Origin: Haliotis rufescens
Lineage: Eukaryota
NCBI RefSeq assembly: GCF_023055435.1
Contig: NW_025963779.1
Coordinates: forward strand, 80,910,001-80,974,000
Length of the DNA: 64,000 bases
Reading direction: 5' to 3'
Shown here: positions 1 to 64,000 of the stretch, in pieces
Numbering within the stretch: the stretch's first letter is position 1
Layout: each line of letters starts with the position of its first letter
Program-made: the position numbers and the translations under genes
The notes under the pieces: generated by a model
Databases searched by the model: none
Told to the model about the DNA's origin: nothing
Seen by the model: only the letters and a program-made list of their open reading frames with translations

Positions 1-13
1 GGACTTGAACAAG

Positions 14-1129
14 ATGTTCCAAGAGAAGTTTCGGTTCTATGCCAGACCGGTGCTGGCATTTACAACAGCAGCCGCAGTTCTTCTACTGTTGTATGTTAAG
101 GGACCTAGACTAAACAATAATTATTGGAAGACACAGGGACCTTGTATTACCAGTCTGAACACAAAGATGGATAACATTCAACATTCAGTTGGTGAGTTGT
201 CTGTGGATATAAAATCACACCAGAACAAGGTACCAGCTCGAGTTCCAAGTCCAGTTCCAGCGAAACCTACGCCAAGACAAGCAGTTCAAGCTCTGCCCTT
301 TAAGAAGAAGATTCCATGGCAGGGGATTGCGTACAAAAGAACAAATGGATCATGGGTAGCAGACGACAGTATGTGTACAGAAGACGAAGTGTTTGATCAG
401 GCGACTCTCAAAACACCCGCTGGAAATACGCCCATCTTCATCCACGATGTCGTCAAAGATCACTCGGTCTCTAAATACTTGAAGACTGTTGGCAACTGGG
501 AGCCGGATGTCATGTACACTGCTTTTGAAGCACTGAAAGATAATAAAGATCACGTGTTTGTCGACGTCGGAGGCAATATTGGAACATTCAGTCTTGCTGC
601 TGCTAAACTGGGGCACAGGGTCATCTCTGTTGAGCCCTATGCTATGAACACCAAACGCCTGTGCCGAGGAGTGGTAAAAGGTGGGTTTGCTGGACAGATG
701 TTTGTCATTCACAATGCAATGTCTGAACTCCGAGAAACGCTTTCATTTAAGCTCCACCCTAATGATATTGCAATGACCCGTGTTGAGAAAGTTACTAACT
801 CAACTTCAAACACAGATACCGTAACTTCCATACAGATGAACGATCTTCTGGAGCTGTTTGACATGAAGTCAGCTGTTATAAAGCTGGACTGTGAGGACCA
901 CGAAGTGGAGGTGATGAAGGGTGCAGAGATTTTTTTTCAAAAAGTCGATGTACGCATGGTGCTGATAGAATGGGATAAACTTATTGTAAACCAGGGAACA
1001 CTGTATATCATAGAAATGATGAAGAGATTTAATTTCAAACCATACAACCTCGGGAAAAACGCAAAAGCCTTGGATATGTCTGAGTATACTCGATGGAAAA
1101 ATAGGAACGTTGTGTTTAAGAAAGTATAA
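14..1129 (+). CDS. FkbM-family (Methyltransf_21) SAM-dependent methyltransferase, type II membrane topology, paralog 1
   Basis: ATG at 14 (ORF track starts at TTG 5). N-terminal hydrophobic anchor (VLAFTTAAAVLLLLYV), coiled/Pro-rich stem, then FkbM motifs FVDVGGNIG, VISVEP, IHNAMS, IKLDCEDHE, VLIEW. No intron in the CDS. Confidence 0.9.
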   Translation: MFQEKFRFYARPVLAFTTAAAVLLLLYVKGPRLNNNYWKTQGPCITSLNTKMDNIQHSVGELSVDIKSHQNKVPARVPSPVPAKPTPRQAVQALPFKKKIPWQGIAYKRTNGSWVADDSMCTEDEVFDQATLKTPAGNTPIFIHDVVKDHSVSKYLKTVGNWEPDVMYTAFEALKDNKDHVFVDVGGNIGTFSLAAAKLGHRVISVEPYAMNTKRLCRGVVKGGFAGQMFVIHNAMSELRETLSFKLHPNDIAMTRVEKVTNSTSNTDTVTSIQMNDLLELFDMKSAVIKLDCEDHEVEVMKGAEIFFQKVDVRMVLIEWDKLIVNQGTLYIIEMMKRFNFKPYNLGKNAKALDMSEYTRWKNRNVVFKKV

Positions 1130-1451
1130 ACTCAACTGGAATGTGAATGAAGACAGATTGTATATGCGCGCCATTAGTGATGTCATTTGATTGTGACGTC
1201 ATGGTAACAATGACGTCACAATGGTCTGCAAAGCATTGTGATGCAATTTCATCTTTGATCTCACCCAAGCGATATCTCCTGTGGGAGCCAGTTTTGGATG
1301 ATAATATATGATGCTGTACATGTTGTATATAAGATGTTGTATGAGAGTGTACATGTTGTATGTGAGATACTGTATGCAATTTATTGTGTAATATATTTTG
1401 AAATGTATGAATAAAAGCTACTTCCGTTAACATTTGTCCTATTGTAATTAA

Positions 1452-1614
1452 GGCAGGTAGGGTAGCCTGGTAGTTAAAGCGTTCGCTCGTCACGCTGAAG
1501 ACCCAGGTACGATTCCCCACATGGGTACAATGTGTGAAGCCCATTTCTGGTGTTCCCCGCCGTGATATTGTTGGAATATTGCTAAAAGCGGCGTAAAACC
1601 ATACTCACTCACTC
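1452..1614 (+). mobile_element. tRNA-derived SINE, family A
   Basis: A-box-like ggtagcctggtagttaaagcg, B-box-like ggtacgattcc, shared tail ggaatattgctaaaagcggcgtaaaac and (ACTC)n; several copies in the window. Confidence 0.85.
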
Positions 1615-1925
1615 CTAATTTGTGCAGTTTTTGGGTGCAATATTTGCATAGTTCAGATCATGGAGACGTATCGGGAGGCGTTTTCAGCAGACGTTAAGAT
1701 CTTTGTACATTTCTTCTCTTCCATATTTGAGAGAATATTATTATGGGTATCTGTTCTTGTACTTCAGCAAAATATTGAGAAGATGAATCTCCGCAGATAT
1801 CTCACAATTAAGTTGTGTGTAGCTTGCATGACCTACGATTTTATCCAGTGGGGCTCAATGACACTCATTCGACCAGGTCACACATCACAACTACCTCAAA
1901 ACCCATCAGTCGCCTCTTAACACAA

Positions 1926-2192
1926 ACCCGTGAGATCCGGGGTAGAATAGGTCCTCAGCAACCAATGCTTGTCGTAAAAGGCGACTATGCTTGTCGTAAG
2001 GGGCGATTAACCGGATCGGGTGGTCAGGCTCACTGACTTGGCTAATGCATGTCATCGTATCCCAATTGCGTGCATCGATGCTCATGATGTCAATCACTGG
2101 ATTGTCTGGTCCAGACTCGATTATTTACAGACCACCGTCATGAAGCTGGAATATTGCGGAGTGCCGCGTTAAACAACATACAAACAAACAAA
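1926..2192 (+). mobile_element. SINE-like repeat, family C
   Basis: acccgtgagatccggggtagaataggtc...gcttgtcgtaa..ggcga...ctggaatattgc...(AAAC)n; many copies in the window. Confidence 0.85.
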
Positions 2193-2439
2193 TACATGTA
2201 TGTGGTGTTGGGGGACCTATTCTTACCACATCTTTGATATTATGGAACAGTGTAAATCCATGGTAATGCCAACACTGCTTGCTCTAGTTGTTGGTAATTG
2301 ATGGTATTCCGTTCAATCGTTCGTCCCGATATGGTGGAAAATACGTGGTAATCCCGGCATTTGGCACCATGGGAATCAAGAATATCTCAGATATGTTGAG
2401 ACAACATTCAGTCATCGTCCAACAGTGTGTCTTTGTCTT

Positions 2440-3515
2440 GGTAACCCACGTTTATCCCGTTATACTGGAACAGTCGTCCATGGTAACCCAGGGATATCCA
2501 GATATACTGGAACAGTAGTCCATGATAACGCACGTTTATCCCGTTATACTCGGAAATCCGATGGATATCCATTTATACAGGAACAGTCGTCCATAGTAAC
2601 CCAGGGATATCCAGATATACTGGAACAGAAGTCCATCATAACCCACGTTTATCCCGTTATACTGGGAAATCCCATGGATATCCAGATATACTGGAACAGT
2701 CGTCCATGGTAGCCCAGGGATATCCCGATGTACTGGAACAGAGGTCCATGGTAACCCATGGATATCCCGATATACTGGAACAGAGGTCTTGGTAATTAAT
2801 GGATGTCCCGATATACTGGAACAGTAGACAATGGTAACCGAGGGATATCCCGATATACTGGAACAGTAGTCCACGGTAACCATGGTATATCCCGATATAC
2901 TGGAACAGTAGTCCACGGTAACCATGGGATATCCCGATATACTGGAACAGTAGTCCACGGTAACCCGTGGCTATCCCGATATACTGGAACAGTAGTCAAT
3001 GGTAACCCAGGGATATCCCGATATACTGGAACAGTAGTCCACGGTAACCCGTGGCTATCCCGATATACTGGAACAGTAGTCCACGGTAAACCAGGGATAT
3101 CCCGATATACTGAAACAGTAGTCCACGGTAACCCGTGGCTATCCCGATATATTGGAACAGTGGTCCATGGTAACCATGGGAGATCCCGATATACTGAAAC
3201 AGTAGTCCACGCTAACCCGTGGCTATCCCGATATACTTGAACAGTAGTCCATGGTAACCCAGGGATATCCCGATATACTGGAACAGTAGTCCACGGTAAC
3301 CCGAGGCTATCCCGATATACTGGAACAGTAGTCCATGGTAACCCAGGGATATCCCGATATACTGGAACAGTAGTCCACGGTAACCCGTGGCTATCCCGAT
3401 ATACTGGAACAGTAGTCCATGGTAACCCGTGGCTATCCCGATATACTGGAACAGTAGTCCATAGTAACCCAGGGATATCCTGATATACTGGAACAGTAGT
3501 CCATGGAAACCCAGA
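2440..3515. repeat. 42-bp minisatellite, about 25 copies
   Basis: Unit gatatactggaacagtagtccacggtaacccgtggctatccc; 14-aa periodicity in the ORF track. Confidence 0.95.
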
Positions 3516-3831
3516 TGAATTTTACCCTTTTCGAAGAGGATCAGATAACGGACTCTTTACAATTAATCGGTCTTATTACATGAACACGAGGTCAATATGT
3601 CCTCCCCCTAACAGTCATAGAGCTGTCTTAAATACTTTGTACAAATATGGTACCGATCTTAATTATAAAATAACATGTCATATCATTAAATCACTGGCTG
3701 ATCAATACAGTGAATTTAGTGTAGAATAATTGTGTTAAACTGATTAATCGAAACATTCATGTTCAGTTGAAATGAAAGCAAACATATTATAGGTTTTATG
3801 AAAGTTCATTGACAAACTGTTTATTCCAGGA

Positions 3832-3936
3832 AACTTGTTTATTTTACAAGAACCTCATGTTATAATGAAACTATTAAACGTTAAAAACGTTTAATAGTTT
3901 CATTATAACATGAGGTTCTTGTAAAATAAACAAGTT
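3832..3936. repeat. Perfect 51-bp-arm hairpin with 3-nt loop
   Basis: 3832-3882 is the exact reverse complement of 3886-3936. Confidence 0.9.
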
Positions 3937-4490
3937 CGTGCTCAAAATCATGGCATGTGTGCAGAAGAGCACCGTCTCCCCTTTGGTTTGGTACCTCCTT
4001 TTAAATGGTTGCCAAATTATCAGTAATGACTAACAGATAGTCGTCCTTCTATGTTAAATGATAAATTCTATGATAAATTTACTGCGAAGTAAAACTACCA
4101 TCATATGAAGGAAACCTTCTAGATTTTTCTGCCAAGTAATCAATCAGTATACCTAATGTGTCATTTGCCGCCATATACTTGTATATTGATAACTACCTCA
4201 TTATTCTATGGTATGTAGCCCCCCCCCCCCTCTCTCTCTCTCTCAGAAGGAGTTCTTGCTTTTTAATTGAATAGTTCATCGATATCTAAAATCATACTCT
4301 GTCTCATATGAATGATATGAATATGAGAAAATCGAAGGCCTCAGGAAAGCTATCAAATTGTTTTTATTGTAGACGTGTACGGGACACTTCCAAATTGACG
4401 CATCAAGGACAAAAATGAAATGAACAATTTAAGTGATTCACAGATATATGATAAAACAGCATCAGAATATATACAACACATGTGTTATTC

Positions 4491-5588
4491 TTATCTTTTG
4501 AACACAATGTTCCTTATATTCCATTGATTGTATTCAGAGATATTCAAAGGCTTTGCGTCCTTGCCAATTGTATATGGTTTAAATTTGAATCGTTCCATCA
4601 TTTCTATTATATATGGTGTTTCTGGGTTTTTGTAAAGTTTGTCCCATTCAATAATCACCATGCGCACATCGACAACCTTGAAGAAAATCTCGGCACCTTT
4701 CATCACATCTACTTCATGGTCCTCACAGTCCATCTTCAAAACAGCTGACTTGATGTCAAACATCTCCAACAGATCGTTCATCTGAATGGTCGTTACCGCA
4801 TCGCTGCTTGGTTTGGTGTTAGTTGCTTTGACAATGCGTGTCATTGCAGCCTCCTTTGGGAAGACTTTAAATGAAATTGTTTCCCGCACGTATGACATTG
4901 CATTATATATGACAAACATCTGTCCAGCAAACCCACCTTTTACCACTCCTCGGCACAGGCGTTTAGTGTTCATAGCATAGGGCTCAACAGAGATGACCCT
5001 GTGCCCCAGTTTAGCAGCAGCAAGACTGAATGTTCCAATATTGCCTCCGACGTCGACAAACACGTGATCTTTATTTTCTTTCAGTGCTTCAAAAGCAGTG
5101 TACATGACTTCCGGCTCCCAATTACCAACAGCCTTCAGGCGTTTAGAGACTGAGCGATCTACGACGACATCGTGGATGAAGATGGGCGTATTTCCAGCGG
5201 GTGTTTTGAGAGTCGCCCGATCAAACACTTCGTCTTCTGTACACACACTGTCATCTGCTACCCATGATCCGTTTGTTCTTCTGTACGCAATCCCCTGCCA
5301 TGGGATCTTCTTCTTAAAGGGTTGTGCTTGAAGCGACGGTTTGGTCCTCACTTCAACTTGGGGCTGTATCTCATTCTCCCTCTCTTTGATGTCCCAAGAC
5401 AACTCACTGATGGCGTTTTGAATGTTACCCAGTTTTATGTGCAGGTTATTAACAGAGGACAACTCTGTCCTGGGAATATTAGCGACAAAATTCGATCCTT
5501 TGAAATATACAACTGTGAGAACTGTTGCAACTATCATTGTTAACACCAGCACAAGTCGAGTACAGGGTGGGTTCCAGCGCAAAGACAT
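4491..5588 (-). CDS. FkbM-family (Methyltransf_21) methyltransferase, type II membrane topology, paralog 2
   Basis: 365-aa ORF with TM segment (LVLVLTMIVATVLTVVYF) and the same FkbM motifs (FVDVGGNIG, VEP, LKMDCEDHE, IIEW); clear paralog of 14-1129, arranged tail-to-tail. Confidence 0.9.
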   Translation of the reverse strand: MSLRWNPPCTRLVLVLTMIVATVLTVVYFKGSNFVANIPRTELSSVNNLHIKLGNIQNAISELSWDIKERENEIQPQVEVRTKPSLQAQPFKKKIPWQGIAYRRTNGSWVADDSVCTEDEVFDRATLKTPAGNTPIFIHDVVVDRSVSKRLKAVGNWEPEVMYTAFEALKENKDHVFVDVGGNIGTFSLAAAKLGHRVISVEPYAMNTKRLCRGVVKGGFAGQMFVIYNAMSYVRETISFKVFPKEAAMTRIVKATNTKPSSDAVTTIQMNDLLEMFDIKSAVLKMDCEDHEVDVMKGAEIFFKVVDVRMVIIEWDKLYKNPETPYIIEMMERFKFKPYTIGKDAKPLNISEYNQWNIRNIVFKR

Positions 5589-6149
5589 TTTGTTTTAATC
5601 AAATGTCTAAGAATGTCAGATTACACGTAATAACCGAGGTAATATTTCCCCCTGCTTCTGCTCGAAGCTCTCGGCACGGAGTGTGGTTATTCACAGTCCA
5701 CTGTCATACACGAAGATATTTTACACAGAACGAAAACTCAGATTTTACATGTCTGAAACCTATGCAAACGGGATGGGATATGTGATTACGCTGTTGACAC
5801 TCAAATTGTTTGGAAGGCTACAACATGATAAACATAGTCATTACTGTTACAGCATGTACTCATAGCATTTTCATAAAACCCGAGGCGTATTTACGTGATA
5901 ATTACAACAAATATCACTATCTGAAAATAGCATTATGCAAATACTGCGCATACTGTTACAAATTCAATTTGGCGAGGTTAAATTTTACATTGAAAACAGT
6001 ATGTTTTTATCTCCTAAATATTTGCATAAATTAAATCACATATTTGAGGCCATTTAATTCAGTTTTGAAAGTGTGAAAAACTTACTTTTATCTTTCTAAG
6101 TGCATCATTTCAGCACAATATCTTGTAAAACGGGAATATGACCCAAAAA

Positions 6150-7110
6150 ATTCTTTATTCCGGCACATTGATCAATGTGTTGATTAAGTGGGATACACCG
6201 GCAAGAGGGATCCCGTATCTGTTGTTGGTGGACTTATACTCTCAGTCTTAGGATATCCCGTCTGGCCAATATACTCTTCTTCCCGCATTGTATTACATAA
6301 ACCAAGTATTTGGAAGCACAATTCATAGTTACAAGGACACGGAAAAATTTTCCGTCGTTGAATGTAAAAGGGCTACTTTGTAAAACATTGAGGGCAGGTA
6401 TCACAATTTGGCGTGTCACTCTTTTTCAGTTTTAGATTCATTTTCTTCTTGTGAGAAAGAAGCCCTAGTAAGAAATTGTTTAAAGATTATGTCGGCTCTG
6501 TTTTTGATGACAAGAAGTTTTTTAGTCATGTTTTTTTGTTTAGGTTTTTCACACATGTTTAAAGAAAACAGTGTCTACCGAACATTTCCAAATATGTCAA
6601 GGGTTTGGGGTTTAAAACTAGAAACCAAATGGAGAAAACTCGTTCGGTATATATTTAGAAGATCACAACGGTTTTGTGATTAAGTCTTTAGTTTTTTGCC
6701 TCTTCTACTATTTCTCTTGTTTAGTTTCTTTCTAGTAAATCCCTCAGTTCGTGAAGTTTATATTGTGCACGATCTGAATTGGATACTATTGCGCAGATTA
6801 TACGTGATAATGAGTAAAGGACACTGTATTTCGTTAGTCCTGCACCATAACTGTGGAATATATTTATTTAATGGGGAAAAAACAATCTAGAAAAGTATAC
6901 AAAAGCAAGTCTAGCCAGCTCTAGCTAGCCCTATCCACATATGAAATCAGCATAGGGAAAATTATTGTTTTTATATTTAGAGCCGAGAAGGGTATTGTGT
7001 AATATAAGATTTCATAGACTAAATGTTAGTCTAAGAAATTGTTATTGGGTTGGTTTGTACTTATTTTTGGACATTGTAATCATTACACCAAGGAAAGAAA
7101 GGTTTTTATG
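6150..7110 (-). pseudogene. Penelope-like element remnant (RT C-terminus plus GIY-YIG endonuclease)
   Basis: Frameshifted minus-strand translation: CDTC...MNCASKYLVYVIQC / EEYIGQTG / LRLRV / HQQQIRDP...PLNQHIDQC, a Penelope GIY-YIG signature. Upstream are degenerate KYKPT, NNFPY and KQFLTRASF segments. Confidence 0.75.
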
Positions 7111-8689
7111 GTTCATCTCTCAGTTGGTGAGTGAGTGAGTGAGCGAGTTAAATTTAACGTCACATCGGCAGTATGTCAGCTATATGGTGCCGAAAATTTA
7201 TACATTGATAATAACTATATTTAAACTAAATAAAAACCTGTCATCGATGGACAATATAATAACTTGATGATCACAGTTTTGATTGCGAAAAGTTAGTTGC
7301 GAACATTTGAAAGAACAAATTATAATTCAACAACACAAGATAAAAATGAGCTATAGACTACTAGTATCCAAAGTTAGACCACCATACCTGGGACTTACGA
7401 TACTTGTGCTTTATGCATGGTTCCACAGCAGGATTTACATCATCCATAAAGTAAGTGTTATTCTTGGATGGAGTGTCTGCAATATATATAATAATATAAT
7501 TAAATTTTCCTTGTGTTCATTGAAATTCCTGCATTCTGATTAGCTGAATTGGTCACAGGCTATTGCATTCATTACCCACACTCTCCTACCAAGAGTTCCA
7601 TGTAGCCGGCAGCCAGCCAGCATAGTGACGATTCGTCACATCTTTCACAATCCATTCAAGATATTGCATATGCTTTTCATCCGTTTCATGTTTGACAAGT
7701 TTACACATTTTCATAAACAAATGTCAAAGAATGGTTGCGGTTCATTAAGAAAGTATCCTAATACGTGAAAATCTACACCCACCGAAGCGAACTACTTTAA
7801 TTACTACTGAATGTCGGGAAATCCCTATATTACAGTCGAGGGAATTCCCTTTCTGCTCACGTGTATCGTCATGCACAGGGCATTTAGCGAAATTTATGCA
7901 TATTCATTGTCCAAACAAATCTTTGAGTCGAGTACAGGATAGATTTTGTTGCGATGGCATTTTGTGTGAAGTATAAACACTCAGATTAGACATATAAACC
8001 GATGCGGAATCGCTCGTGTTTCAGGCTGATGCGCTCGGGAAGGTGTGGGATTACACCCTGACTGCACATTAGCATGAGCGTCGATATTTTCACAGGACGA
8101 AAATTCAGATTTTACACATCAGAAATAAGACAAAATATACATTACTTGACCAACTATACTGAAACAAAATTAACTTATTATTTTACTTGTATTATTATTA
8201 CTCCCTGACTGCATAATGTTTTAATTATGCAAAGACATTCTCACAGGACGAAAAATCCAATCAGCCCAAATGGGGTGGACATTATGCAGTCAGGGGTCTA
8301 CTTTCTGGAACTTTTATTAACCCCGAGGTTCCACTTCTGAAACACACATTTATCATCATTCCTGTCACATATTAATACTGAACATTTTCATTTCACTTCT
8401 CATGAAAATGAAAATGGGTGAAATGAGAGAAAATAGAGTGGGATACATACATTGCATGCTGTCAGGGTTTACTGATATTTACCACGAAGTTCCATCATTG
8501 GAAACACGTTATTATCTTCACATAACCCTGTGTATATACTAAGAAAAAATTGCAGAAAATATTAGACATAATTATTTTTATGGTAATCAAATTTACCAGA
8601 TAGGAGTTAGATTTAATATTTCATGTACAACTGCAAATGCCTGAGGTTTTACAGGCGGGTATCATTATCCGGCACTATAGCCACAGCTA

Positions 8690-8850
8690 CGGGATGCTAT
8701 CTCAGTTGGTTAGCACCGTATACCCAGTATACGTTCATGCTATTACAAGTACAACCAGCACACACACGTGCATACACGTCGCTATATAAGTGCAATAAGC
8801 TTTATCACGAGGTCCAACACAATTTCACCTCATCTTACCTCACCTCACAA
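8690..8850 (+). mobile_element. SINE-like repeat, family D (3' part)
   Basis: cacacacgtgcatacacgtcgctatataagtgcaataa...tttcacctca(cctca)n; also present at about 50440-50720. Confidence 0.6.
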
Positions 8851-10027
8851 TCTACGACCGATGGATAGAAAGATGGTATTTTTTCTTCCATTTTCTGTTT
8901 TGAATTCACTATACATGTTACATGCTAAAGTGTTATAAAATGTTAAAATGAGGTTGAATACTGTACAAGTAAAATAAATATCAGCTTGGAAAGTCCAAAT
9001 AATTTGTGCAAGATATCACGATATCACCAATTTCTCATGATCTCATAAACAGATTAACGTTTAACATGTAACAGAAATAACTGAAAGGTTTATATTACAT
9101 AGTGAGGTAAATTAAACACTTACAAATACTAATCCTAGTGCTATACTAAATAAAAGTGACACTCTGCATCGTTATGCCTAGCTCTGGATATAAAACTGAC
9201 GAGGTGGTTTTACTTGTCCATTTTATTTCTAATTCAGACGGTCAAATCAGTGGAAAGGGATTGGCTATAAGTAAGCTTAAGCCAGAAATATATAACACGT
9301 TTACATATTCTAATATATATGTCAAGGTTCTCGACCCACTTCAACAAGGACCATAAAGTTTGGTACTGAGTGTCTGGGACGACTGGAGTTTTGAGGTGAA
9401 CATAACACTTTGACGGACCTATTGTCATAAAAGAGTGACCTCCCCTCAAATTGTCCCCCTTTATCGTAAGTGTGGCCCATAAACAACTGTTGACTTCCTT
9501 GTCACGTTAGTTCCACATTGATAAGGCAGAATAATGACAGATGGCCATTTATAGAGTTGATAACGCTTCTTGCAGTTTGTTATTCTGCCTAAAATGAATG
9601 TTTTTTCATAAACTGTAGATTTCTCATTAATCAATCTTGTCAATCCAGACTGGTCGTTTCGCAAAACGCCATTTTTGTTACTTGCGAGTTAACAGAGAGC
9701 GAGCACAGCTTACGCCAAGAATTTATAGTCGTCGCTTTTCGTGAAGTCACAGTTTGACAGTGAAACATCGATGATTTTCAGGGCGCTTCAGTGGATTACA
9801 CACGTGCTCCTGGAGGTGGCGGATTCGACTCTTACCAAAGCTTGTTCTCTTGAATCAGCAAAGGTTCAAGGACATAATGGCTTCGGGCCAGTTAAATAAC
9901 CGAGACAGGGGCAGATACCTGGCGGTCACGGCAAGGGCTTATACTCTGTCACGGCTGGTTTCAGAGGACGCTGGAATCGGCGTTCGATGGAACCGCCATT
10001 CGATGGAACCGCCATCATATCCGTCAG

Positions 10028-10193
10028 AGTGAGCGAGTATGTTTTTTACGCCGCTTTTAGCAATATTCCAGCAATATCACGGCGGGGGACACCAGAAATG
10101 GGCTTCACACATTTCTTCCCATGTCGGGAATCGAACCCGGGTCTTCGGCGTGACGAGCGAACGCTTTAACCACTAGGCTACCCAACCGCCCCC
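10028..10193 (-). mobile_element. SINE family A
   Basis: Reverse complement of the 1452-1614 element with B box ggttcgattcc. Confidence 0.85.
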
Positions 10194-10849
10194 ATATCCG
10201 TGAGAGATTTCAAGATCTGGCTGACAAGATAAGAATACTGAACTATACAAATGATTTATCTATGATCATTCGACTGAAATAAATTCACCCAACAACATTT
10301 TGAATTTGATTGAAGGATTTATTGAAGTTACTATTCCGTTTAATGTAGCAATTTCCCCACCGTTTGAATATAAAAACAATGAGTCAAATATTTCAGAATC
10401 GTTGAACTCCGAGCCGACCAGTCCTTGTTTTAGCACCTTAATGTCGAGTTTCAGGCAGGGTAACAAAAAGTACCATCTTTTAACGGATCGAATCCCCGAC
10501 CTTCCACTGGACCACGCATGCAGTCGAGCTTTCTTGAGGGGAATTATACTATATAAGTGTGTAGGAGCGTGCCTCTCATCTCATATTACATCAACCTCAG
10601 CGGTTGTGTGAAGATAGTATTTTCACCCTAGATATCTATCCTAGGCCTATTTGGGTTTGACCACTGTTGCTGCTAGGTGAATATTAGACTCGCTGACTTT
10701 ATTGATATTAACATCGCTATTATATTTTATACTGTCATTGTAATAGTACTGCCGCTGAATTGTGAACTGCCTCTCTATTGAGTCCTGCCATTGTAGTTAC
10801 TTTGCAGTAATTTGTATTGGTTTGTAGACCTAGTTAATTTTATACAAGT

Positions 10850-11870
10850 GTTAATTGTATAACATTTCTTTGTTGTTTGTTGGTTTCACACTGAAGTCTA
10901 GATGCAGATACTTCTCCAGATTGTTCCATAAATCCGGGGTGAAGCCACGTGCATTCATAAAACAGTTGTTCTTAAAGGCTAAGAGACGAGTAAGGTGAGC
11001 TGTCTGGCTAGAAAATGGTTCGGGCTGTTGCACAGGTTTAAAAGAAAGAAAACCTTTCTTGAGTTGATATGAGATTCAGAAGAATGCCATCTTATTAGTA
11101 TATTACAGATGTCAGTCCTTGTTGTTCTAGGCAGGCCTTTGCACATCTTGAGGCAGACGCGTTGTGGTCTTTCAAGAGAGATGTATCCACCTTTGGATAT
11201 GTTGGACCAGAGTTCAAAGCCAAAGAGCGCCCGGAGCAGGCAGACAGAAACATCTTGTACATACTGCATTTTGATTTTGCACCTCACCTGGCCAAACTGT
11301 TGGCAATTGTGACACCTAATTGCTGGTTGTGGGTAAAGACGGGCTAGAAATGACTGAAAATACATCTGTATGCGCTCAGGAAGATGAGGAGTGTTAAATG
11401 CCAACCAAACAATGGTAGTAATGTCCTGTTCTTCTCCCTCGTCATAAACGCTTGGCATGTATGACTTTTATACCCTTAAGCTGATCAACAATTTCATTTA
11501 CATCAACATCAGAGTCAACGTTATTTATCAGGCTTTTGCTTCGACTCTTTGGAACTCAGCCCCTGACACATATGTCACAAATCGTGGATACGTTTCGAGC
11601 CAATTTGCAAGACTTGCTATGAATCACTAGATCGCCTTTTTCAATTTTTTTATTCTGAACATCACGAGCCGAACAAATGTGACATAAGTTTGTAAGTTTC
11701 AATCTAGGTTGTGGCGAAACTACAACCCGAAATTGTAATCGTTTTTCTCGGAGTAATGTCTAGGTGCATGCATTTTTCTATACCATTACATTGTAATTTA
11801 CAGCAAACTCGGGGTCTGTAGACGTCGTTTCAAAGTCAAAGAGATTAGATATATCCTCAACCCATGTCCG
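10850..11870 (-). pseudogene. Degenerate LINE remnant (I/Nimb/Jockey-like ORF1 zinc knuckle joined to RT C-terminal sequence)
   Basis: TTIVWLAFNTPHLPERIQMYFQSFLARLYPQPAIRCHNCQQFG (ORF1 pre-knuckle and CCHC start) is followed directly by ELWSNISK..LERPQRVCLKMCKGLPRTTRTD (LINE RT C-terminal-like). Confidence 0.6.
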
Positions 11871-11901
11871 TCTTTATTCGTTATGCATTTTGAAGTAGTT
11901 T

Positions 11902-12380
11902 ACACCCAACGACCAGCTCGCCCAAAAACACCCAACGACCAGCTCACCCAAACACACACAACGACCAGCTCGCCCAAACGCACCCAACGACCAGCTCGCC
12001 CAAACACACCCAACGACCAGCTCGCCCAAACACACCCAACGACCAGCTCGCCCAAACACACCCAACGACCAGCTCGCCCAAACACACCCAACGACCAGCT
12101 CGCCCAAACACACCCAACGACCAGCTCGCCCAAACACACCCAACGACCAGCTCGCCCAAACACACCCAACGACCAGCTCGCCCAAACACACCCAACCACC
12201 AGCTCGCCCAAACACACCCAACGACCAGCTCGCCCAAACACACCCAACGACCAGCTCGCCTAAACACACCCAACGACCAGCTCGCCCAAACACACCCAAC
12301 GACCAGCTCGCCCAAACACACCCAACGACCAGCTCGCCCAAACACACCCAACGACCAGCTCGCAACAAACACACCAAACG
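11902..12380. repeat. 26-bp minisatellite, about 18 copies
   Basis: Unit cacacccaacgaccagctcgcccaaa, highly homogeneous. Confidence 0.95.
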
Positions 12381-12610
12381 AAAACTGATACCACCAGTCA
12401 CGTGGGACGAGAAGTTCGTGTCCCAACACAAAGTATAAACAGTTGCAAATATGGCAACAAAGAAAGCCAGCATTTTATGATGACAGTAATTCTAACCTAC
12501 CTTGATGATACTATATCCAGTTGAACACTAAAATTAACACACGACTGACCTCCCCGACAGTCTAAAGTGGTCTCCCATTTGTCCCTCTTTCGGGTTGTCG
12601 TATATCACCT

Positions 12611-12778
12611 TGAGTGAGTGAGCGAGTGTTGGTTTAACGTGGCTTTTAGCAATATTCCAGCAATATCACACCAGGGACACCAGAAATGGGCTTCACACAT
12701 TGTACCCACTTCAGGAATCGAACCCGGGTCCTCGATGTGACAAATGAGCGCTTTAACCACTAGGCTACCCAACCGCCC
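12611..12778 (-). mobile_element. SINE family A
   Basis: Same family as 1452-1614, reverse orientation. Confidence 0.8.
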
Positions 12779-13060
12779 TTATCACCTTCATATAGTTGTA
12801 ATATTGATGATTGGGACATAAACATTGTGATGTGATGAAGTATACTAACCTTGGTTTCGCCTAGTGTTTTGAAAGAATATGTATTTCATGGAAACGACTC
12901 CTAAACAAATCAGTGTCTTCAGCGTAAGTTACATACTCTATTACAGACACAATTTTACCATATATATTATTTAACATTGCGTGATGGTTTCCTAGTTTCT
13001 TCAATTTACTGAGCAACAAGGGATACAAGTCACTGGGCCTGATCGCCTCTTACTGCAAGC

Positions 13061-13343
13061 GGGGCACGGGTGGCTCAGTCATCTAAGGCGCCGTGATTTA
13101 CTGTGCAGAGTTGCGTCCCTTGGGCATGCCAGAAACCTATGATTGTGGATTCGAATCCCGGTTCGCCCCGATTATGTTTCTAGGTTTGTCAGCACCATAC
13201 CCCTGCTCGTGGGTTTCACTGAAGTGGTAAACGTCGGAGACCTGCATCACTTCGGGCTTTCCTCACACATTAAGCTGACACGACGCAATATAACTGGAAT
13301 ACTGTTAAAAGCGGCGTTAAACCCAACTCACTCACTCACTCAC
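13061..13343 (+). mobile_element. tRNA-derived SINE, family B
   Basis: ggggcacgggtggctcagtc...gattcgaatccc...tttctaggtttgtcagcaccataccc...aagctgacacg...gcggcgttaaacccaac(TCAC)n; further copies at 37295, 39530 and 59475. Confidence 0.85.
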
Positions 13344-13515
13344 TTACTGCAAGCATACAATAGGTCCAATGCATGTCCTCATGGTTGACTACAATGGTGT
13401 TGTCATGATTCAATCACTGGTTTTCCTTGTCCAGATTCGGTTATTTAGATGCTTCTGTGATTTAGCTGGAATACCGCTGACTTGGTAGATTCACTCATTC
13501 AGTCACATTGTGCAA

Positions 13516-15463
13516 ATAGAGCCACAAGGCTCTGTAGCTCACCTGATGATTATGACACATTCAACCTTACTTTCGTACACAGATCTATACTGAGGTTAAA
13601 AGGTATTGGTGCAAAAGATTCCAGGACCATCATTTAGGACAATGTTGAACGCAAACTTGAACAATCTTGGATCATCTGACTGCAATTATATTCACACAAA
13701 ACGTAAGATAGTTTTTCCCATGTGTTTTTTAAGAATAGTTTTTGTAATTTTTAAAAATAAATTGAAATATAATATAAGATAATAATTTTAACAAAACAAT
13801 TTTTTATCACATTGATTAGAACAAGATAATTATGATGTCTTCTTAAGAAACTTGCATGCCAAATTTCAAATTAATCAGTCAAGCAGTTTCAGAAGAGAAG
13901 ATATTTGAGAGCATGGAAAAAGTGCAAAGGTCTTCCAACTGTAAAGGTTGGTGTCAGGGATACCAGGGGTTGTAAAATGGAGTCGGTGACAAGGAACAGT
14001 CCCCTCTTTGAAGTGCTGAAGGCACCTAGCCCATGCTTTGATGGCTGAAGCAATAGCTGTTTTGGCTCTGAGCAGCCATGGGTAACAGACACACAAGAAA
14101 CTTTGGCCCCAAAAAGCTGGCCTGCCATCAGTGGACAGTTTGGGCCAGCTTGAACATGTTTCGATATTTTCTCCGAAATTAAAAGGTGTAGAATGGTGAA
14201 ACTTTTTGCCTGGATCATCCTACCATATGAAAAAATACTTTTTACCACTGCTCCCAGATAACTTGATGAAACATACTGACAGATTAGTGTGAGATCAAGG
14301 ATATGGTTTTACAATTTTGCATCTTCTTTGATTTTTATTGCCAAATCAAGCATTTTCAGTTTGATGACATGAAGTTTTACGCTGTAAAGATTGAATCAAG
14401 GTCAAAATTCATAATTTTTGCAAAAATAGAAAATTTAGGTTACTCCATCTACATCTAAATATATCTTCCATGGTGGCCATGCTTGACGGGGGATCAAAAT
14501 CCTCTCAGCAATATTTGTGATCATGGAAAGTTGCAACTTCAAAGGCATTGTAGTTTCAGACAAAATGTCAAAACTTCCAAACACTAACACAGGAAATAGG
14601 GGAATATGTGAAGGCAAAGGTTGTAGTTGGATCAAAATGAATATATACCAAATAACGCATTATACGTTATTCCAAAAACCACATGCTGCATATCAAATTT
14701 CATAATGATACATACAAAAATTGTTGGGTAAATGGCTAAAAATGACATTTTCAAAATGGCCGTCTTTTTAGAACACCATAGCTGGAATCATTCATAAAAA
14801 GTTCCAGCACCCTAGTCCTTGTAGTTCCAGAGTAGATGCCGAATATGCAAAAGACAGACAGATAGACGACAGACAATGCACTACGAGATCATCTTCCCGA
14901 GGCAAGAGAGTAAACTGACTATGAAAGTCCAGTTTCCACCCTTGCGGAACTAGGCTGGTATTATGGAGTTACATTTTGGCTGGACTAACGAGTCTATGCA
15001 TAGTCCAATCAAAATCGTGCAACGAAATCGAAATCCGGTTAGTAAACTGTAATGCAGATTTCAGTCGATTGCAGGATTTGCAAAGCATGTGCACCGCCAA
15101 CTCGTCAACAGATATTTTCCTAATCTTTTCATGTTTTTAATCAAGGTGCTACGTGATTGGATGCACTTTGCGATGTAAGACACAATATAGATCTTGATTA
15201 TCAATCAGATCGTCTTCACTGGGCGCCGCCATTTTGTTTGAAGCAAATGGCAGTGATACGAGACATGCAATCTGATTGGTCCTTAGGGGAGACATAGAAG
15301 GGACATAACTTGTTATAGCCACTGGTGGCGCTACAATCGAGCCAAGGAATTCCAGCCTAGTTCGGCAAGGTGGAAACTGGACTATTAAAGTCAGTTAACT
15401 CTCTTGCCTCGGGAAGATGCTCCGAGATAAGCTCACCTGACTTTCAGTTAATTGAGCCAAAAA
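13516..15463 (+). mobile_element. Non-autonomous Helentron/HINE-like repeat, interrupted by a MITE
   Basis: agctcacctga near both ends, (GACA)n-like microsatellite near the 3' end, terminal agctcacctgactttcagttaattgagccaaaaa. Resembles mollusc HINE-type repeats by pattern only. Confidence 0.55.
14890..15419 (-). mobile_element. MITE with about 68-bp TIRs (CATCTTCC termini) and 9-bp TSD, copy 1
   Basis: TIRs catcttcccgaggcaagagag...; TSD ctacgagat/ctccgagat (one mismatch); orientation opposite to copies 2 and 3. Confidence 0.9.
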
Positions 15464-16247
15464 TAACAAAAACAGTAAGTAATGGCATCAGGATTCATTC
15501 CAAGGTAAATGTATGAGTTATCAACAAAATAACAACATTTAGGGACAATGCTCACATAGATGTTAGGACTTGCCGGAACCATCATCAACACCATGCAGGT
15601 TGAGGTGTGTAAATCACCTTCTAATATATCCATGCACGAAAAACATAATTCATTCCATGGAACTACATATATAATATGTATATTCAAGAATCCTTTGAAA
15701 AGGTGGACATATATTAAGGACAAAACCATGACAACCATATTGTGCATTTGTAGCACAGTGAGGTAGAATAAGCAAAATGGGTAATAACAGTATCACAAGT
15801 CATTCCGAAGACACCCATAACAAATTCAACAAGCGAACAACACACAGGGAAGGGTTTTTTTATATCTTGTGGGGTTTTTTTTATTCCTTTATTCCTTGGT
15901 TATGGGTCCCACTGACCTAAAAGCAGGAATGTGGATTTTTTTTATTCCAGTTCCAAGTATCATATTACCACTATGCCTGATAATCACACATATTTGGGGG
16001 GTTGGTTGGAGGTGGGTAGAAATAACATCTTGTTTCCCTGTCTGACTAAGGCCAGGGACGCATGCTCAATGACTTGGACATAATATTCACAGCTTCACAG
16101 GTACTCCATACAGTGTTGTTTCTCATGTAAATGCTATCAATTTGGTAACATCTCATTACACAAAAATGAAAAAGGAAAATTTTAATACAATAAATCTCAT
16201 CCTACTGACCCTATTTTTTCACAAACCAATTAAATGGTGTACATGTA

Positions 16248-16576
16248 CCGTATTCGATGTAATAAGCGCCCCGCTCTAATAAGCGTCCACGGTAATATTT
16301 GCTAATATATTGGCTAGTGAATAATCCCAATTAGCACCCCTTCTGATTGATCTATGTACACAAGATTTATTTATTCGCGTATAAAATGCACTTGTGTGTT
16401 ATATGCACCCTTTATTCTGGAAAATATATCAGTCGTATATAAATATTTTAGGCTGTCAGCATAAGCCACAAAATTTATCTTTCAACTCTGTTTTTTTCCA
16501 CCAAAATAATATTCTAATAAGAGCCCCCTATTTCTAATTTTGAGAGCGCTCTGGGTGCTTATTATGTCGAATACGG
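16248..16576. mobile_element. Tigger/pogo-type MITE flanked by TA
   Basis: TA-ccgtattcgatgtaataagcgccc...gggtgcttattatgtcgaatacgg-TA; second copy at 24687-25028. Confidence 0.85.
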
Positions 16577-16649
16577 TAATATATTTTCACTATATTTTGA
16601 CAACTGGACAAACATTCTGAAAACCAGCTAACGTACGGTAAAGGCGTTA

Positions 16650-18109
16650 TTACAGGTTTGCATCACTTTGCGGAAGGGAGAGGATAGCGGTTTTTCCAGA
16701 GGCTTGCCCACCGCCTGCTGGGACTTTCAACACTATAGATATTTGGTTTTGCAGTTGACTGGCATCAGCTGGGCTGTTGACTTCAGATGCATTTCCAGAC
16801 AAAGATTTCATAACGTCTGGAGACAGCAAACTTCGGAGGGGTTTGGCAGGTTCAGCTAAACAATTGGAGGCTTGGTTCATTGGTAAGGTGGATGGAAGCT
16901 GTATCACTTGGAAAAGCGGGGAGGAAGCCGACAACATAGGAAGATGAGTCTTGGTTTCAAAGCTGACAGGGATTTCCTGTGATTGCATGATCTTATTGTC
17001 TATTTGTGTTGCTAGATCAAGTGTATCAATGGACTCGGTAGACTTTGACATTGGAGACTTAATCTGACACAGATTATCTACACTTTCAGATCTCAACCCT
17101 AAGCCAACACTTCTGAAAGGATTGGTCTTTACATTTGTAAAGTTCTCGGATATATCTGACAAAATCTGCTCGGCACCTTCAGTCATCTGAAGGCTGGTTT
17201 CTGGAGAGTCCAGATAAGGAATCTTTCCCTTATGGACATCATGAAATTTATTCAGGTCGAGTACAGGCCCTGCTGAGGTATCCAAGCGGACATTCCTGGT
17301 TACAAACAGACTGTTAGAATCCTCTGAATGAAAGCTCTGGGGAACGGTATCTGTATCTAGAGGAAAGGATGGGTCACTGCACAGATTGAACCCACCGCCC
17401 ATGATAGAGATGTCTTCCAGGTCATCGGGGCTTCCTTGGGGCAGGGATGAGATCCTAGATTCACACAGAAGGCCTTCTTCCTCCACAATGCCTGCATGAA
17501 GAGCTGCTGGTGCAGTGGCAGCTTCCACAGCCTCATCCTCTACTTCTTCCTCTTGTTCTTCCTCACCATCCCCGTTAAGGCGGATCACTTTTACATCAAT
17601 TTTATGAACATCTGGATTGAGATAATCTTTGACATCAAACTTAAGGCAGTTCTCAACTTTGATCACTTTGGCAACATTTTGAACATGCTTCTGGGAACAG
17701 TGCCTTTTGACTTTGTTGGACAAATTGCTTCTGTAAGGACACAGACTGCATTTGTAGGGTTTGATGCCTTCATGGGCCATGAGATGCATGGACAGTCCAC
17801 TATAGTAAGCTGTCTTGAAATCGCAACGATTACAAGCATATCTCTTGTGGTCAATGTGTTTGCCGTAGATGTGCTTCACAACAACATATCTGGATGTTCC
17901 CTTGTATGAGCAATCGGGACACTTGAACAGCTTCTTGCCATTGTGGATCAAACAATGGCGTTTGAAGCTGCCTGTCTCTATGGTCTTGTAGCCACAAATC
18001 TCACAAACATACCTTGTTATTCCCTGGTGTTTAGCTTTATGAAGGCCTAGTGCCTTTTCAAACTTGGTCATGAACTTGCACTGACCATAGTCACAAAACA
18101 GCAGTTCTC
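16650..18109 (-). CDS. C2H2 zinc-finger protein, last coding exon
   Basis: Acceptor tttcag|ga (phase 1, completes the HTGE linker); five C2H2 fingers, acidic tract, low-complexity C-terminus; stop at 16650. Confidence 0.88.
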
Positions 18110-18449
18110 CTGAAAGCAAACCAGAAAACTCTAAACATTTCTTATGTTAGGACTTTGCCTTTAAACGAGACTCCCTGAGACTCCAAATTTAACATTATTT
18201 CACTGTGCATTGTTTCTAGTTTGTAATTTCAATATATGTATAGATAAAATTTGATGCCTCTGAGTCTAATTTTGGATGAAATATCTTTAGTGAATTAAAG
18301 AAAAAGATCTGTGAAAAAGAAATAAAAGTATTTTGTAACATCATTTAGGACGATACTGGGTGCAAATAGTGATTACATAAACAGTTTTTGATCTTCTTAT
18401 GATCATTATATTTACAAGAGGTTGAAACAATGTGCCAAGACATAGGCCA

Positions 18450-19312
18450 GAGTGGTGGGGCTGGGTGGTGGGGCTGTGTGGTTGGGCTGTGTGGTGGGGC
18501 TGGGTGGTGGGGCAGGGTTGTGGGGCTGTGTGGTGGGGCTGGGTGGTGGGGCAGGGTGGTTGGGCTGTGTGGTGGGGCTGTGGGGGGCTGTGTGGTTGGG
18601 CTGTGTGGTGGGGCAGGGTGTTGGGGCTGGGTGGTTGGGCTGGGTGGTGGGGCAGGGTGTTGGGGCAGGGTGTTGGGGCTGGGTGGTTGGTCAGGGTGGT
18701 GGGGCTGGGTGGTGGGGCAGGGTGTTGGGGCTGGGTGGTTGGGCTGGGTGGTGGGACTTGGTTGTGGGGCAGGGTGGTAGGGCTGGGTGGTTGGGCTGGG
18801 TGGTTGGGCTGGGTGGTTGGTCAGGGTGGTGGGGCTGGGTGGTGGGGCTGTGTGGTGGGGCAGGGTGGTGGGGCTGGGTGGTGGGGCTGTGTTGTGGGGC
18901 AGGGTGGTAGGGCTGGGTGGTTGGGCTGGGTGGTTGGGCTGGGTGGTTGGTCAGAGTGGTGGGGCTGGGTGGTCGGGCTGTGTGGTCGGGCAGGGTGGTG
19001 GGTCTGGGTGGTGGGGCTGTGTTGTGGGGCAGGGTGGTAGGGCTGGGTGGTGGGGCTGGGTGGTGGGGCTGGGTGGTGGGTCAGGGTGGTGGGGCTGGGT
19101 GGTGGGGCTGGGTGGTGGGGCTGTGTTGTGTGGTAGGGCTGGGTGGTGGGGCTGTGTGGTTGGGCTGGGTGGTGGGGCTGTGTGGTGGGGCTGGGTGTGG
19201 CTGGGTGGTGGGGCTGTGTGGTTGGGCTGGGTGGTGGGGCTGGGTGGTGGGGCAGGGTGGTTGGGCAGGACTGTGCAGCAGGGTTCTGATGTTGCTTGGT
19301 GGGGCAGGGGCA
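18450..19312. repeat. G-rich 13-bp minisatellite (gggctgggtggtg variants), intronic
   Basis: About 860 bp of GGG-run repeats. Confidence 0.95.
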
Positions 19313-19434
19313 GCTAACATAACAATGAAATCCTGCTGCTACTGTAGCATCATGTTAACAGTCTTAGACAAGACGGAAACCTGAACCATTCAAACAAAAG
19401 GACAGCAAGGTTGTGGTAGGGGAAGTAACTCTAC

Positions 19435-19527
19435 CTGTGTGTTTTCTCATGTGGTCTCGGAGATTCGCACTGTTGACTCCCACAAATCCACAGTCCTGGC
19501 TATATGTGCATAAGAAGTTGCTTTTGC
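19435..19527 (-). CDS. C2H2 zinc-finger protein, internal 93-bp exon (not in ORF track)
   Basis: ttacag|...|gtagag; translates (G)KSNFLCTYSQDCGFVGVNSANLRDHMRKHT(G); phase 1-1, in frame with both neighbours. Confidence 0.85.
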
Positions 19528-20682
19528 CTGTAAGTGAAAAAAAAGAATAAGTAGGCCATAAGAGGTGTCTAAATGGATTGGGTGGTCAGGTTCAATGACT
19601 TGGATAACTGCATGGTCCAGACTTGATTCACAGACCATGTCATGCATCTGAAATATTGAAACAAACAAGCAGCCAGTAATTCTTACTTTACTACGCGGAC
19701 ACTTTCAAAATCACTTTTTCCCATTTTCAGGAATGACACTGTCATGATTGTGTGGAATATTCCTCATGTCCAGTTTTAAAATGAGTGAGTGAGTTAAAAT
19801 TTAATGTCACATCGGCATTATTTCAGCCATGTAGCGACAGTTTCATAACGAAAAGTCTAAGATGTAAATGTCACACACATTTTACAGAAGTAACTTGACC
19901 AAAACGGTGGCCAAAGGTTGTATGTATTTGCCTCAACAGTTGTCAGTTAGTGAACACAAGTTGCCAGGTTGCTGTGGTGAAATATTTCACATTTTAAGAT
20001 GAAAAACCTACTTTGTTGTAGAAAGGTAAATGTTCTGTGGGAAATAATGATGCGCAATAGTTTTCAAGAAGACTTTTTACATCTAGAACTTGATGGAGTG
20101 AGTGAGTTTGGCTTAATGTTGCATTCAACGGCATTTCTGTCATAACATGGTGTCCGCTTCATATGGGAGTGATGCAGGAATTAGATCTGTCCTGCTATCC
20201 ACTAGCGGAGACAATTCACTGTGCAGGGTTGCATTTCCTAGGCACGTCAGAATCCTGTTAACATACCCCAATGATATGAATCCTTGGCAGTGATCGACAT
20301 TAAGAATAAATGTGAAGGTGTCCTTGTCATAATCCTAATACCAAAGTGGGGGTCCCCCGACTCAAATACCTCCGGGAAACATCACAGGCCCCATTACCCA
20401 CTTAATTACCAACACTGCTTGGTCCTGTTTCAAGTCACCGATTTCTGGTCTGACTTAGTCTGCGACTGAGTATTATTCACAGGCTGACTTAGGCTAAGAA
20501 CAAAAATAAGATCTTGGTTCTCAGGCACCGCCGCATCTTCATAAAGTTTGTCGCTGAGACCTACACAACTTAGGGCTTTCCTCCCACATTAAGCTTAAAG
20601 GTTGTGATATACCTGGAATCCTGTTCGAAGTGGCATTAAAACAAACTCACTCATTGTAAAACAAGTATTTCAAAGATTTTAC

Positions 20683-21550
20683 CATTATGTTTCTTGGCAC
20701 TGTGTCTGGTGAGACTGGACTTGTTCTTGAATCTCCTGGGGCAGTGTTCACACAGGAAGTTGGGCTGTGCATGCTTGCTCTTGTGCACCTGCAGCTGGCT
20801 GCGCCAAATTGTGCTGAAGTCACACTGGTCACACTGCAGCACATCTCCATTGTTGTGTGCCCGAATGTGTCTCTTCATAAACCCCAGATAGTTCGATTCA
20901 TGGCTGCACAGCCTACACCTATACACAGTGTGATTGTCCTTCACAAATTCATCCCAATGACACTCATCCACTGCATCTTCGGTTTCGAGGACAGTCTTGC
21001 AACTTTCCTCTTCATCCGTAATGCAAGCATCAATCTGATTATCATCTTTTGAAAAGATGTTTTCAGTTTCTTGAACAAAACTTTTATACATAGTTTCAGC
21101 CTCTTGCTCTGCCTCCGAGAGAGTTAACTGCCTGTTGTCGACATCATTCCCCAGAACATCTAACCGAACATCAGCCATGTCCATATTTGGAGAGTCAATA
21201 TTTGGAGCATCTTTGTCTTCAACAGTGTAATCCTGAGATCTAGTTCTTCCTAAAATATGAACATTGTTCGTTTTATGTAATGAACTTGAAGTTGAAGGAT
21301 CGTGAATTTCATGTTTCCCTTGTTTTAGAACAGTGTCGTCAACTTCAGACATGGAGAAATCAGAAACGAGTTCGATATCTTTGCTGAAAAGTTGTAGAAA
21401 CATATCTCTGGGGCATGCAAACAGCTGACATGACGAGGTCTGACGGTTGCCGTCACAGATGGCGGCATGGTGTGCATACGTCTCCTGGGTGCAGAGCAAG
21501 CCGTCACATCGGGGGCAGCCCAGGTACATGACTGGAGCAGCCGGTATCAT
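20683..21550 (-). CDS. C2H2 zinc-finger protein, first coding exon
   Basis: Acceptor ttgctag| at 21563, ATG at 21550, N-terminal CPRC..H..C motif, three C2H2 fingers, donor |gtaaaa after 20683. Joined CDS is 2421 nt (806 aa). Confidence 0.8.
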
Positions 21551-22116
21551 GATTGTGATGTACCTAGCAACAATAAGTAAACAATAACATAACGAGGGAT
21601 AAATACTCTCAATAGTAATTAATTGTTGTAAGCTGTAACTGAAAATATTGTCTTCTATAATATGATAATTTAGCATAAGGATTCACTAGCTCGGAATGTC
21701 ACAAATGGGTGAAAAACAATTATGAGAGACCTTTTCCTTTACGAGTCTTCTTGGTTTAGTTAACACGGGAAGGGAAGCATGGTACACGTATAACCCTTCG
21801 GCATGTAGTTTTTCTTGTATTTCATTCTTTCTTATTTCATCAATCATCCAAATATCAATACTGACAAGAGATTCCTTTTGAAAAAAACATGTTTTAAAAT
21901 TTTATTTTAATTATCATATTTCGACCACCATATTGTTATATACAAATTATAAAAATCTGTAAACTTAGCAATTGAAATATAGAGGCCTTATGTACTACTA
22001 CTACTACTACTTATGTACTAAATTACTCAAGATAAAATGTAAAATCTATGTAAACATGAAAAACCCAAAGTAGAGTCAATTGTAGAAAAAGTGATACCCC
22101 AGTTGTCATATCATCG

Positions 22117-22940
22117 ACCCGTGAAGATCCAGGGTAGAATCATCTTCTTGAGGCAAGAGAGTTAACTGACTTTAAAAGTCCAATTTCCACCCTGCCGAAC
22201 TAGGCTGGAATTCCTGGGCTCGATCGTAGCGCCACCAGTTGCTATTACGAGTAATGTCCTTTCTATGCCTCTCCTATTGACCAATCAGATTTAACCTCTC
22301 GTATCAAATGCATTTGCTTCAAACAAAACGGTGGCGCCCAGTCAAGACGATCTGATCGATAATCAAGATCCATATTGTGATCAAACGAGTCTTACATCGC
22401 GAAGTGCATCAATTCACGTGAGGACCTTGACTAAAAACATGAAAAGATATAGAAAATATCTGTTGACAACGAGTTAGCAGTGCACATGCTTTGCAAATCC
22501 TGCAGTTGACTGAAATCTGCATGACACTTTACGAACCGGATTTCGATTTCGGTGTGTGATTTTGATTGGACTATGCATAGACTCGTTAGTCCAGCCAAAA
22601 TGTAACTCCATAATACCAGCCTAGTTCAGCAAGGGTGGAAACTGGACTTTTATAGTCAGTTAACTCACTTTCCTCAGGAAGATGGGGTAGAATAGGTCTT
22701 CAGCAACCCATGCTCGCCGTAAAAGGTGACTATGCTTGTCGTAAAAGGTAACTAATGGGATCGGGTGGTCAGGCTCGCTGACTCGGTTGATGCATGTAAT
22801 TGATCCCAATTGCTTGGATCCATGCTCGTGATATTAATCCCTGGATTGTCTGGTCCAGACTCGATTATTTACAGACCGCCGTCATATAGCTGGAATATTG
22901 CTGAGTGCGGCGTAAACAAGAAACCAACCAACCAACCAAC
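22117..22940 (+). mobile_element. SINE family C split by a MITE insertion
   Basis: gacccgtgaagatccagggtagaat, then the MITE, then gggtagaataggtcttcagc...(AACC)n. Confidence 0.85.
22141..22684 (+). mobile_element. CATC-TIR MITE, copy 2
   Basis: Perfect 9-bp TSD gggtagaat on both sides. Confidence 0.92.
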
Positions 22941-23095
22941 CTCCTTGTGTCAACTGCTACAAATGATATCACCACTAGCAGATTGTGTACATTACATACC
23001 CCTGGTCTCGAACGGGCGGTGTTGTAACTTTGAGATATCTGGACATTCGAGATAATGAGGCTTGATCATCATCTAACAGTATAACAGATACATAG

Positions 23096-23565
23096 TAGGG
23101 GTGACTTTTGGTCTGGAAATCACTATTGCGATAATTATTGATATTGCAAGCAACTATTGCGATAAATATCGATAGTTTTCATTGTATCATTTTAGATGGA
23201 ACGAGAGTTGAATTAAACCTGGGAACAGAAGTTTCCTTTGAATGTGATAACCACAAAAACAAATAAAAAGTAAAGTTTGAGATATGACTGATTTGTTTTT
23301 TCTTTATCCTAGTAACATGAATAATTTAAGAAAAAGAAACTTCCACATTACCATTTGTTAATTACTACCACTCATGATCAAAAGAAAAACAAATTTGAAC
23401 AGCATTGCATGTATTTTAATTATATGGTAAATACAATTGAAACTATCAATATTCCTAACTGAAATCAATACTATTGATCGAAAACTGATTTAACAATCGA
23501 TTTATTGACTTTAAGTGCTTACCAATAGCAATATATCAATATTTCGATCTATCGTGACACCCCTA
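23096..23565. mobile_element. hAT-like MITE
   Basis: Termini taggggtg...caccccta; imperfect 8-bp TSD atacatag/atacaaaa; subterminal ATCGAT-like repeats. Confidence 0.55.
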
Positions 23566-23589
23566 ATACAAAACAATACAATTGGATAC

Positions 23590-23855
23590 ATTTGTTTGTT
23601 TGTTGCTTAACATCGCACTCAGCAATATTCCAGCTATATGATGGCAGTCTGTAAATAATCAAGTCTGGGCCAGACAATCCAGTGATTGACATGATGAGCA
23701 TCTATCCACGCAAGTGGGATACAATGACTTACATCAACCAAGTCAGCACGCCTGACCACCTGATCCCGTTAGACGCCTCTCATGACAAGCATAGTTGCCT
23801 TATACAGCAAGCAGGGGTTGCTGAAGACCTATTCTTCCCCGGATGTTCACGGGTC
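23590..23855 (-). mobile_element. SINE family C
   Basis: Reverse complement of 1926-2192. Confidence 0.85.
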
Positions 23856-23877
23856 CAACTTGATACACAAGAAACAC

Positions 23878-24058
23878 TGTACAAAATCTGTCACAGTTGT
23901 TATTAATCATTGCTTGTGAAATACATTTCAATTTCTCATGACATACATGTGTTGTCTCAATTAGTTACACAAGAATTAAGACAACACATTTATGTCATGA
24001 GAAATTGAAATGTATTTCGCAGGCAATGATTAAAAACAACTGTGACAAATTATGTACA
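23878..24058. repeat. Imperfect hairpin with about 85-bp arms
   Basis: aaatacatttcaatttctcatgacata...tatgtcatgagaaattgaaatgtattt with extended arms. Confidence 0.85.
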
Positions 24059-24075
24059 GAGTACATGTACCTTAC

Positions 24076-24150
24076 TAGGCATAGCAGAAAATGCTACATA
24101 GTCTGTCCACTCATCAAAAACAACAAAGTGCCACTCTTGCCTCAACAAGC
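24076..24150 (-). other. Candidate 5'UTR exon of the zinc-finger gene
   Basis: Minus-strand ttaacag| acceptor and |gtaag donor bracket 75 bp of non-repetitive sequence. Confidence 0.35.
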
Positions 24151-24686
24151 CTGTTAATTCACAGCTTGGATATTTTAAGTAGCGTCACGAAGCTTGGATT
24201 CCTTTATTCCAGCCTTGATTACCACATGCAGAACCAGGAAGTACATCCATGTTTTTACTTACCATATGTCTAGTCACTATGTTTATTTGTCAATAAAGAC
24301 TACCATCACAATTGTGTAAAAGATAAGAACATAATTGGTCAACAAATTTGTTTTTACAGCGATGACAGAGGTGTGAGGAACAGTTCTGGATATATCTGTG
24401 CTTCTAAAAACTGTTTATGTGGCAAATGACAATTTCAAGATAAAGGGACAAAATTCCATAGTAAAAAGTTCGGACCGAGCCAAAGAGATAGCACTTTGCA
24501 TTTTTAGACATAAGTGTGCATCAGGGTCGGGAACGGAGAACAGGTTCGAGATATCGGTACTTTCGAGATAACAGAGTTTGAAATAATGAGGCTCTACTGT
24601 ATTCACAATGTAAAATACTATATATAGATCCTTCAACATGTTCAGGGAACATGGGGAATATAGGAAACAAAAAGTTTGATATTATT

Positions 24687-25028
24687 CTGTATCCGACGTA
24701 ATAAGCGCCCTGCTCTAATAAGTGTCCACGGTGATATTTGCTAATATATTGGCTAGTGAACAATCCCAATTAGCACCCCTTCTGATCAATGCACACAAGA
24801 CTTATTTATTCGCGTATAATACGCACTCGTGTGTTATATGCACCCTTAATTATGGGCAATAAAATTCTGGAAAAATATATCTGTTGTATGTAAACATTTC
24901 AGGCTGTCAGCATAAACAACGAAATTTATCTTTCAACTCTGTTTTTTCCCCGCCAAAATAATATTCCAATAAGAGCCTCCTATTTTTAATTTTGAGAGCG
25001 CCCTGGGTGTTTATTATGTCAAACACGG
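24687..25028. mobile_element. Tigger/pogo-type MITE, copy 2
   Basis: Near-identical to 16248-16576. Confidence 0.85.
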
Positions 25029-25114
25029 TAGTTAATGCCTTACATGTGTGAAACCAGACTACTTTATGGAGAGCAAATATTGGTTGGATTCTGGTTCTCG
25101 CTCATTATGTGTAG

Positions 25115-25268
25115 GTGAGTGAGTATGGTTTTACGCCGCTTATAGCAATATTCCAGCAAATATCACAACGGGGGACACCAGAAATGGGCTTCACACATTG
25201 TACCCATGTCGGGAATCAACCTGGGTCTTCAAAGCGAACGCTTTAACCACTAGGCTACCCGACCGCCT
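25115..25268 (-). mobile_element. SINE family A
   Basis: Same family, small internal deletion. Confidence 0.8.
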
Positions 25269-26239
25269 CCATTTTGTGTAAGACATCTTGTAAACACTCA
25301 GATTTGATGTGTGTGATGCATGCATTTTTTTAATACCTTTAAATTTTCATAGTCAGATCAATAATTTACAAAAATGAAGTTACTTGATCCTATCTTAGTT
25401 GTGCTTAAATATCAAATTGGCTTATTAATTATTTCGAGTCAATGGTGTTTCCTGTTCAACACTCCATGAAAACAAGGGTAATTATTGTATCAAGAACACA
25501 GTACCATCAAATCAACATACTGTCCCTGAAATAGAGTTATGTATATAACTTTCAATTTCTAGTATAGGGATAAATATATAAATTGCAATTGATTCCATGG
25601 CATTTCATTGGATAGGGTTTTCTTTTTAACTTTACAACAAACTGGAAAAAAATAGGAATGAGTATAGACTGTTAGTGCTGAGAAGGGGGTGAGAATAGAA
25701 TGGGGGTGATTGTTTGAAAGAGACAGAACAATTAGGCCTAATAGTCATCATGATATAATATTATCCAAAGACGTTTGATTCTTTGTGATTTTCATTTGTT
25801 TAGATCGTTTTCTATTTTTCATTTTCATCGTCGTTTTGACTTTGACACAAATGGCCGTTTTGTGGTTTGACTTGAGTTGACCTGTTGACCCGATTCCGTC
25901 AATAAACAGCTGATAAACATATTTGATTGACAAGGGCGCCTTATAGCGATACACATTATGATAATGAAGTTGACAAAAGCACCATATGTAACTATTGCAC
26001 TTTGCACATATTTTCCACTGAGGTATGATAAATTATCTCATATCCAACTGGGATAACAGTAATTTGTGCAAATTAGTAAGAATAAATTATCTCCCCTCGA
26101 CATACATTTCCTACTTTGCGGGAAATGCACAGTTCGACAGCATGAAAGTAGCATATATTTAGTGCAACGTGATTAATGGGGTAACGTGAAACGAGGATCT
26201 ACATGTCAGTTTCAAGTATTGCAAGAATCAATCACCATA

Positions 26240-26520
26240 CCCAATTTTCACTGGACGTAACCTTGCATTCCTGTCATTAGCAAAGATTCCAAGACAGGAA
26301 GTACTGCCAGAGTTACCTTTCATGAAGTTGAGAAAATAGGAAGCGGTAGTAAAATACCCATGTGTTATGTAATACAAGCGCAAATAATTTACGGTTATGT
26401 TTTTCTTACTATTTCAATTTTAAACGGTACTGTGTTAACGGATACAGAAATAATTTACTGAAACGAGTGTCAGATATAATATATAGTTTATTTCCGGGCG
26501 AAATGGTGGCACAAGAAAAG
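26240..26520. promoter_or_regulatory. Candidate bidirectional promoter between the zinc-finger gene and NAA35
   Basis: Head-to-head gene orientation, ETS-like caggaagt, ggaagcgg and ttccggg motifs, locally more CpG. TSSs not determined. Confidence 0.3.
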
Positions 26521-27231
26521 CATGTTCTTAAAACCCAAACCATTCATCTGGAAGAATGATTTCACGCGCTTTACAGCATTGCAGGCTTGATGACAAACAA
26601 CATTTATTACTTGCCCGTGAAGTAAACCCGTTTAATAAACATACAGCTGTATTACACATTGTGTTATACACATTGTGTAATACCAAAACGCGTGCTTATG
26701 TACTCTCGGAACACGTTTCACGAACAAATCTTGAAAGCTCTCAACATCCCTTGGCTTATTCAACGACATTGCGTGTGGAGATGATAGATCACTGAGAGGA
26801 GCTTATGCACACTCGATGATCCCAGCAACCTTGTTGCTAGGTTGACGTCACATGGCATTGTTTCGCCGAAGGATCTTGCAACAAAATTCCACAAATTACG
26901 TCATCTGGTATTGTGACGTGATTGTAAACTTTGAGGTGCAAGGCCCCGTTCCACAAGGCGATCGTACGGTAGCGCAACGACAGTCGTTGGTCTAAGTTAA
27001 AGTATATGAGTTGCGATAACCTTAACGCTACGATAATTTTGTGGAACGGACGCCTGAATTCTAAAGGTGGATCGTTGGATGGTATTAAATTCATACGTTT
27101 CAACTTTTGACGTATTTGAAGAATTACTGTGTTAAACTCAGTTGGATTATGCCGTGGATCGTGTAGGTGTCAGTCTATTCACACGCAACAGTATAATATT
27201 AAAAACGTTATAAATGGCCAGTAATAAATAA

Positions 27232-27373
27232 AATACTAAACTCGCTCCCGTGTAAAACCAATTTTATGAAACTCGTGAATAGTTGTGGTATCTGACGATC
27301 GAAAGCGAGTCAGATACCACAACTATTCACTCGTTTCATAAAATTGGTATTACACGGGAGCTCGTTTAGTATT
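27232..27373. repeat. Foldback hairpin (MITE-like)
   Basis: gtgaatagttgtggtatctgac...gtcagataccacaactattcac with extended, mostly paired arms. Confidence 0.85.
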
Positions 27374-29816
27374 CTATATTTATGACATTATGTTAATGAC
27401 GTCAGAATATTTATGATGTCACATTGTACCATTGCTGTCCAGTTTCTAGTAGTCACTGATTTTTGTAGAGACACTCGATAACTCCAGCCCTGAAACAAAC
27501 ACAAATACAGTTCACATACAAACCCAGTTACGTCAAACTTGAAAACTACATCGATGATTTAGGTTCAGCGTCATAAACATTAAAAAATATAATCATAATC
27601 TTTGTTGGAACTGTACAAGGCACGATCGCGTAGAAAAGGTTACTCACTGTCAAGAAAACATTTAGAAATAACCTAGATCTACCTACATTTTTTTCATATT
27701 GCCAACTTTCATTACTGCATTCATGTTTGGAATGAATTTTTGAAAATCTAATTTTAGATGTAGTTTTTGTTGTTGTTTTGTTTGATTGTTTGGGGGGGAT
27801 CCTTGAAATAAGCTTACTTGGACTGCTAGATGATCCTCCGAGTTTGTTTCCCCCTTAAATGTAAATGATGTTTAATAACTGTGATTTAAACCATGGCTGG
27901 AGAATATGTTATTCTATACACGCTCGTCAAGGGCACGATAGCAGCAGTAGAACATAGCAGTGATTGTATTGTTTAATGTCTAACAATGCAACCCTTTCTG
28001 AGGTTTTCATAAGTAAGGTATACTGTATTTCTCTTTCCAAGCAAACAGTTCATGATAACAACGAGACATGTGTGAAATATACTTTTGTGCCAAAGGGTAC
28101 AACTTGTGTACAGTAAACTAGGGTGATAAGGCAACACCTTGATCCGTGATTTGCAGTGGTGTTGAAATTGTTCGTGATTTTATATAGACATATCCAGTCT
28201 AGAGTAACATTTATATGGGTTTAGTATGCCTTTCATTGTATATACCGGCGAATGTATATACACATGTACCGGTGTTTGTATTTTGTATTTACGCGGAGGT
28301 GTACCAATACATACACATTAATACATTAAGATAGGGCCATGCATACCTTCATTGTTAGCGAATGTGACTAAATAATACAATTATGGCATAACTTGATCAT
28401 GGCTTATCATTTGTGTTTTCATAGATTTATTGGTTTACCTTTACTAAATGTGTTGTATATGCATTATTCAGATAGACTGACACAAGTTAACCTACTTTAT
28501 TAGATATTACTTTAAATACAACTTGCGTGCTTATGAATTATTATGGATGTGCCCAATCTATACTTCCCTCCAGGAGAAAGGAAACCAAGCTGTGTTTGTT
28601 CAGTATTGCTGTCACCACCTGTGTGCACACTCTGCTGCGATACATCTACCCTGGAATTCCTTGTCCATTTCACAATATAATGACAAGTATACAAATGGAA
28701 CACCTGATATTAATTTTGCACCATTATAAATTCACTTTTGGTAGGTTAAAATCGTGTAATTTCACAGTTGATTATAACCAGGGTGTCGGTCACTTTGTAT
28801 GTAAACACTTTGAATATATATTCAAAATTGTGATAATAAATGATTGTTATGTAAAAGATATGAAGTTCATATGCAGTCGTATGCGTTCGTTGTTTAAAAA
28901 AGTGAATGTTTAGAATGCATGAATATTTTTGTGATAATGTCAAGTGTGACGTGATATGGGAAAAGAAAAGACACACAATTTGACAGAATTTGGGTTTGTT
29001 GGTGATTTCGAAATATCGGTTCGTTGTAGCATTGACATTAATTAAAATATTTAGAGTCTGTGGTTGTGTCACGACCCGGGATCATTCTTTCCTGACCTCG
29101 CCAGGATGACTTTTTGTAATCTGCAAGAAATCCCCTATGTCCGGATTTTAACTGAGCCAAGCTCACAATAGCGTTGTATAGAGCTCGCACCATAGTGCTT
29201 TTAATGGTAAGGCGGTGATCAGAGTTTACGATAAAACATGGCGAGATTGATTCACAACCTGGTTGTTACTACGAACTAACGATCTGCGTCAATCACTAAA
29301 ATAACAAGGTACCTTTGTTTATACAGTCTGTGTCTCTAAGAATAACCACATATGGGATAGATTTCTCACTTATTTGATTCAATAAGATTTTGAAGAAAGA
29401 CTGACTCGGTATGAGACGTTCTAGGTCGTTCATGTTCACGAATGTTTTTGGTTTAGCCTAGTAAGACTAAGATGCGTTGGCCATCAATGGGCTATCTTGC
29501 TAACGAACCTATGAACTTGCATTATCACGTGACTCATATTCATATACAATCATAGAAAATTGTTGATCAGCTTGTTAGTTTAAGGGATAAACAATTTTGC
29601 TTGCATTGCACGGTAGTCATTGGGATCCGACAGCGTCAGCTAAAACAGAGATCAGTCTAGGCCTATATGGTCTCTGGCTAAACACTACAGGTTTCCATTG
29701 TTAAATACTCTGTGCATCGGTCACTCAAAAAACAACCCCAATGACACAGATACCTTGTATTGAAAAAAAGGACAAGCCAATTTTTTGATAGGCCTTTCTT
29801 AGAAGTTGACGGATAA

Positions 29817-29894
29817 CAAAGTAGAGATAATTTATGGATAACAACTTATAACAGTAAATGAAGAAGTTGTTATCCATAAATTATCTCTACTTTG
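29817..29894. repeat. Hairpin with about 31-bp arms
   Basis: caaagtagagataatttatggataacaactt...aagttgttatccataaattatctctactttg. Confidence 0.85.
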
Positions 29895-30635
29895 CCTATT
29901 AAAAAATCGTCAACTGTTACTTTGTTAGTCAATACAGACCTCTGAGATATCAGATATTAAAGCAAAAACAAATCTCGTAGTTTAAGTTACTTTAACCAGT
30001 TAACGCTAATTTTATTATCATTAATTTATCTGTTTACTAACAGTGATGTACATCAGAGACCATATAGTAGATTCTATTACATGATCTCTGTATACATTCA
30101 CAAACATACACACTTTGTCACAATGAGGATGCAGTTGGTGCACCTGGATTTGCACCTGGATGGTCATGGTACCTCAAGACAGGTGTAATTTTCTGTAAAG
30201 TCAGTCCCAACTTGTGTCAATGTTGTCAGTCAGCAGGTCCTGGTCTGTTTGGCTTCATCTCTCAAACACTACAACATGTACAAAGCCAAGGAGTCAGATG
30301 ACTAATTTCTCATTGAAGTACATGTAGTAAATCAGTGTATGCTTATGACATGTATAATAATTTGCAGTGTACATGGTGTACATGAAGTCTGTATGAATGT
30401 GTGTAGGACATGCTTACCCTTTTCTCAAACACCTGGTGTCATCACTGATCTTCAGTGGTCCATTCATATAATTTTCACAGTTAGTTTGCCCTAAAAGAAA
30501 TCTGTTTCGGCAGATAATCAAGACTGGATATTCTCTTGCATTCACATTTTATGTTTACACTGACAGTGTTTCAAGTAATCTTCACAACACTAACCATCAA
30601 CATGTGAAGCCACTCCTTGTGTTACTATTTTCAGA

Positions 30636-33600
30636 ATGGATGGTATTGTGGAGAAAGCAGAGAAACTGACATACAGCTGGAATGATGTTACTCAAGACTT
30701 TGTGGGTGCTGTGTCCGAGTTACAGCTCGGAGAGCTTCTACATGACTCCTCGTAAGCCAAAAAACATTTCTGTCAAAGATTTATCATGATTACAATTGGC
30801 ATTATAAAGTTGGAATACCTTTGTATGATTGAAAATGCCTGAACATGATCATGATTATGATACCTTTTACATTGACATTCTATGTCAAAACATTGTGTTT
30901 TATTCAGCTTTTTCTTCCATATCAAATTGAAGGTGTTTTCAACACATGATTAGGAATGGTTACATCTTCAAAAATAGAAATGGAATATGCACATTATCAA
31001 TGCTATGTAACCATGGGTACACAAAATATAATAGAACAGACCATGTTGCATACTTAAAGTAACTAACTGTTACCATGGATATCATCTAATTCACATACTT
31101 TTTCTAATGAACAGGTTTGGTCTGTTTGAGGCTATGTCTGCCATTGAAATGATGGATCCCAAAATGGATGCTGGCATGATGTGCAACCAGATCCGAAGAA
31201 AAGTGCTCAGTCTTGAACAGGCGGTGGAGGTAGGCACTGTTACAACTACTGGTACCAGTCATAAATGGATATACAATGAAAATGATTCCTTGTTGATTCC
31301 TTGTCAGAATAGATCCCAGTCATCCATTTTTGTAAGGGATACACAAATTGGAAGTCGGTGGCTGATTATGTGTAGTCTGCAATTCTAGCCACGGGTCCAA
31401 TGCCAGAATCTTGTATAATTGATCTTTGTTATATAACTATGTAGTAATAAACAGGATACGGCTAGATAATAACAACCCATATGTAAGGAGTAACATCTAC
31501 TTGGAAGGATTTTGGAAGGACAAAATCGGACTAGTACCCACCTGTATGACATGTAATGCTTTCATTAGCAGTGCTTAGTATCAAGCACCTGTTGACCATG
31601 CTGGTCCATACTTAACTATGGCTGCAGTGCTATGGTTGTAACATTGTGCATCGCCGAATAGGATGTTAGGACCAGGGTTCTGCTAACATCCTTTAAATAG
31701 CATAATTCTTTCCTGAACATGCATTCTGTCTGTATTTTTGTTGCATCCGTGTTTAATTTTTATGAGTATGCTACCAAGGATTTCGTGTCAGGTAATTCCC
31801 TGTTGTGATCCTAGGATCCTTGCATCTGATACTTGACACCAAAGTGTTCAAATGGACCTATAAGAAGAAATACAGTGAAACCCCATTATCATGGTTATAA
31901 CCTTGTTCCAGATGACGGATGCCAGGAATGTCTTTGTAGGATTACAGGGACTTTACTATGTACCCATTTGCCCATGATATGTTATTCTGGAAATTTGTTA
32001 TAATTAACTGAGAATGTAGTGTTCCGGGCGCTATGATCGCTTTGTGGAGCAGATCCCAGGTTTACAGATTTTCAGTTCACATGGCAATATCATGGCGGGA
32101 ACACCAGAAATGGGCTTCACACATTGTTTCCATGTGGGGAATTGAACCTGGATCTTCGGCATGACAAATGAACACTTTAACCACTAGGCTACCTCACCGC
32201 CCCAGTCTACATGAAGGAATGTATGTTCTCATTAAGAGATGTGACTTTATATCTTTAATATTTGATTGAACAATGTTTCATATCATGAATATGGTGACAT
32301 GTTGTCATGTATGTGTGTGTTTTATTGTTTCTTGCATATGTTTCAGGCAGATAGTATAAAGATACAGGACCTGACAATGCCAGAACAGATTGGGATTATG
32401 GACTCAACACTAGCATGCCTGGTAGGAAGTGGCTTGCTTCTTTGTCCCCTTGTTTTGAAATAAGTCCCGTGCTTTAGACTAGGCCAGCCCTGCTATCTCT
32501 TGGAGGAACAGGGTCTGATCCCCACCCGGTAACACATGCCACAATCCTTTCACATCTATCTGCAGGTGCTCTGGCAGGTTTTTTGTTAATGGAGTTCCCC
32601 CCCACACTCTCCCACTTGCCTAAGGAGACAACACATATGCTTCATGTGCTTCAGTGTGGGGCGGAGACCGAAGACCGAGAAGTTCTCAGGAGTCAACCTA
32701 CCGAACACGGACACCCATCCAACTACTGTAATCTCCGCGAGCAACTTTGCTTTTCTTCGTCTGATTAACCTCTCAGACCCCAATAGCATCAATATTAATA
32801 TCAACATACTAAATCCCCTCACTCACTTGACATGTTGTTTTTTCAGGTGACATGGTTGGAGGGCCACTCCTTGGCTCAAACAGTGTTTACGAACCTGTAC
32901 CTCCACGACCCCTACCTCATAGAGGACAGGTGTCTGAAGGCATTCAGCATCTGTAGTCTCAAGATAGTTGACAACATCAGGGAAAAGATCAACAGAGCCA
33001 ATGTGTTTGAAGAGGTGAGTGCAATCTTCAAGTCAAATCCTTGAACAGCAGATTTTGGCAAGTTCATTAAAAGCATTAACATGACATTGGAAAATGAATG
33101 GGAGTGTGTGCTGCAATCTGATTGGTTGTTTCAAACCCCGGAAATGTGGACTATCCACTGTGAATAATTTTCTTGATAAGCTATTTATTTTTCCTCAATC
33201 CCAAATTAGAAACACATGCCATTTGGCTTGAATGAATGGCTTGAATGAATTCCACTGAATTAATTTTTAAGTTTGATCAATATCAATAATGTTTATCAGA
33301 ACAACTTTGATGTTTTTTTTATTTTCTTCACATTCTGCTAACCAGGTGAGTACAGTTATCCAGGAAGCTTGACTTTTTTGTCTGTCTCACGTTGATAGGG
33401 TGTGCTTCAGTAAATGTGGATAACTTTTGTATGTTACAATGTCAATAAACATGTGTTTTTAGTTGCTTTTTTGATTCCAAAAGAAGTTACTGGGCATCAA
33501 TTACTCAGTATAACTCAATATCTGAAAACACATAATTTTTTATTAATCTGCAGCATACAGTCAGTATACCCCAGCTATCTTGCAAATTCAAAATTGTATT

Positions 33601-36600
33601 GCAGGAAGATTTCCAGCCAATGTCGTATGGTTTCAAAATGGCTGCTGAGGTGACAGATGCTCGCACGTCTGGTATGATGAAGGAGGTGGAGGAGGATGTA
33701 AACAGACTTATCAAGGTAATGAGGAACATCGGACATTGTGCAAGAGAAGCGATAGAAGCAAATCAAAAGAAATGATGCTTGTTTGTATGCTGTGTTGACA
33801 AGGCAGATCAGAAGTACTTTATTCAAGTTTGACATTATTTCTTCACAAAAGAATCAGTTTAGCCATTTTGTTCTGTCTGTCATGGGAATACATGTATAGC
33901 TATCAATTATAGCGTGTTTTGAGAGTATGTTGTTAGGATGTTACCTTTGTTATGTATGTGGTTATTTTTGAGTGGTTGTGGTCTAGAGAAGTTAGAGTTG
34001 TGTCCCTTAGCTGCAAGGCTATTTCGGTTGTTGATTGAAATCAAGCTTGTCGTGGGAACACACAAATATGTACCGTATATGACCCCTAATAAGCCGAATT
34101 TTGAGGACCAGAAAAAAGATTCTGTAGAAAGGGGTCGGCTTATCCACGGGACACACTTTCACGATAGTATTTTTCAGATCGTGATCCGACAGAAACATCG
34201 CCTGAATGACGGTCCGATAGATTACAACCCGAAAGTTTGGAATCAAGTTAAAATTATCAATAAAGTTATTATTATACACCAATTTGTCATTAATAAAGTT
34301 ATTATTATACACCAATGTTGTCATTATTAAAAAAATGTTATGCATATTACTACTTACGATAATAAGATTTCAATTGTTTCCAAGTTTATCGTTCTTCATA
34401 AACTCCACAATCTTTACATCTAACAATATATAATTCACAGATGAAATCGCCATAGCTACTACAGGTAGGTACGTTTTGCAAAAATCAAAAATTGATAGTG
34501 AACAAGTATCTACCTTTATTGAAAGGGGCAAATAAACAACTGTAGCGGCGAGTTATTCCGTTCGCCATTTGCAAAAACATGTGATCAGCTGTTTCCTGTG
34601 ACGTCACAGATGGTGACCACTGTGATTGCTTCCTGTTGTTTAAAAAGCAACACGGTACACAAGGAAATGAGCACTGATAATAACGGGCCGATTGGTATTG
34701 TTATGTTGTTTACACAAACACTTTCAAGTTGTGTGTGCTTACCGATCGTGTTGGGAGTAGGGGCTTAATTCTTTTGTTTTCGAGAGATTAGTTTAATAAA
34801 CTGGAGAAGCCTGTGAGTAAGTGATGGTCATTTAATTTAATTTTGTTGTTTTCGAGAGATTAGTTTAATAAACTGGAGAAGCCTGTGAGTAAGTGATGGT
34901 CATTTAATTTGTTCATAGTTTATTTAATTCAATTGGATTAACATACGATAGTGGCGGCAATGTTTGAAGTTGAATTGAAGTAAATTGGTGAGTTACTGCA
35001 TAGGTGTATAGAAGTTGGAATATTTTTATTGACTGGCAATCTCATCATGAGTTCAAAACGAAAACGCCACGCTTACGATGCTGCATTCAAACTGCGGGTC
35101 GTCTCTGTTGCTGAGTCGACAAACAACAGTGCGGCTGCACGACAGTTCGACATCAACGAGAGGCAAGTTAGAAATTGGAGGAAAGAAAAGACGGCACTAA
35201 CAGAAATGCCGAAAACCAAGAAAGCTAGACGGTTTGCTGTAACACCATACAGTAAACTAGAGGATGTCCTGTATGAGTGGATAACAGAACAAAGACAGTC
35301 TGGTTACATGGTAACCAGAAATATGATTCGCCAACGGGCATTGACGGTTTACAAGGCGAAGAAACAGGAATTCGACCTCCCAACAACGTTTAAGGCATCG
35401 TCACACTGGTGTTCAAGGTTTATGAACAGGAGACACCTTACTCTCAGACAGAAGACCCACATCGCCCAGAAGCTGCCTGACCAGGAAAACACAAAAGTGG
35501 ACTTGTTTCATGCCCTTGTCATCAAAGGACGGAAGGCTATGGCCTATGAACTTGGTCAAATCGGCAACATGGACGAGACCCCTTTGAACTTCGATATGCC
35601 AGGCTCCAGAACAGTAGACCACCTGGGTGCCAAGACCATATCGGTGAAGACAACGGGGAACGAGAAACAACATTTTACTGTTGTTTTAACGTGTTTGGCA
35701 GATGGGACGAAACTAAAACCTATGGTTGTTTTCAAAAGAAAGACAATGCCCAAAGACAAGTTTCCGGCTGGAGTTGTTGTCGCAGTACACCAGAAAGGTT
35801 GGATGGACGAAGACCTAGTTAACAGATGGGTAACAGATGTTTGGATGTCCTGGCCGGGTGGCATGAGGGGATGCAAGTCTTTACTTGTATGGGATATGTT
35901 TAGAGCACACCTGTGCCAGAGTGTCAAGAAGAAGTTAACTGAAACAAAGACACACCAAGCAGTAATACCAGGCGGATGTACCTCCCTTCTCCAGCCCCTT
36001 GATGTATGCTTAAACAAGCCATTCAAGACCAACAGTTTATCCCCTGTTGTATGTTTCTGTATGATAAATGTTGTATATTTGTTGTATAAGTGTTGTATAA
36101 CTTTTGTATTCCTCCCCAGATGACCCGCAGTAAGCCCGGCGAAGAGAGAGACTCAGCCACAGAGCATGAGGTAATCTTCAGTATTGCCCAGTATTGTCGA
36201 ATGTATTATCTTTTCTAACACATGTGCAACAATGTTATTCACAAAGCTGATTGGTCAGTTGGAAGTACAAGAAAGCACACATTGTTCGTCACATCACAGT
36301 TGACCAGATTCACATGGGAGTTACCATATAACTTGGGATTTGCTGGCAGGCACAAGATGGGTGTATTATTGTCACACAAACATATATCACAGGAAATAAT
36401 TCTTTGGGAAATTGCAAGCTTGTACTGATAAATTCATTGCATGTGACACCCTTGATCTTTGGCCTGGAGATGTACAATTTCATACAATACATAAATTCCC
36501 ATACACTGCTGTTGAGACACGTAACTCATGGTAAGGCCGTGAAACTGACAGGGAAAACACACTGCTCCATGTGAGCAGGAGTATGGTCACAGGGTTAAAT

Positions 36601-39600
36601 GATTGTTCCATGAACTGTTCAGATTAGTCTTGAAAATTGACTTCAATATGTTTTGTGTTGTTTGAGGTATTAACTGGTGTGCACCAGGGATCCAGAAATA
36701 TGTTTTTGCCAATCAGACATTTGCATTTTGGTCACGCCCACCTTATATCTGAGGTGCTAGATGTTCATGCATGAAAAAAAGAAGAATAAACTCAAGTGTC
36801 ACTTTCATAACATATATACATGATATATATGTATATCTGTGTAGCATATTTATGCGAATGTTGCACACCATTTTTTATATGTATACCTCCATAAACGCAA
36901 AAGTATTTTGAAATTAATTCGTATAAGTATATATTAAGCCAACTATAATAACTTCGCAGAAACAAAAATGTAGACAATACAAAATCAGTGACTTTGTGGT
37001 GCACAATAAACCAACACAGTACAGACCACTCTATTATCAGCCAATCAGGAAACAGTACTCCGCTAGTTGGCTTGGTTTGCTCTTCCCTGTTAACTGAGTA
37101 TGATTGTGTTGCAGCATGACCTGGCTACAGCTGTGTTCTCCAGAGTGCGGTTCTACCGACTCCTACATGCCATGCTGTTGTCCTTCAGTAAGGAAAAGGT
37201 GTGTCATTAGGGATGTGTGTTGTGTTGCCTTGAATTTTGCACTGCATTACATTGCCATACTGAAGTTGTCTTGTATTGTATCGGGCCCAGTTCTCTTGGG
37301 CACTGCAATTTGCTGTGCAGAGTTGTGTCCCTTGGGCATGCCAGAAACCTATGATTGTGGGTTCAATTCCCGGTTCACCCCGATTATGTTTCTAGGTTTG
37401 TCAGCACCATACCCATGCTCGTGGGTTTCACCGAAGTGGTAAACGTCTGAGACCTGCATCATTTGGGGCTTTCCTCCCACATTAAGCTGACACAACTGGA
37501 ATATTGTTAAAAGCNNNNNNNNNNNNNNNNNNNNNNNNNNNNNNNNNNNNNNNNNNNNNNNNNNNNNNNNNNNNNNNNNNNNNNNNNNNNNNNNNNNNNN
37601 NNNNNNNNNNNNNNNNNNNNNNNNNNNNNNNNNNNNNNNNNNNNNNNNNNNNNNNNNNNNNNNNNNNNNNNNNNNNNNNNNNNNNNNNNNNNNNNNCCTG
37701 TTGATGTTAATGCCATCTCTGACATATGTTGTCAGTGTGAGGGAATCCCCCAGGCCCAGAAGACCCTGGTGCAGCTGCTGGAGCTGGTGCCCCAGGTAAA
37801 GGCCACCATACACTTCGGCATCCAGCCAGAGGACAGGGAGGCCACCAAGAACGGTAGGTGGTGTACTCGTGTCTCACATTGATAACAGCAACACTGTGTT
37901 ATATGTGGTAAGTTGCATGCGATGCATGCAGTTGGTATTGTGTGTAAGGAGCTAGAGTAGTCACATGACCTAACATGGCGACATCCATGGATGGATACAA
38001 CAACTGTAAGAATGGTAGGTGATGTACTCCGATCTCACCGTGAAATTAGTAACACTGTATTTATAGCCACCCTGTAAAACTCCCAAACCCCAGTCCCACC
38101 TTACAGCAGACAAGTGTCCTTAATTATCCTCTGCAACACGTTTGTGGGGCCTATCAAAATGGACACTGTCAGTCTGTCCTTGCAAATGTTGTTTCTGAAG
38201 CAGATCTTGAAAAGCATACACAATTTCTTCACCTAACTTGGCACATAGATAGATCTAATAGNNNNNNNNNNNNNNNNNNNNNNNNNNNNNNNNNNNNNNN
38301 NNNNNNNNNNNNNNNNNNNNNNNNNNNNNNNNNNNNNNNNNNNNNNNNNNNNNNNNNNNNNNNNNNNNNNNNNNNNNNNNNNNNNNNNNNNNNNNNNNNN
38401 NNNNNNNNNNNNNNNNNNNNNNNNNNNNNNNNNNNNNNNNNNNNNNNNNNNNNNNNNNNNNNNNNNNNNNNNNNNNNNNNNNNNNNATGTCTAAGGCTGT
38501 GTATACAGGCTGTTTGTTATTCTTCAGACTATCCGACCATCATGGGGTTTGAACCTTTGATCAACCAGAGACTGCTGCCACCCACCTTCCCCCGCTACAC
38601 AGTGATCAAGAGTCGGACAGAAGCCATGGACTATGTAGAGAATCTCCTGCTCCGGCTTCAGACCGTCACATCTGTGCCGGAGATGACATCACTTCACATC
38701 ATCCTGGTAAGGTTATGATGCCCCTGGATTGAAGAACGGGGCAATATAGCGATCGATATGTCCGTCAGTCAGTCTGCCGAGAACTAAACGTTGAATATTT
38801 CCGTTTGAAACTTTCTACACAGATCAGTCTAGAGGTGAACTGGTGCCCTTTGAACTATTTGGGATATTGAAAAATACTGAACAGCATTATTGTTTTCTTC
38901 CGTGAACGGCTTATCCAAAGGCAATGAACCAAAAGTGGAGTATAAGTAGAATAGCACCAGACCTGGCGGAATATGTCGTATCCTGATGACTCTTCTTGTT
39001 AGTTGAAGGAATACCCCAAGTCATTGAAGTTTGGGCTACTTTAGCTTCAAATTCATGCAGACATTTACGACAGGACACTATGCAGGTGGATAGATTGATC
39101 CTATCCTAAATAACTGGATAAATGCATTTGTTGGATTTAATTTAAAACATTTTGGATTTTCAAGAATGACATGTTGTAGCTAGGTGATGTGGTGTCAGGA
39201 CATCATAATAATAAACAGTATGTCTGTGAACCAAAATGTGCAATCATCAGTTTGCAGATATCATGCCCTCCAGAAACGGGCCAATTATGAAGCATTTCAA
39301 CCTGTTCAAGTGTCTTGTTTATCCTGAGAGAGTTGTTGTCGGATCCACAAACTTAGGACAATGGTACCTTTCCAGATTAATGAAATGGCACGGCCTTGTA
39401 ATTCCTCCCTACCCCCTTTATCTATTGTTATTTAAGGTCAATAGCCCGATGGGCCTCTTGATATAAACTTTACTCTATCACACATGGGGCCATAAGGAGC
39501 CAAGTCTTCTAAGTTCTAAGGCATCACAATTAGTTGTGCAGTGTTGCATCCTTTTGGCATGTGGCTTCAAATCCTGATTCACTCCAATTATGTTTCTAGG

Positions 39601-42600
39601 TTTGTCAGCACCATATCTGTTCTTGTGGGTTTCAATGAAGGGGTAAAAGTCTGAGACCTGCATCACTTCAGGCTTTCCTCCCACATTAAGCTGACATGCC
39701 ATGATGTAACAGGAATATTGTTCAAAGTGGCATTAGACCCAATCCACCCCACCCCATTATCCACTCCACTCCACTCCACTCCACTCCACTCCACTCCACT
39801 CCACTCCACTCCACTCCACTCTTATTACGTACAGTTCATATGTGTTGAAGTATGGCATCCACGGTGCCAGGATGAATGTTTAGCTTCATTCACAGGGTAC
39901 TTTTGTTGAAATGCCAATTCCTTTTAACACTAGGCAGCCCTGTTGCCAACAGATTGATTGCTTCATTTGCTATTGTGTTTGTAGGGTTCTGCTGAGGCTA
40001 GCATGCCTGAGAACAAAGACAGAAGTTACTTTAGCCTTCCAGGGGAGTGAATGATAGTTTCTACAGTAGAGATGTACAGTTCTCTGTTTTACCTTCAGGA
40101 GACCTTCATCGAGTTCAGCAAGTCTGGTCCCTGTGTCTTGGCAAGGTCAATACTTCAGGTAGGTTCTCTCTACACTGTAGACGCTGATGGTATGGCAAGG
40201 CAGATGAGGTCCCAATATACCCCCTGATGTGTTGTACAAGAAGACTGTTATATTAAAATATGTTATATAAAATGGTCGGGATGGGGCAGACCAATTGTCA
40301 TATCCTGAAAACAACTTTAACTTTATCACTCCAAACTGTGAAGAACATGATGCAGTTTCTGTGAGTATTTACAGACCACCATGATACCTCCTACATCATC
40401 ATGTGACTTATATGTGGGCCCGTGAAGATCCGGGTCAGATTAGGTCTTCAGCAACCCAACCGACTAACAGGATCGAGTGGTCAGGCTTGCTGACTTGTTT
40501 GATGCATGTCATCTTATCCCAATTGCGTGGATCAAGCTCATGACATCAATCACTGGATTGACTTATCCAGACTCGATTATTTACAGACCGGCATCATAAA
40601 GCTGGAATTTTGCTGACTATGGCATTCAAAATCAAGCAAACAAACAAACAAACAAACATGTCTGTGTAACAAAGCTTCAAACGTTCAAATAATAAGTATT
40701 CTTCTAACATGTCAAAGCTCCAGTCAAACAGGTTTTCGCTGTGTAACTAATTCTAACTAATTGATGAGGACACCATTATTCCCTGTGATATGTGATAAGA
40801 GTTTGGTAAATGTTTATTAGTGTTTGTGATCTGACCTCTCTCTGCTGACAGCAAACCCTCCTGCCTGCCAACCGTCGTATCTTTGGGATTCATCCTGTCA
40901 TAGACTTCATGAAGGATACAATCAGGAACTTCATAGCACCGCCTGCTTTGTCTCAAAAGTAAGCAAGACTCGCCACACTATGATCTGTTTGTCAGCACCA
41001 TATCATGGGATAGACATCATGAGAATAATTCAACTAAATTACCAGGTAACAGAAAGTATTCACCCATGTTTAATGGCGACTGCAAATGAAACAAACAAGA
41101 AATGGTTATTCAATGGGGATGTATTTGATACGGGAATTAGAGGCTCGTACATGCATCATATCAGTAAGTATCTCACACCAAGTCAGTCCAGTAACGTTTT
41201 GATAACTTTTGTAATGGTTTAGTCAAATCCAAGTTTCAGGTGTGTTTCTTTTGCCTAGCAGTTTAATCCACAGCTCAATTCAGACTACTGGTTTACATGA
41301 TTGTGTACCATGGTAGCCAGAAAACAACTAATCCTTCCAGATTTTCACTGGTCTCAGACTAGTGGACTAGTGGCCATGTCTGTCCCTGATATTACCAGAC
41401 ATGGTGAACGCCCAAGTCCTATGTCATTTTGAGCTTTCTCCTACATTAGGCTGACATGATATGAAAAGTTAACTGAAATACTCTTGAATGTGGCGTAAAA
41501 AAACAAACAACTTATCATCAGTTGATAGCTATGGTTTGGAATGTGCTAAACTTTTTCCCAAAAAAATGTTTCCCATAGTTAGTTCTCTGAGTTTAGCTGT
41601 CAGTCACATGGAACTGATGAAGACAATCTTTGATCTAGGACATCTTAGATCAAGGACATCCTAGATCAAGGACATGCTAGATCAAGGACATCTTTGATTG
41701 AGGACATCTTAGATCAAGGACATCTTTGATGTAGGATACTTTGATGTAGGATATCTTAAATCAAGGACATCTTTTGATTGAGGACATCTTGGATCAAGGA
41801 CATCTTTGATCTAGGATACTTTGATAAAGGATATCTTAGATCAAGGAGGTCTTAGATCAAGGACGTCTTAGATCAAGGACATCTTTGATTGAGGACATAT
41901 TGAATCAAGGACATCTTTGATCTACGATACTTTGATATGGGATATCTTAAATCAAGGAGGTCTTAGATCAAGGACATCTTTGATTGAGGACATCTTAGAT
42001 CAAGGACATCTTTGATCTAGGATACTTTGATAAAGGATATATCTTTGATCAAGAAGGTCTTAGATCATGTAGATCAGTGACGTCTTAGATCAATGACTTC
42101 CTAGATCAAGGACAGCTCAGATCAAGGACATGATGGATCTAGGATTCAAGTGAGTGTTCATGTCTCAGGTGCAGCCTGTACAACAACCCACAAGCCAAGG
42201 AGTACGTGGATGCCCTGCTGACGCATGCTGTGCGGCCCATCTGCACCTTGTTCCAGATTACCGGACACAACCGAGCCCGGCAGAGAGACAAGTGGGCACA
42301 TGTTCTGGAGGATCTGGCCCTGCTGCAGGAGGAGGTGAGTGGCAAGAGGATTGTTGGGGAGAGAGCTGTTTTATTTTTTCTTATCCTGACTCATACGCAT
42401 GAGCAATAAGTATGAGTCAGGATATGTATAAAATATGTTTTTTACTAAAAAAAAATACATATATACATACACATGGTATACTGTATTGTGTTATATACTC
42501 ATGGTATTCTGCCCTAATTTGTCTATGTACCAAATCACATTCTAAGTATAAGTCATATTTACCACTGATAAACACGAATTTGTGCAAAGGAAAACTTTTA

Positions 42601-45600
42601 CAAGAAATGTCTGTTATCATGGGTAAACATATTAACTGGTTGTTTTACTTCAAAACTAAATCTAGGCTGACAAGGTTGATGCATTCCTGCATGGGATCCT
42701 GGTGAAGACGGAGCCCAGTCGGAACCACCTGGCATGTTTCGGGACGTGGGTTCTATACCACACACTGCAGGCCATGATCTACTACACCCTGGCCGGCTTT
42801 GAGCTGGAGTTGTATGCTTCCTACGAATACCACTACGTTTACTGGTGAGTCTCCTGACACTGGTACATGTGACGAGTCAAGGATCATGCTGACATCCTAA
42901 TGTCATCTTCCCGAGGCGAGGGAGTTCTGACTGACTTTAAAAGTCCTGTTTCCACCCTTGCCGAACTAGGCTGGAATTCTTGGGCTCGATCGTAGCGCCA
43001 CCAATGGCTATTATGAGTTATGTCCCTTCAAAGCCCCTCCTATGGACCAATCAGATTCCACCCCTCGTATCACTTGCATTTATTTCAAACAAAATGGCGG
43101 CACCCAGTCAAGACGATCCGATCTATAATCAAGATCTATATTGTGATAAAATTGGTCTTACATCGCGAAGTGCATCAGATCATGTGAGCACCTTGATTCA
43201 TGCAATCGACCGAAAACTGCTCGACGGTTTACGATCCGGATTTCGATTTTGTTGCGCGATTTTGATTGGACTGTGCATAGAGTCGTTGTTAGTCCAGCCA
43301 AAATGTAACTCCACAATACAAGCCTAGTTTGGCAAGGATGGAAACTGGACTTTTAAAATCAGTTAACTCCCTTGCCTCAGGAAGATGTCCTAATGTGAGA
43401 GTTGAGAGTGACAATGTATGGTGTTATAACTACATGTATTATATTGAGGCCAATTTGAAATGTAGAACATAGAAGCATGGAATCTGGACAGCTTAGGGAC
43501 ATAACTCTGCAAAGCCAGACAAGTACCATTGAGCATGCCCAGACATATGTAAGAGGAAAAGGAGTATACTGTATTTCCTCGATTACACGCCTGGACGTAT
43601 ATTTCTATCTGACACTCTTTACCCGGAATGTTTAATTCCGAAGATAATGGGGAGAACTCCATGCATAAAAACTACCTGGCATTAATAATCATGTTAATCG
43701 TGGCCTGGCATTTAAATCGAGACCTCAGCATGTATTCAACACGTAGCATTTGTTCTAGCCCATGTGTTTATTTGAGGAAATACAGGATGTGTTTTTATCC
43801 AAATATTTTGACATTACCACTGATTTCCTTATTTTTCTTGGGGGAAATCAGCTTTTGATTTATTTATGACACAAACAAATGCATCAGTTAATTACATTAA
43901 GTAATACGTTACCACTGTTATACCGAGGCTGTTGTCTCCCACAACTGCTGCTATAGCGAAATCTACCACAGAGATCTCAATTACCTCATGCAGCACGTGC
44001 GTAGCCACCCAGCTGCCATGTGACACCCTTCACTCTTGTCTCCTTCGTCTGCTTAGCAAGACGTGTTTTCTCCTGCTGAAGCGTTCCTTGAAGATTTGGT
44101 GATATTTATTATAGTTTATTCTCTAATAAACTGTGCTTTTATGGGGCGTTGCGGTAGCTACGCTTGGTTATAATTTTCCCGCCCTTTTTTCTATATACTT
44201 GTGGGGATCGCGTATGCACGTTGTGTTTTACGTTTCCCCTGTTCTTGTATGTTTTGGGGGTTCACATCACTTATTTCTTTAATAAAAGTTATATGTGTAT
44301 GTTATATGTTCACATTGCTCGTTTATTTTCTTGTGAAAATGTTCGTTTGTGAATCATTGTGGTGCGTGCGTTGTAACCATGTTTTGTTCTTTGTTTATAG
44401 CAAACAATCAATGTCTGACATGGATATGTCCCCAGTATCCACCCCCTCTACCCCTGCTCCTCGGAGTTGTGGGGTGTGCAGAAAGTTTTTGTCGTCCCGG
44501 GATCCCCACGATCGTTGCCCGCGGTGCAGGGTTCCTTGCGGGGACACCCGGTGCATCCTGTGCGAAGGTCTGGGGCCTGCGGAGTTTGAGCGGTACCGGC
44601 TGTACGTACAGTCCGTCTCCACCCCTGTGGTGGCCGGTTCGTCCGGTCGGGGTCCCCGTGCGGGTACCACCTCCTCGGCTGCGGCGGATCCCCTTGCGGC
44701 CCTCGGGCTGTCTGGGGATTCCGTCGCCGCATTGTTGTCGAAACTTGTGGTCTCCAAGCTGGCGGCCTTATCGCAAGATAGGCCGCTGGCTGTTCCGTCC
44801 CCGGCCTCTTCGGTGGCCGCGGGGTCGGACGCGGGGTCCACCGGTAAAGCGGCGGATCTCTTGGCGGCCCGTGTGCTGTCCGGGGATTCCGTCGCTGCAT
44901 TACTTGCATAACTTGTGGACTCCAAGCTGGCGGCCTTATCTCAGGATAGGCCGCTGGCTGTTCCGTCCGCGGCCTCTTCGGTGGCCGCGGGGTCCACCGG
45001 TACGGCGGCGGCTCCCGTGGTCACCGGTCCTTCCCCCGAACCGTTGCTCCCGCTATCGGTTTAGGACCGCGTGGCCATGGTTTATGACCTCTTTGAGGAC
45101 ATGCCCCGGCCGGTACCGCGGGGAATCCACGACTGTGGGTTCCTCCGAGGTATACGATGAGTCTTCCGACACGGCTTTCCCCGCATCAACCTTGCTGCGC
45201 GGTTTCAAGCCTTCCTTGGAGAACGCCTTCGCGGCGGCCTCCGGTCGGGGTCTCCTGTTGCCTCCGACGTCGTGGAGAAAGGGTTTCTCACGGACCGTGA
45301 CCAGCGCCAGCGCATTTACAACTGCCTGCTCAGTTTAAATGCTTCCCTGGAGTACGTTGCCGAGGACTCTCGGCACACACTTGCTCTTGTTGGGTCCCTG
45401 CATAGGCGCCTGGGTGCCGCTCCTAACCGGAGCGCGCCCCAGGCTGCTGCGGCCGGTAGGTCTAAGGGGTCAGGTTCTTCTTCCTCTGGGAAGTAGCCCC
45501 GCCCTGAGGGCTCCGGTATAGGCAATCAGCTGCCCTTTCGCGGGAAGACGGGGAACTGGGGGAAGCCCAAGTCGTCGACGGACGGCAAGGGCCCCTCCAG

Positions 45601-48600
45601 GTGACTCTCATTGGAGGGGTTCGTATGCCGACAGCGCCAACTTCGGTTGGCCCTTAGGCGAACCCGAGTCACTTGGCCCTGGACAGTTGCGCCTGCCGCA
45701 ACCTGTCAGGGCCCCCTCTCCTTCCCCAGTGGGAGCCAGACTCCAGACTTACTGGGAGAATTGGGAACAAGTGTTCGACGACCCGTGGGTGGTCAACACG
45801 ATTCGGTACGGCTATCGGCTTGATCTCAAAGCGAATCCGCCGCTCACCGTTGCCCCGTTGGCAGGTTTCGATTCGGAAACCGATCTTCCCATCCTCGCCG
45901 ATGCCATCGGCAGGTTGGTGGAGAAGGGGCAGTACGGGAGTTAGCTCTACCAGAAATAACACCGGGGTTTTACTCCAGGATATTATTGTTCCCAAGTAGG
46001 ACAGTGCCGAACTCAGAATGATTCACACGTCCGCTCCCTGGCTGTTCACCCGGTTAACCACCCCCATAGTGGGGTTCCTCCACAGGAGGGGTGTCCGGTA
46101 CTTCGCGTACCTAGACGACTCGCTAGTAGCAAATCGAATGACGGACACCCTGTCACGCCATCTCGTTTTCGCACGTCGGCTCTTGGAGCAATTTGGGTGG
46201 ATTATCAATCTCCCCAAGAGCGAGTTAACCCCTTCTCAGAACTTGCTGTTCATCGGAGGTCGGTTCAACACGGTGTCCCATCGCCTCTTTGTCCCCCCAG
46301 ACCGGTGGCACAAAATTCAGGCGATGATTGCCAAAGTCTTAGCGGTGCAACAGACTGTTCACTGTAGACGAACTAGGTCTTCACATCACTTGTCTCGAGT
46401 TCAAGGCAGTGATCAACGCAGTCAATCACTGGAAGCATCGTCTCGTCGACGCCCGGCTCATGCTGGCGACCGACAACACGACGGTAGTGTCCTATGTGAA
46501 CAAACTGGGGGGAACCCACAGTCACTCGCTACTCGATCTCACGTTCGAGTTTTACGCTCTGGTGGACAGTGACCCGTGCCAGATACGCGCCCGTCACATC
46601 CCAGGTGTGCGGAACGTACTGGCCGATGCTCTATCGAGGCCTCAGGATCCGAGCCCCACAGAGTGGATGCTGAACCCAGTAGTGTTTCAGTGGCTGTGCG
46701 AACGTTTGGGTCGTCCGATGGTCGACCTGTTTGCAACGCGGTTCAACAATCAACTCCCGTTGTTTGTATCACCAGTCCCGGACCCGAGGGCCATCGATCA
46801 CGATGCTCTCGCGTTAGACTGGACGGGCTTGGACGCTTATGCTTACCTGCCGACAGCGTTGATACCACACATTCTAAGCCGGCTCCGAGGAGTTCGCTGT
46901 CGAATGTTACTGATCGCGCCCATGTGGCCGAACTGATCGTGGTACCCCGACTTGCTGACCCAGGTCACGCAGTCGCCACTTCCACTGCCTGTGAGACCGG
47001 ATCTCTTGATCCACCCTCACACCCGTCAGCTTCATCCAAACGCAGGGCAGTTCAATCTGCACGCATGGATGTTGTCACCGAGCGTCTGAGGAGTAAAGTT
47101 TTTTCTCACCGGGCGTCTCGGGCATACGTTAGTATGCATCGTGATTCTACCCAGAAGGTGTATAATACACGCTGGGTTATTTTCACGAAGTGGTGTTGTA
47201 AACATCACATTTATTCGCCAGATAAGGTATCTGTGCAGGATATTGCTCGTTTCATGTTTCACTTGCGAGAGACCCGGAAACTCTCCGGGGGTTCCCTTGC
47301 CAACTATGTCTCGTCTGTTGCTACGGTACGGGGCGTTGCTATGGGTACCAGTCTCTCCAAAGAGCCGGTGATACGGGGTATTATCAAGGGTTTCAAACAG
47401 AATGATCTTAAGGAGGGCCTGGGATCTTTCCCTAGTGTTGCAATCACTTACGGAAGCTCCGTATGAACCCTTGCATGGTGCTTCGTTCCGGCATGTGACT
47501 TGGAAAACAGCATTTCTCCTCTCCTTTGCCACGGCGGCACGTGTATCCGAAATTCATGCACTCGATGTCGCCAAGGTACGATTCGATAGGGGTGACGAAG
47601 GAGCGGTCCGCCTGGGCCTGCTCATGGGCTTCGTCGCCAAGAATCAGAGAGTCGGGCAAACGGAGAGAGAATTCACTGTAAGATCACTCAAAGAAATCTT
47701 ACATCCGGCTGATACTGAGGACAGAGCGCTGTGTCCGGTTATGGCCCTTAAGTATTATCTTAAGGCTTCGAATGAACGTAGACAAGGGCGTGACCGTCTG
47801 TTCATATCGTGTAACCCTAATCGCACGGTTGACATAACTCGCAACTCGATTGCGTTGTGGCTTCGTTCTGTCATCAATCTGGCGTACCGGTTTCAGGGGT
47901 TACCGGTAGCGGGGTCAAACCCGCACGAGATCAGGGCGCTAGCGGCAACATTTGCCCTACACTCGAATATCTCTGTTCGCAGATTATTACGAGGTTGTTA
48001 CTGGCGTTCTGACTCGGTTTTTTGCCAATCATTACCTCAAACAGGTCGCTGATGCCGTCGTGGAGAGTGTGCACCGTCTTGGCCCGCGGATCGCGGCGCA
48101 AGCGGGCACCTAAGGGGTGTGCCCAGCGCAATTCCGAACTCCTCAGGCGTCTGACCTTGCACGGTGGTCAATCTGGGTCGACTCCAATGTTCCCACTGCC
48201 GTGGGTACAGAAGTTGGGGTCCCGCAAACCAGCGCACTCACACCAAAGGTGAGGGCGGCTTTTTGTGTGCTTTGTCCTTATTTGTATTTTGACAATTATG
48301 TATTTAATTGTCTGTCGTGTATCCCAACCTTGTGATGCATGCTTACAAATACTGGAATTAGGTCACGCGCCTAATGCATACTTTAAGTAGGCTTGCTCTG
48401 GGATATACGGTCTGAATGAAATTAATTTCCCTCTTTTCGACTGTTTAACCTGATCTAAGATTAAGCTCACGCGGATACAGTGTTCTCATCCGCTGCGGCG
48501 ATGAAATACCTATCCAGTGGGGCCGTTTGGAGTCACCAATCGTTTTGGCAATGACGATTGAGCCTTACGGTATGCGCTTGACAGTGCTTTGGTATTCCTA

Positions 48601-51600
48601 TAGGGTAACGCCTAACTAGGTGCATGCGCATCGAGTGCTTCCACCTTGGTGTTTACTTCCGCTGGTCGGAAGGAACGCTAGCAGTCAGGATTCGGGTTGT
48701 AGGTGCTCCCCACCGCCTATAACAGTGGTAACGTATTACTTAATGTAATTTGTAGAATTTTCCTATTCGGAATATTCTATAAGTAATACGTTACCACTGG
48801 GCTGCTGCCCGCCCGTCTGTCCCCCGAGCACTTGCTCTCGCAGGAGACAAGAGTGAAGGGTGTCACATGGCAGCTGGGTGGCTACGCACGTGCTGCATGA
48901 GGTAATTGAGATCTCTGTGGTAGATTTCGCTATAGCAGCAGTTGTGGGAGACAACAGCCTCGGTATAACAGTGGTAACGTATTACTTATAGAATATTCCG
49001 AATAGGAAAATTCTACAAATTTCCATATCAATCGACATAACTTTTCTTTAGGATAGTAAGACTCAACTATTAGTTTTTGTTGCTGCTGTCAGTACTTTCA
49101 ATACATAGAGCCTGACTGTTGTTGATCTGCAGGTACCTGTACGAGCTGCTGTATGCATGGCTGGTGTCAACTCTCCACCGAGCCGACAACTTCCTCCTGG
49201 AACATGAAACTCTACTAGGTAGGGACAACTGTGACAGTTGTGTGTAGCTGTCTTTCAGATTGATACGTAATGCTGGGTAAGGAACCCAGGGTCCCATGCT
49301 CTACAACCAAATGTGCATTGGGTGATCTCAATGTGTGACCTGGCTGATTGTGTATTATCATACCCTGATGGCATGGATATTTGCTCGAGCTATTAATCAC
49401 TGGTTTGCCTGGCCAATGCTTGACTATTTTTCGCACTGATGTATACCTGGAGTATTGCTGACTGCAGCATAAACATACTCATTCAGTCTGAGGCATCACT
49501 GAATTGTTTTATAGACATTACTTAGAAGTTGACTCATGACAAAGTAGACACAAATTATGGATAACAGCTTCTTTATTTACTTTGTTTTGGTGTAAATAAT
49601 GAACCGTTGTCAAGCAAGGCTGAATGATGAACATTACTGTTGAGTTCATTATTCAGCCTTGCTTGACAATAATGATATTATAATTGCTTAATAATGATAG
49701 TCTTTATCAGTAGCATAAGATCCGTGAAGGTCTCCAGCAACCCATGCTTGCTGTAAAAGGAGACTATGCTTGTCGTAAGAGGCGGCTAACGGGATCGGGG
49801 TGGGCAGGCTCGCTGACTTGGTTGATGCATGTCATCGTATCCCAATTGGGTGGATCGATGCTCATGATGTCAGTCACTGGATTGTCTGGTCCAGACTCAA
49901 TTATTGTTCAGACCGCCGTCATATATTAGAATATTCCTGAGTGTGGCGTTAAACAACAAACAAACAAACAAAATATACAAAGTTCCATGAGGTTTGTCTT
50001 CCACTGAGTCATGGTAGAACCGGGGTATGCAATATGGATTCTTCAAACATGGACTTTGAGAAATGGACCAGGCATTCAACAGTTTACAAATGCTATATTT
50101 CATCTCATAATGACACATTATGTGAACATGAGCCTTGTATTTATATTAAATGCTTCCATCATTGACCAGATCTATAAAAGTTGACAACAGATGCTGCTCT
50201 CACTTGCAGATCAACAACAGAAAGGTAGGAGTAGTAAAAAGAACAAAAAGAAGAAGCGATCGAAAACACTGAGTAAGGAGATCATCCTGGCCCAGACTCA
50301 GCAACAGATGTGTGGAGGCTACTACAAGGTGAGACAGTCCACTCTCATGACAATGAAATTGGAAAGGCCTACTTACTAAAATAAACATAACCGTGGCCTT
50401 CCAAAGTTGATTTGTGGGATGTACTATCAGCCCTTGTTATTGGGCTGCGTCATACCAAAAGTCGTTAAATGATGGTACTTGGTGTTACCCTGTATGGAGC
50501 TCTGCATTAAGGAGCTAAAACAAGGACTGGTCGGCTCAGAGTCAGCGTATTCATGTTAAAATGTGGTATGGTATCTCCAAGTGCTAGCACTATAAATCGG
50601 CATCAGTCCTGACTAGTACAGGCAGCCACACACACATACACGTGCATGCACATCGCTTTATAAGTGCAATAATCTTTGATGCGAAGTTAAACCCCATTTC
50701 ACCTCACCTCGCCTCACCTTTTGATTGGTCTATTACCAATGATGCTGTCCTCGCCTAATGTTTACATCACTGTGATTGGATATAGTACATAACATTGGCT
50801 TAATCTGTTCTGAAGCATGTGTAGTGCTGACATGCTTACCAGTACATGTAACCAAATGAATATTCATGTTGCACACGTTTTAGAAGTTCAAGGATTTCAT
50901 GACCCATACAGAGCAAATCTTCAATGCAACACTGCTGACAAAGCTATATTCAGTTATCAGTCACAGAAAATATGTTCTTTCACATTTGTTTGTTTTTGGG
51001 GTAGTCTTGTATTTTGGTGTTGAGGAAAAGGTGCTGCATACTTTGTCAGTGGAGTATTTGAAACTGCAACATAGCATTTCAGTGAGCTATCACTATAAAC
51101 CATAAAACCAGCATTGTTAAGCCCACTTTCACCTCACATCACCACCTAGATGTTGATCAGTGTGTTTATGCCGTGTTTATGTCGTGTTTAGGCTGTGCTA
51201 GGTTTCCGTCTTGATGGGAAGATGAAGCAGCCAGACTTTGAGTTTGACAGTGAGGAGGTCCGCTACAGTCATCGATTCTCTCCCTTTGCTAACGTGGTCA
51301 CTCCCCCCATGGTGCATTATGGCCAATATAAGGTAAGTCACACATAGAGCGTATTACCGGCAACTTCATACACAAGGACTGTACAATTTTAGAGGAAGAC
51401 AAATGCTGGACGCAGAATGAATTTGAAAACTTGTTTTCCTTTGAAACTAAAAGATTCAAATGCTGTATTAAAAATGAATAAATGTTAAGTCTTTGATATT
51501 TATGGTTTCCTGTTGACATTGTAAAGAGATAATATGCCATGATGACTTCTATTGTTATGTATAATGATAATAATGATCAACAGTGAATAGTTCACATTGT

Positions 51601-54600
51601 ATGCTTACGGAAGCACACTGACCGTGTTATTTTGGTATTTCTGAGGTGAATAGGTATTATATTCCAGGTGATATACTAAAAATGTATGAATTGTTTAACA
51701 CAAAGAATATCTTACAGGAAATGTCCGACTTAAGACGATACGAGCCTGAACCGTCACCTGAAGCTTTGTACACCGCTGCCTGCAAATGTTTCCATCAGGC
51801 TAAGGCGCTTTACGAGAGTATTGCAGCTCCATCAGAGGAGGTAGGAAGTGTTATCACGATCTACATGGTGTAGAGGAACCTACATCCTCACTTACTTGAC
51901 CCATGAAGATCCGGGGTAGAAAAGGTCTTCAGCAACCCATACTTGCCATAAGAGACAGCTATGCTTGTCGTAAGAGGTGACTAACATGATCGGGTGCTCA
52001 GGCTAGCTGACTTGGTTGATGCATGTCATCATATCCCAATTGCGTGGATCGATGCTCATGATGTCAATCACTGGATTGTCTGGTCCAGACTCAATTATTT
52101 ACAGACTGCTATCATATAGCTGTAATATTGCTGATTGCTGTGTTAAACAACAAACAAACAAACAAAACATCCTCACTTATCCAGTAAATTATGTCTCCAT
52201 TCTATTTAATGAATACCCTGGTCCGATTTGCTACCATAGCTTTGTTTCAGAAGTGATGTCACCACCCTCTATTGCTATTATGTCTACTTTTGCACAGAAT
52301 TTCTCTCGCTCGTGACAGTAATTTGATTGGTAGGCTTTCTTTATTGCCATGCTGTTCATTAAATGAGGCTGTGGTATGAAGTTCTGAAATAGTCTCCAAT
52401 GATGGTGGGCAATGGGTCCAGGGTATTTATTATTCTACCATGAATTTGGAATTTACTTGATTCTGATTGGTCAATCAGAGGCTTTTAAATCACAATAAAC
52501 CCCCTCTGATTGAAACAGCTGATTTGATGGCCGCATCACCGCAGAAGCTAATATTCATAGAATAGTACTATTGTCGGTAGGCATATTTAAATAATTATAT
52601 CTACAATTACAGGTTACAAAATGCACAGATACGGTAACTACAATATTCAAAGGATGTGTGGCAATACATTTCGTGCAGAAAACAGAAATCTACAAAGGAA
52701 ATGTATTTATGTTTTAGAGACAACAATTTTGGCGCTTTTTTATATAAGACTGTGACGTCATATCTTTTGTGTCACAATGAGTGATGTGACGTCATAATGG
52801 TGACGTGTGATGTAGAGCGAAATCTTTGCAAAGCTTGCTTTGTTTTCTTTAGGGATGCCCACCTCATGTTAGCTTACCAAGTTGCCGTGCTTATATGCTT
52901 TCAATGCCTGTCATATGTTCGAGTGAAGTATTACGGTGTAAACAAACTGCTTTAGTATATACAGCGCCATATTTTGTTCGGTGATTCCGATAACAGATCG
53001 ATAACCCACTCAAAACACTGGACTCAACCCATGCCGCTTGACTCAATATATTTGCTAACACCAAAGAGTTCACGTTTTATTTAGTCAAGGTAGAATGGAG
53101 ATAAACATACTGTGTTTTCAATGTAGAGCTAGGTTACCTGTAGATTTAACCATGCTAAATTTATCATTCGAAACCTCACGCTGTGTGTTCGGTTCCAAAT
53201 TCAATTTAGCGCGGTTAAATCTACAGGTAACCTAGCTCTACATTGAAAACACAGTATGTTTATCTCCTAATTATTGCCTGAAGATAAAATACAGTGGATT
53301 GCTGAGGATGAGGTAGTGGTTGTCTTTTATGTTACTGATAAAGACTATCATTATTATTGGGACCAAGTTAACATAAGTTGTTAGTGACCGTAGCTGTGCT
53401 GAAAATATTATACTTGAACTATAGATATGAATTGTTTATACCTTTTGGATGCTATTAACCATTCTCTTTGGCAGTGTTTTTTATATGTAATCATTCATTT
53501 GGGGGAAAAAGGATGTTTCAGTTATCGATTGTATTGCCCTTGATAGTACAAATGTATTGATAGATGAAAGATATTATTTTTATCATATAATGGGTAGGTT
53601 TCTCAGCAAACGGATAAAACAATATCCTTTGGGCTCATATGGGATAGAGATGCAATATCAAAGGTCATGTAGGAACTACTTTCAGTGTTTAAAAACAAAC
53701 ATGGCATCGCCCTTGTCTTTCAATCCAAGAAAAGTTGCAATGTTTAGGTATTGTTTGTGAGAGTGGGAAGAGATTTTTCGAGCACAATTGAAGAATGACA
53801 TTATATGATAAAGAGGTTTATCACGCTTGTGTGTTTGGGGATGGTAAATATCCTGTATTAGGAATAAACACTATGTACTAAGCTCACCAAGCCCTGCTAA
53901 ATACAATGTTTATTCCTAATACAGGATATTTACCATCCCCAAACACACAAGCGTGATAACCTATATATGTTTGTAGATTTCAGTCTGTATAATTCATGAA
54001 ATATTCTCTTGTTGCAGGTGCAAACACTAACGAAGATAGCGAAAACAAACTTTGTTGTGATGAAATTGTTACTTGGAGGACACAAGAAAAATTGTATGGT
54101 TAGTTGATAAGATTTCTTCAGTTCCAATAAGAGAAGAATAAGCCTCAATATATACATGTTGGGTCAGCGGATCTGTAAATCAAGTAATTACAACATCCCC
54201 ATATAGGACGTCTGCTGGTGTGTGATTGTGTTCACTGCACATCTTGAACTGTCGTGTATTGACAAGTCTTTAACACCATCTCCAAATCATTCCATAGCCA
54301 ATATTAAGTAATGGATCAGAACAGTAGACTGAAAGCCATATTGTCAGATATATGGTTAATACGACAAACAAAACATTCATTAATTCCAATTTTATGACAT
54401 GTCGCGTATGCTTACGGCAAGATGGAATGAGAGTCGTGCTGCAACATTCCCTGAACTATGTCACTACTTTGTTGTGTGACATCATACAGTGCTATGAATA
54501 CAGATTCAATGAAATGCATGTTTGACATTGAGGGAAATATGTAAAAGTGCACTTTTTTTTATCCAATCACACATTTGCAAACTAATATATAGAAATCATA

Positions 54601-55791
54601 ATATTTTCTTATAGAGGAACGTTATAGCCATATGTTGTTAAAATATTTTAAGAAGTTAAATACTATTAATGATACTTTTATGAAAAACTAAAGACAGTGA
54701 GGAATTTCCCCAGTATCCCTCTACAGTAAACTGGGAATTCGGCATGGCAGTTAAAAAGGGTACACAGTGCAGAAGAATGTACAGTAACCACCTTTTTTCA
54801 ACTAAAAGTTCAGATCAAGTTACTTATTGTTTTGAAATACCTATCTAAGAAAATTTTAAATACTCTGAATACTGATCAGAGGACATCCTTACATGATTAG
54901 AATTACTGATAGATATGTTCAAGCTTGAATGAGGAAATTTGACAAGAGAGTTATCTTCAACAGAGGCGGATCAAGGATTTTGATGAAGGGGTGATGCATA
55001 TACTTGGCCTAGGGCACACTTAACATGTAAGGTGTCTCATTAAAGGGGGATGTATTGGTTACATGTGTGTTAAAATCATGCACCCAGCATATCCAGGTCA
55101 GATGAAATACTGTGTCAGTTAGGGCGTTCCTCCCACATGAAGGTGACACATCTTGATATGATGGAAATACTGTGTCAGTTCGGGCGTTCCTCCCACATCA
55201 AGGTGCCATGCCTTGATATAACTGAAATACTGTGTCAGTTCGGGTGTTCCTCTATCAAGCTGACATGCCTTGATATAACAGAAATACTGTGTCAGTTCGG
55301 GCGTTCCTCTATCAAGCTGACATGCCTTGATATAACAGCAATACTGTGTCAGTTGGGGTGTTCCTCTATCAAGCTGACACGCCTTGATATAACAGCAATA
55401 CTGTGTCAGTTCGGGCGTTCCTCTATCAAGCTGACACGCCTTAATATAACCGAAATACTGTGTCAGTTCGGGCATTGATCCCACATCAAGCTGTCAATCC
55501 TTGATATAACAGAAATACTGTGTTGGTTCGGGCCTTCCTCTATCAAGCTGACATGCCTTGATATAACCGAAATACTGTGTCAGTTCGGGTGTTCCTCCCA
55601 CATCAAGCTGTCAATCCTTGATATAACTGAAAATCTGTAATATAATGTGATGACACTCCTTTGAATGAGTTTGTGATATTGCAGTACCTTGCATCACATG
55701 TAATTTACGTGTCATTTCCACTTTCTTCCAGGATTCTCCTGAGTTTGACTTCAGCCTACATAAAGTATACCCCATCATCAAGCTACCTTAA
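30636..55791 (+). CDS. NAA35: N-alpha-acetyltransferase 35, NatC auxiliary subunit (MAK10 homolog), 19 coding exons, about 712 aa
   Basis: GT-AG exons in consistent phase: 30636-30751, 31115-31229, 32347-32421, 32847-33014, 33605-33715, 36120-36170, 37115-37198, 37736-37853, 38528-38706, 40099-40158, 40852-40958, 42169-42334, 42666-42844, 49133-49218, 50210-50328, 51192-51332, 51718-51840, 54018-54098, 55732-55791 (2139 nt in total). Diagnostic peptides: [86 protein letters not shown]. An upstream exon exists (acceptor at 30634) but was not located, so the true start may lie further 5'. Confidence 0.95.
32075..32203 (-). mobile_element. SINE family A (partial)
   Basis: caccagaaatgggcttcacacattg...taaccactaggctacctcaccgcccc. 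Confidence 0.75.
34073..36031 (+). mobile_element. pogo/Tigger DNA transposon, 3'-truncated, in an NAA35 intron
   Basis: TA plus 5' TIR-like ccgtatatgacccctaataagccg...gggtcggcttat; transposase ORF; no matching 3' TIR found. Confidence 0.85.
35047..36123 (+). CDS. pogo/Tigger (CENP-B-like) transposase, C-terminally truncated
   Basis: N-terminal HTH ([22 protein letters not shown]), CENP-B HTH ([11 protein letters not shown]), DDE_1 triad MDET / WDMFRAH / QPLD. Homology ends at KPFKTN (about 36031) and the ORF reads through intron sequence to a stop at 36123. Confidence 0.8.
   Translation: MSSKRKRHAYDAAFKLRVVSVAESTNNSAAARQFDINERQVRNWRKEKTALTEMPKTKKARRFAVTPYSKLEDVLYEWITEQRQSGYMVTRNMIRQRALTVYKAKKQEFDLPTTFKASSHWCSRFMNRRHLTLRQKTHIAQKLPDQENTKVDLFHALVIKGRKAMAYELGQIGNMDETPLNFDMPGSRTVDHLGAKTISVKTTGNEKQHFTVVLTCLADGTKLKPMVVFKRKTMPKDKFPAGVVVAVHQKGWMDEDLVNRWVTDVWMSWPGGMRGCKSLLVWDMFRAHLCQSVKKKLTETKTHQAVIPGGCTSLLQPLDVCLNKPFKTNSLSPVVCFCMINVVYLLYKCCITFVFLPR
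37295..37514 (+). mobile_element. SINE family B, running into an assembly gap
   Basis: Matches 13061-13343. Confidence 0.8.
37515..37696. other. Assembly gap (N run)
   Basis: Run of n. Confidence 1.
38262..38486. other. Assembly gap (N run)
   Basis: Run of n. Confidence 1.
39530..39822 (+). mobile_element. Diverged SINE family B with expanded (CACTC)n tail
   Basis: tttctaggtttgtcagcacc...aagctgac...; (CACTC)n at about 39762-39821. Confidence 0.75.
40418..40657 (+). mobile_element. SINE family C
   Basis: cccgtgaagatccggg...(AAAC)n. Confidence 0.8.
41625..42145. repeat. 15-16-bp minisatellite (gatcaaggacatctt[a/t])
   Basis: More than 30 degenerate copies ending just before an NAA35 exon. 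Confidence 0.9.
42904..43387 (+). mobile_element. CATC-TIR MITE, copy 3 (internal deletion)
   Basis: Perfect 9-bp TSD tcctaatgt on both sides. Confidence 0.92.
44411..44911 (+). pseudogene. DIRS gag-like ORF1, N-terminal part
   Basis: MSDMDM...[20 protein letters not shown]...CILC zinc-binding motif typical of DIRS ORF1; ends at a stop inside an internal duplication. Confidence 0.7.
45720..47070 (+). pseudogene. DIRS RT / RNase H / DAM-like methyltransferase, frameshifted and deleted
   Basis: [17 protein letters not shown]; GFYS; SAPWLFT..AYLDD; [31 protein letters not shown]; EW..DLFA..DAL..W..AYAYLP..LIAPMW. Confidence 0.88.
47065..48052 (+). pseudogene. DIRS tyrosine recombinase (frameshift near 47410)
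   Basis: [17 protein letters not shown] (N-terminal domain); [40 protein letters not shown] catalytic motifs. Confidence 0.88.
49607..49669. repeat. Short hairpin
   Basis: ttgtcaagcaaggctgaatgatgaac...gttcattattcagccttgcttgacaa. Confidence 0.8.
49720..49972 (+). mobile_element. SINE family C
   Basis: Matches 1926-2192. Confidence 0.8.
50440..50720 (+). mobile_element. SINE-like repeat, family D
   Basis: cgtcataccaaaagtcgttaaatgatggtac...ggactggtcggctcagagtcag...(CACCT)n tail; 3' part shared with 8690-8850. Confidence 0.6.
51898..52167 (+). mobile_element. SINE family C
   Basis: Full-length copy; flanked by acatcctcactta near both sides. Confidence 0.85.
53097..53267. repeat. Long hairpin (about 59-bp perfect arms) at the end of a dispersed repeat
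   Basis: ggagataaacatactgtgttttcaatgtagagctaggttacctgtagatttaacc and its exact reverse complement. Confidence 0.9.
53818..53959. repeat. Long hairpin (arms over 50 bp, perfect)
   Basis: ttatcacgcttgtgtgtttggggatggtaaatatcctgtattaggaataaaca and its exact reverse complement. Confidence 0.9.
55100..55635. repeat. 57/60-bp tandem repeat, about 9 copies, SINE-B-derived
   Basis: Unit gaaatactgtgtcagttcgggcgttcctctatcaagctgacatgccttgatataaca. Confidence 0.9.
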
Positions 55792-55969
55792 TTACTTCAG
55801 TCTACATAGAAGTGCCCAACAGACCTTCAAAACTGCAAATCAGTTATCTGGATGTTTGAAGAACTTAACAAGGCTACAGGGTCATGCCATCTTCTTAAAC
55901 CAAGCTCCAAGGAGATTGACTACACATTAAATGTCATGTGGATAATAGTACTTAGTCCAGCCACCTGAC

Positions 55970-56226
55970 ACATTCACAAGGACCATGTGTCGTGTTGATA
56001 AGAATAGACTGAACATTCACAGTGACAGATGAAATGTTCTTAAAAACCACTGCAACATTCACAAGGACCATGTGTCATGTTGATAAGAATAGACTGAACA
56101 TTCACAGTGGCAGATGAAATGTTCTTAAAAACCACTGCAACATTCACAAGGACCATGTGTCGTGTTGATAAGAATAGACGGAACATTCAACAGTGGCAGA
56201 TGAAATGTTCTTAAAAACCACTGCAA
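55970..56226. repeat. 85-bp unit, three copies, in the NAA35 3'UTR
   Basis: cattcacaaggaccatgtg begins at 55971, 56056 and 56141. Confidence 0.9.
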
Positions 56227-56430
56227 ATCTCAACAGGGTCAAGTGAACAGTGTTTTCCCTATTGTCCCCTGGAGGGAGAGAGTAATGGTGGCCTATGGCT
56301 GCAGTGTCAACACAGACAGATTTCTATATTAGCATTGGAGGATGGTTGAAATTGGTATTTTGGTTCTATATTGCAGAGGCTGCCCTACAATTGGCAGAAC
56401 TTTGAAAGTGTGTTTCATTTAATAATGAAA

Positions 56431-56436
56431 AATAAA
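56431..56436 (+). terminator. Candidate NAA35 polyadenylation signal
   Basis: AATAAA followed by ATTAAA and a downstream GT/T-rich tract (ttgttgtttttcttttctgtg). Confidence 0.6.
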
Positions 56437-56548
56437 CATTAAAGCCTGCAATTTGTTGTTTTTCTTTTCTGTGAACTGATACCAACAAAGTTTGGGTACT
56501 ATAGTGGTTCAGGTCAAAAGAAGTTGTTTGGACGAATCTCATGGCCAG

Positions 56549-56825
56549 TGGTTGGTTGGTTGGTTGGTTTGTTGTTTAACGCCGCACTCAGCAATATTCC
56601 AGCTATATGACGGCGGTTTGTAAATAATCGAGTCTGGACCAGACAATCCAGTGATTAATATCATGAGCATCAATCCACTCAATTGGGATTGATGACATGC
56701 ATCAACCAAGTCAGCGAGCCTGACCACCCGATCCCGTTAGTCGCCTTTTATGACAAGCATAGTCACCTTTTACGGGAAGTATGGGTTGCCAAAGACCTAT
56801 TCTACCCCGGAATCTTCACGGGTCC
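56549..56825 (-). mobile_element. SINE family C
   Basis: Full-length reverse copy; ctcatggccagtgg occurs at both junctions (TSD-like). Confidence 0.88.
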
Positions 56826-57799
56826 TCATGGCCAGTGGTGTCAGGAGACAGGAATAGACATATAAAAAAACCGTAAATGCTGTCAGTATTGATTTGTGGT
56901 TAATTTTGAATAAGATTTCTTGAAACAAACGTTTTATCCAAATACAAACAATTATCTTTGTTAAAAGGTATATTTTTTAATAACAGCATTTAATTTACTT
57001 TGCAAAGTTTTTGAGAAAATGTTATTAGTGTCAGGAGGGACAATAGTGTCTGAGAACTGAATAATGGTATTCCCTATGTTTAAGTGAGAGAAATGAGGAA
57101 TGAGTGGCTGCAGAGAGTTGCATCCCTTATCAGTGTCAGGATCCACTGGTGGTTGGATTGAATCCCAGATTTGACTGAAGACCTTTGATGTGTTGTCATC
57201 AAGTGGATGAAAAGGATATTCTGTATACCACTCCGGTCGCTAAAAAAATAGATGACGGAGGGGGCTTAATAAAAGCATATACAACCAGTTGAATATATTT
57301 TCAGAGATCTAGTGGTAGTGAACAAAGTTAGTTCAAACGACAATGAAACTGAAAGAATTTTGATAATAGGTACTCTGCAGTTATACACCCATTCTGTGCT
57401 GCTGTTTTCTGTAGAAAGTGAATATACACAAGAAGGTATAGACTGTCATGTACATTGTTGGTCTTGTACAGGCGTGCCTATAAAGAGTACTTACAGATTG
57501 GTCTTGAAGTAGGTCGGGGGATGCTTATTGGAGTAAGTGCTGAATACCATGACAGTTTTTATACACATTTTGAATTAAATACAGTACAGTGCAGTTTGTA
57601 TATTAGTTCATTCCCATTTCAACAGTGCATGTATATGACCAAATTGAAAATGGGAAAACAAAATGTTTTTGGTGTGTCTGTCTGTGTCTGTGTCTGTGTC
57701 TGTGTCTGTGTCATACTACACCCCCATTATTAGAGTGAGTAATCGCAATAAACATGGTTGCCCGGAAAGGTATGATGTCCAAAAACCTATGATCCAACA

Positions 57800-60010
57800 T
57801 TGTTTTTTCCTCCTCAACTTCGCATATCCTCTGTCTCCTCCTCACAGCATCTCCCAACTTCTGGGGTTATGAGGAACATCTTTCATCCCCCCTTCTTCAT
57901 CCTCCCCTCTGCATCTCCTGTCTTCTCCCAACTGCTGGGGTTATGAGGAACATCTTGCCTACCGCTCTTCTTCCTCCTTCCCACATCATCTCCACTGTCT
58001 CCTCCTAACTGCTGAGGTAATGAGGAACATCTTGCATCTCCCCTTCTTCCTCCTCCCCACAGCATCTCCTCTGTCTTCTCCCAACTGCTGAGGTTGTGAG
58101 GAACATCTTGCATCCCCCCTTCTTCCTCCTCCTCACAGCATCTCCTCTGTCGCCTCCCAACTGCTGAGGTTGTGATGCATATTTTCCTCTTCATCCCTTT
58201 TCCACTTCACCTTCCTCCTCCCCTCAACGCCTCCTCCACCTCCTCTGTCTCCTCCCACTGGCGGTGGTTGGGACGAACATATTGCCTCCTATCCTCTTCT
58301 TCCACCTCCTCCCCTCAAAGCCTCCTCTGTCTCCTCCCACTAGCGGTGGTTGGGACGAACATATTGCCTCCTATCCTCTTCTTCCTCCTTCCCCCAACGC
58401 CTCCTCCACCTCCTCTGTCTCCTCCCACTGGCGGTGGTTGGGACAAACATATTGCCTCCTATCCTCTTCTTCCTCCTTCCCCCAACGCCTCCTCCACCCC
58501 CTCTGTCTCCTCCCACTGGCGGTGGTTGGGACGAACATATTGCCTCCTATCCTCTTCTTCCTCCTTCCCCCAACGCCTCCTCCACCTCCTCTGTCTCCTC
58601 CCACTGGCGGTGGTTGGGACGAACATATTGCCTCCTATCCTCTTCTTCCTCCTTCCCCCAACGCCTCCTCCACCCCCTCTGTCTCCTCCCACTGGCGGTG
58701 GTTGGGACGAACATATTGCCTCCTATCCTCTTCTTCCTCCTTCCCCCAACGCCTCCTCCACCTCCTCTGTCTCCTCCCACTGGCGGTGGTTGGGACAAAC
58801 ATATTGCCTCCTATCCTCTTCTTCCTCCTTCCCCCAACGCCTCCTCCACCTCCTCTGTCTCCTCCCACTGGCGGTGGTTGGGACGAACATATTGCCTCCT
58901 ATCCTCTTCTTACTCCTTCCCCCAACGCCTCCTCCACCCCCTCTGTCTCCTCCCACTGGCGGTGGTTGGGACGAACATATTGCCTCCTATCCTCTTCTTC
59001 CTCCTTCCCCCAACGCCTCCTCCACCTCCTCTGTCTCCTCCCACTGGCGGTGGTTAGGACGAACATATTGCCTCCTATCCTCTTCTTCCTCCTTCCCCCA
59101 ACGCCTCCTCCACCCCCTCTGTCTCCTCCCACTGGCGGTGGTTGGGACGAACATATTGCCTCCTATCCTCTTCTTCCTCCTTCCCCCAACGCCTCCTCCA
59201 CCTCCTCTGTCTCCACCCACTGGCGGTGGTTGGGACAAACATATTGCCTCCTATCCTCTTCTTACTCCTTCCCCCAACGCCTCCTCCACCTCCTCTGTCT
59301 CCTCCCACTGGCGGTGGTTGGGACGAACATATTGCCTCCTATCCTCTTCTTCCTCCTTCCCCCAACGCCTCCTCCACCTCCTCTGTCTCCTCCCACTGGC
59401 GGTGGTTGGGACGAACATATTGCCTCCTATCCTCTTCCTCCTCTTCCCCTAAACATCTCTTCTGCCTCCTCCCAGGGGCACGGGTGGCCCAGTCGTCTAA
59501 GGCGGCGCGATTCGCTGTGCAGAGTTGTGTCCCTTGGGCACGCCAGAAATCTATGATTGTGGGTTCGCCTCGATTATGTTTCTAGGTTTGTCAGCACCAT
59601 ACCCGTGCTCGTGGGTTTCACCGAAGTGGTAAGCGTCTGACACCTGCATCACCTGGGGCTTTCCTCACACATTAAGCTGACAGGCCGCGATATAACTGTA
59701 ATACTGTTAAAAGCAGCGTTAAACCTAACTCACTCACTCACTCTGTCTCCTTCCACTGGCGTTGGTTGTGACGAACACCTTGCCTCCTATCCTCTTCTTC
59801 CCCCTTCCCCCAACGCCACAATCTCCTCCCACTGGCGGTGGTTGGGACGAACATCTTGCCTCCTATCCTCTTCTTCCCCCTTCCCCCAACGCCACAATCT
59901 CCTCCCACTGGCGGTGGTTGGGACGAACATCTTGTATCCTATCCCCTTCTTCCTCGTCTCCTCAACGTCTCCTCCGCCTCCTCTGTCTCCTCCCAGCTGG
60001 TGGTGGTTGT
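57800..60010. repeat. 88-bp pyrimidine-rich minisatellite (about 14 homogeneous copies at 58250-59450, degenerate flanks)
   Basis: Unit cctcccactggcggtggttgggacgaacatattgcctcctatcctcttcttcctccttcccccaacgcctcctccacctcctctgtct; ORF offsets recur every 88 bp. Confidence 0.95.
59475..59743 (+). mobile_element. SINE family B inserted in the 88-bp array
   Basis: Matches 13061-13343. Confidence 0.85.
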
Positions 60011-61455
60011 GACGTATTTCTTGTCTCTGTCACCTCATCTTCTGTTCGGGAGTCCGGTTGAAATGGTTGAAAAAGTCTACTGATACCTGCAGATAATATA
60101 GTTTTATGGCATTTCCATCACAGACCTTAGGTTTATGAAGACAAAAGCCCCCGGGCCTTCCATTTCAAATATAAAACCTCTCAAAAGGTCTCACTAGAAT
60201 TTTGGCTATTGTACTGTCCTTTGACGACAGTTTCTTATAAAAAATATCTATAATATAGATGCATGACTCGTTCAAGTCACGATATGGTTAAAATATTGCC
60301 GATGTGATTTTAAATATTAACTCACTCACCCACTTAAAGTCGTACTTCTCACAAGGTTACTAATAAAATAGCGAGATACCCATAATACAATAAGCAAAAG
60401 TGGCAGTTTGTTTATAGATCCAACTTATTCACTGTTTGAATGCTTACCAGATGCGACCCACTGGTAGAGAGCAGTCGCCACGGATAATACTGTGCACTCT
60501 AGAAATCAGAAAAACAAACTTTCTTGTTTTATAAATCAATAGTTACGCTTTTGTAATTTTGAACTCTGTACTTTTCGTATTGCTCAACATTATAATATAC
60601 GGTAATATTTCACACTCACTCCAACCCTCAAATCAGTTGGGGTGGCCCAGTCGTTTTGTGCGCTGCAATTCGCAGTCCAGAGTCGCGTACTTTGGATGTG
60701 CTACCACATTCGTTCTAGTGAATGTCACCAAAGTGCTAAACGTCTATGACTGCATTAATTTGGGCTTCTCTCTCATATCAAGCGATGAGAAAACCGAAAT
60801 ACTGCGGCGTTAAACGTATTTTTAGCTCACTCACTCACTCATACTCAACTTAGGTTGTATCTTGTCAATCATTTTTACTCACGATGCGCGAATCCCCGAG
60901 GCATAAATCTTCTCCCCGGTCCATACGATCGCGGCAGTGAGTGGGCGCTGCAGTTCCAGTTGTCGAACTTCTCCTCAATACGTTTCACCTCAGCTTCTGC
61001 AACATTTCACATCGGTTTACTGTTATATACATGTAGCTGCCAATATTCCCTCATTTTGCCGATATGCGGAAAAAGAAAGAACATGATAATATAGAATTTA
61101 ACGCTACCGTTATGGCAATGGCAATGGGAAAGTAAAGGACCGCCGTCCTAAAGCGTTCGTTGCAGTCTGTTTTATAGATATTCATCAACATTTTCATTCT
61201 GTATTGTTTACCTGAAGGACAGGATGCAAGTATAGGGGGAATTCCACTCACTGAGGCTGTATACATCGTGGTTTGGGGTGAATACTCACTTGACCTGAAA
61301 TAAATATAAAACTACCTATACATCTATCAAGGGAAGATACGCTGTCACGAACAGTCCCACAACATTTAACTATGTCGTGTCACGATTTTAATGTCTTAAT
61401 ATGAAACATTTCGTTTCTTTTAAAATGAAAAAAATATTCTTCACTTGAGACAATA

Positions 61456-61738
61456 TTTGTTTGTTGTTTAACGCCGCAATCAGCAATATTCTAGCTATAT
61501 GACGGCGGTCTGTAAATAATCGAGTCTGGACCAGACAATCCAGTGATTGATATCATGAGCATCGATCCACGCAATTGGGATCGATGACCGTCAGCGAGCC
61601 TGACCATCCGATCCCGTTAGCCGCCTTTTACGAAAAGTATAGTCGCCTTTCCACGCAATTGGGATACGATGACGTGCATCAACCAAGTCAACGAGCCTGA
61701 TCACCTGATCCCTTTAGTCGCCTCTTACGACAAGCATT
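61456..61738 (-). mobile_element. SINE family C with internal duplication
   Basis: Segment ccacgcaattgggat...gtcgcct occurs twice. Confidence 0.8.
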
Positions 61739-63501
61739 CGGATGTAATTTTAATTGACTGATATCGTGTTGTATTTACTGCATATGAAACTCTATCGCTT
61801 GTATTCTACAATAATACGACGACTATCGAAATCCACAGACGTTTGAAATTCCCGCTTTGGAAACTTCTTTAACTTACCCATACTCAAAAGGCGCTGCTCG
61901 AATCATTCCTTCTGGATATGCAAAACCAGGTAAAACATAGTCAGATAGTGCCATGTTTGCTGCCTTGTTTGATCCAAGACGGTATTGACAATACTTAGAT
62001 AGTTATGACGTCACGGCATTATGAAGACACAGAAACAGGTCATGACCCTTCTGCTTCACGGTATTGTGACGTCACCGAGGTCTGACCATATGGAAATGTA
62101 TTTCAAAACTTGATTTCGAAAAATTAAGTTTTGTGTGTCATAAATGAATCTGTTTTTCTCATCTTTTACGAGAAAGATTTCCTGTCTCGACACCCTCCTC
62201 CCTCACCGAAAAGAGAAAGATGTAGCAGGCAAAAGCAGAACCTAATCAAAGAAAACAGATTCATGTTTCTTTTGGGGAGAGATATACATATTTCCCGTTG
62301 AAATAAAATAAACAAATTTATAACGAATGTGATACGCTTTAATGCATTTCCAATTGAAATATGTGCAATTCAGATTGTGCGCAAAATGCTATCGCATCGT
62401 TGTCAATTGCTTGCACGAGATTTTCGTGCTGTGTTTGCGCATGCCCGTTGTGTCACTTCCTGTGGCCAGGTGTCACGCGTAGGTGAGTGAATGATGTGAT
62501 TTTTGACTGATATTTGCTCTAAGAAACTAACCTCTGATGCAGCATTTCACTCGTCGAGTAATCAAACCATGTTAAACATATCTCACTGACAGTTTTAAAA
62601 AACATTTAAAAAATCCCCAACAAAACCGAATTTCTTGAGAGGTAATCGTCTCTTTAAATTCATGATTTTACAATTCAGGTTGTAAATATTAATATTATTG
62701 ACCAAACGTGTTCAATGTGATTCTGATGATAGAGATCGAGTGAATCTCAAGGTAGTACTGATCCAACAGAAATAGACGTATTGCAGGTATATCACCCGGC
62801 CGCAGTAATGACTGCATGGAGTGTTTTTTGCGGCTGAAAACAACATTCACTCACTCATGCTTTGTGTCTTTTTTATGTCGGTTGTCGACAGAAGCAGTTA
62901 GCATCTTTAATATTTCTTGCGTAAAAAACTGCACATTAAAACACTTATTCCGGACTGCTCACACGTATATATTATCATGTTTGACTTTTCAGACCTTCAA
63001 CAATGATTTGGATATCCCTTCTTACAGCTGCATTTCTCACCAGAACAGGTGGGATATCGTTATGCCTAAAGATAACGTTGTTAGCATGACATTGCATGAT
63101 CGGATGTATGGACGGCGTGGCAGTATATCGCGATAAACCGTATCCCTTGCTTTGGGGGGGATAAACATAACGTGTTTATAACTGCTTTATCTGTGGATTT
63201 TACGGCGCTTAATGTAACATTTGAAACATTATCCGCTGTTAAACATTCAAATAGAATATCACTGTCAAATTAAACGTTACATAGTTCCACATTTAAAAAA
63301 GAACTGGATAAAAATCTCATAATTAGCCGAAATCGTCAAATCGCATCATGAGCAAGTGAAACTCGAAATAATATTTTTTTGGCTAAATATATATTGACTG
63401 AATTGATATCGTATAATTGTAATTTTGTTTACTATTCCAAATTTTGCGTCCATTTGGTTTTACCAAACTGAAAATATTTTAAAATATTTTTTTGCACCCA
63501 G

Positions 63502-63650
63502 GAGTTGCTGCCGGTACCACCAAACTCCCAGGAAATATCACCATTGTGGAGGGGATGACGGGAGCCACGGGGCCCATTGGTGCGACCGGGCCGCTCGGAC
63601 TGTCTGGCCCCATGGGGCAGAAAGGCATGAAGGGGGAGATGGGGATGGCG
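63502..63650 (+). CDS. Exon of a collagen-domain protein (gene probably continues beyond the window)
   Basis: ttttttgcacccag| acceptor and |gtaaga donor; nine uninterrupted Gly-X-Y triplets GMT GAT GPI GAT GPL GLS GPM GQK GMK, followed by GEM GMA. Confidence 0.8.
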
Positions 63651-64000
63651 GTAAGAGCAACATTGAAACTTGTGTCACGGATCCAAAATAAAGTTGTATC
63701 ATATTTTCTTTCCTTGCACTTTCAAGGAAAGAATATGTATAATCTATATAATCAATTATTATAAATGCTAGGCATTCGTGTTTAGTCGATTTTCATGTTT
63801 GATATTCTATCTTTCAAGTTATGATTTATATTTAAATTAAATACAATAGTGTCGAAAATTAAATATAAAACAAACAAACGTATGTTGGTCCGTGGAGACT
63901 TTTGTTTGATACTGACATGGTTCCAGACAGTGGTAAACACTCGAGTATTATTATCACGACAGTGATGTTACACAGCAATCACTTGATCCGGGGTAGAACA

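What the first reader, a model, noticed from the sequence alone, without database searches (positions are those of the whole stretch)
14..5588. Duplicated membrane-anchored FkbM methyltransferases as candidate Golgi glycan O-methyltransferases
Seen: both proteins have a short N-tail, one TM segment, a stem and a C-terminal FkbM catalytic domain, the layout of Golgi glycosyltransferases. Known: FkbM/Methyltransf_21 enzymes are O-methyltransferases (e.g. rhizobial NoeI methylates fucose), and gastropod glycans carry O-methylated mannose and galactose. I know of no assigned animal enzyme for that modification. Inference: this pair may belong to a luminal glycan-methylation system. The usual KxDxEG motif reads KLDCED/KMDCED in both copies, suggesting a distinct subfamily.
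Basis: partly seen in the sequence, partly recalled or inferred. Interest (0 to 1): 0.75.

Follow-up and report, generated by a model that had tools for sequence, protein, structure and literature searches.

The report
Abalone membrane-anchored FkbM methyltransferase gene pair
Two neighbouring abalone genes encode membrane-anchored enzymes of a methyl-transferring family whose working part should face the inside of the secretory pathway, which makes them untested candidates for the still-unidentified animal enzymes that methylate sugar chains.

Summary
Window 1-1129 (+) and 4491-5588 (-) hold two intact, intron-free, convergent ORFs of 376/371 and 365 aa. Each has a short N-tail, one hydrophobic anchor, a helical and proline-rich stem, and a C-terminal FkbM domain. 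PF05050 scores 39.8 and 39.9 bits against a cut-off of 22.7. TIGR01444 scores 62 and 65 bits against 37.7. Contigs of small, transcriptome-like runs cover each gene co-linearly. dN/dS between the genes is 0.32.

They are not an isolated pair. The same abalone genome has at least 29 intact single-ORF paralogues. A profile of the family finds 769 cluster representatives at E<=1e-30. Every animal among the named ones is a mollusc, and all are labelled 'uncharacterized'. SAM-binding residues are invariant across the family.

The KLDCED/KMDCED variant is real, but it marks only a Haliotis-restricted clade. The 'G' position varies in half of the family.

The glycan O-methyltransferase role is plausible. 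The catalytic domain is predicted to be lumenal, abalone haemocyanin is rich in 3-O-methyl sugars, the genome has MFS_5 (SAMT1-type) genes, and passages from 2019-2023 papers say such enzymes remain unidentified. No tool here tested it.

In passing: a 413-nt gene-conversion tract joins the two copies.

Verdict: new members of a known enzyme family and a useful, unproven lead.

The parts
1..1129 (+). Gene 1, single-exon CDS of an FkbM-family methyltransferase. It is 376 aa if the ATG straddling the left window edge is used and 371 aa from the ATG at 14. Stop at 1127-1129.
   Evidence: ORF. Upstream in-frame ATG. 98% identical 376-aa H. cracherodii protein. A 1253-nt contig of run X1 lies co-linearly on 1-1199 with 1 other letter.
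47..97 (+). Gene 1 hydrophobic segment PVLAFTTAAAVLLLLYV, the predicted signal anchor
   Evidence: Best Kyte-Doolittle 19-mer 1.82. It lies inside AF2 helix 4-33. The crude charge count for this copy is ambiguous, +2 on the N side and +3 on the C side.
149..328 (+). Gene 1 stem: predicted helix (residues 51-72 of the 376-aa form), then a proline-rich, low-confidence linker (73-110)
   Evidence: AF2 secondary structure and pLDDT 37-63 in these blocks
329..1126 (+). Gene 1 catalytic domain (residues 111-376): a beta-rich N-terminal part plus a class I Rossmann methyltransferase core. The Pfam PF05050 match maps to about 563-1036.
   Evidence: Motif I is VDVGGNIG, the acidic residue after strand 2 lies in ISVEP, and the K-x-D-x-E-x-x-E motif reads KLDCEDHE.
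4491..5588 (-). Gene 2, single-exon CDS, 365 aa, convergent with gene 1. The Pfam PF05050 match maps to about 4578-5054.
   Evidence: ORF. Pfam and NCBIfam. 96% identical over 316 tree columns to H. cracherodii P0003. Contigs of runs X4 and X5 cover 4350-5672 and 4460-5672 with small gaps.
5502..5555 (-). Gene 2 hydrophobic segment LVLVLTMIVATVLTVVYF, the predicted signal anchor
   Evidence: Best Kyte-Doolittle 19-mer 2.32. Net charge is +2 on the N side and +1 on the C side.
4363..4368 (-). AATAAA hexamer downstream of gene 2. The X4 contig ends 13 nt beyond it, at 4350.
   Evidence: Sequence read and contig table. Contigs cannot prove an RNA end.
296..708 (+). Gene-conversion tract, gene 1 side (partner at 4909-5321)
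   Evidence: The tract is 413 nt at 95.4% identity, against 67.6% outside. 0 of 2000 shuffles reach the segment score. Third-codon-position identity is 87-97% in codon columns 121-240.
4909..5321 (-). Gene-conversion tract, gene 2 side
   Evidence: The wider inverted repeat 285-1119 / 4498-5332 is 85% complementary.
1140..4362 (.). Intergenic spacer between the convergent genes. It holds high-copy interspersed repeats (about 1140-1710 and 1900-2280), a 42-bp satellite (2453-3514) and a 51-nt perfect palindrome (3832-3936).

Best explanation
Shown: two transcribed, intron-free, convergent paralogous genes in an abalone (Haliotis) chromosome. Each encodes a protein with a short N-terminal tail, one N-terminal hydrophobic anchor, a helical and proline-rich stem, and a C-terminal class I SAM-dependent methyltransferase domain of the FkbM family (PF05050/TIGR01444). 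The cofactor-binding motifs are intact. The genes belong to a large mollusc-wide family with at least 29 intact copies in this genome, and both are under purifying selection.

Inferred: the anchor inserts the protein as a type II membrane protein, so the catalytic domain faces the lumen of the ER/Golgi. There it uses S-adenosylmethionine, imported by an MFS_5 (SAMT1/GoSAMT-type) carrier, to O-methylate hydroxyl groups of sugars on N-glycans, O-glycans or other glycoconjugates. The many paralogues would supply different sugar, position or acceptor specificities.
For: - Family and fold. Pfam and NCBIfam scores are above their cut-offs. 17 of 18 aligned own-genome paralogues match PF05050. The AF2 catalytic domain mostly has pLDDT >= 90. 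In BFVD the best structural matches are FkbM proteins: the top hit is Fadolivirus 'Methyltransferase FkbM' (E 4.4e-14, TMt 0.74), and 21 of the 50 rows listed carry FkbM in their name. The solved FkbM structure 2py6 is rank 2 by Foldseek and scores Z 12.5 by VIA-align.
- Catalytic competence. Across 140 family representatives the motif I Asp is kept in 140, its two Gly in 139 and 140, and the acidic residue after strand 2 (D/E) in 140. In the K-x-D-x-E-x-x-E motif, K is kept in 139, D in 137, the first E in 131 and the last E in 139. Both window genes keep all of these. dN/dS is 0.32 overall and 0.26 in the catalytic part.
- Topology. One N-terminal hydrophobic 19-mer is found in 27 of 29 own-genome paralogues. 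The N side is more positive in 25 of those 27. The same segment is found in 109 of 145 representatives that start with Met. The lumenal part has conserved Cys126 and Cys222 and a conserved NGS sequon.
- Expression. Contigs lie co-linearly on gene 1 (X1) and gene 2 (X4, X5). These three runs have zero depth over the non-repeat intergenic bins, while the DNA-like run X13 covers 29 of 30 bins.
- Substrate context. Methylated hexoses are reported in Haliotis haemocyanin (PMC8699351 passage). Two MFS_5 loci exist in this genome, one an open 458-aa frame scoring 270 bits. That family is the proposed Golgi SAM carrier (bioRxiv 10.1101/2021.07.06.451061 passages).
- Open question. Animal and algal glycan O-methyltransferases are described as unidentified.
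- Recalled, from no call: characterised bacterial FkbM-family members include the sugar O-methyltransferases NoeI and RfbT.
Against: - No assay, localisation or acceptor evidence exists, so the function rests on family membership and architecture.
- Similarity to any characterised enzyme is remote. Sequence hits in PDB are only weak (best E 6e-05, to an arginine methyltransferase, over the cofactor motif; FkbM 2py6 E 0.069). tblastn against 72,556 plasmids found nothing at E <= 1e-3. PF05575 RfbT is below its cut-off.
- By VIA-align the fold ties with many unrelated class I methyltransferases at Z about 13.
- For gene 1 my crude charge count does not favour either orientation. No dedicated signal-peptide or topology predictor was available.
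- MFS_5 carriers also occur in humans (passage). I recall that humans lack methylated glycans. So the presence of the carrier here is only permissive.
- PANTHER files Methyltransf_21 animal proteins under 'Protein Star' (table in PMC12403961). As I recall, Drosophila Star works as a cargo chaperone and has no known methyltransferase activity.
- The run types are guesses ('RNA?'), and contigs show neither strand nor level.
Confidence: 0.5

Rival explanations
1. A lumenal or secreted FkbM methyltransferase that acts on a non-glycan acceptor, such as a small metabolite, a lipid or a protein side chain of the secretory pathway or shell/mucus matrix.
For: FkbM itself methylates a macrolide (recalled). 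The family's acceptor range is wide. No sequence feature here identifies a sugar-binding site. The RfbT model is below its cut-off. The fold ties with catechol, caffeoyl-CoA and tRNA methyltransferases.
Against: I recall no other lumenal methylation in animals. Methylated sugars are abundant in molluscs. The family is expanded in an annelid together with carbohydrate sulfotransferases and glycosyltransferases (table in PMC12403961).
Confidence: 0.2
2. A non-catalytic, Star-like type II membrane protein, for example a cargo receptor or chaperone, that only keeps the FkbM fold.
For: PANTHER PTHR34009 'Protein Star' is labelled with Pfam Methyltransf_21. Star is a type II membrane protein (recalled). 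One paralogue in this genome, L025, has lost motif I and the K-x-D-x-E motif, and its H. asinina counterpart P0055 matched neither motif pattern. So pseudo-enzymes may exist in the family.
Against: Both window genes keep every invariant cofactor-motif residue of the family. The catalytic part is the most constrained, with dN/dS 0.26. A direct comparison with Star could not be made because no Star sequence was available from any tool.
Confidence: 0.1
3. A glycan or polysaccharide methyltransferase that works outside the Golgi: ER-resident, on the cell surface, or shed after cleavage in the stem.
For: Only an N-terminal hydrophobic segment is shown. Residence cannot be read from the sequence. 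The proline-rich, disordered stem could be a cleavage or O-glycosylation region.
Against: Extracellular SAM supply is unlikely (general knowledge). The anchors are short, 17-18 residues, which I recall as typical of Golgi rather than plasma-membrane proteins.
Confidence: 0.15
4. Bacterial contamination or a very recent horizontal transfer, not a resident animal gene.
For: The coding sequences have no introns. FkbM is mostly a bacterial and viral family: 62 distant loci were found in viral contigs, and bacterial clusters appear among the atlas hits.
Against: The genes lie in a 94-Mb contig among animal repeats and transposons. Orthologues exist in H. cracherodii and H. asinina on contigs of about 89 Mb. 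At least 29 paralogues are spread over many contigs. Relatives are found across gastropods and bivalves.
Confidence: 0.02

Closest known systems
FkbM-family SAM-dependent methyltransferases (Pfam PF05050 Methyltransf_21; TIGR01444). Recalled examples: FkbM of FK506/FK520 biosynthesis, rhizobial NoeI (2-O-methylation of Nod-factor fucose) and Vibrio cholerae RfbT (O-antigen methylation).
   Same: The domain matches are above the curated cut-offs. The fold is class I Rossmann, with motif I D-x-G-x-x-x-G, an acidic residue after strand 2 and K-x-D-x-E-x-x-E. The best structural neighbours among viral models are FkbM proteins.
   Different: These are eukaryotic proteins with an N-terminal membrane anchor and stem. 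There is an extra conserved beta-rich segment before the Rossmann core (C..F....LKTPAG.TPI.IHD...D..VS). The motif reads KLDCED/KMDCED. Pairwise similarity to bacterial members is too low for tblastn, and RfbT is below its cut-off.
Type II Golgi glycan-modifying enzymes of animals and plants (glycosyltransferases, carbohydrate sulfotransferases, plant Golgi polysaccharide methyltransferases)
   Same: The cytoplasmic tail, transmembrane anchor, stem and lumenal catalytic domain follow the same layout. The coding sequence is a single exon, and the family is large and lineage-specific.
   Different: The catalytic domain is neither a glycosyltransferase nor a sulfotransferase. It also belongs to a different methyltransferase family from the plant enzymes (recalled). 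Golgi residence has not been tested.
Chlorovirus PBCV-1 N-glycan O-methyltransferases A064R domain 3 and A061L
   Same: They are class I SAM-dependent methyltransferases shown in vitro to methylate a terminal sugar (rhamnose) of an N-glycan in a eukaryotic setting (PMC9614988 passages).
   Different: They are viral, with soluble or fused domains, and act on rhamnose. The passages seen do not call them FkbM-type. Neither protein is named among the 50 rows listed.
Drosophila Star / PANTHER PTHR34009 'Protein Star'
   Same: An animal type II membrane protein family labelled with Pfam Methyltransf_21 (for the label; topology recalled).
   Different: Star is known as an ER-export factor for EGFR ligands, not as an enzyme (recalled). 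The abalone proteins keep all the cofactor motifs.

Membership tests
FkbM family (PF05050 / TIGR01444) | Profile match above the curated cut-off | tested here: met
   PF05050 scores 39.8 and 39.9 bits against 22.7. TIGR01444 scores 62.2 and 64.6 bits against 37.7. 17 of 18 paralogues match PF05050.
FkbM family (PF05050 / TIGR01444) | Class I Rossmann-type methyltransferase fold | tested here: met
   AF2 model. VIA-align Z 12-13 to many class I methyltransferases, including FkbM 2py6 at Z 12.5. BFVD top hits are FkbM proteins, with E down to 4.4e-14.
FkbM family (PF05050 / TIGR01444) | SAM-binding motif I (D-x-G-x-x-x-G) and an acidic residue after strand 2 | tested here: met
   VDVGGNIG and ISVEP in both genes. 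These positions are kept in 139-140 of 140 representatives.
   K, D, E and the last E are kept. G is replaced by D, and V/I by C. G is present in only 69 of 140 family representatives, so it is not defining for this animal family.
FkbM family (PF05050 / TIGR01444) | SAM-dependent methyl transfer | not testable with these tools
   Needs an enzyme assay.
Sugar O-methyltransferases of the RfbT type (PF05575) | Profile match above the curated cut-off | tested here: not met
   Gene 1 scores 16.4 bits against a cut-off of 27.9. Gene 2 has no hit at E <= 0.1. 1 of 18 paralogues hits at E <= 0.01.
Type II Golgi glycan-modifying enzymes (layout class) | Short N-tail, a single N-terminal signal anchor, a stem and a C-terminal catalytic domain | tested here: met
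   This rests on hydropathy and AF2 only, with no dedicated topology predictor.
Type II Golgi glycan-modifying enzymes (layout class) | N-in/C-out orientation (positive-inside rule) | tested here: inconclusive
   Gene 2 has +2 on the N side and +1 on the C side. Gene 1 has +2 and +3. Among the 27 own-genome paralogues with an anchor, 25 have the more positive N side.
Type II Golgi glycan-modifying enzymes (layout class) | Golgi residence and action on glycans | not testable with these tools
   Needs localisation and glycomics.
Drosophila Star / PTHR34009 | Sequence membership in the Star family | not tested
   No Star sequence or PANTHER model was available. Only the PANTHER label in PMC12403961 was seen.

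The most novel reading that the evidence does not exclude
This mollusc-wide family of anchored, lumen-facing FkbM proteins is the long-missing set of animal glycan O-methyltransferases. Its roughly 30-fold expansion in abalone encodes the sugar- and position-specific methylation (3-O-Me-Man, 3-O-Me-Gal and others) that makes mollusc glycans distinctive and a target of innate-immune lectins. The two window genes, which differ mainly outside a shared converted core, would be a pair with different acceptor specificities.
Probability: 0.45. Interest if true: 0.8.

Novelty: new member of a known kind. Interest (0 to 1): 0.55.

Why it matters
O-methylated sugars are a hallmark of mollusc, nematode and algal glycans. 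They are epitopes for innate-immune lectins and antibodies. In the passages I could read, the eukaryotic enzymes that make them are still called unidentified: C. elegans in 2019 and 2023, Chlorella in 2019.

A family with exactly the expected layout gives a concrete, clonable candidate list. The members have a lumen-facing SAM methyltransferase on a Golgi-type anchor, are expanded in a methyl-glycan-rich animal, are transcribed and are under selection. Confirming even one member would open up three things:
- the enzymology of glycan methylation in animals;
- knock-outs that ask what the modification is for;
- engineering of methylation in or out of recombinant glycoproteins such as haemocyanin-based adjuvants.

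If the proteins turn out to be inactive or to use another acceptor, they remain an uncharacterised expanded gene family.

Tried and rejected
- Word-indexed protein search. With gene 1, and with an 18-paralogue alignment, it returned only 5 and 10 proteins. This was too insensitive for a taxon survey, so the third search was not spent.
- Sequence search of PDB. It gave only weak cofactor-motif hits.
- Foldseek and VIA-align against PDB. They gave a broad tie among class I methyltransferases and cannot assign specificity.
- tblastn against plasmids, meant to reach rhizobial noeI-type genes. No match.
- The search for related loci in genome contigs with alignment A1.
- The viral scan. It gave 62 distant loci at 21-44% identity. 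I did not analyse their neighbourhoods because they are too remote to bear on the abalone genes.
- Synteny of the pair in other Haliotis species.
- Literature. Ten paper searches found no paper that assigns a function to an animal FkbM-domain protein. One search was badly ranked and uninformative. Staudacher 2012 (PMC3795332) and Wohlschlager 2014 (PMC4103367) are not held. Subscription literature and theses were not searchable, and supplements were closed, so candidate lists there may already name such genes. All papers cited were seen as search listings and passages only, never in full.
- Contamination or recent horizontal transfer. Rejected (see the rival explanations).
- A simple recent tandem duplication. 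Rejected in favour of old paralogues plus gene conversion.
- Earlier scan notes. They held nothing on this locus.

Full report
WHAT IS THERE

The window is part of a 94-Mb contig of a 1.33-Gb assembly. The best protein matches are 'uncharacterized' Haliotis proteins. They are 98% identical to H. cracherodii and 80% to H. asinina, so this is an abalone genome.

Two intact ORFs sit tail to tail. Gene 1 is on + and ends at 1129. Gene 2 is on - at 5588..4491. Gene 1's ATG at 14 is preceded, in frame, by an ATG that straddles the window's left edge. That start gives 376 aa, the length of the H. cracherodii orthologue.

No intron interrupts either coding sequence. A 1253-nt contig of run X1 lies co-linearly on 1-1199 with one differing letter. 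Contigs of X4 and X5 tile 4350-5672 and 4460-5672.

X1, X4 and X5 are small contig sets. They have zero depth over the non-repeat intergenic bins (1711-1900 and 2281-4180), whereas X13 covers 29 of 30 bins. So they behave like transcriptomes, although the tool only guesses 'RNA?'. Contigs prove neither strand, ends nor level.

Gene 1 was seen only in X1 and gene 2 only in X4 and X5. Absence from contigs is not proof of silence.

An AATAAA at 4368-4363 (- strand) lies 13 nt before the end of the X4 contig.

PROTEIN ANATOMY

Both proteins match PF05050 (39.8 and 39.9 bits, cut-off 22.7) and TIGR01444 (62.2 and 64.6 bits, cut-off 37.7) in their C-terminal halves.

Each has one strongly hydrophobic stretch near the N-terminus, with Kyte-Doolittle 19-mer means of 1.82 and 2.32.

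AlphaFold2 was run on an 18-paralogue alignment (pLDDT 81, pTM 0.72). It predicts:
- a long N-terminal helix at 4-33 that contains the anchor;
- a second helix at 51-72;
- a low-confidence proline-rich linker at 73-110;
- a confident domain at 111-376, mostly pLDDT >= 90.

The domain is a class I Rossmann methyltransferase. VIA-align gives Z 12-13 to many such enzymes, with the solved FkbM structure 2py6 at Z 12.5 and the highest identity, 18%. Foldseek ranks 2py6 second.

Among predicted viral structures the top hits are specifically FkbM proteins. The best has E 4.4e-14 and TMt 0.74, and 21 of the 50 rows listed carry FkbM in their name.

Sequence-level similarity to solved or plasmid-borne enzymes is very weak or absent. 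The RfbT sugar-methyltransferase model is below its cut-off.

A FAMILY, NOT A PAIR

A six-frame search of the same genome gave 33 matches at E <= 0.001.
- Of the 30 loci fetched, 29 carry an open single frame of 291-602 aa and one is a fragment.
- 27 of those 29 have an N-terminal hydrophobic 19-mer. In 25 of the 27 the N side is the more positive.
- 17 of 18 aligned paralogues match PF05050.
- Copies occur in tandem on contig C90 (four full copies 3.5-5 kb apart) and as a triplet on C112.

A profile of the alignment, searched against 1.84 billion cluster representatives, found 72,028 proteins at E <= 1e-3, 12,485 at E <= 1e-10 and 769 at E <= 1e-30. The best 150 all score above 227 bits.

I looked up 30 of these representatives, and 12 carried an organism name:
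- 11 are molluscs (Haliotis, Gigantopelta, Patella, Bulinus, Crassostrea, Pecten, Pinctada, Mytilus);
- one is an ichthyosporean on a long branch.

All are 'uncharacterized', 'hypothetical' or 'FkbM domain-containing'. The feature-based atlas adds rotifer, diatom and bacterial clusters as near neighbours.

A FastTree of 176 domain sequences was built (local support only, with several long branches). It puts the two window genes, the C112 triplet and the four Haliotis proteins P0001-P0004 in one clade. That clade has 100% support and sits on a long stem of 0.88. Each window gene pairs with its H. cracherodii orthologue. So the clade is genus-restricted as far as sampled, and the two genes separated before those species did.

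MOTIFS

Across 140 representatives, conservation is as follows.

| Position | Kept in (of 140) |
|---|---|
| Motif I Asp | 140 |
| Motif I Gly (first, second) | 139, 140 |
| Acidic residue after strand 2 (D/E) | 140 |
| K of K-x-D-x-E-x-x-E | 139 |
| D | 137 |
| First E | 131 |
| Last E | 139 |

Both window genes keep all of these.
The others include T 21, S 18, E 10, K 8 and N 4.
- Position 4 is I or V in 135 and Cys in none.
- KLDCED/KMDCED is therefore a private signature of the Haliotis clade. Only the Cys is unusual.
- One paralogue, L025, has lost motif I and the K-x-D-x-E motif. Its H. asinina counterpart P0055 matched neither motif pattern. It may be a pseudo-enzyme.

SELECTION AND MOSAIC HISTORY

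dN/dS between the two genes is 0.32 (0.26 in the catalytic part), so both are constrained. The often-quoted 70% identity is an average of two very different regions.
- A 413-nt segment (296-708 in gene 1, 4909-5321 in gene 2) is 95.4% identical. The rest is 67.6% identical.
- Inside the segment each gene is about 83% identical to the C112 paralogue.
- Outside it, gene 2 is closer to the C112 paralogue (77.1%) than to gene 1.
- 0 of 2000 shuffles reach the observed segment score.

This is a gene-conversion tract between the inverted copies. It covers the beta-rich N-terminal part of the domain and the SAM-binding half. The H. cracherodii pair shows the same mosaic, 92% inside and 53% outside, so the event predates that species split.

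HOW IT MOST LIKELY WORKS

Shown: a membrane-anchored protein carries an intact, conserved, transcribed FkbM-type SAM methyltransferase domain.

Inferred:
- The anchor places the domain in the lumen of the secretory pathway.
- The short anchor, helical stem and proline-rich linker match the tail-anchor-stem layout of Golgi glycan-modifying enzymes.
- SAM would be supplied by an MFS_5 carrier. Two such loci exist in this genome. That family is the proposed Golgi SAM transporter in C. elegans and Arabidopsis (passages). Because humans also have one, this is only permissive.
- The acceptor would be a sugar hydroxyl.

The arguments for a sugar acceptor are:
- methylation of sugars occurs on Fuc, Gal and Man in invertebrates (PMC6272458 passage);
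- no other lumenal methylation is known to me in animals (recalled);
- bacterial FkbM members include sugar O-methyltransferases (recalled);
- in the annelid Alvinella the Methyltransf_21 family is listed as expanded alongside carbohydrate sulfotransferases and glycosyltransferases (table passage).

I put about 0.5 on this full chain.

RIVALS

- A non-glycan acceptor: about 0.2.
- A site of action outside the Golgi: about 0.15.
- A Star-like non-enzymatic role: about 0.1. The conserved cofactor motifs count against it, and it could not be tested directly.
- Contamination or recent transfer: about 0.02. The genomic context and the orthologues contradict it.

WHAT IS KNOWN

The passages I read say that the glycan methyltransferases of C. 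elegans 'remain to be identified' or are not known (PMC7614267, 2023; PMC6422873, 2019). They also say that the Chlorella N-glycan O-methyltransferase still has to be identified (PMC6344472, 2019).

The only eukaryote-context N-glycan O-methyltransferases I found described are the chlorovirus A064R domain 3 and A061L (PMC9614988 passages).

None of my ten searches found a functional assignment for an animal FkbM-domain protein. Mentions were incidental, such as an amphioxus gene named fkbmc. Two key papers were not held. Theses, subscription journals and supplements were out of reach, so prior candidate lists cannot be excluded.

VERDICT

These genes are new members of a known enzyme family. 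Their value is as a concrete, testable lead to an open question in glycobiology. Interest 0.55.

Noticed in passing
window 296-708 and 4909-5321: A gene-conversion tract joins the two inverted FkbM genes. It is 413 nt at 95.4% identity, against 67.6% elsewhere. Outside the tract gene 2 is closer to a paralogue on another contig (L003) than to gene 1. The same mosaic is seen in the H. cracherodii proteins P0001 and P0003.
   Followed up: yes
window 2453-3514: A 42-bp satellite of about 20 copies (87% matches) with a 126-bp higher-order period lies in the spacer between the two genes. It creates spurious repeat-derived ORFs on both strands.
   Followed up: partly
window about 1140-1710 and 1900-2280: Very high-copy interspersed repeats. 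Summed contig depth is 10^5-10^7 in all four runs laid, with hundreds of loose ends at 1614 and 2059. They are probably SINE-like elements that are also present in transcripts.
   Followed up: no
window 3832-3936: A perfect palindrome with 51-nt arms that are 100% complementary and 3 nt apart.
   Followed up: no
window 35029-36123 (+): An ORF of 364 aa with DDE_1, HTH_Tnp_Tc5 and Brinker DNA-binding domains. It is a pogo/Tc5-type transposase.
   Followed up: partly
window 16650-18119 (-) and 20651-21676 (-): Two long ORFs with C2H2 zinc fingers. A 13-bp G-rich array (GTGGTGGGGCTGG, about 63 copies, 18452-19266) lies between them and explains the strong GC skew there.
   Followed up: partly
window 58321-59449; also 11902-12381, 41626-42145, 55104-55632: Further tandem arrays: 88 bp x 12.8 at 97% matches, 26 bp x 18 at 96%, and 16/95/111-bp and 57/117/231-bp arrays. 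The long ORFs at 58172-59556 and 11874-12473 are repeat-derived and have no Pfam match.
   Followed up: partly
window 43890-49021: An earlier scan note calls this a DIRS element. Here an ORF at 46576-47466 gave only a weak Phage_int_SAM_4 hit (E 5.7e-4, below the cut-off). That is compatible with a tyrosine-recombinase retroelement.
   Followed up: partly
G000:C90:28579213-28594907 (L006-L009) and G000:C112:36500649-36569442 (L003-L005): Tandem arrays of FkbM paralogues. C90 has four full copies 3.5-5 kb apart plus a fragment. C112 has a triplet in which two ORFs about 50 kb apart encode identical proteins.
   Followed up: partly
L025 (G000:C583:27133898-27134641) and P0055: This paralogue has lost the first Gly of motif I (FDIYAGVG) and the K-x-D-x-E motif (RIDMTP), yet it keeps an open 356-aa frame. 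Its tree partner P0055 (H. asinina) matched neither motif pattern. It may be a pseudo-enzyme.
   Followed up: partly
L032 (G000:C556:58152274-58153248) and G000:C135:11561826-11589303: Two MFS_5 (SAMT1/GoSAMT/MFSD5-type) loci. One is an uninterrupted 458-aa frame scoring 270 bits. The other is split over at least five exon-like pieces.
   Followed up: partly
P0011, P0012, P0013, P0014 (representative hits): Some family members carry two or three complete FkbM domains in one predicted protein (618-1139 aa). P0011 comes from short metagenome contigs without an organism name. These may be true multi-domain enzymes or fused gene models of tandem copies.
   Followed up: no
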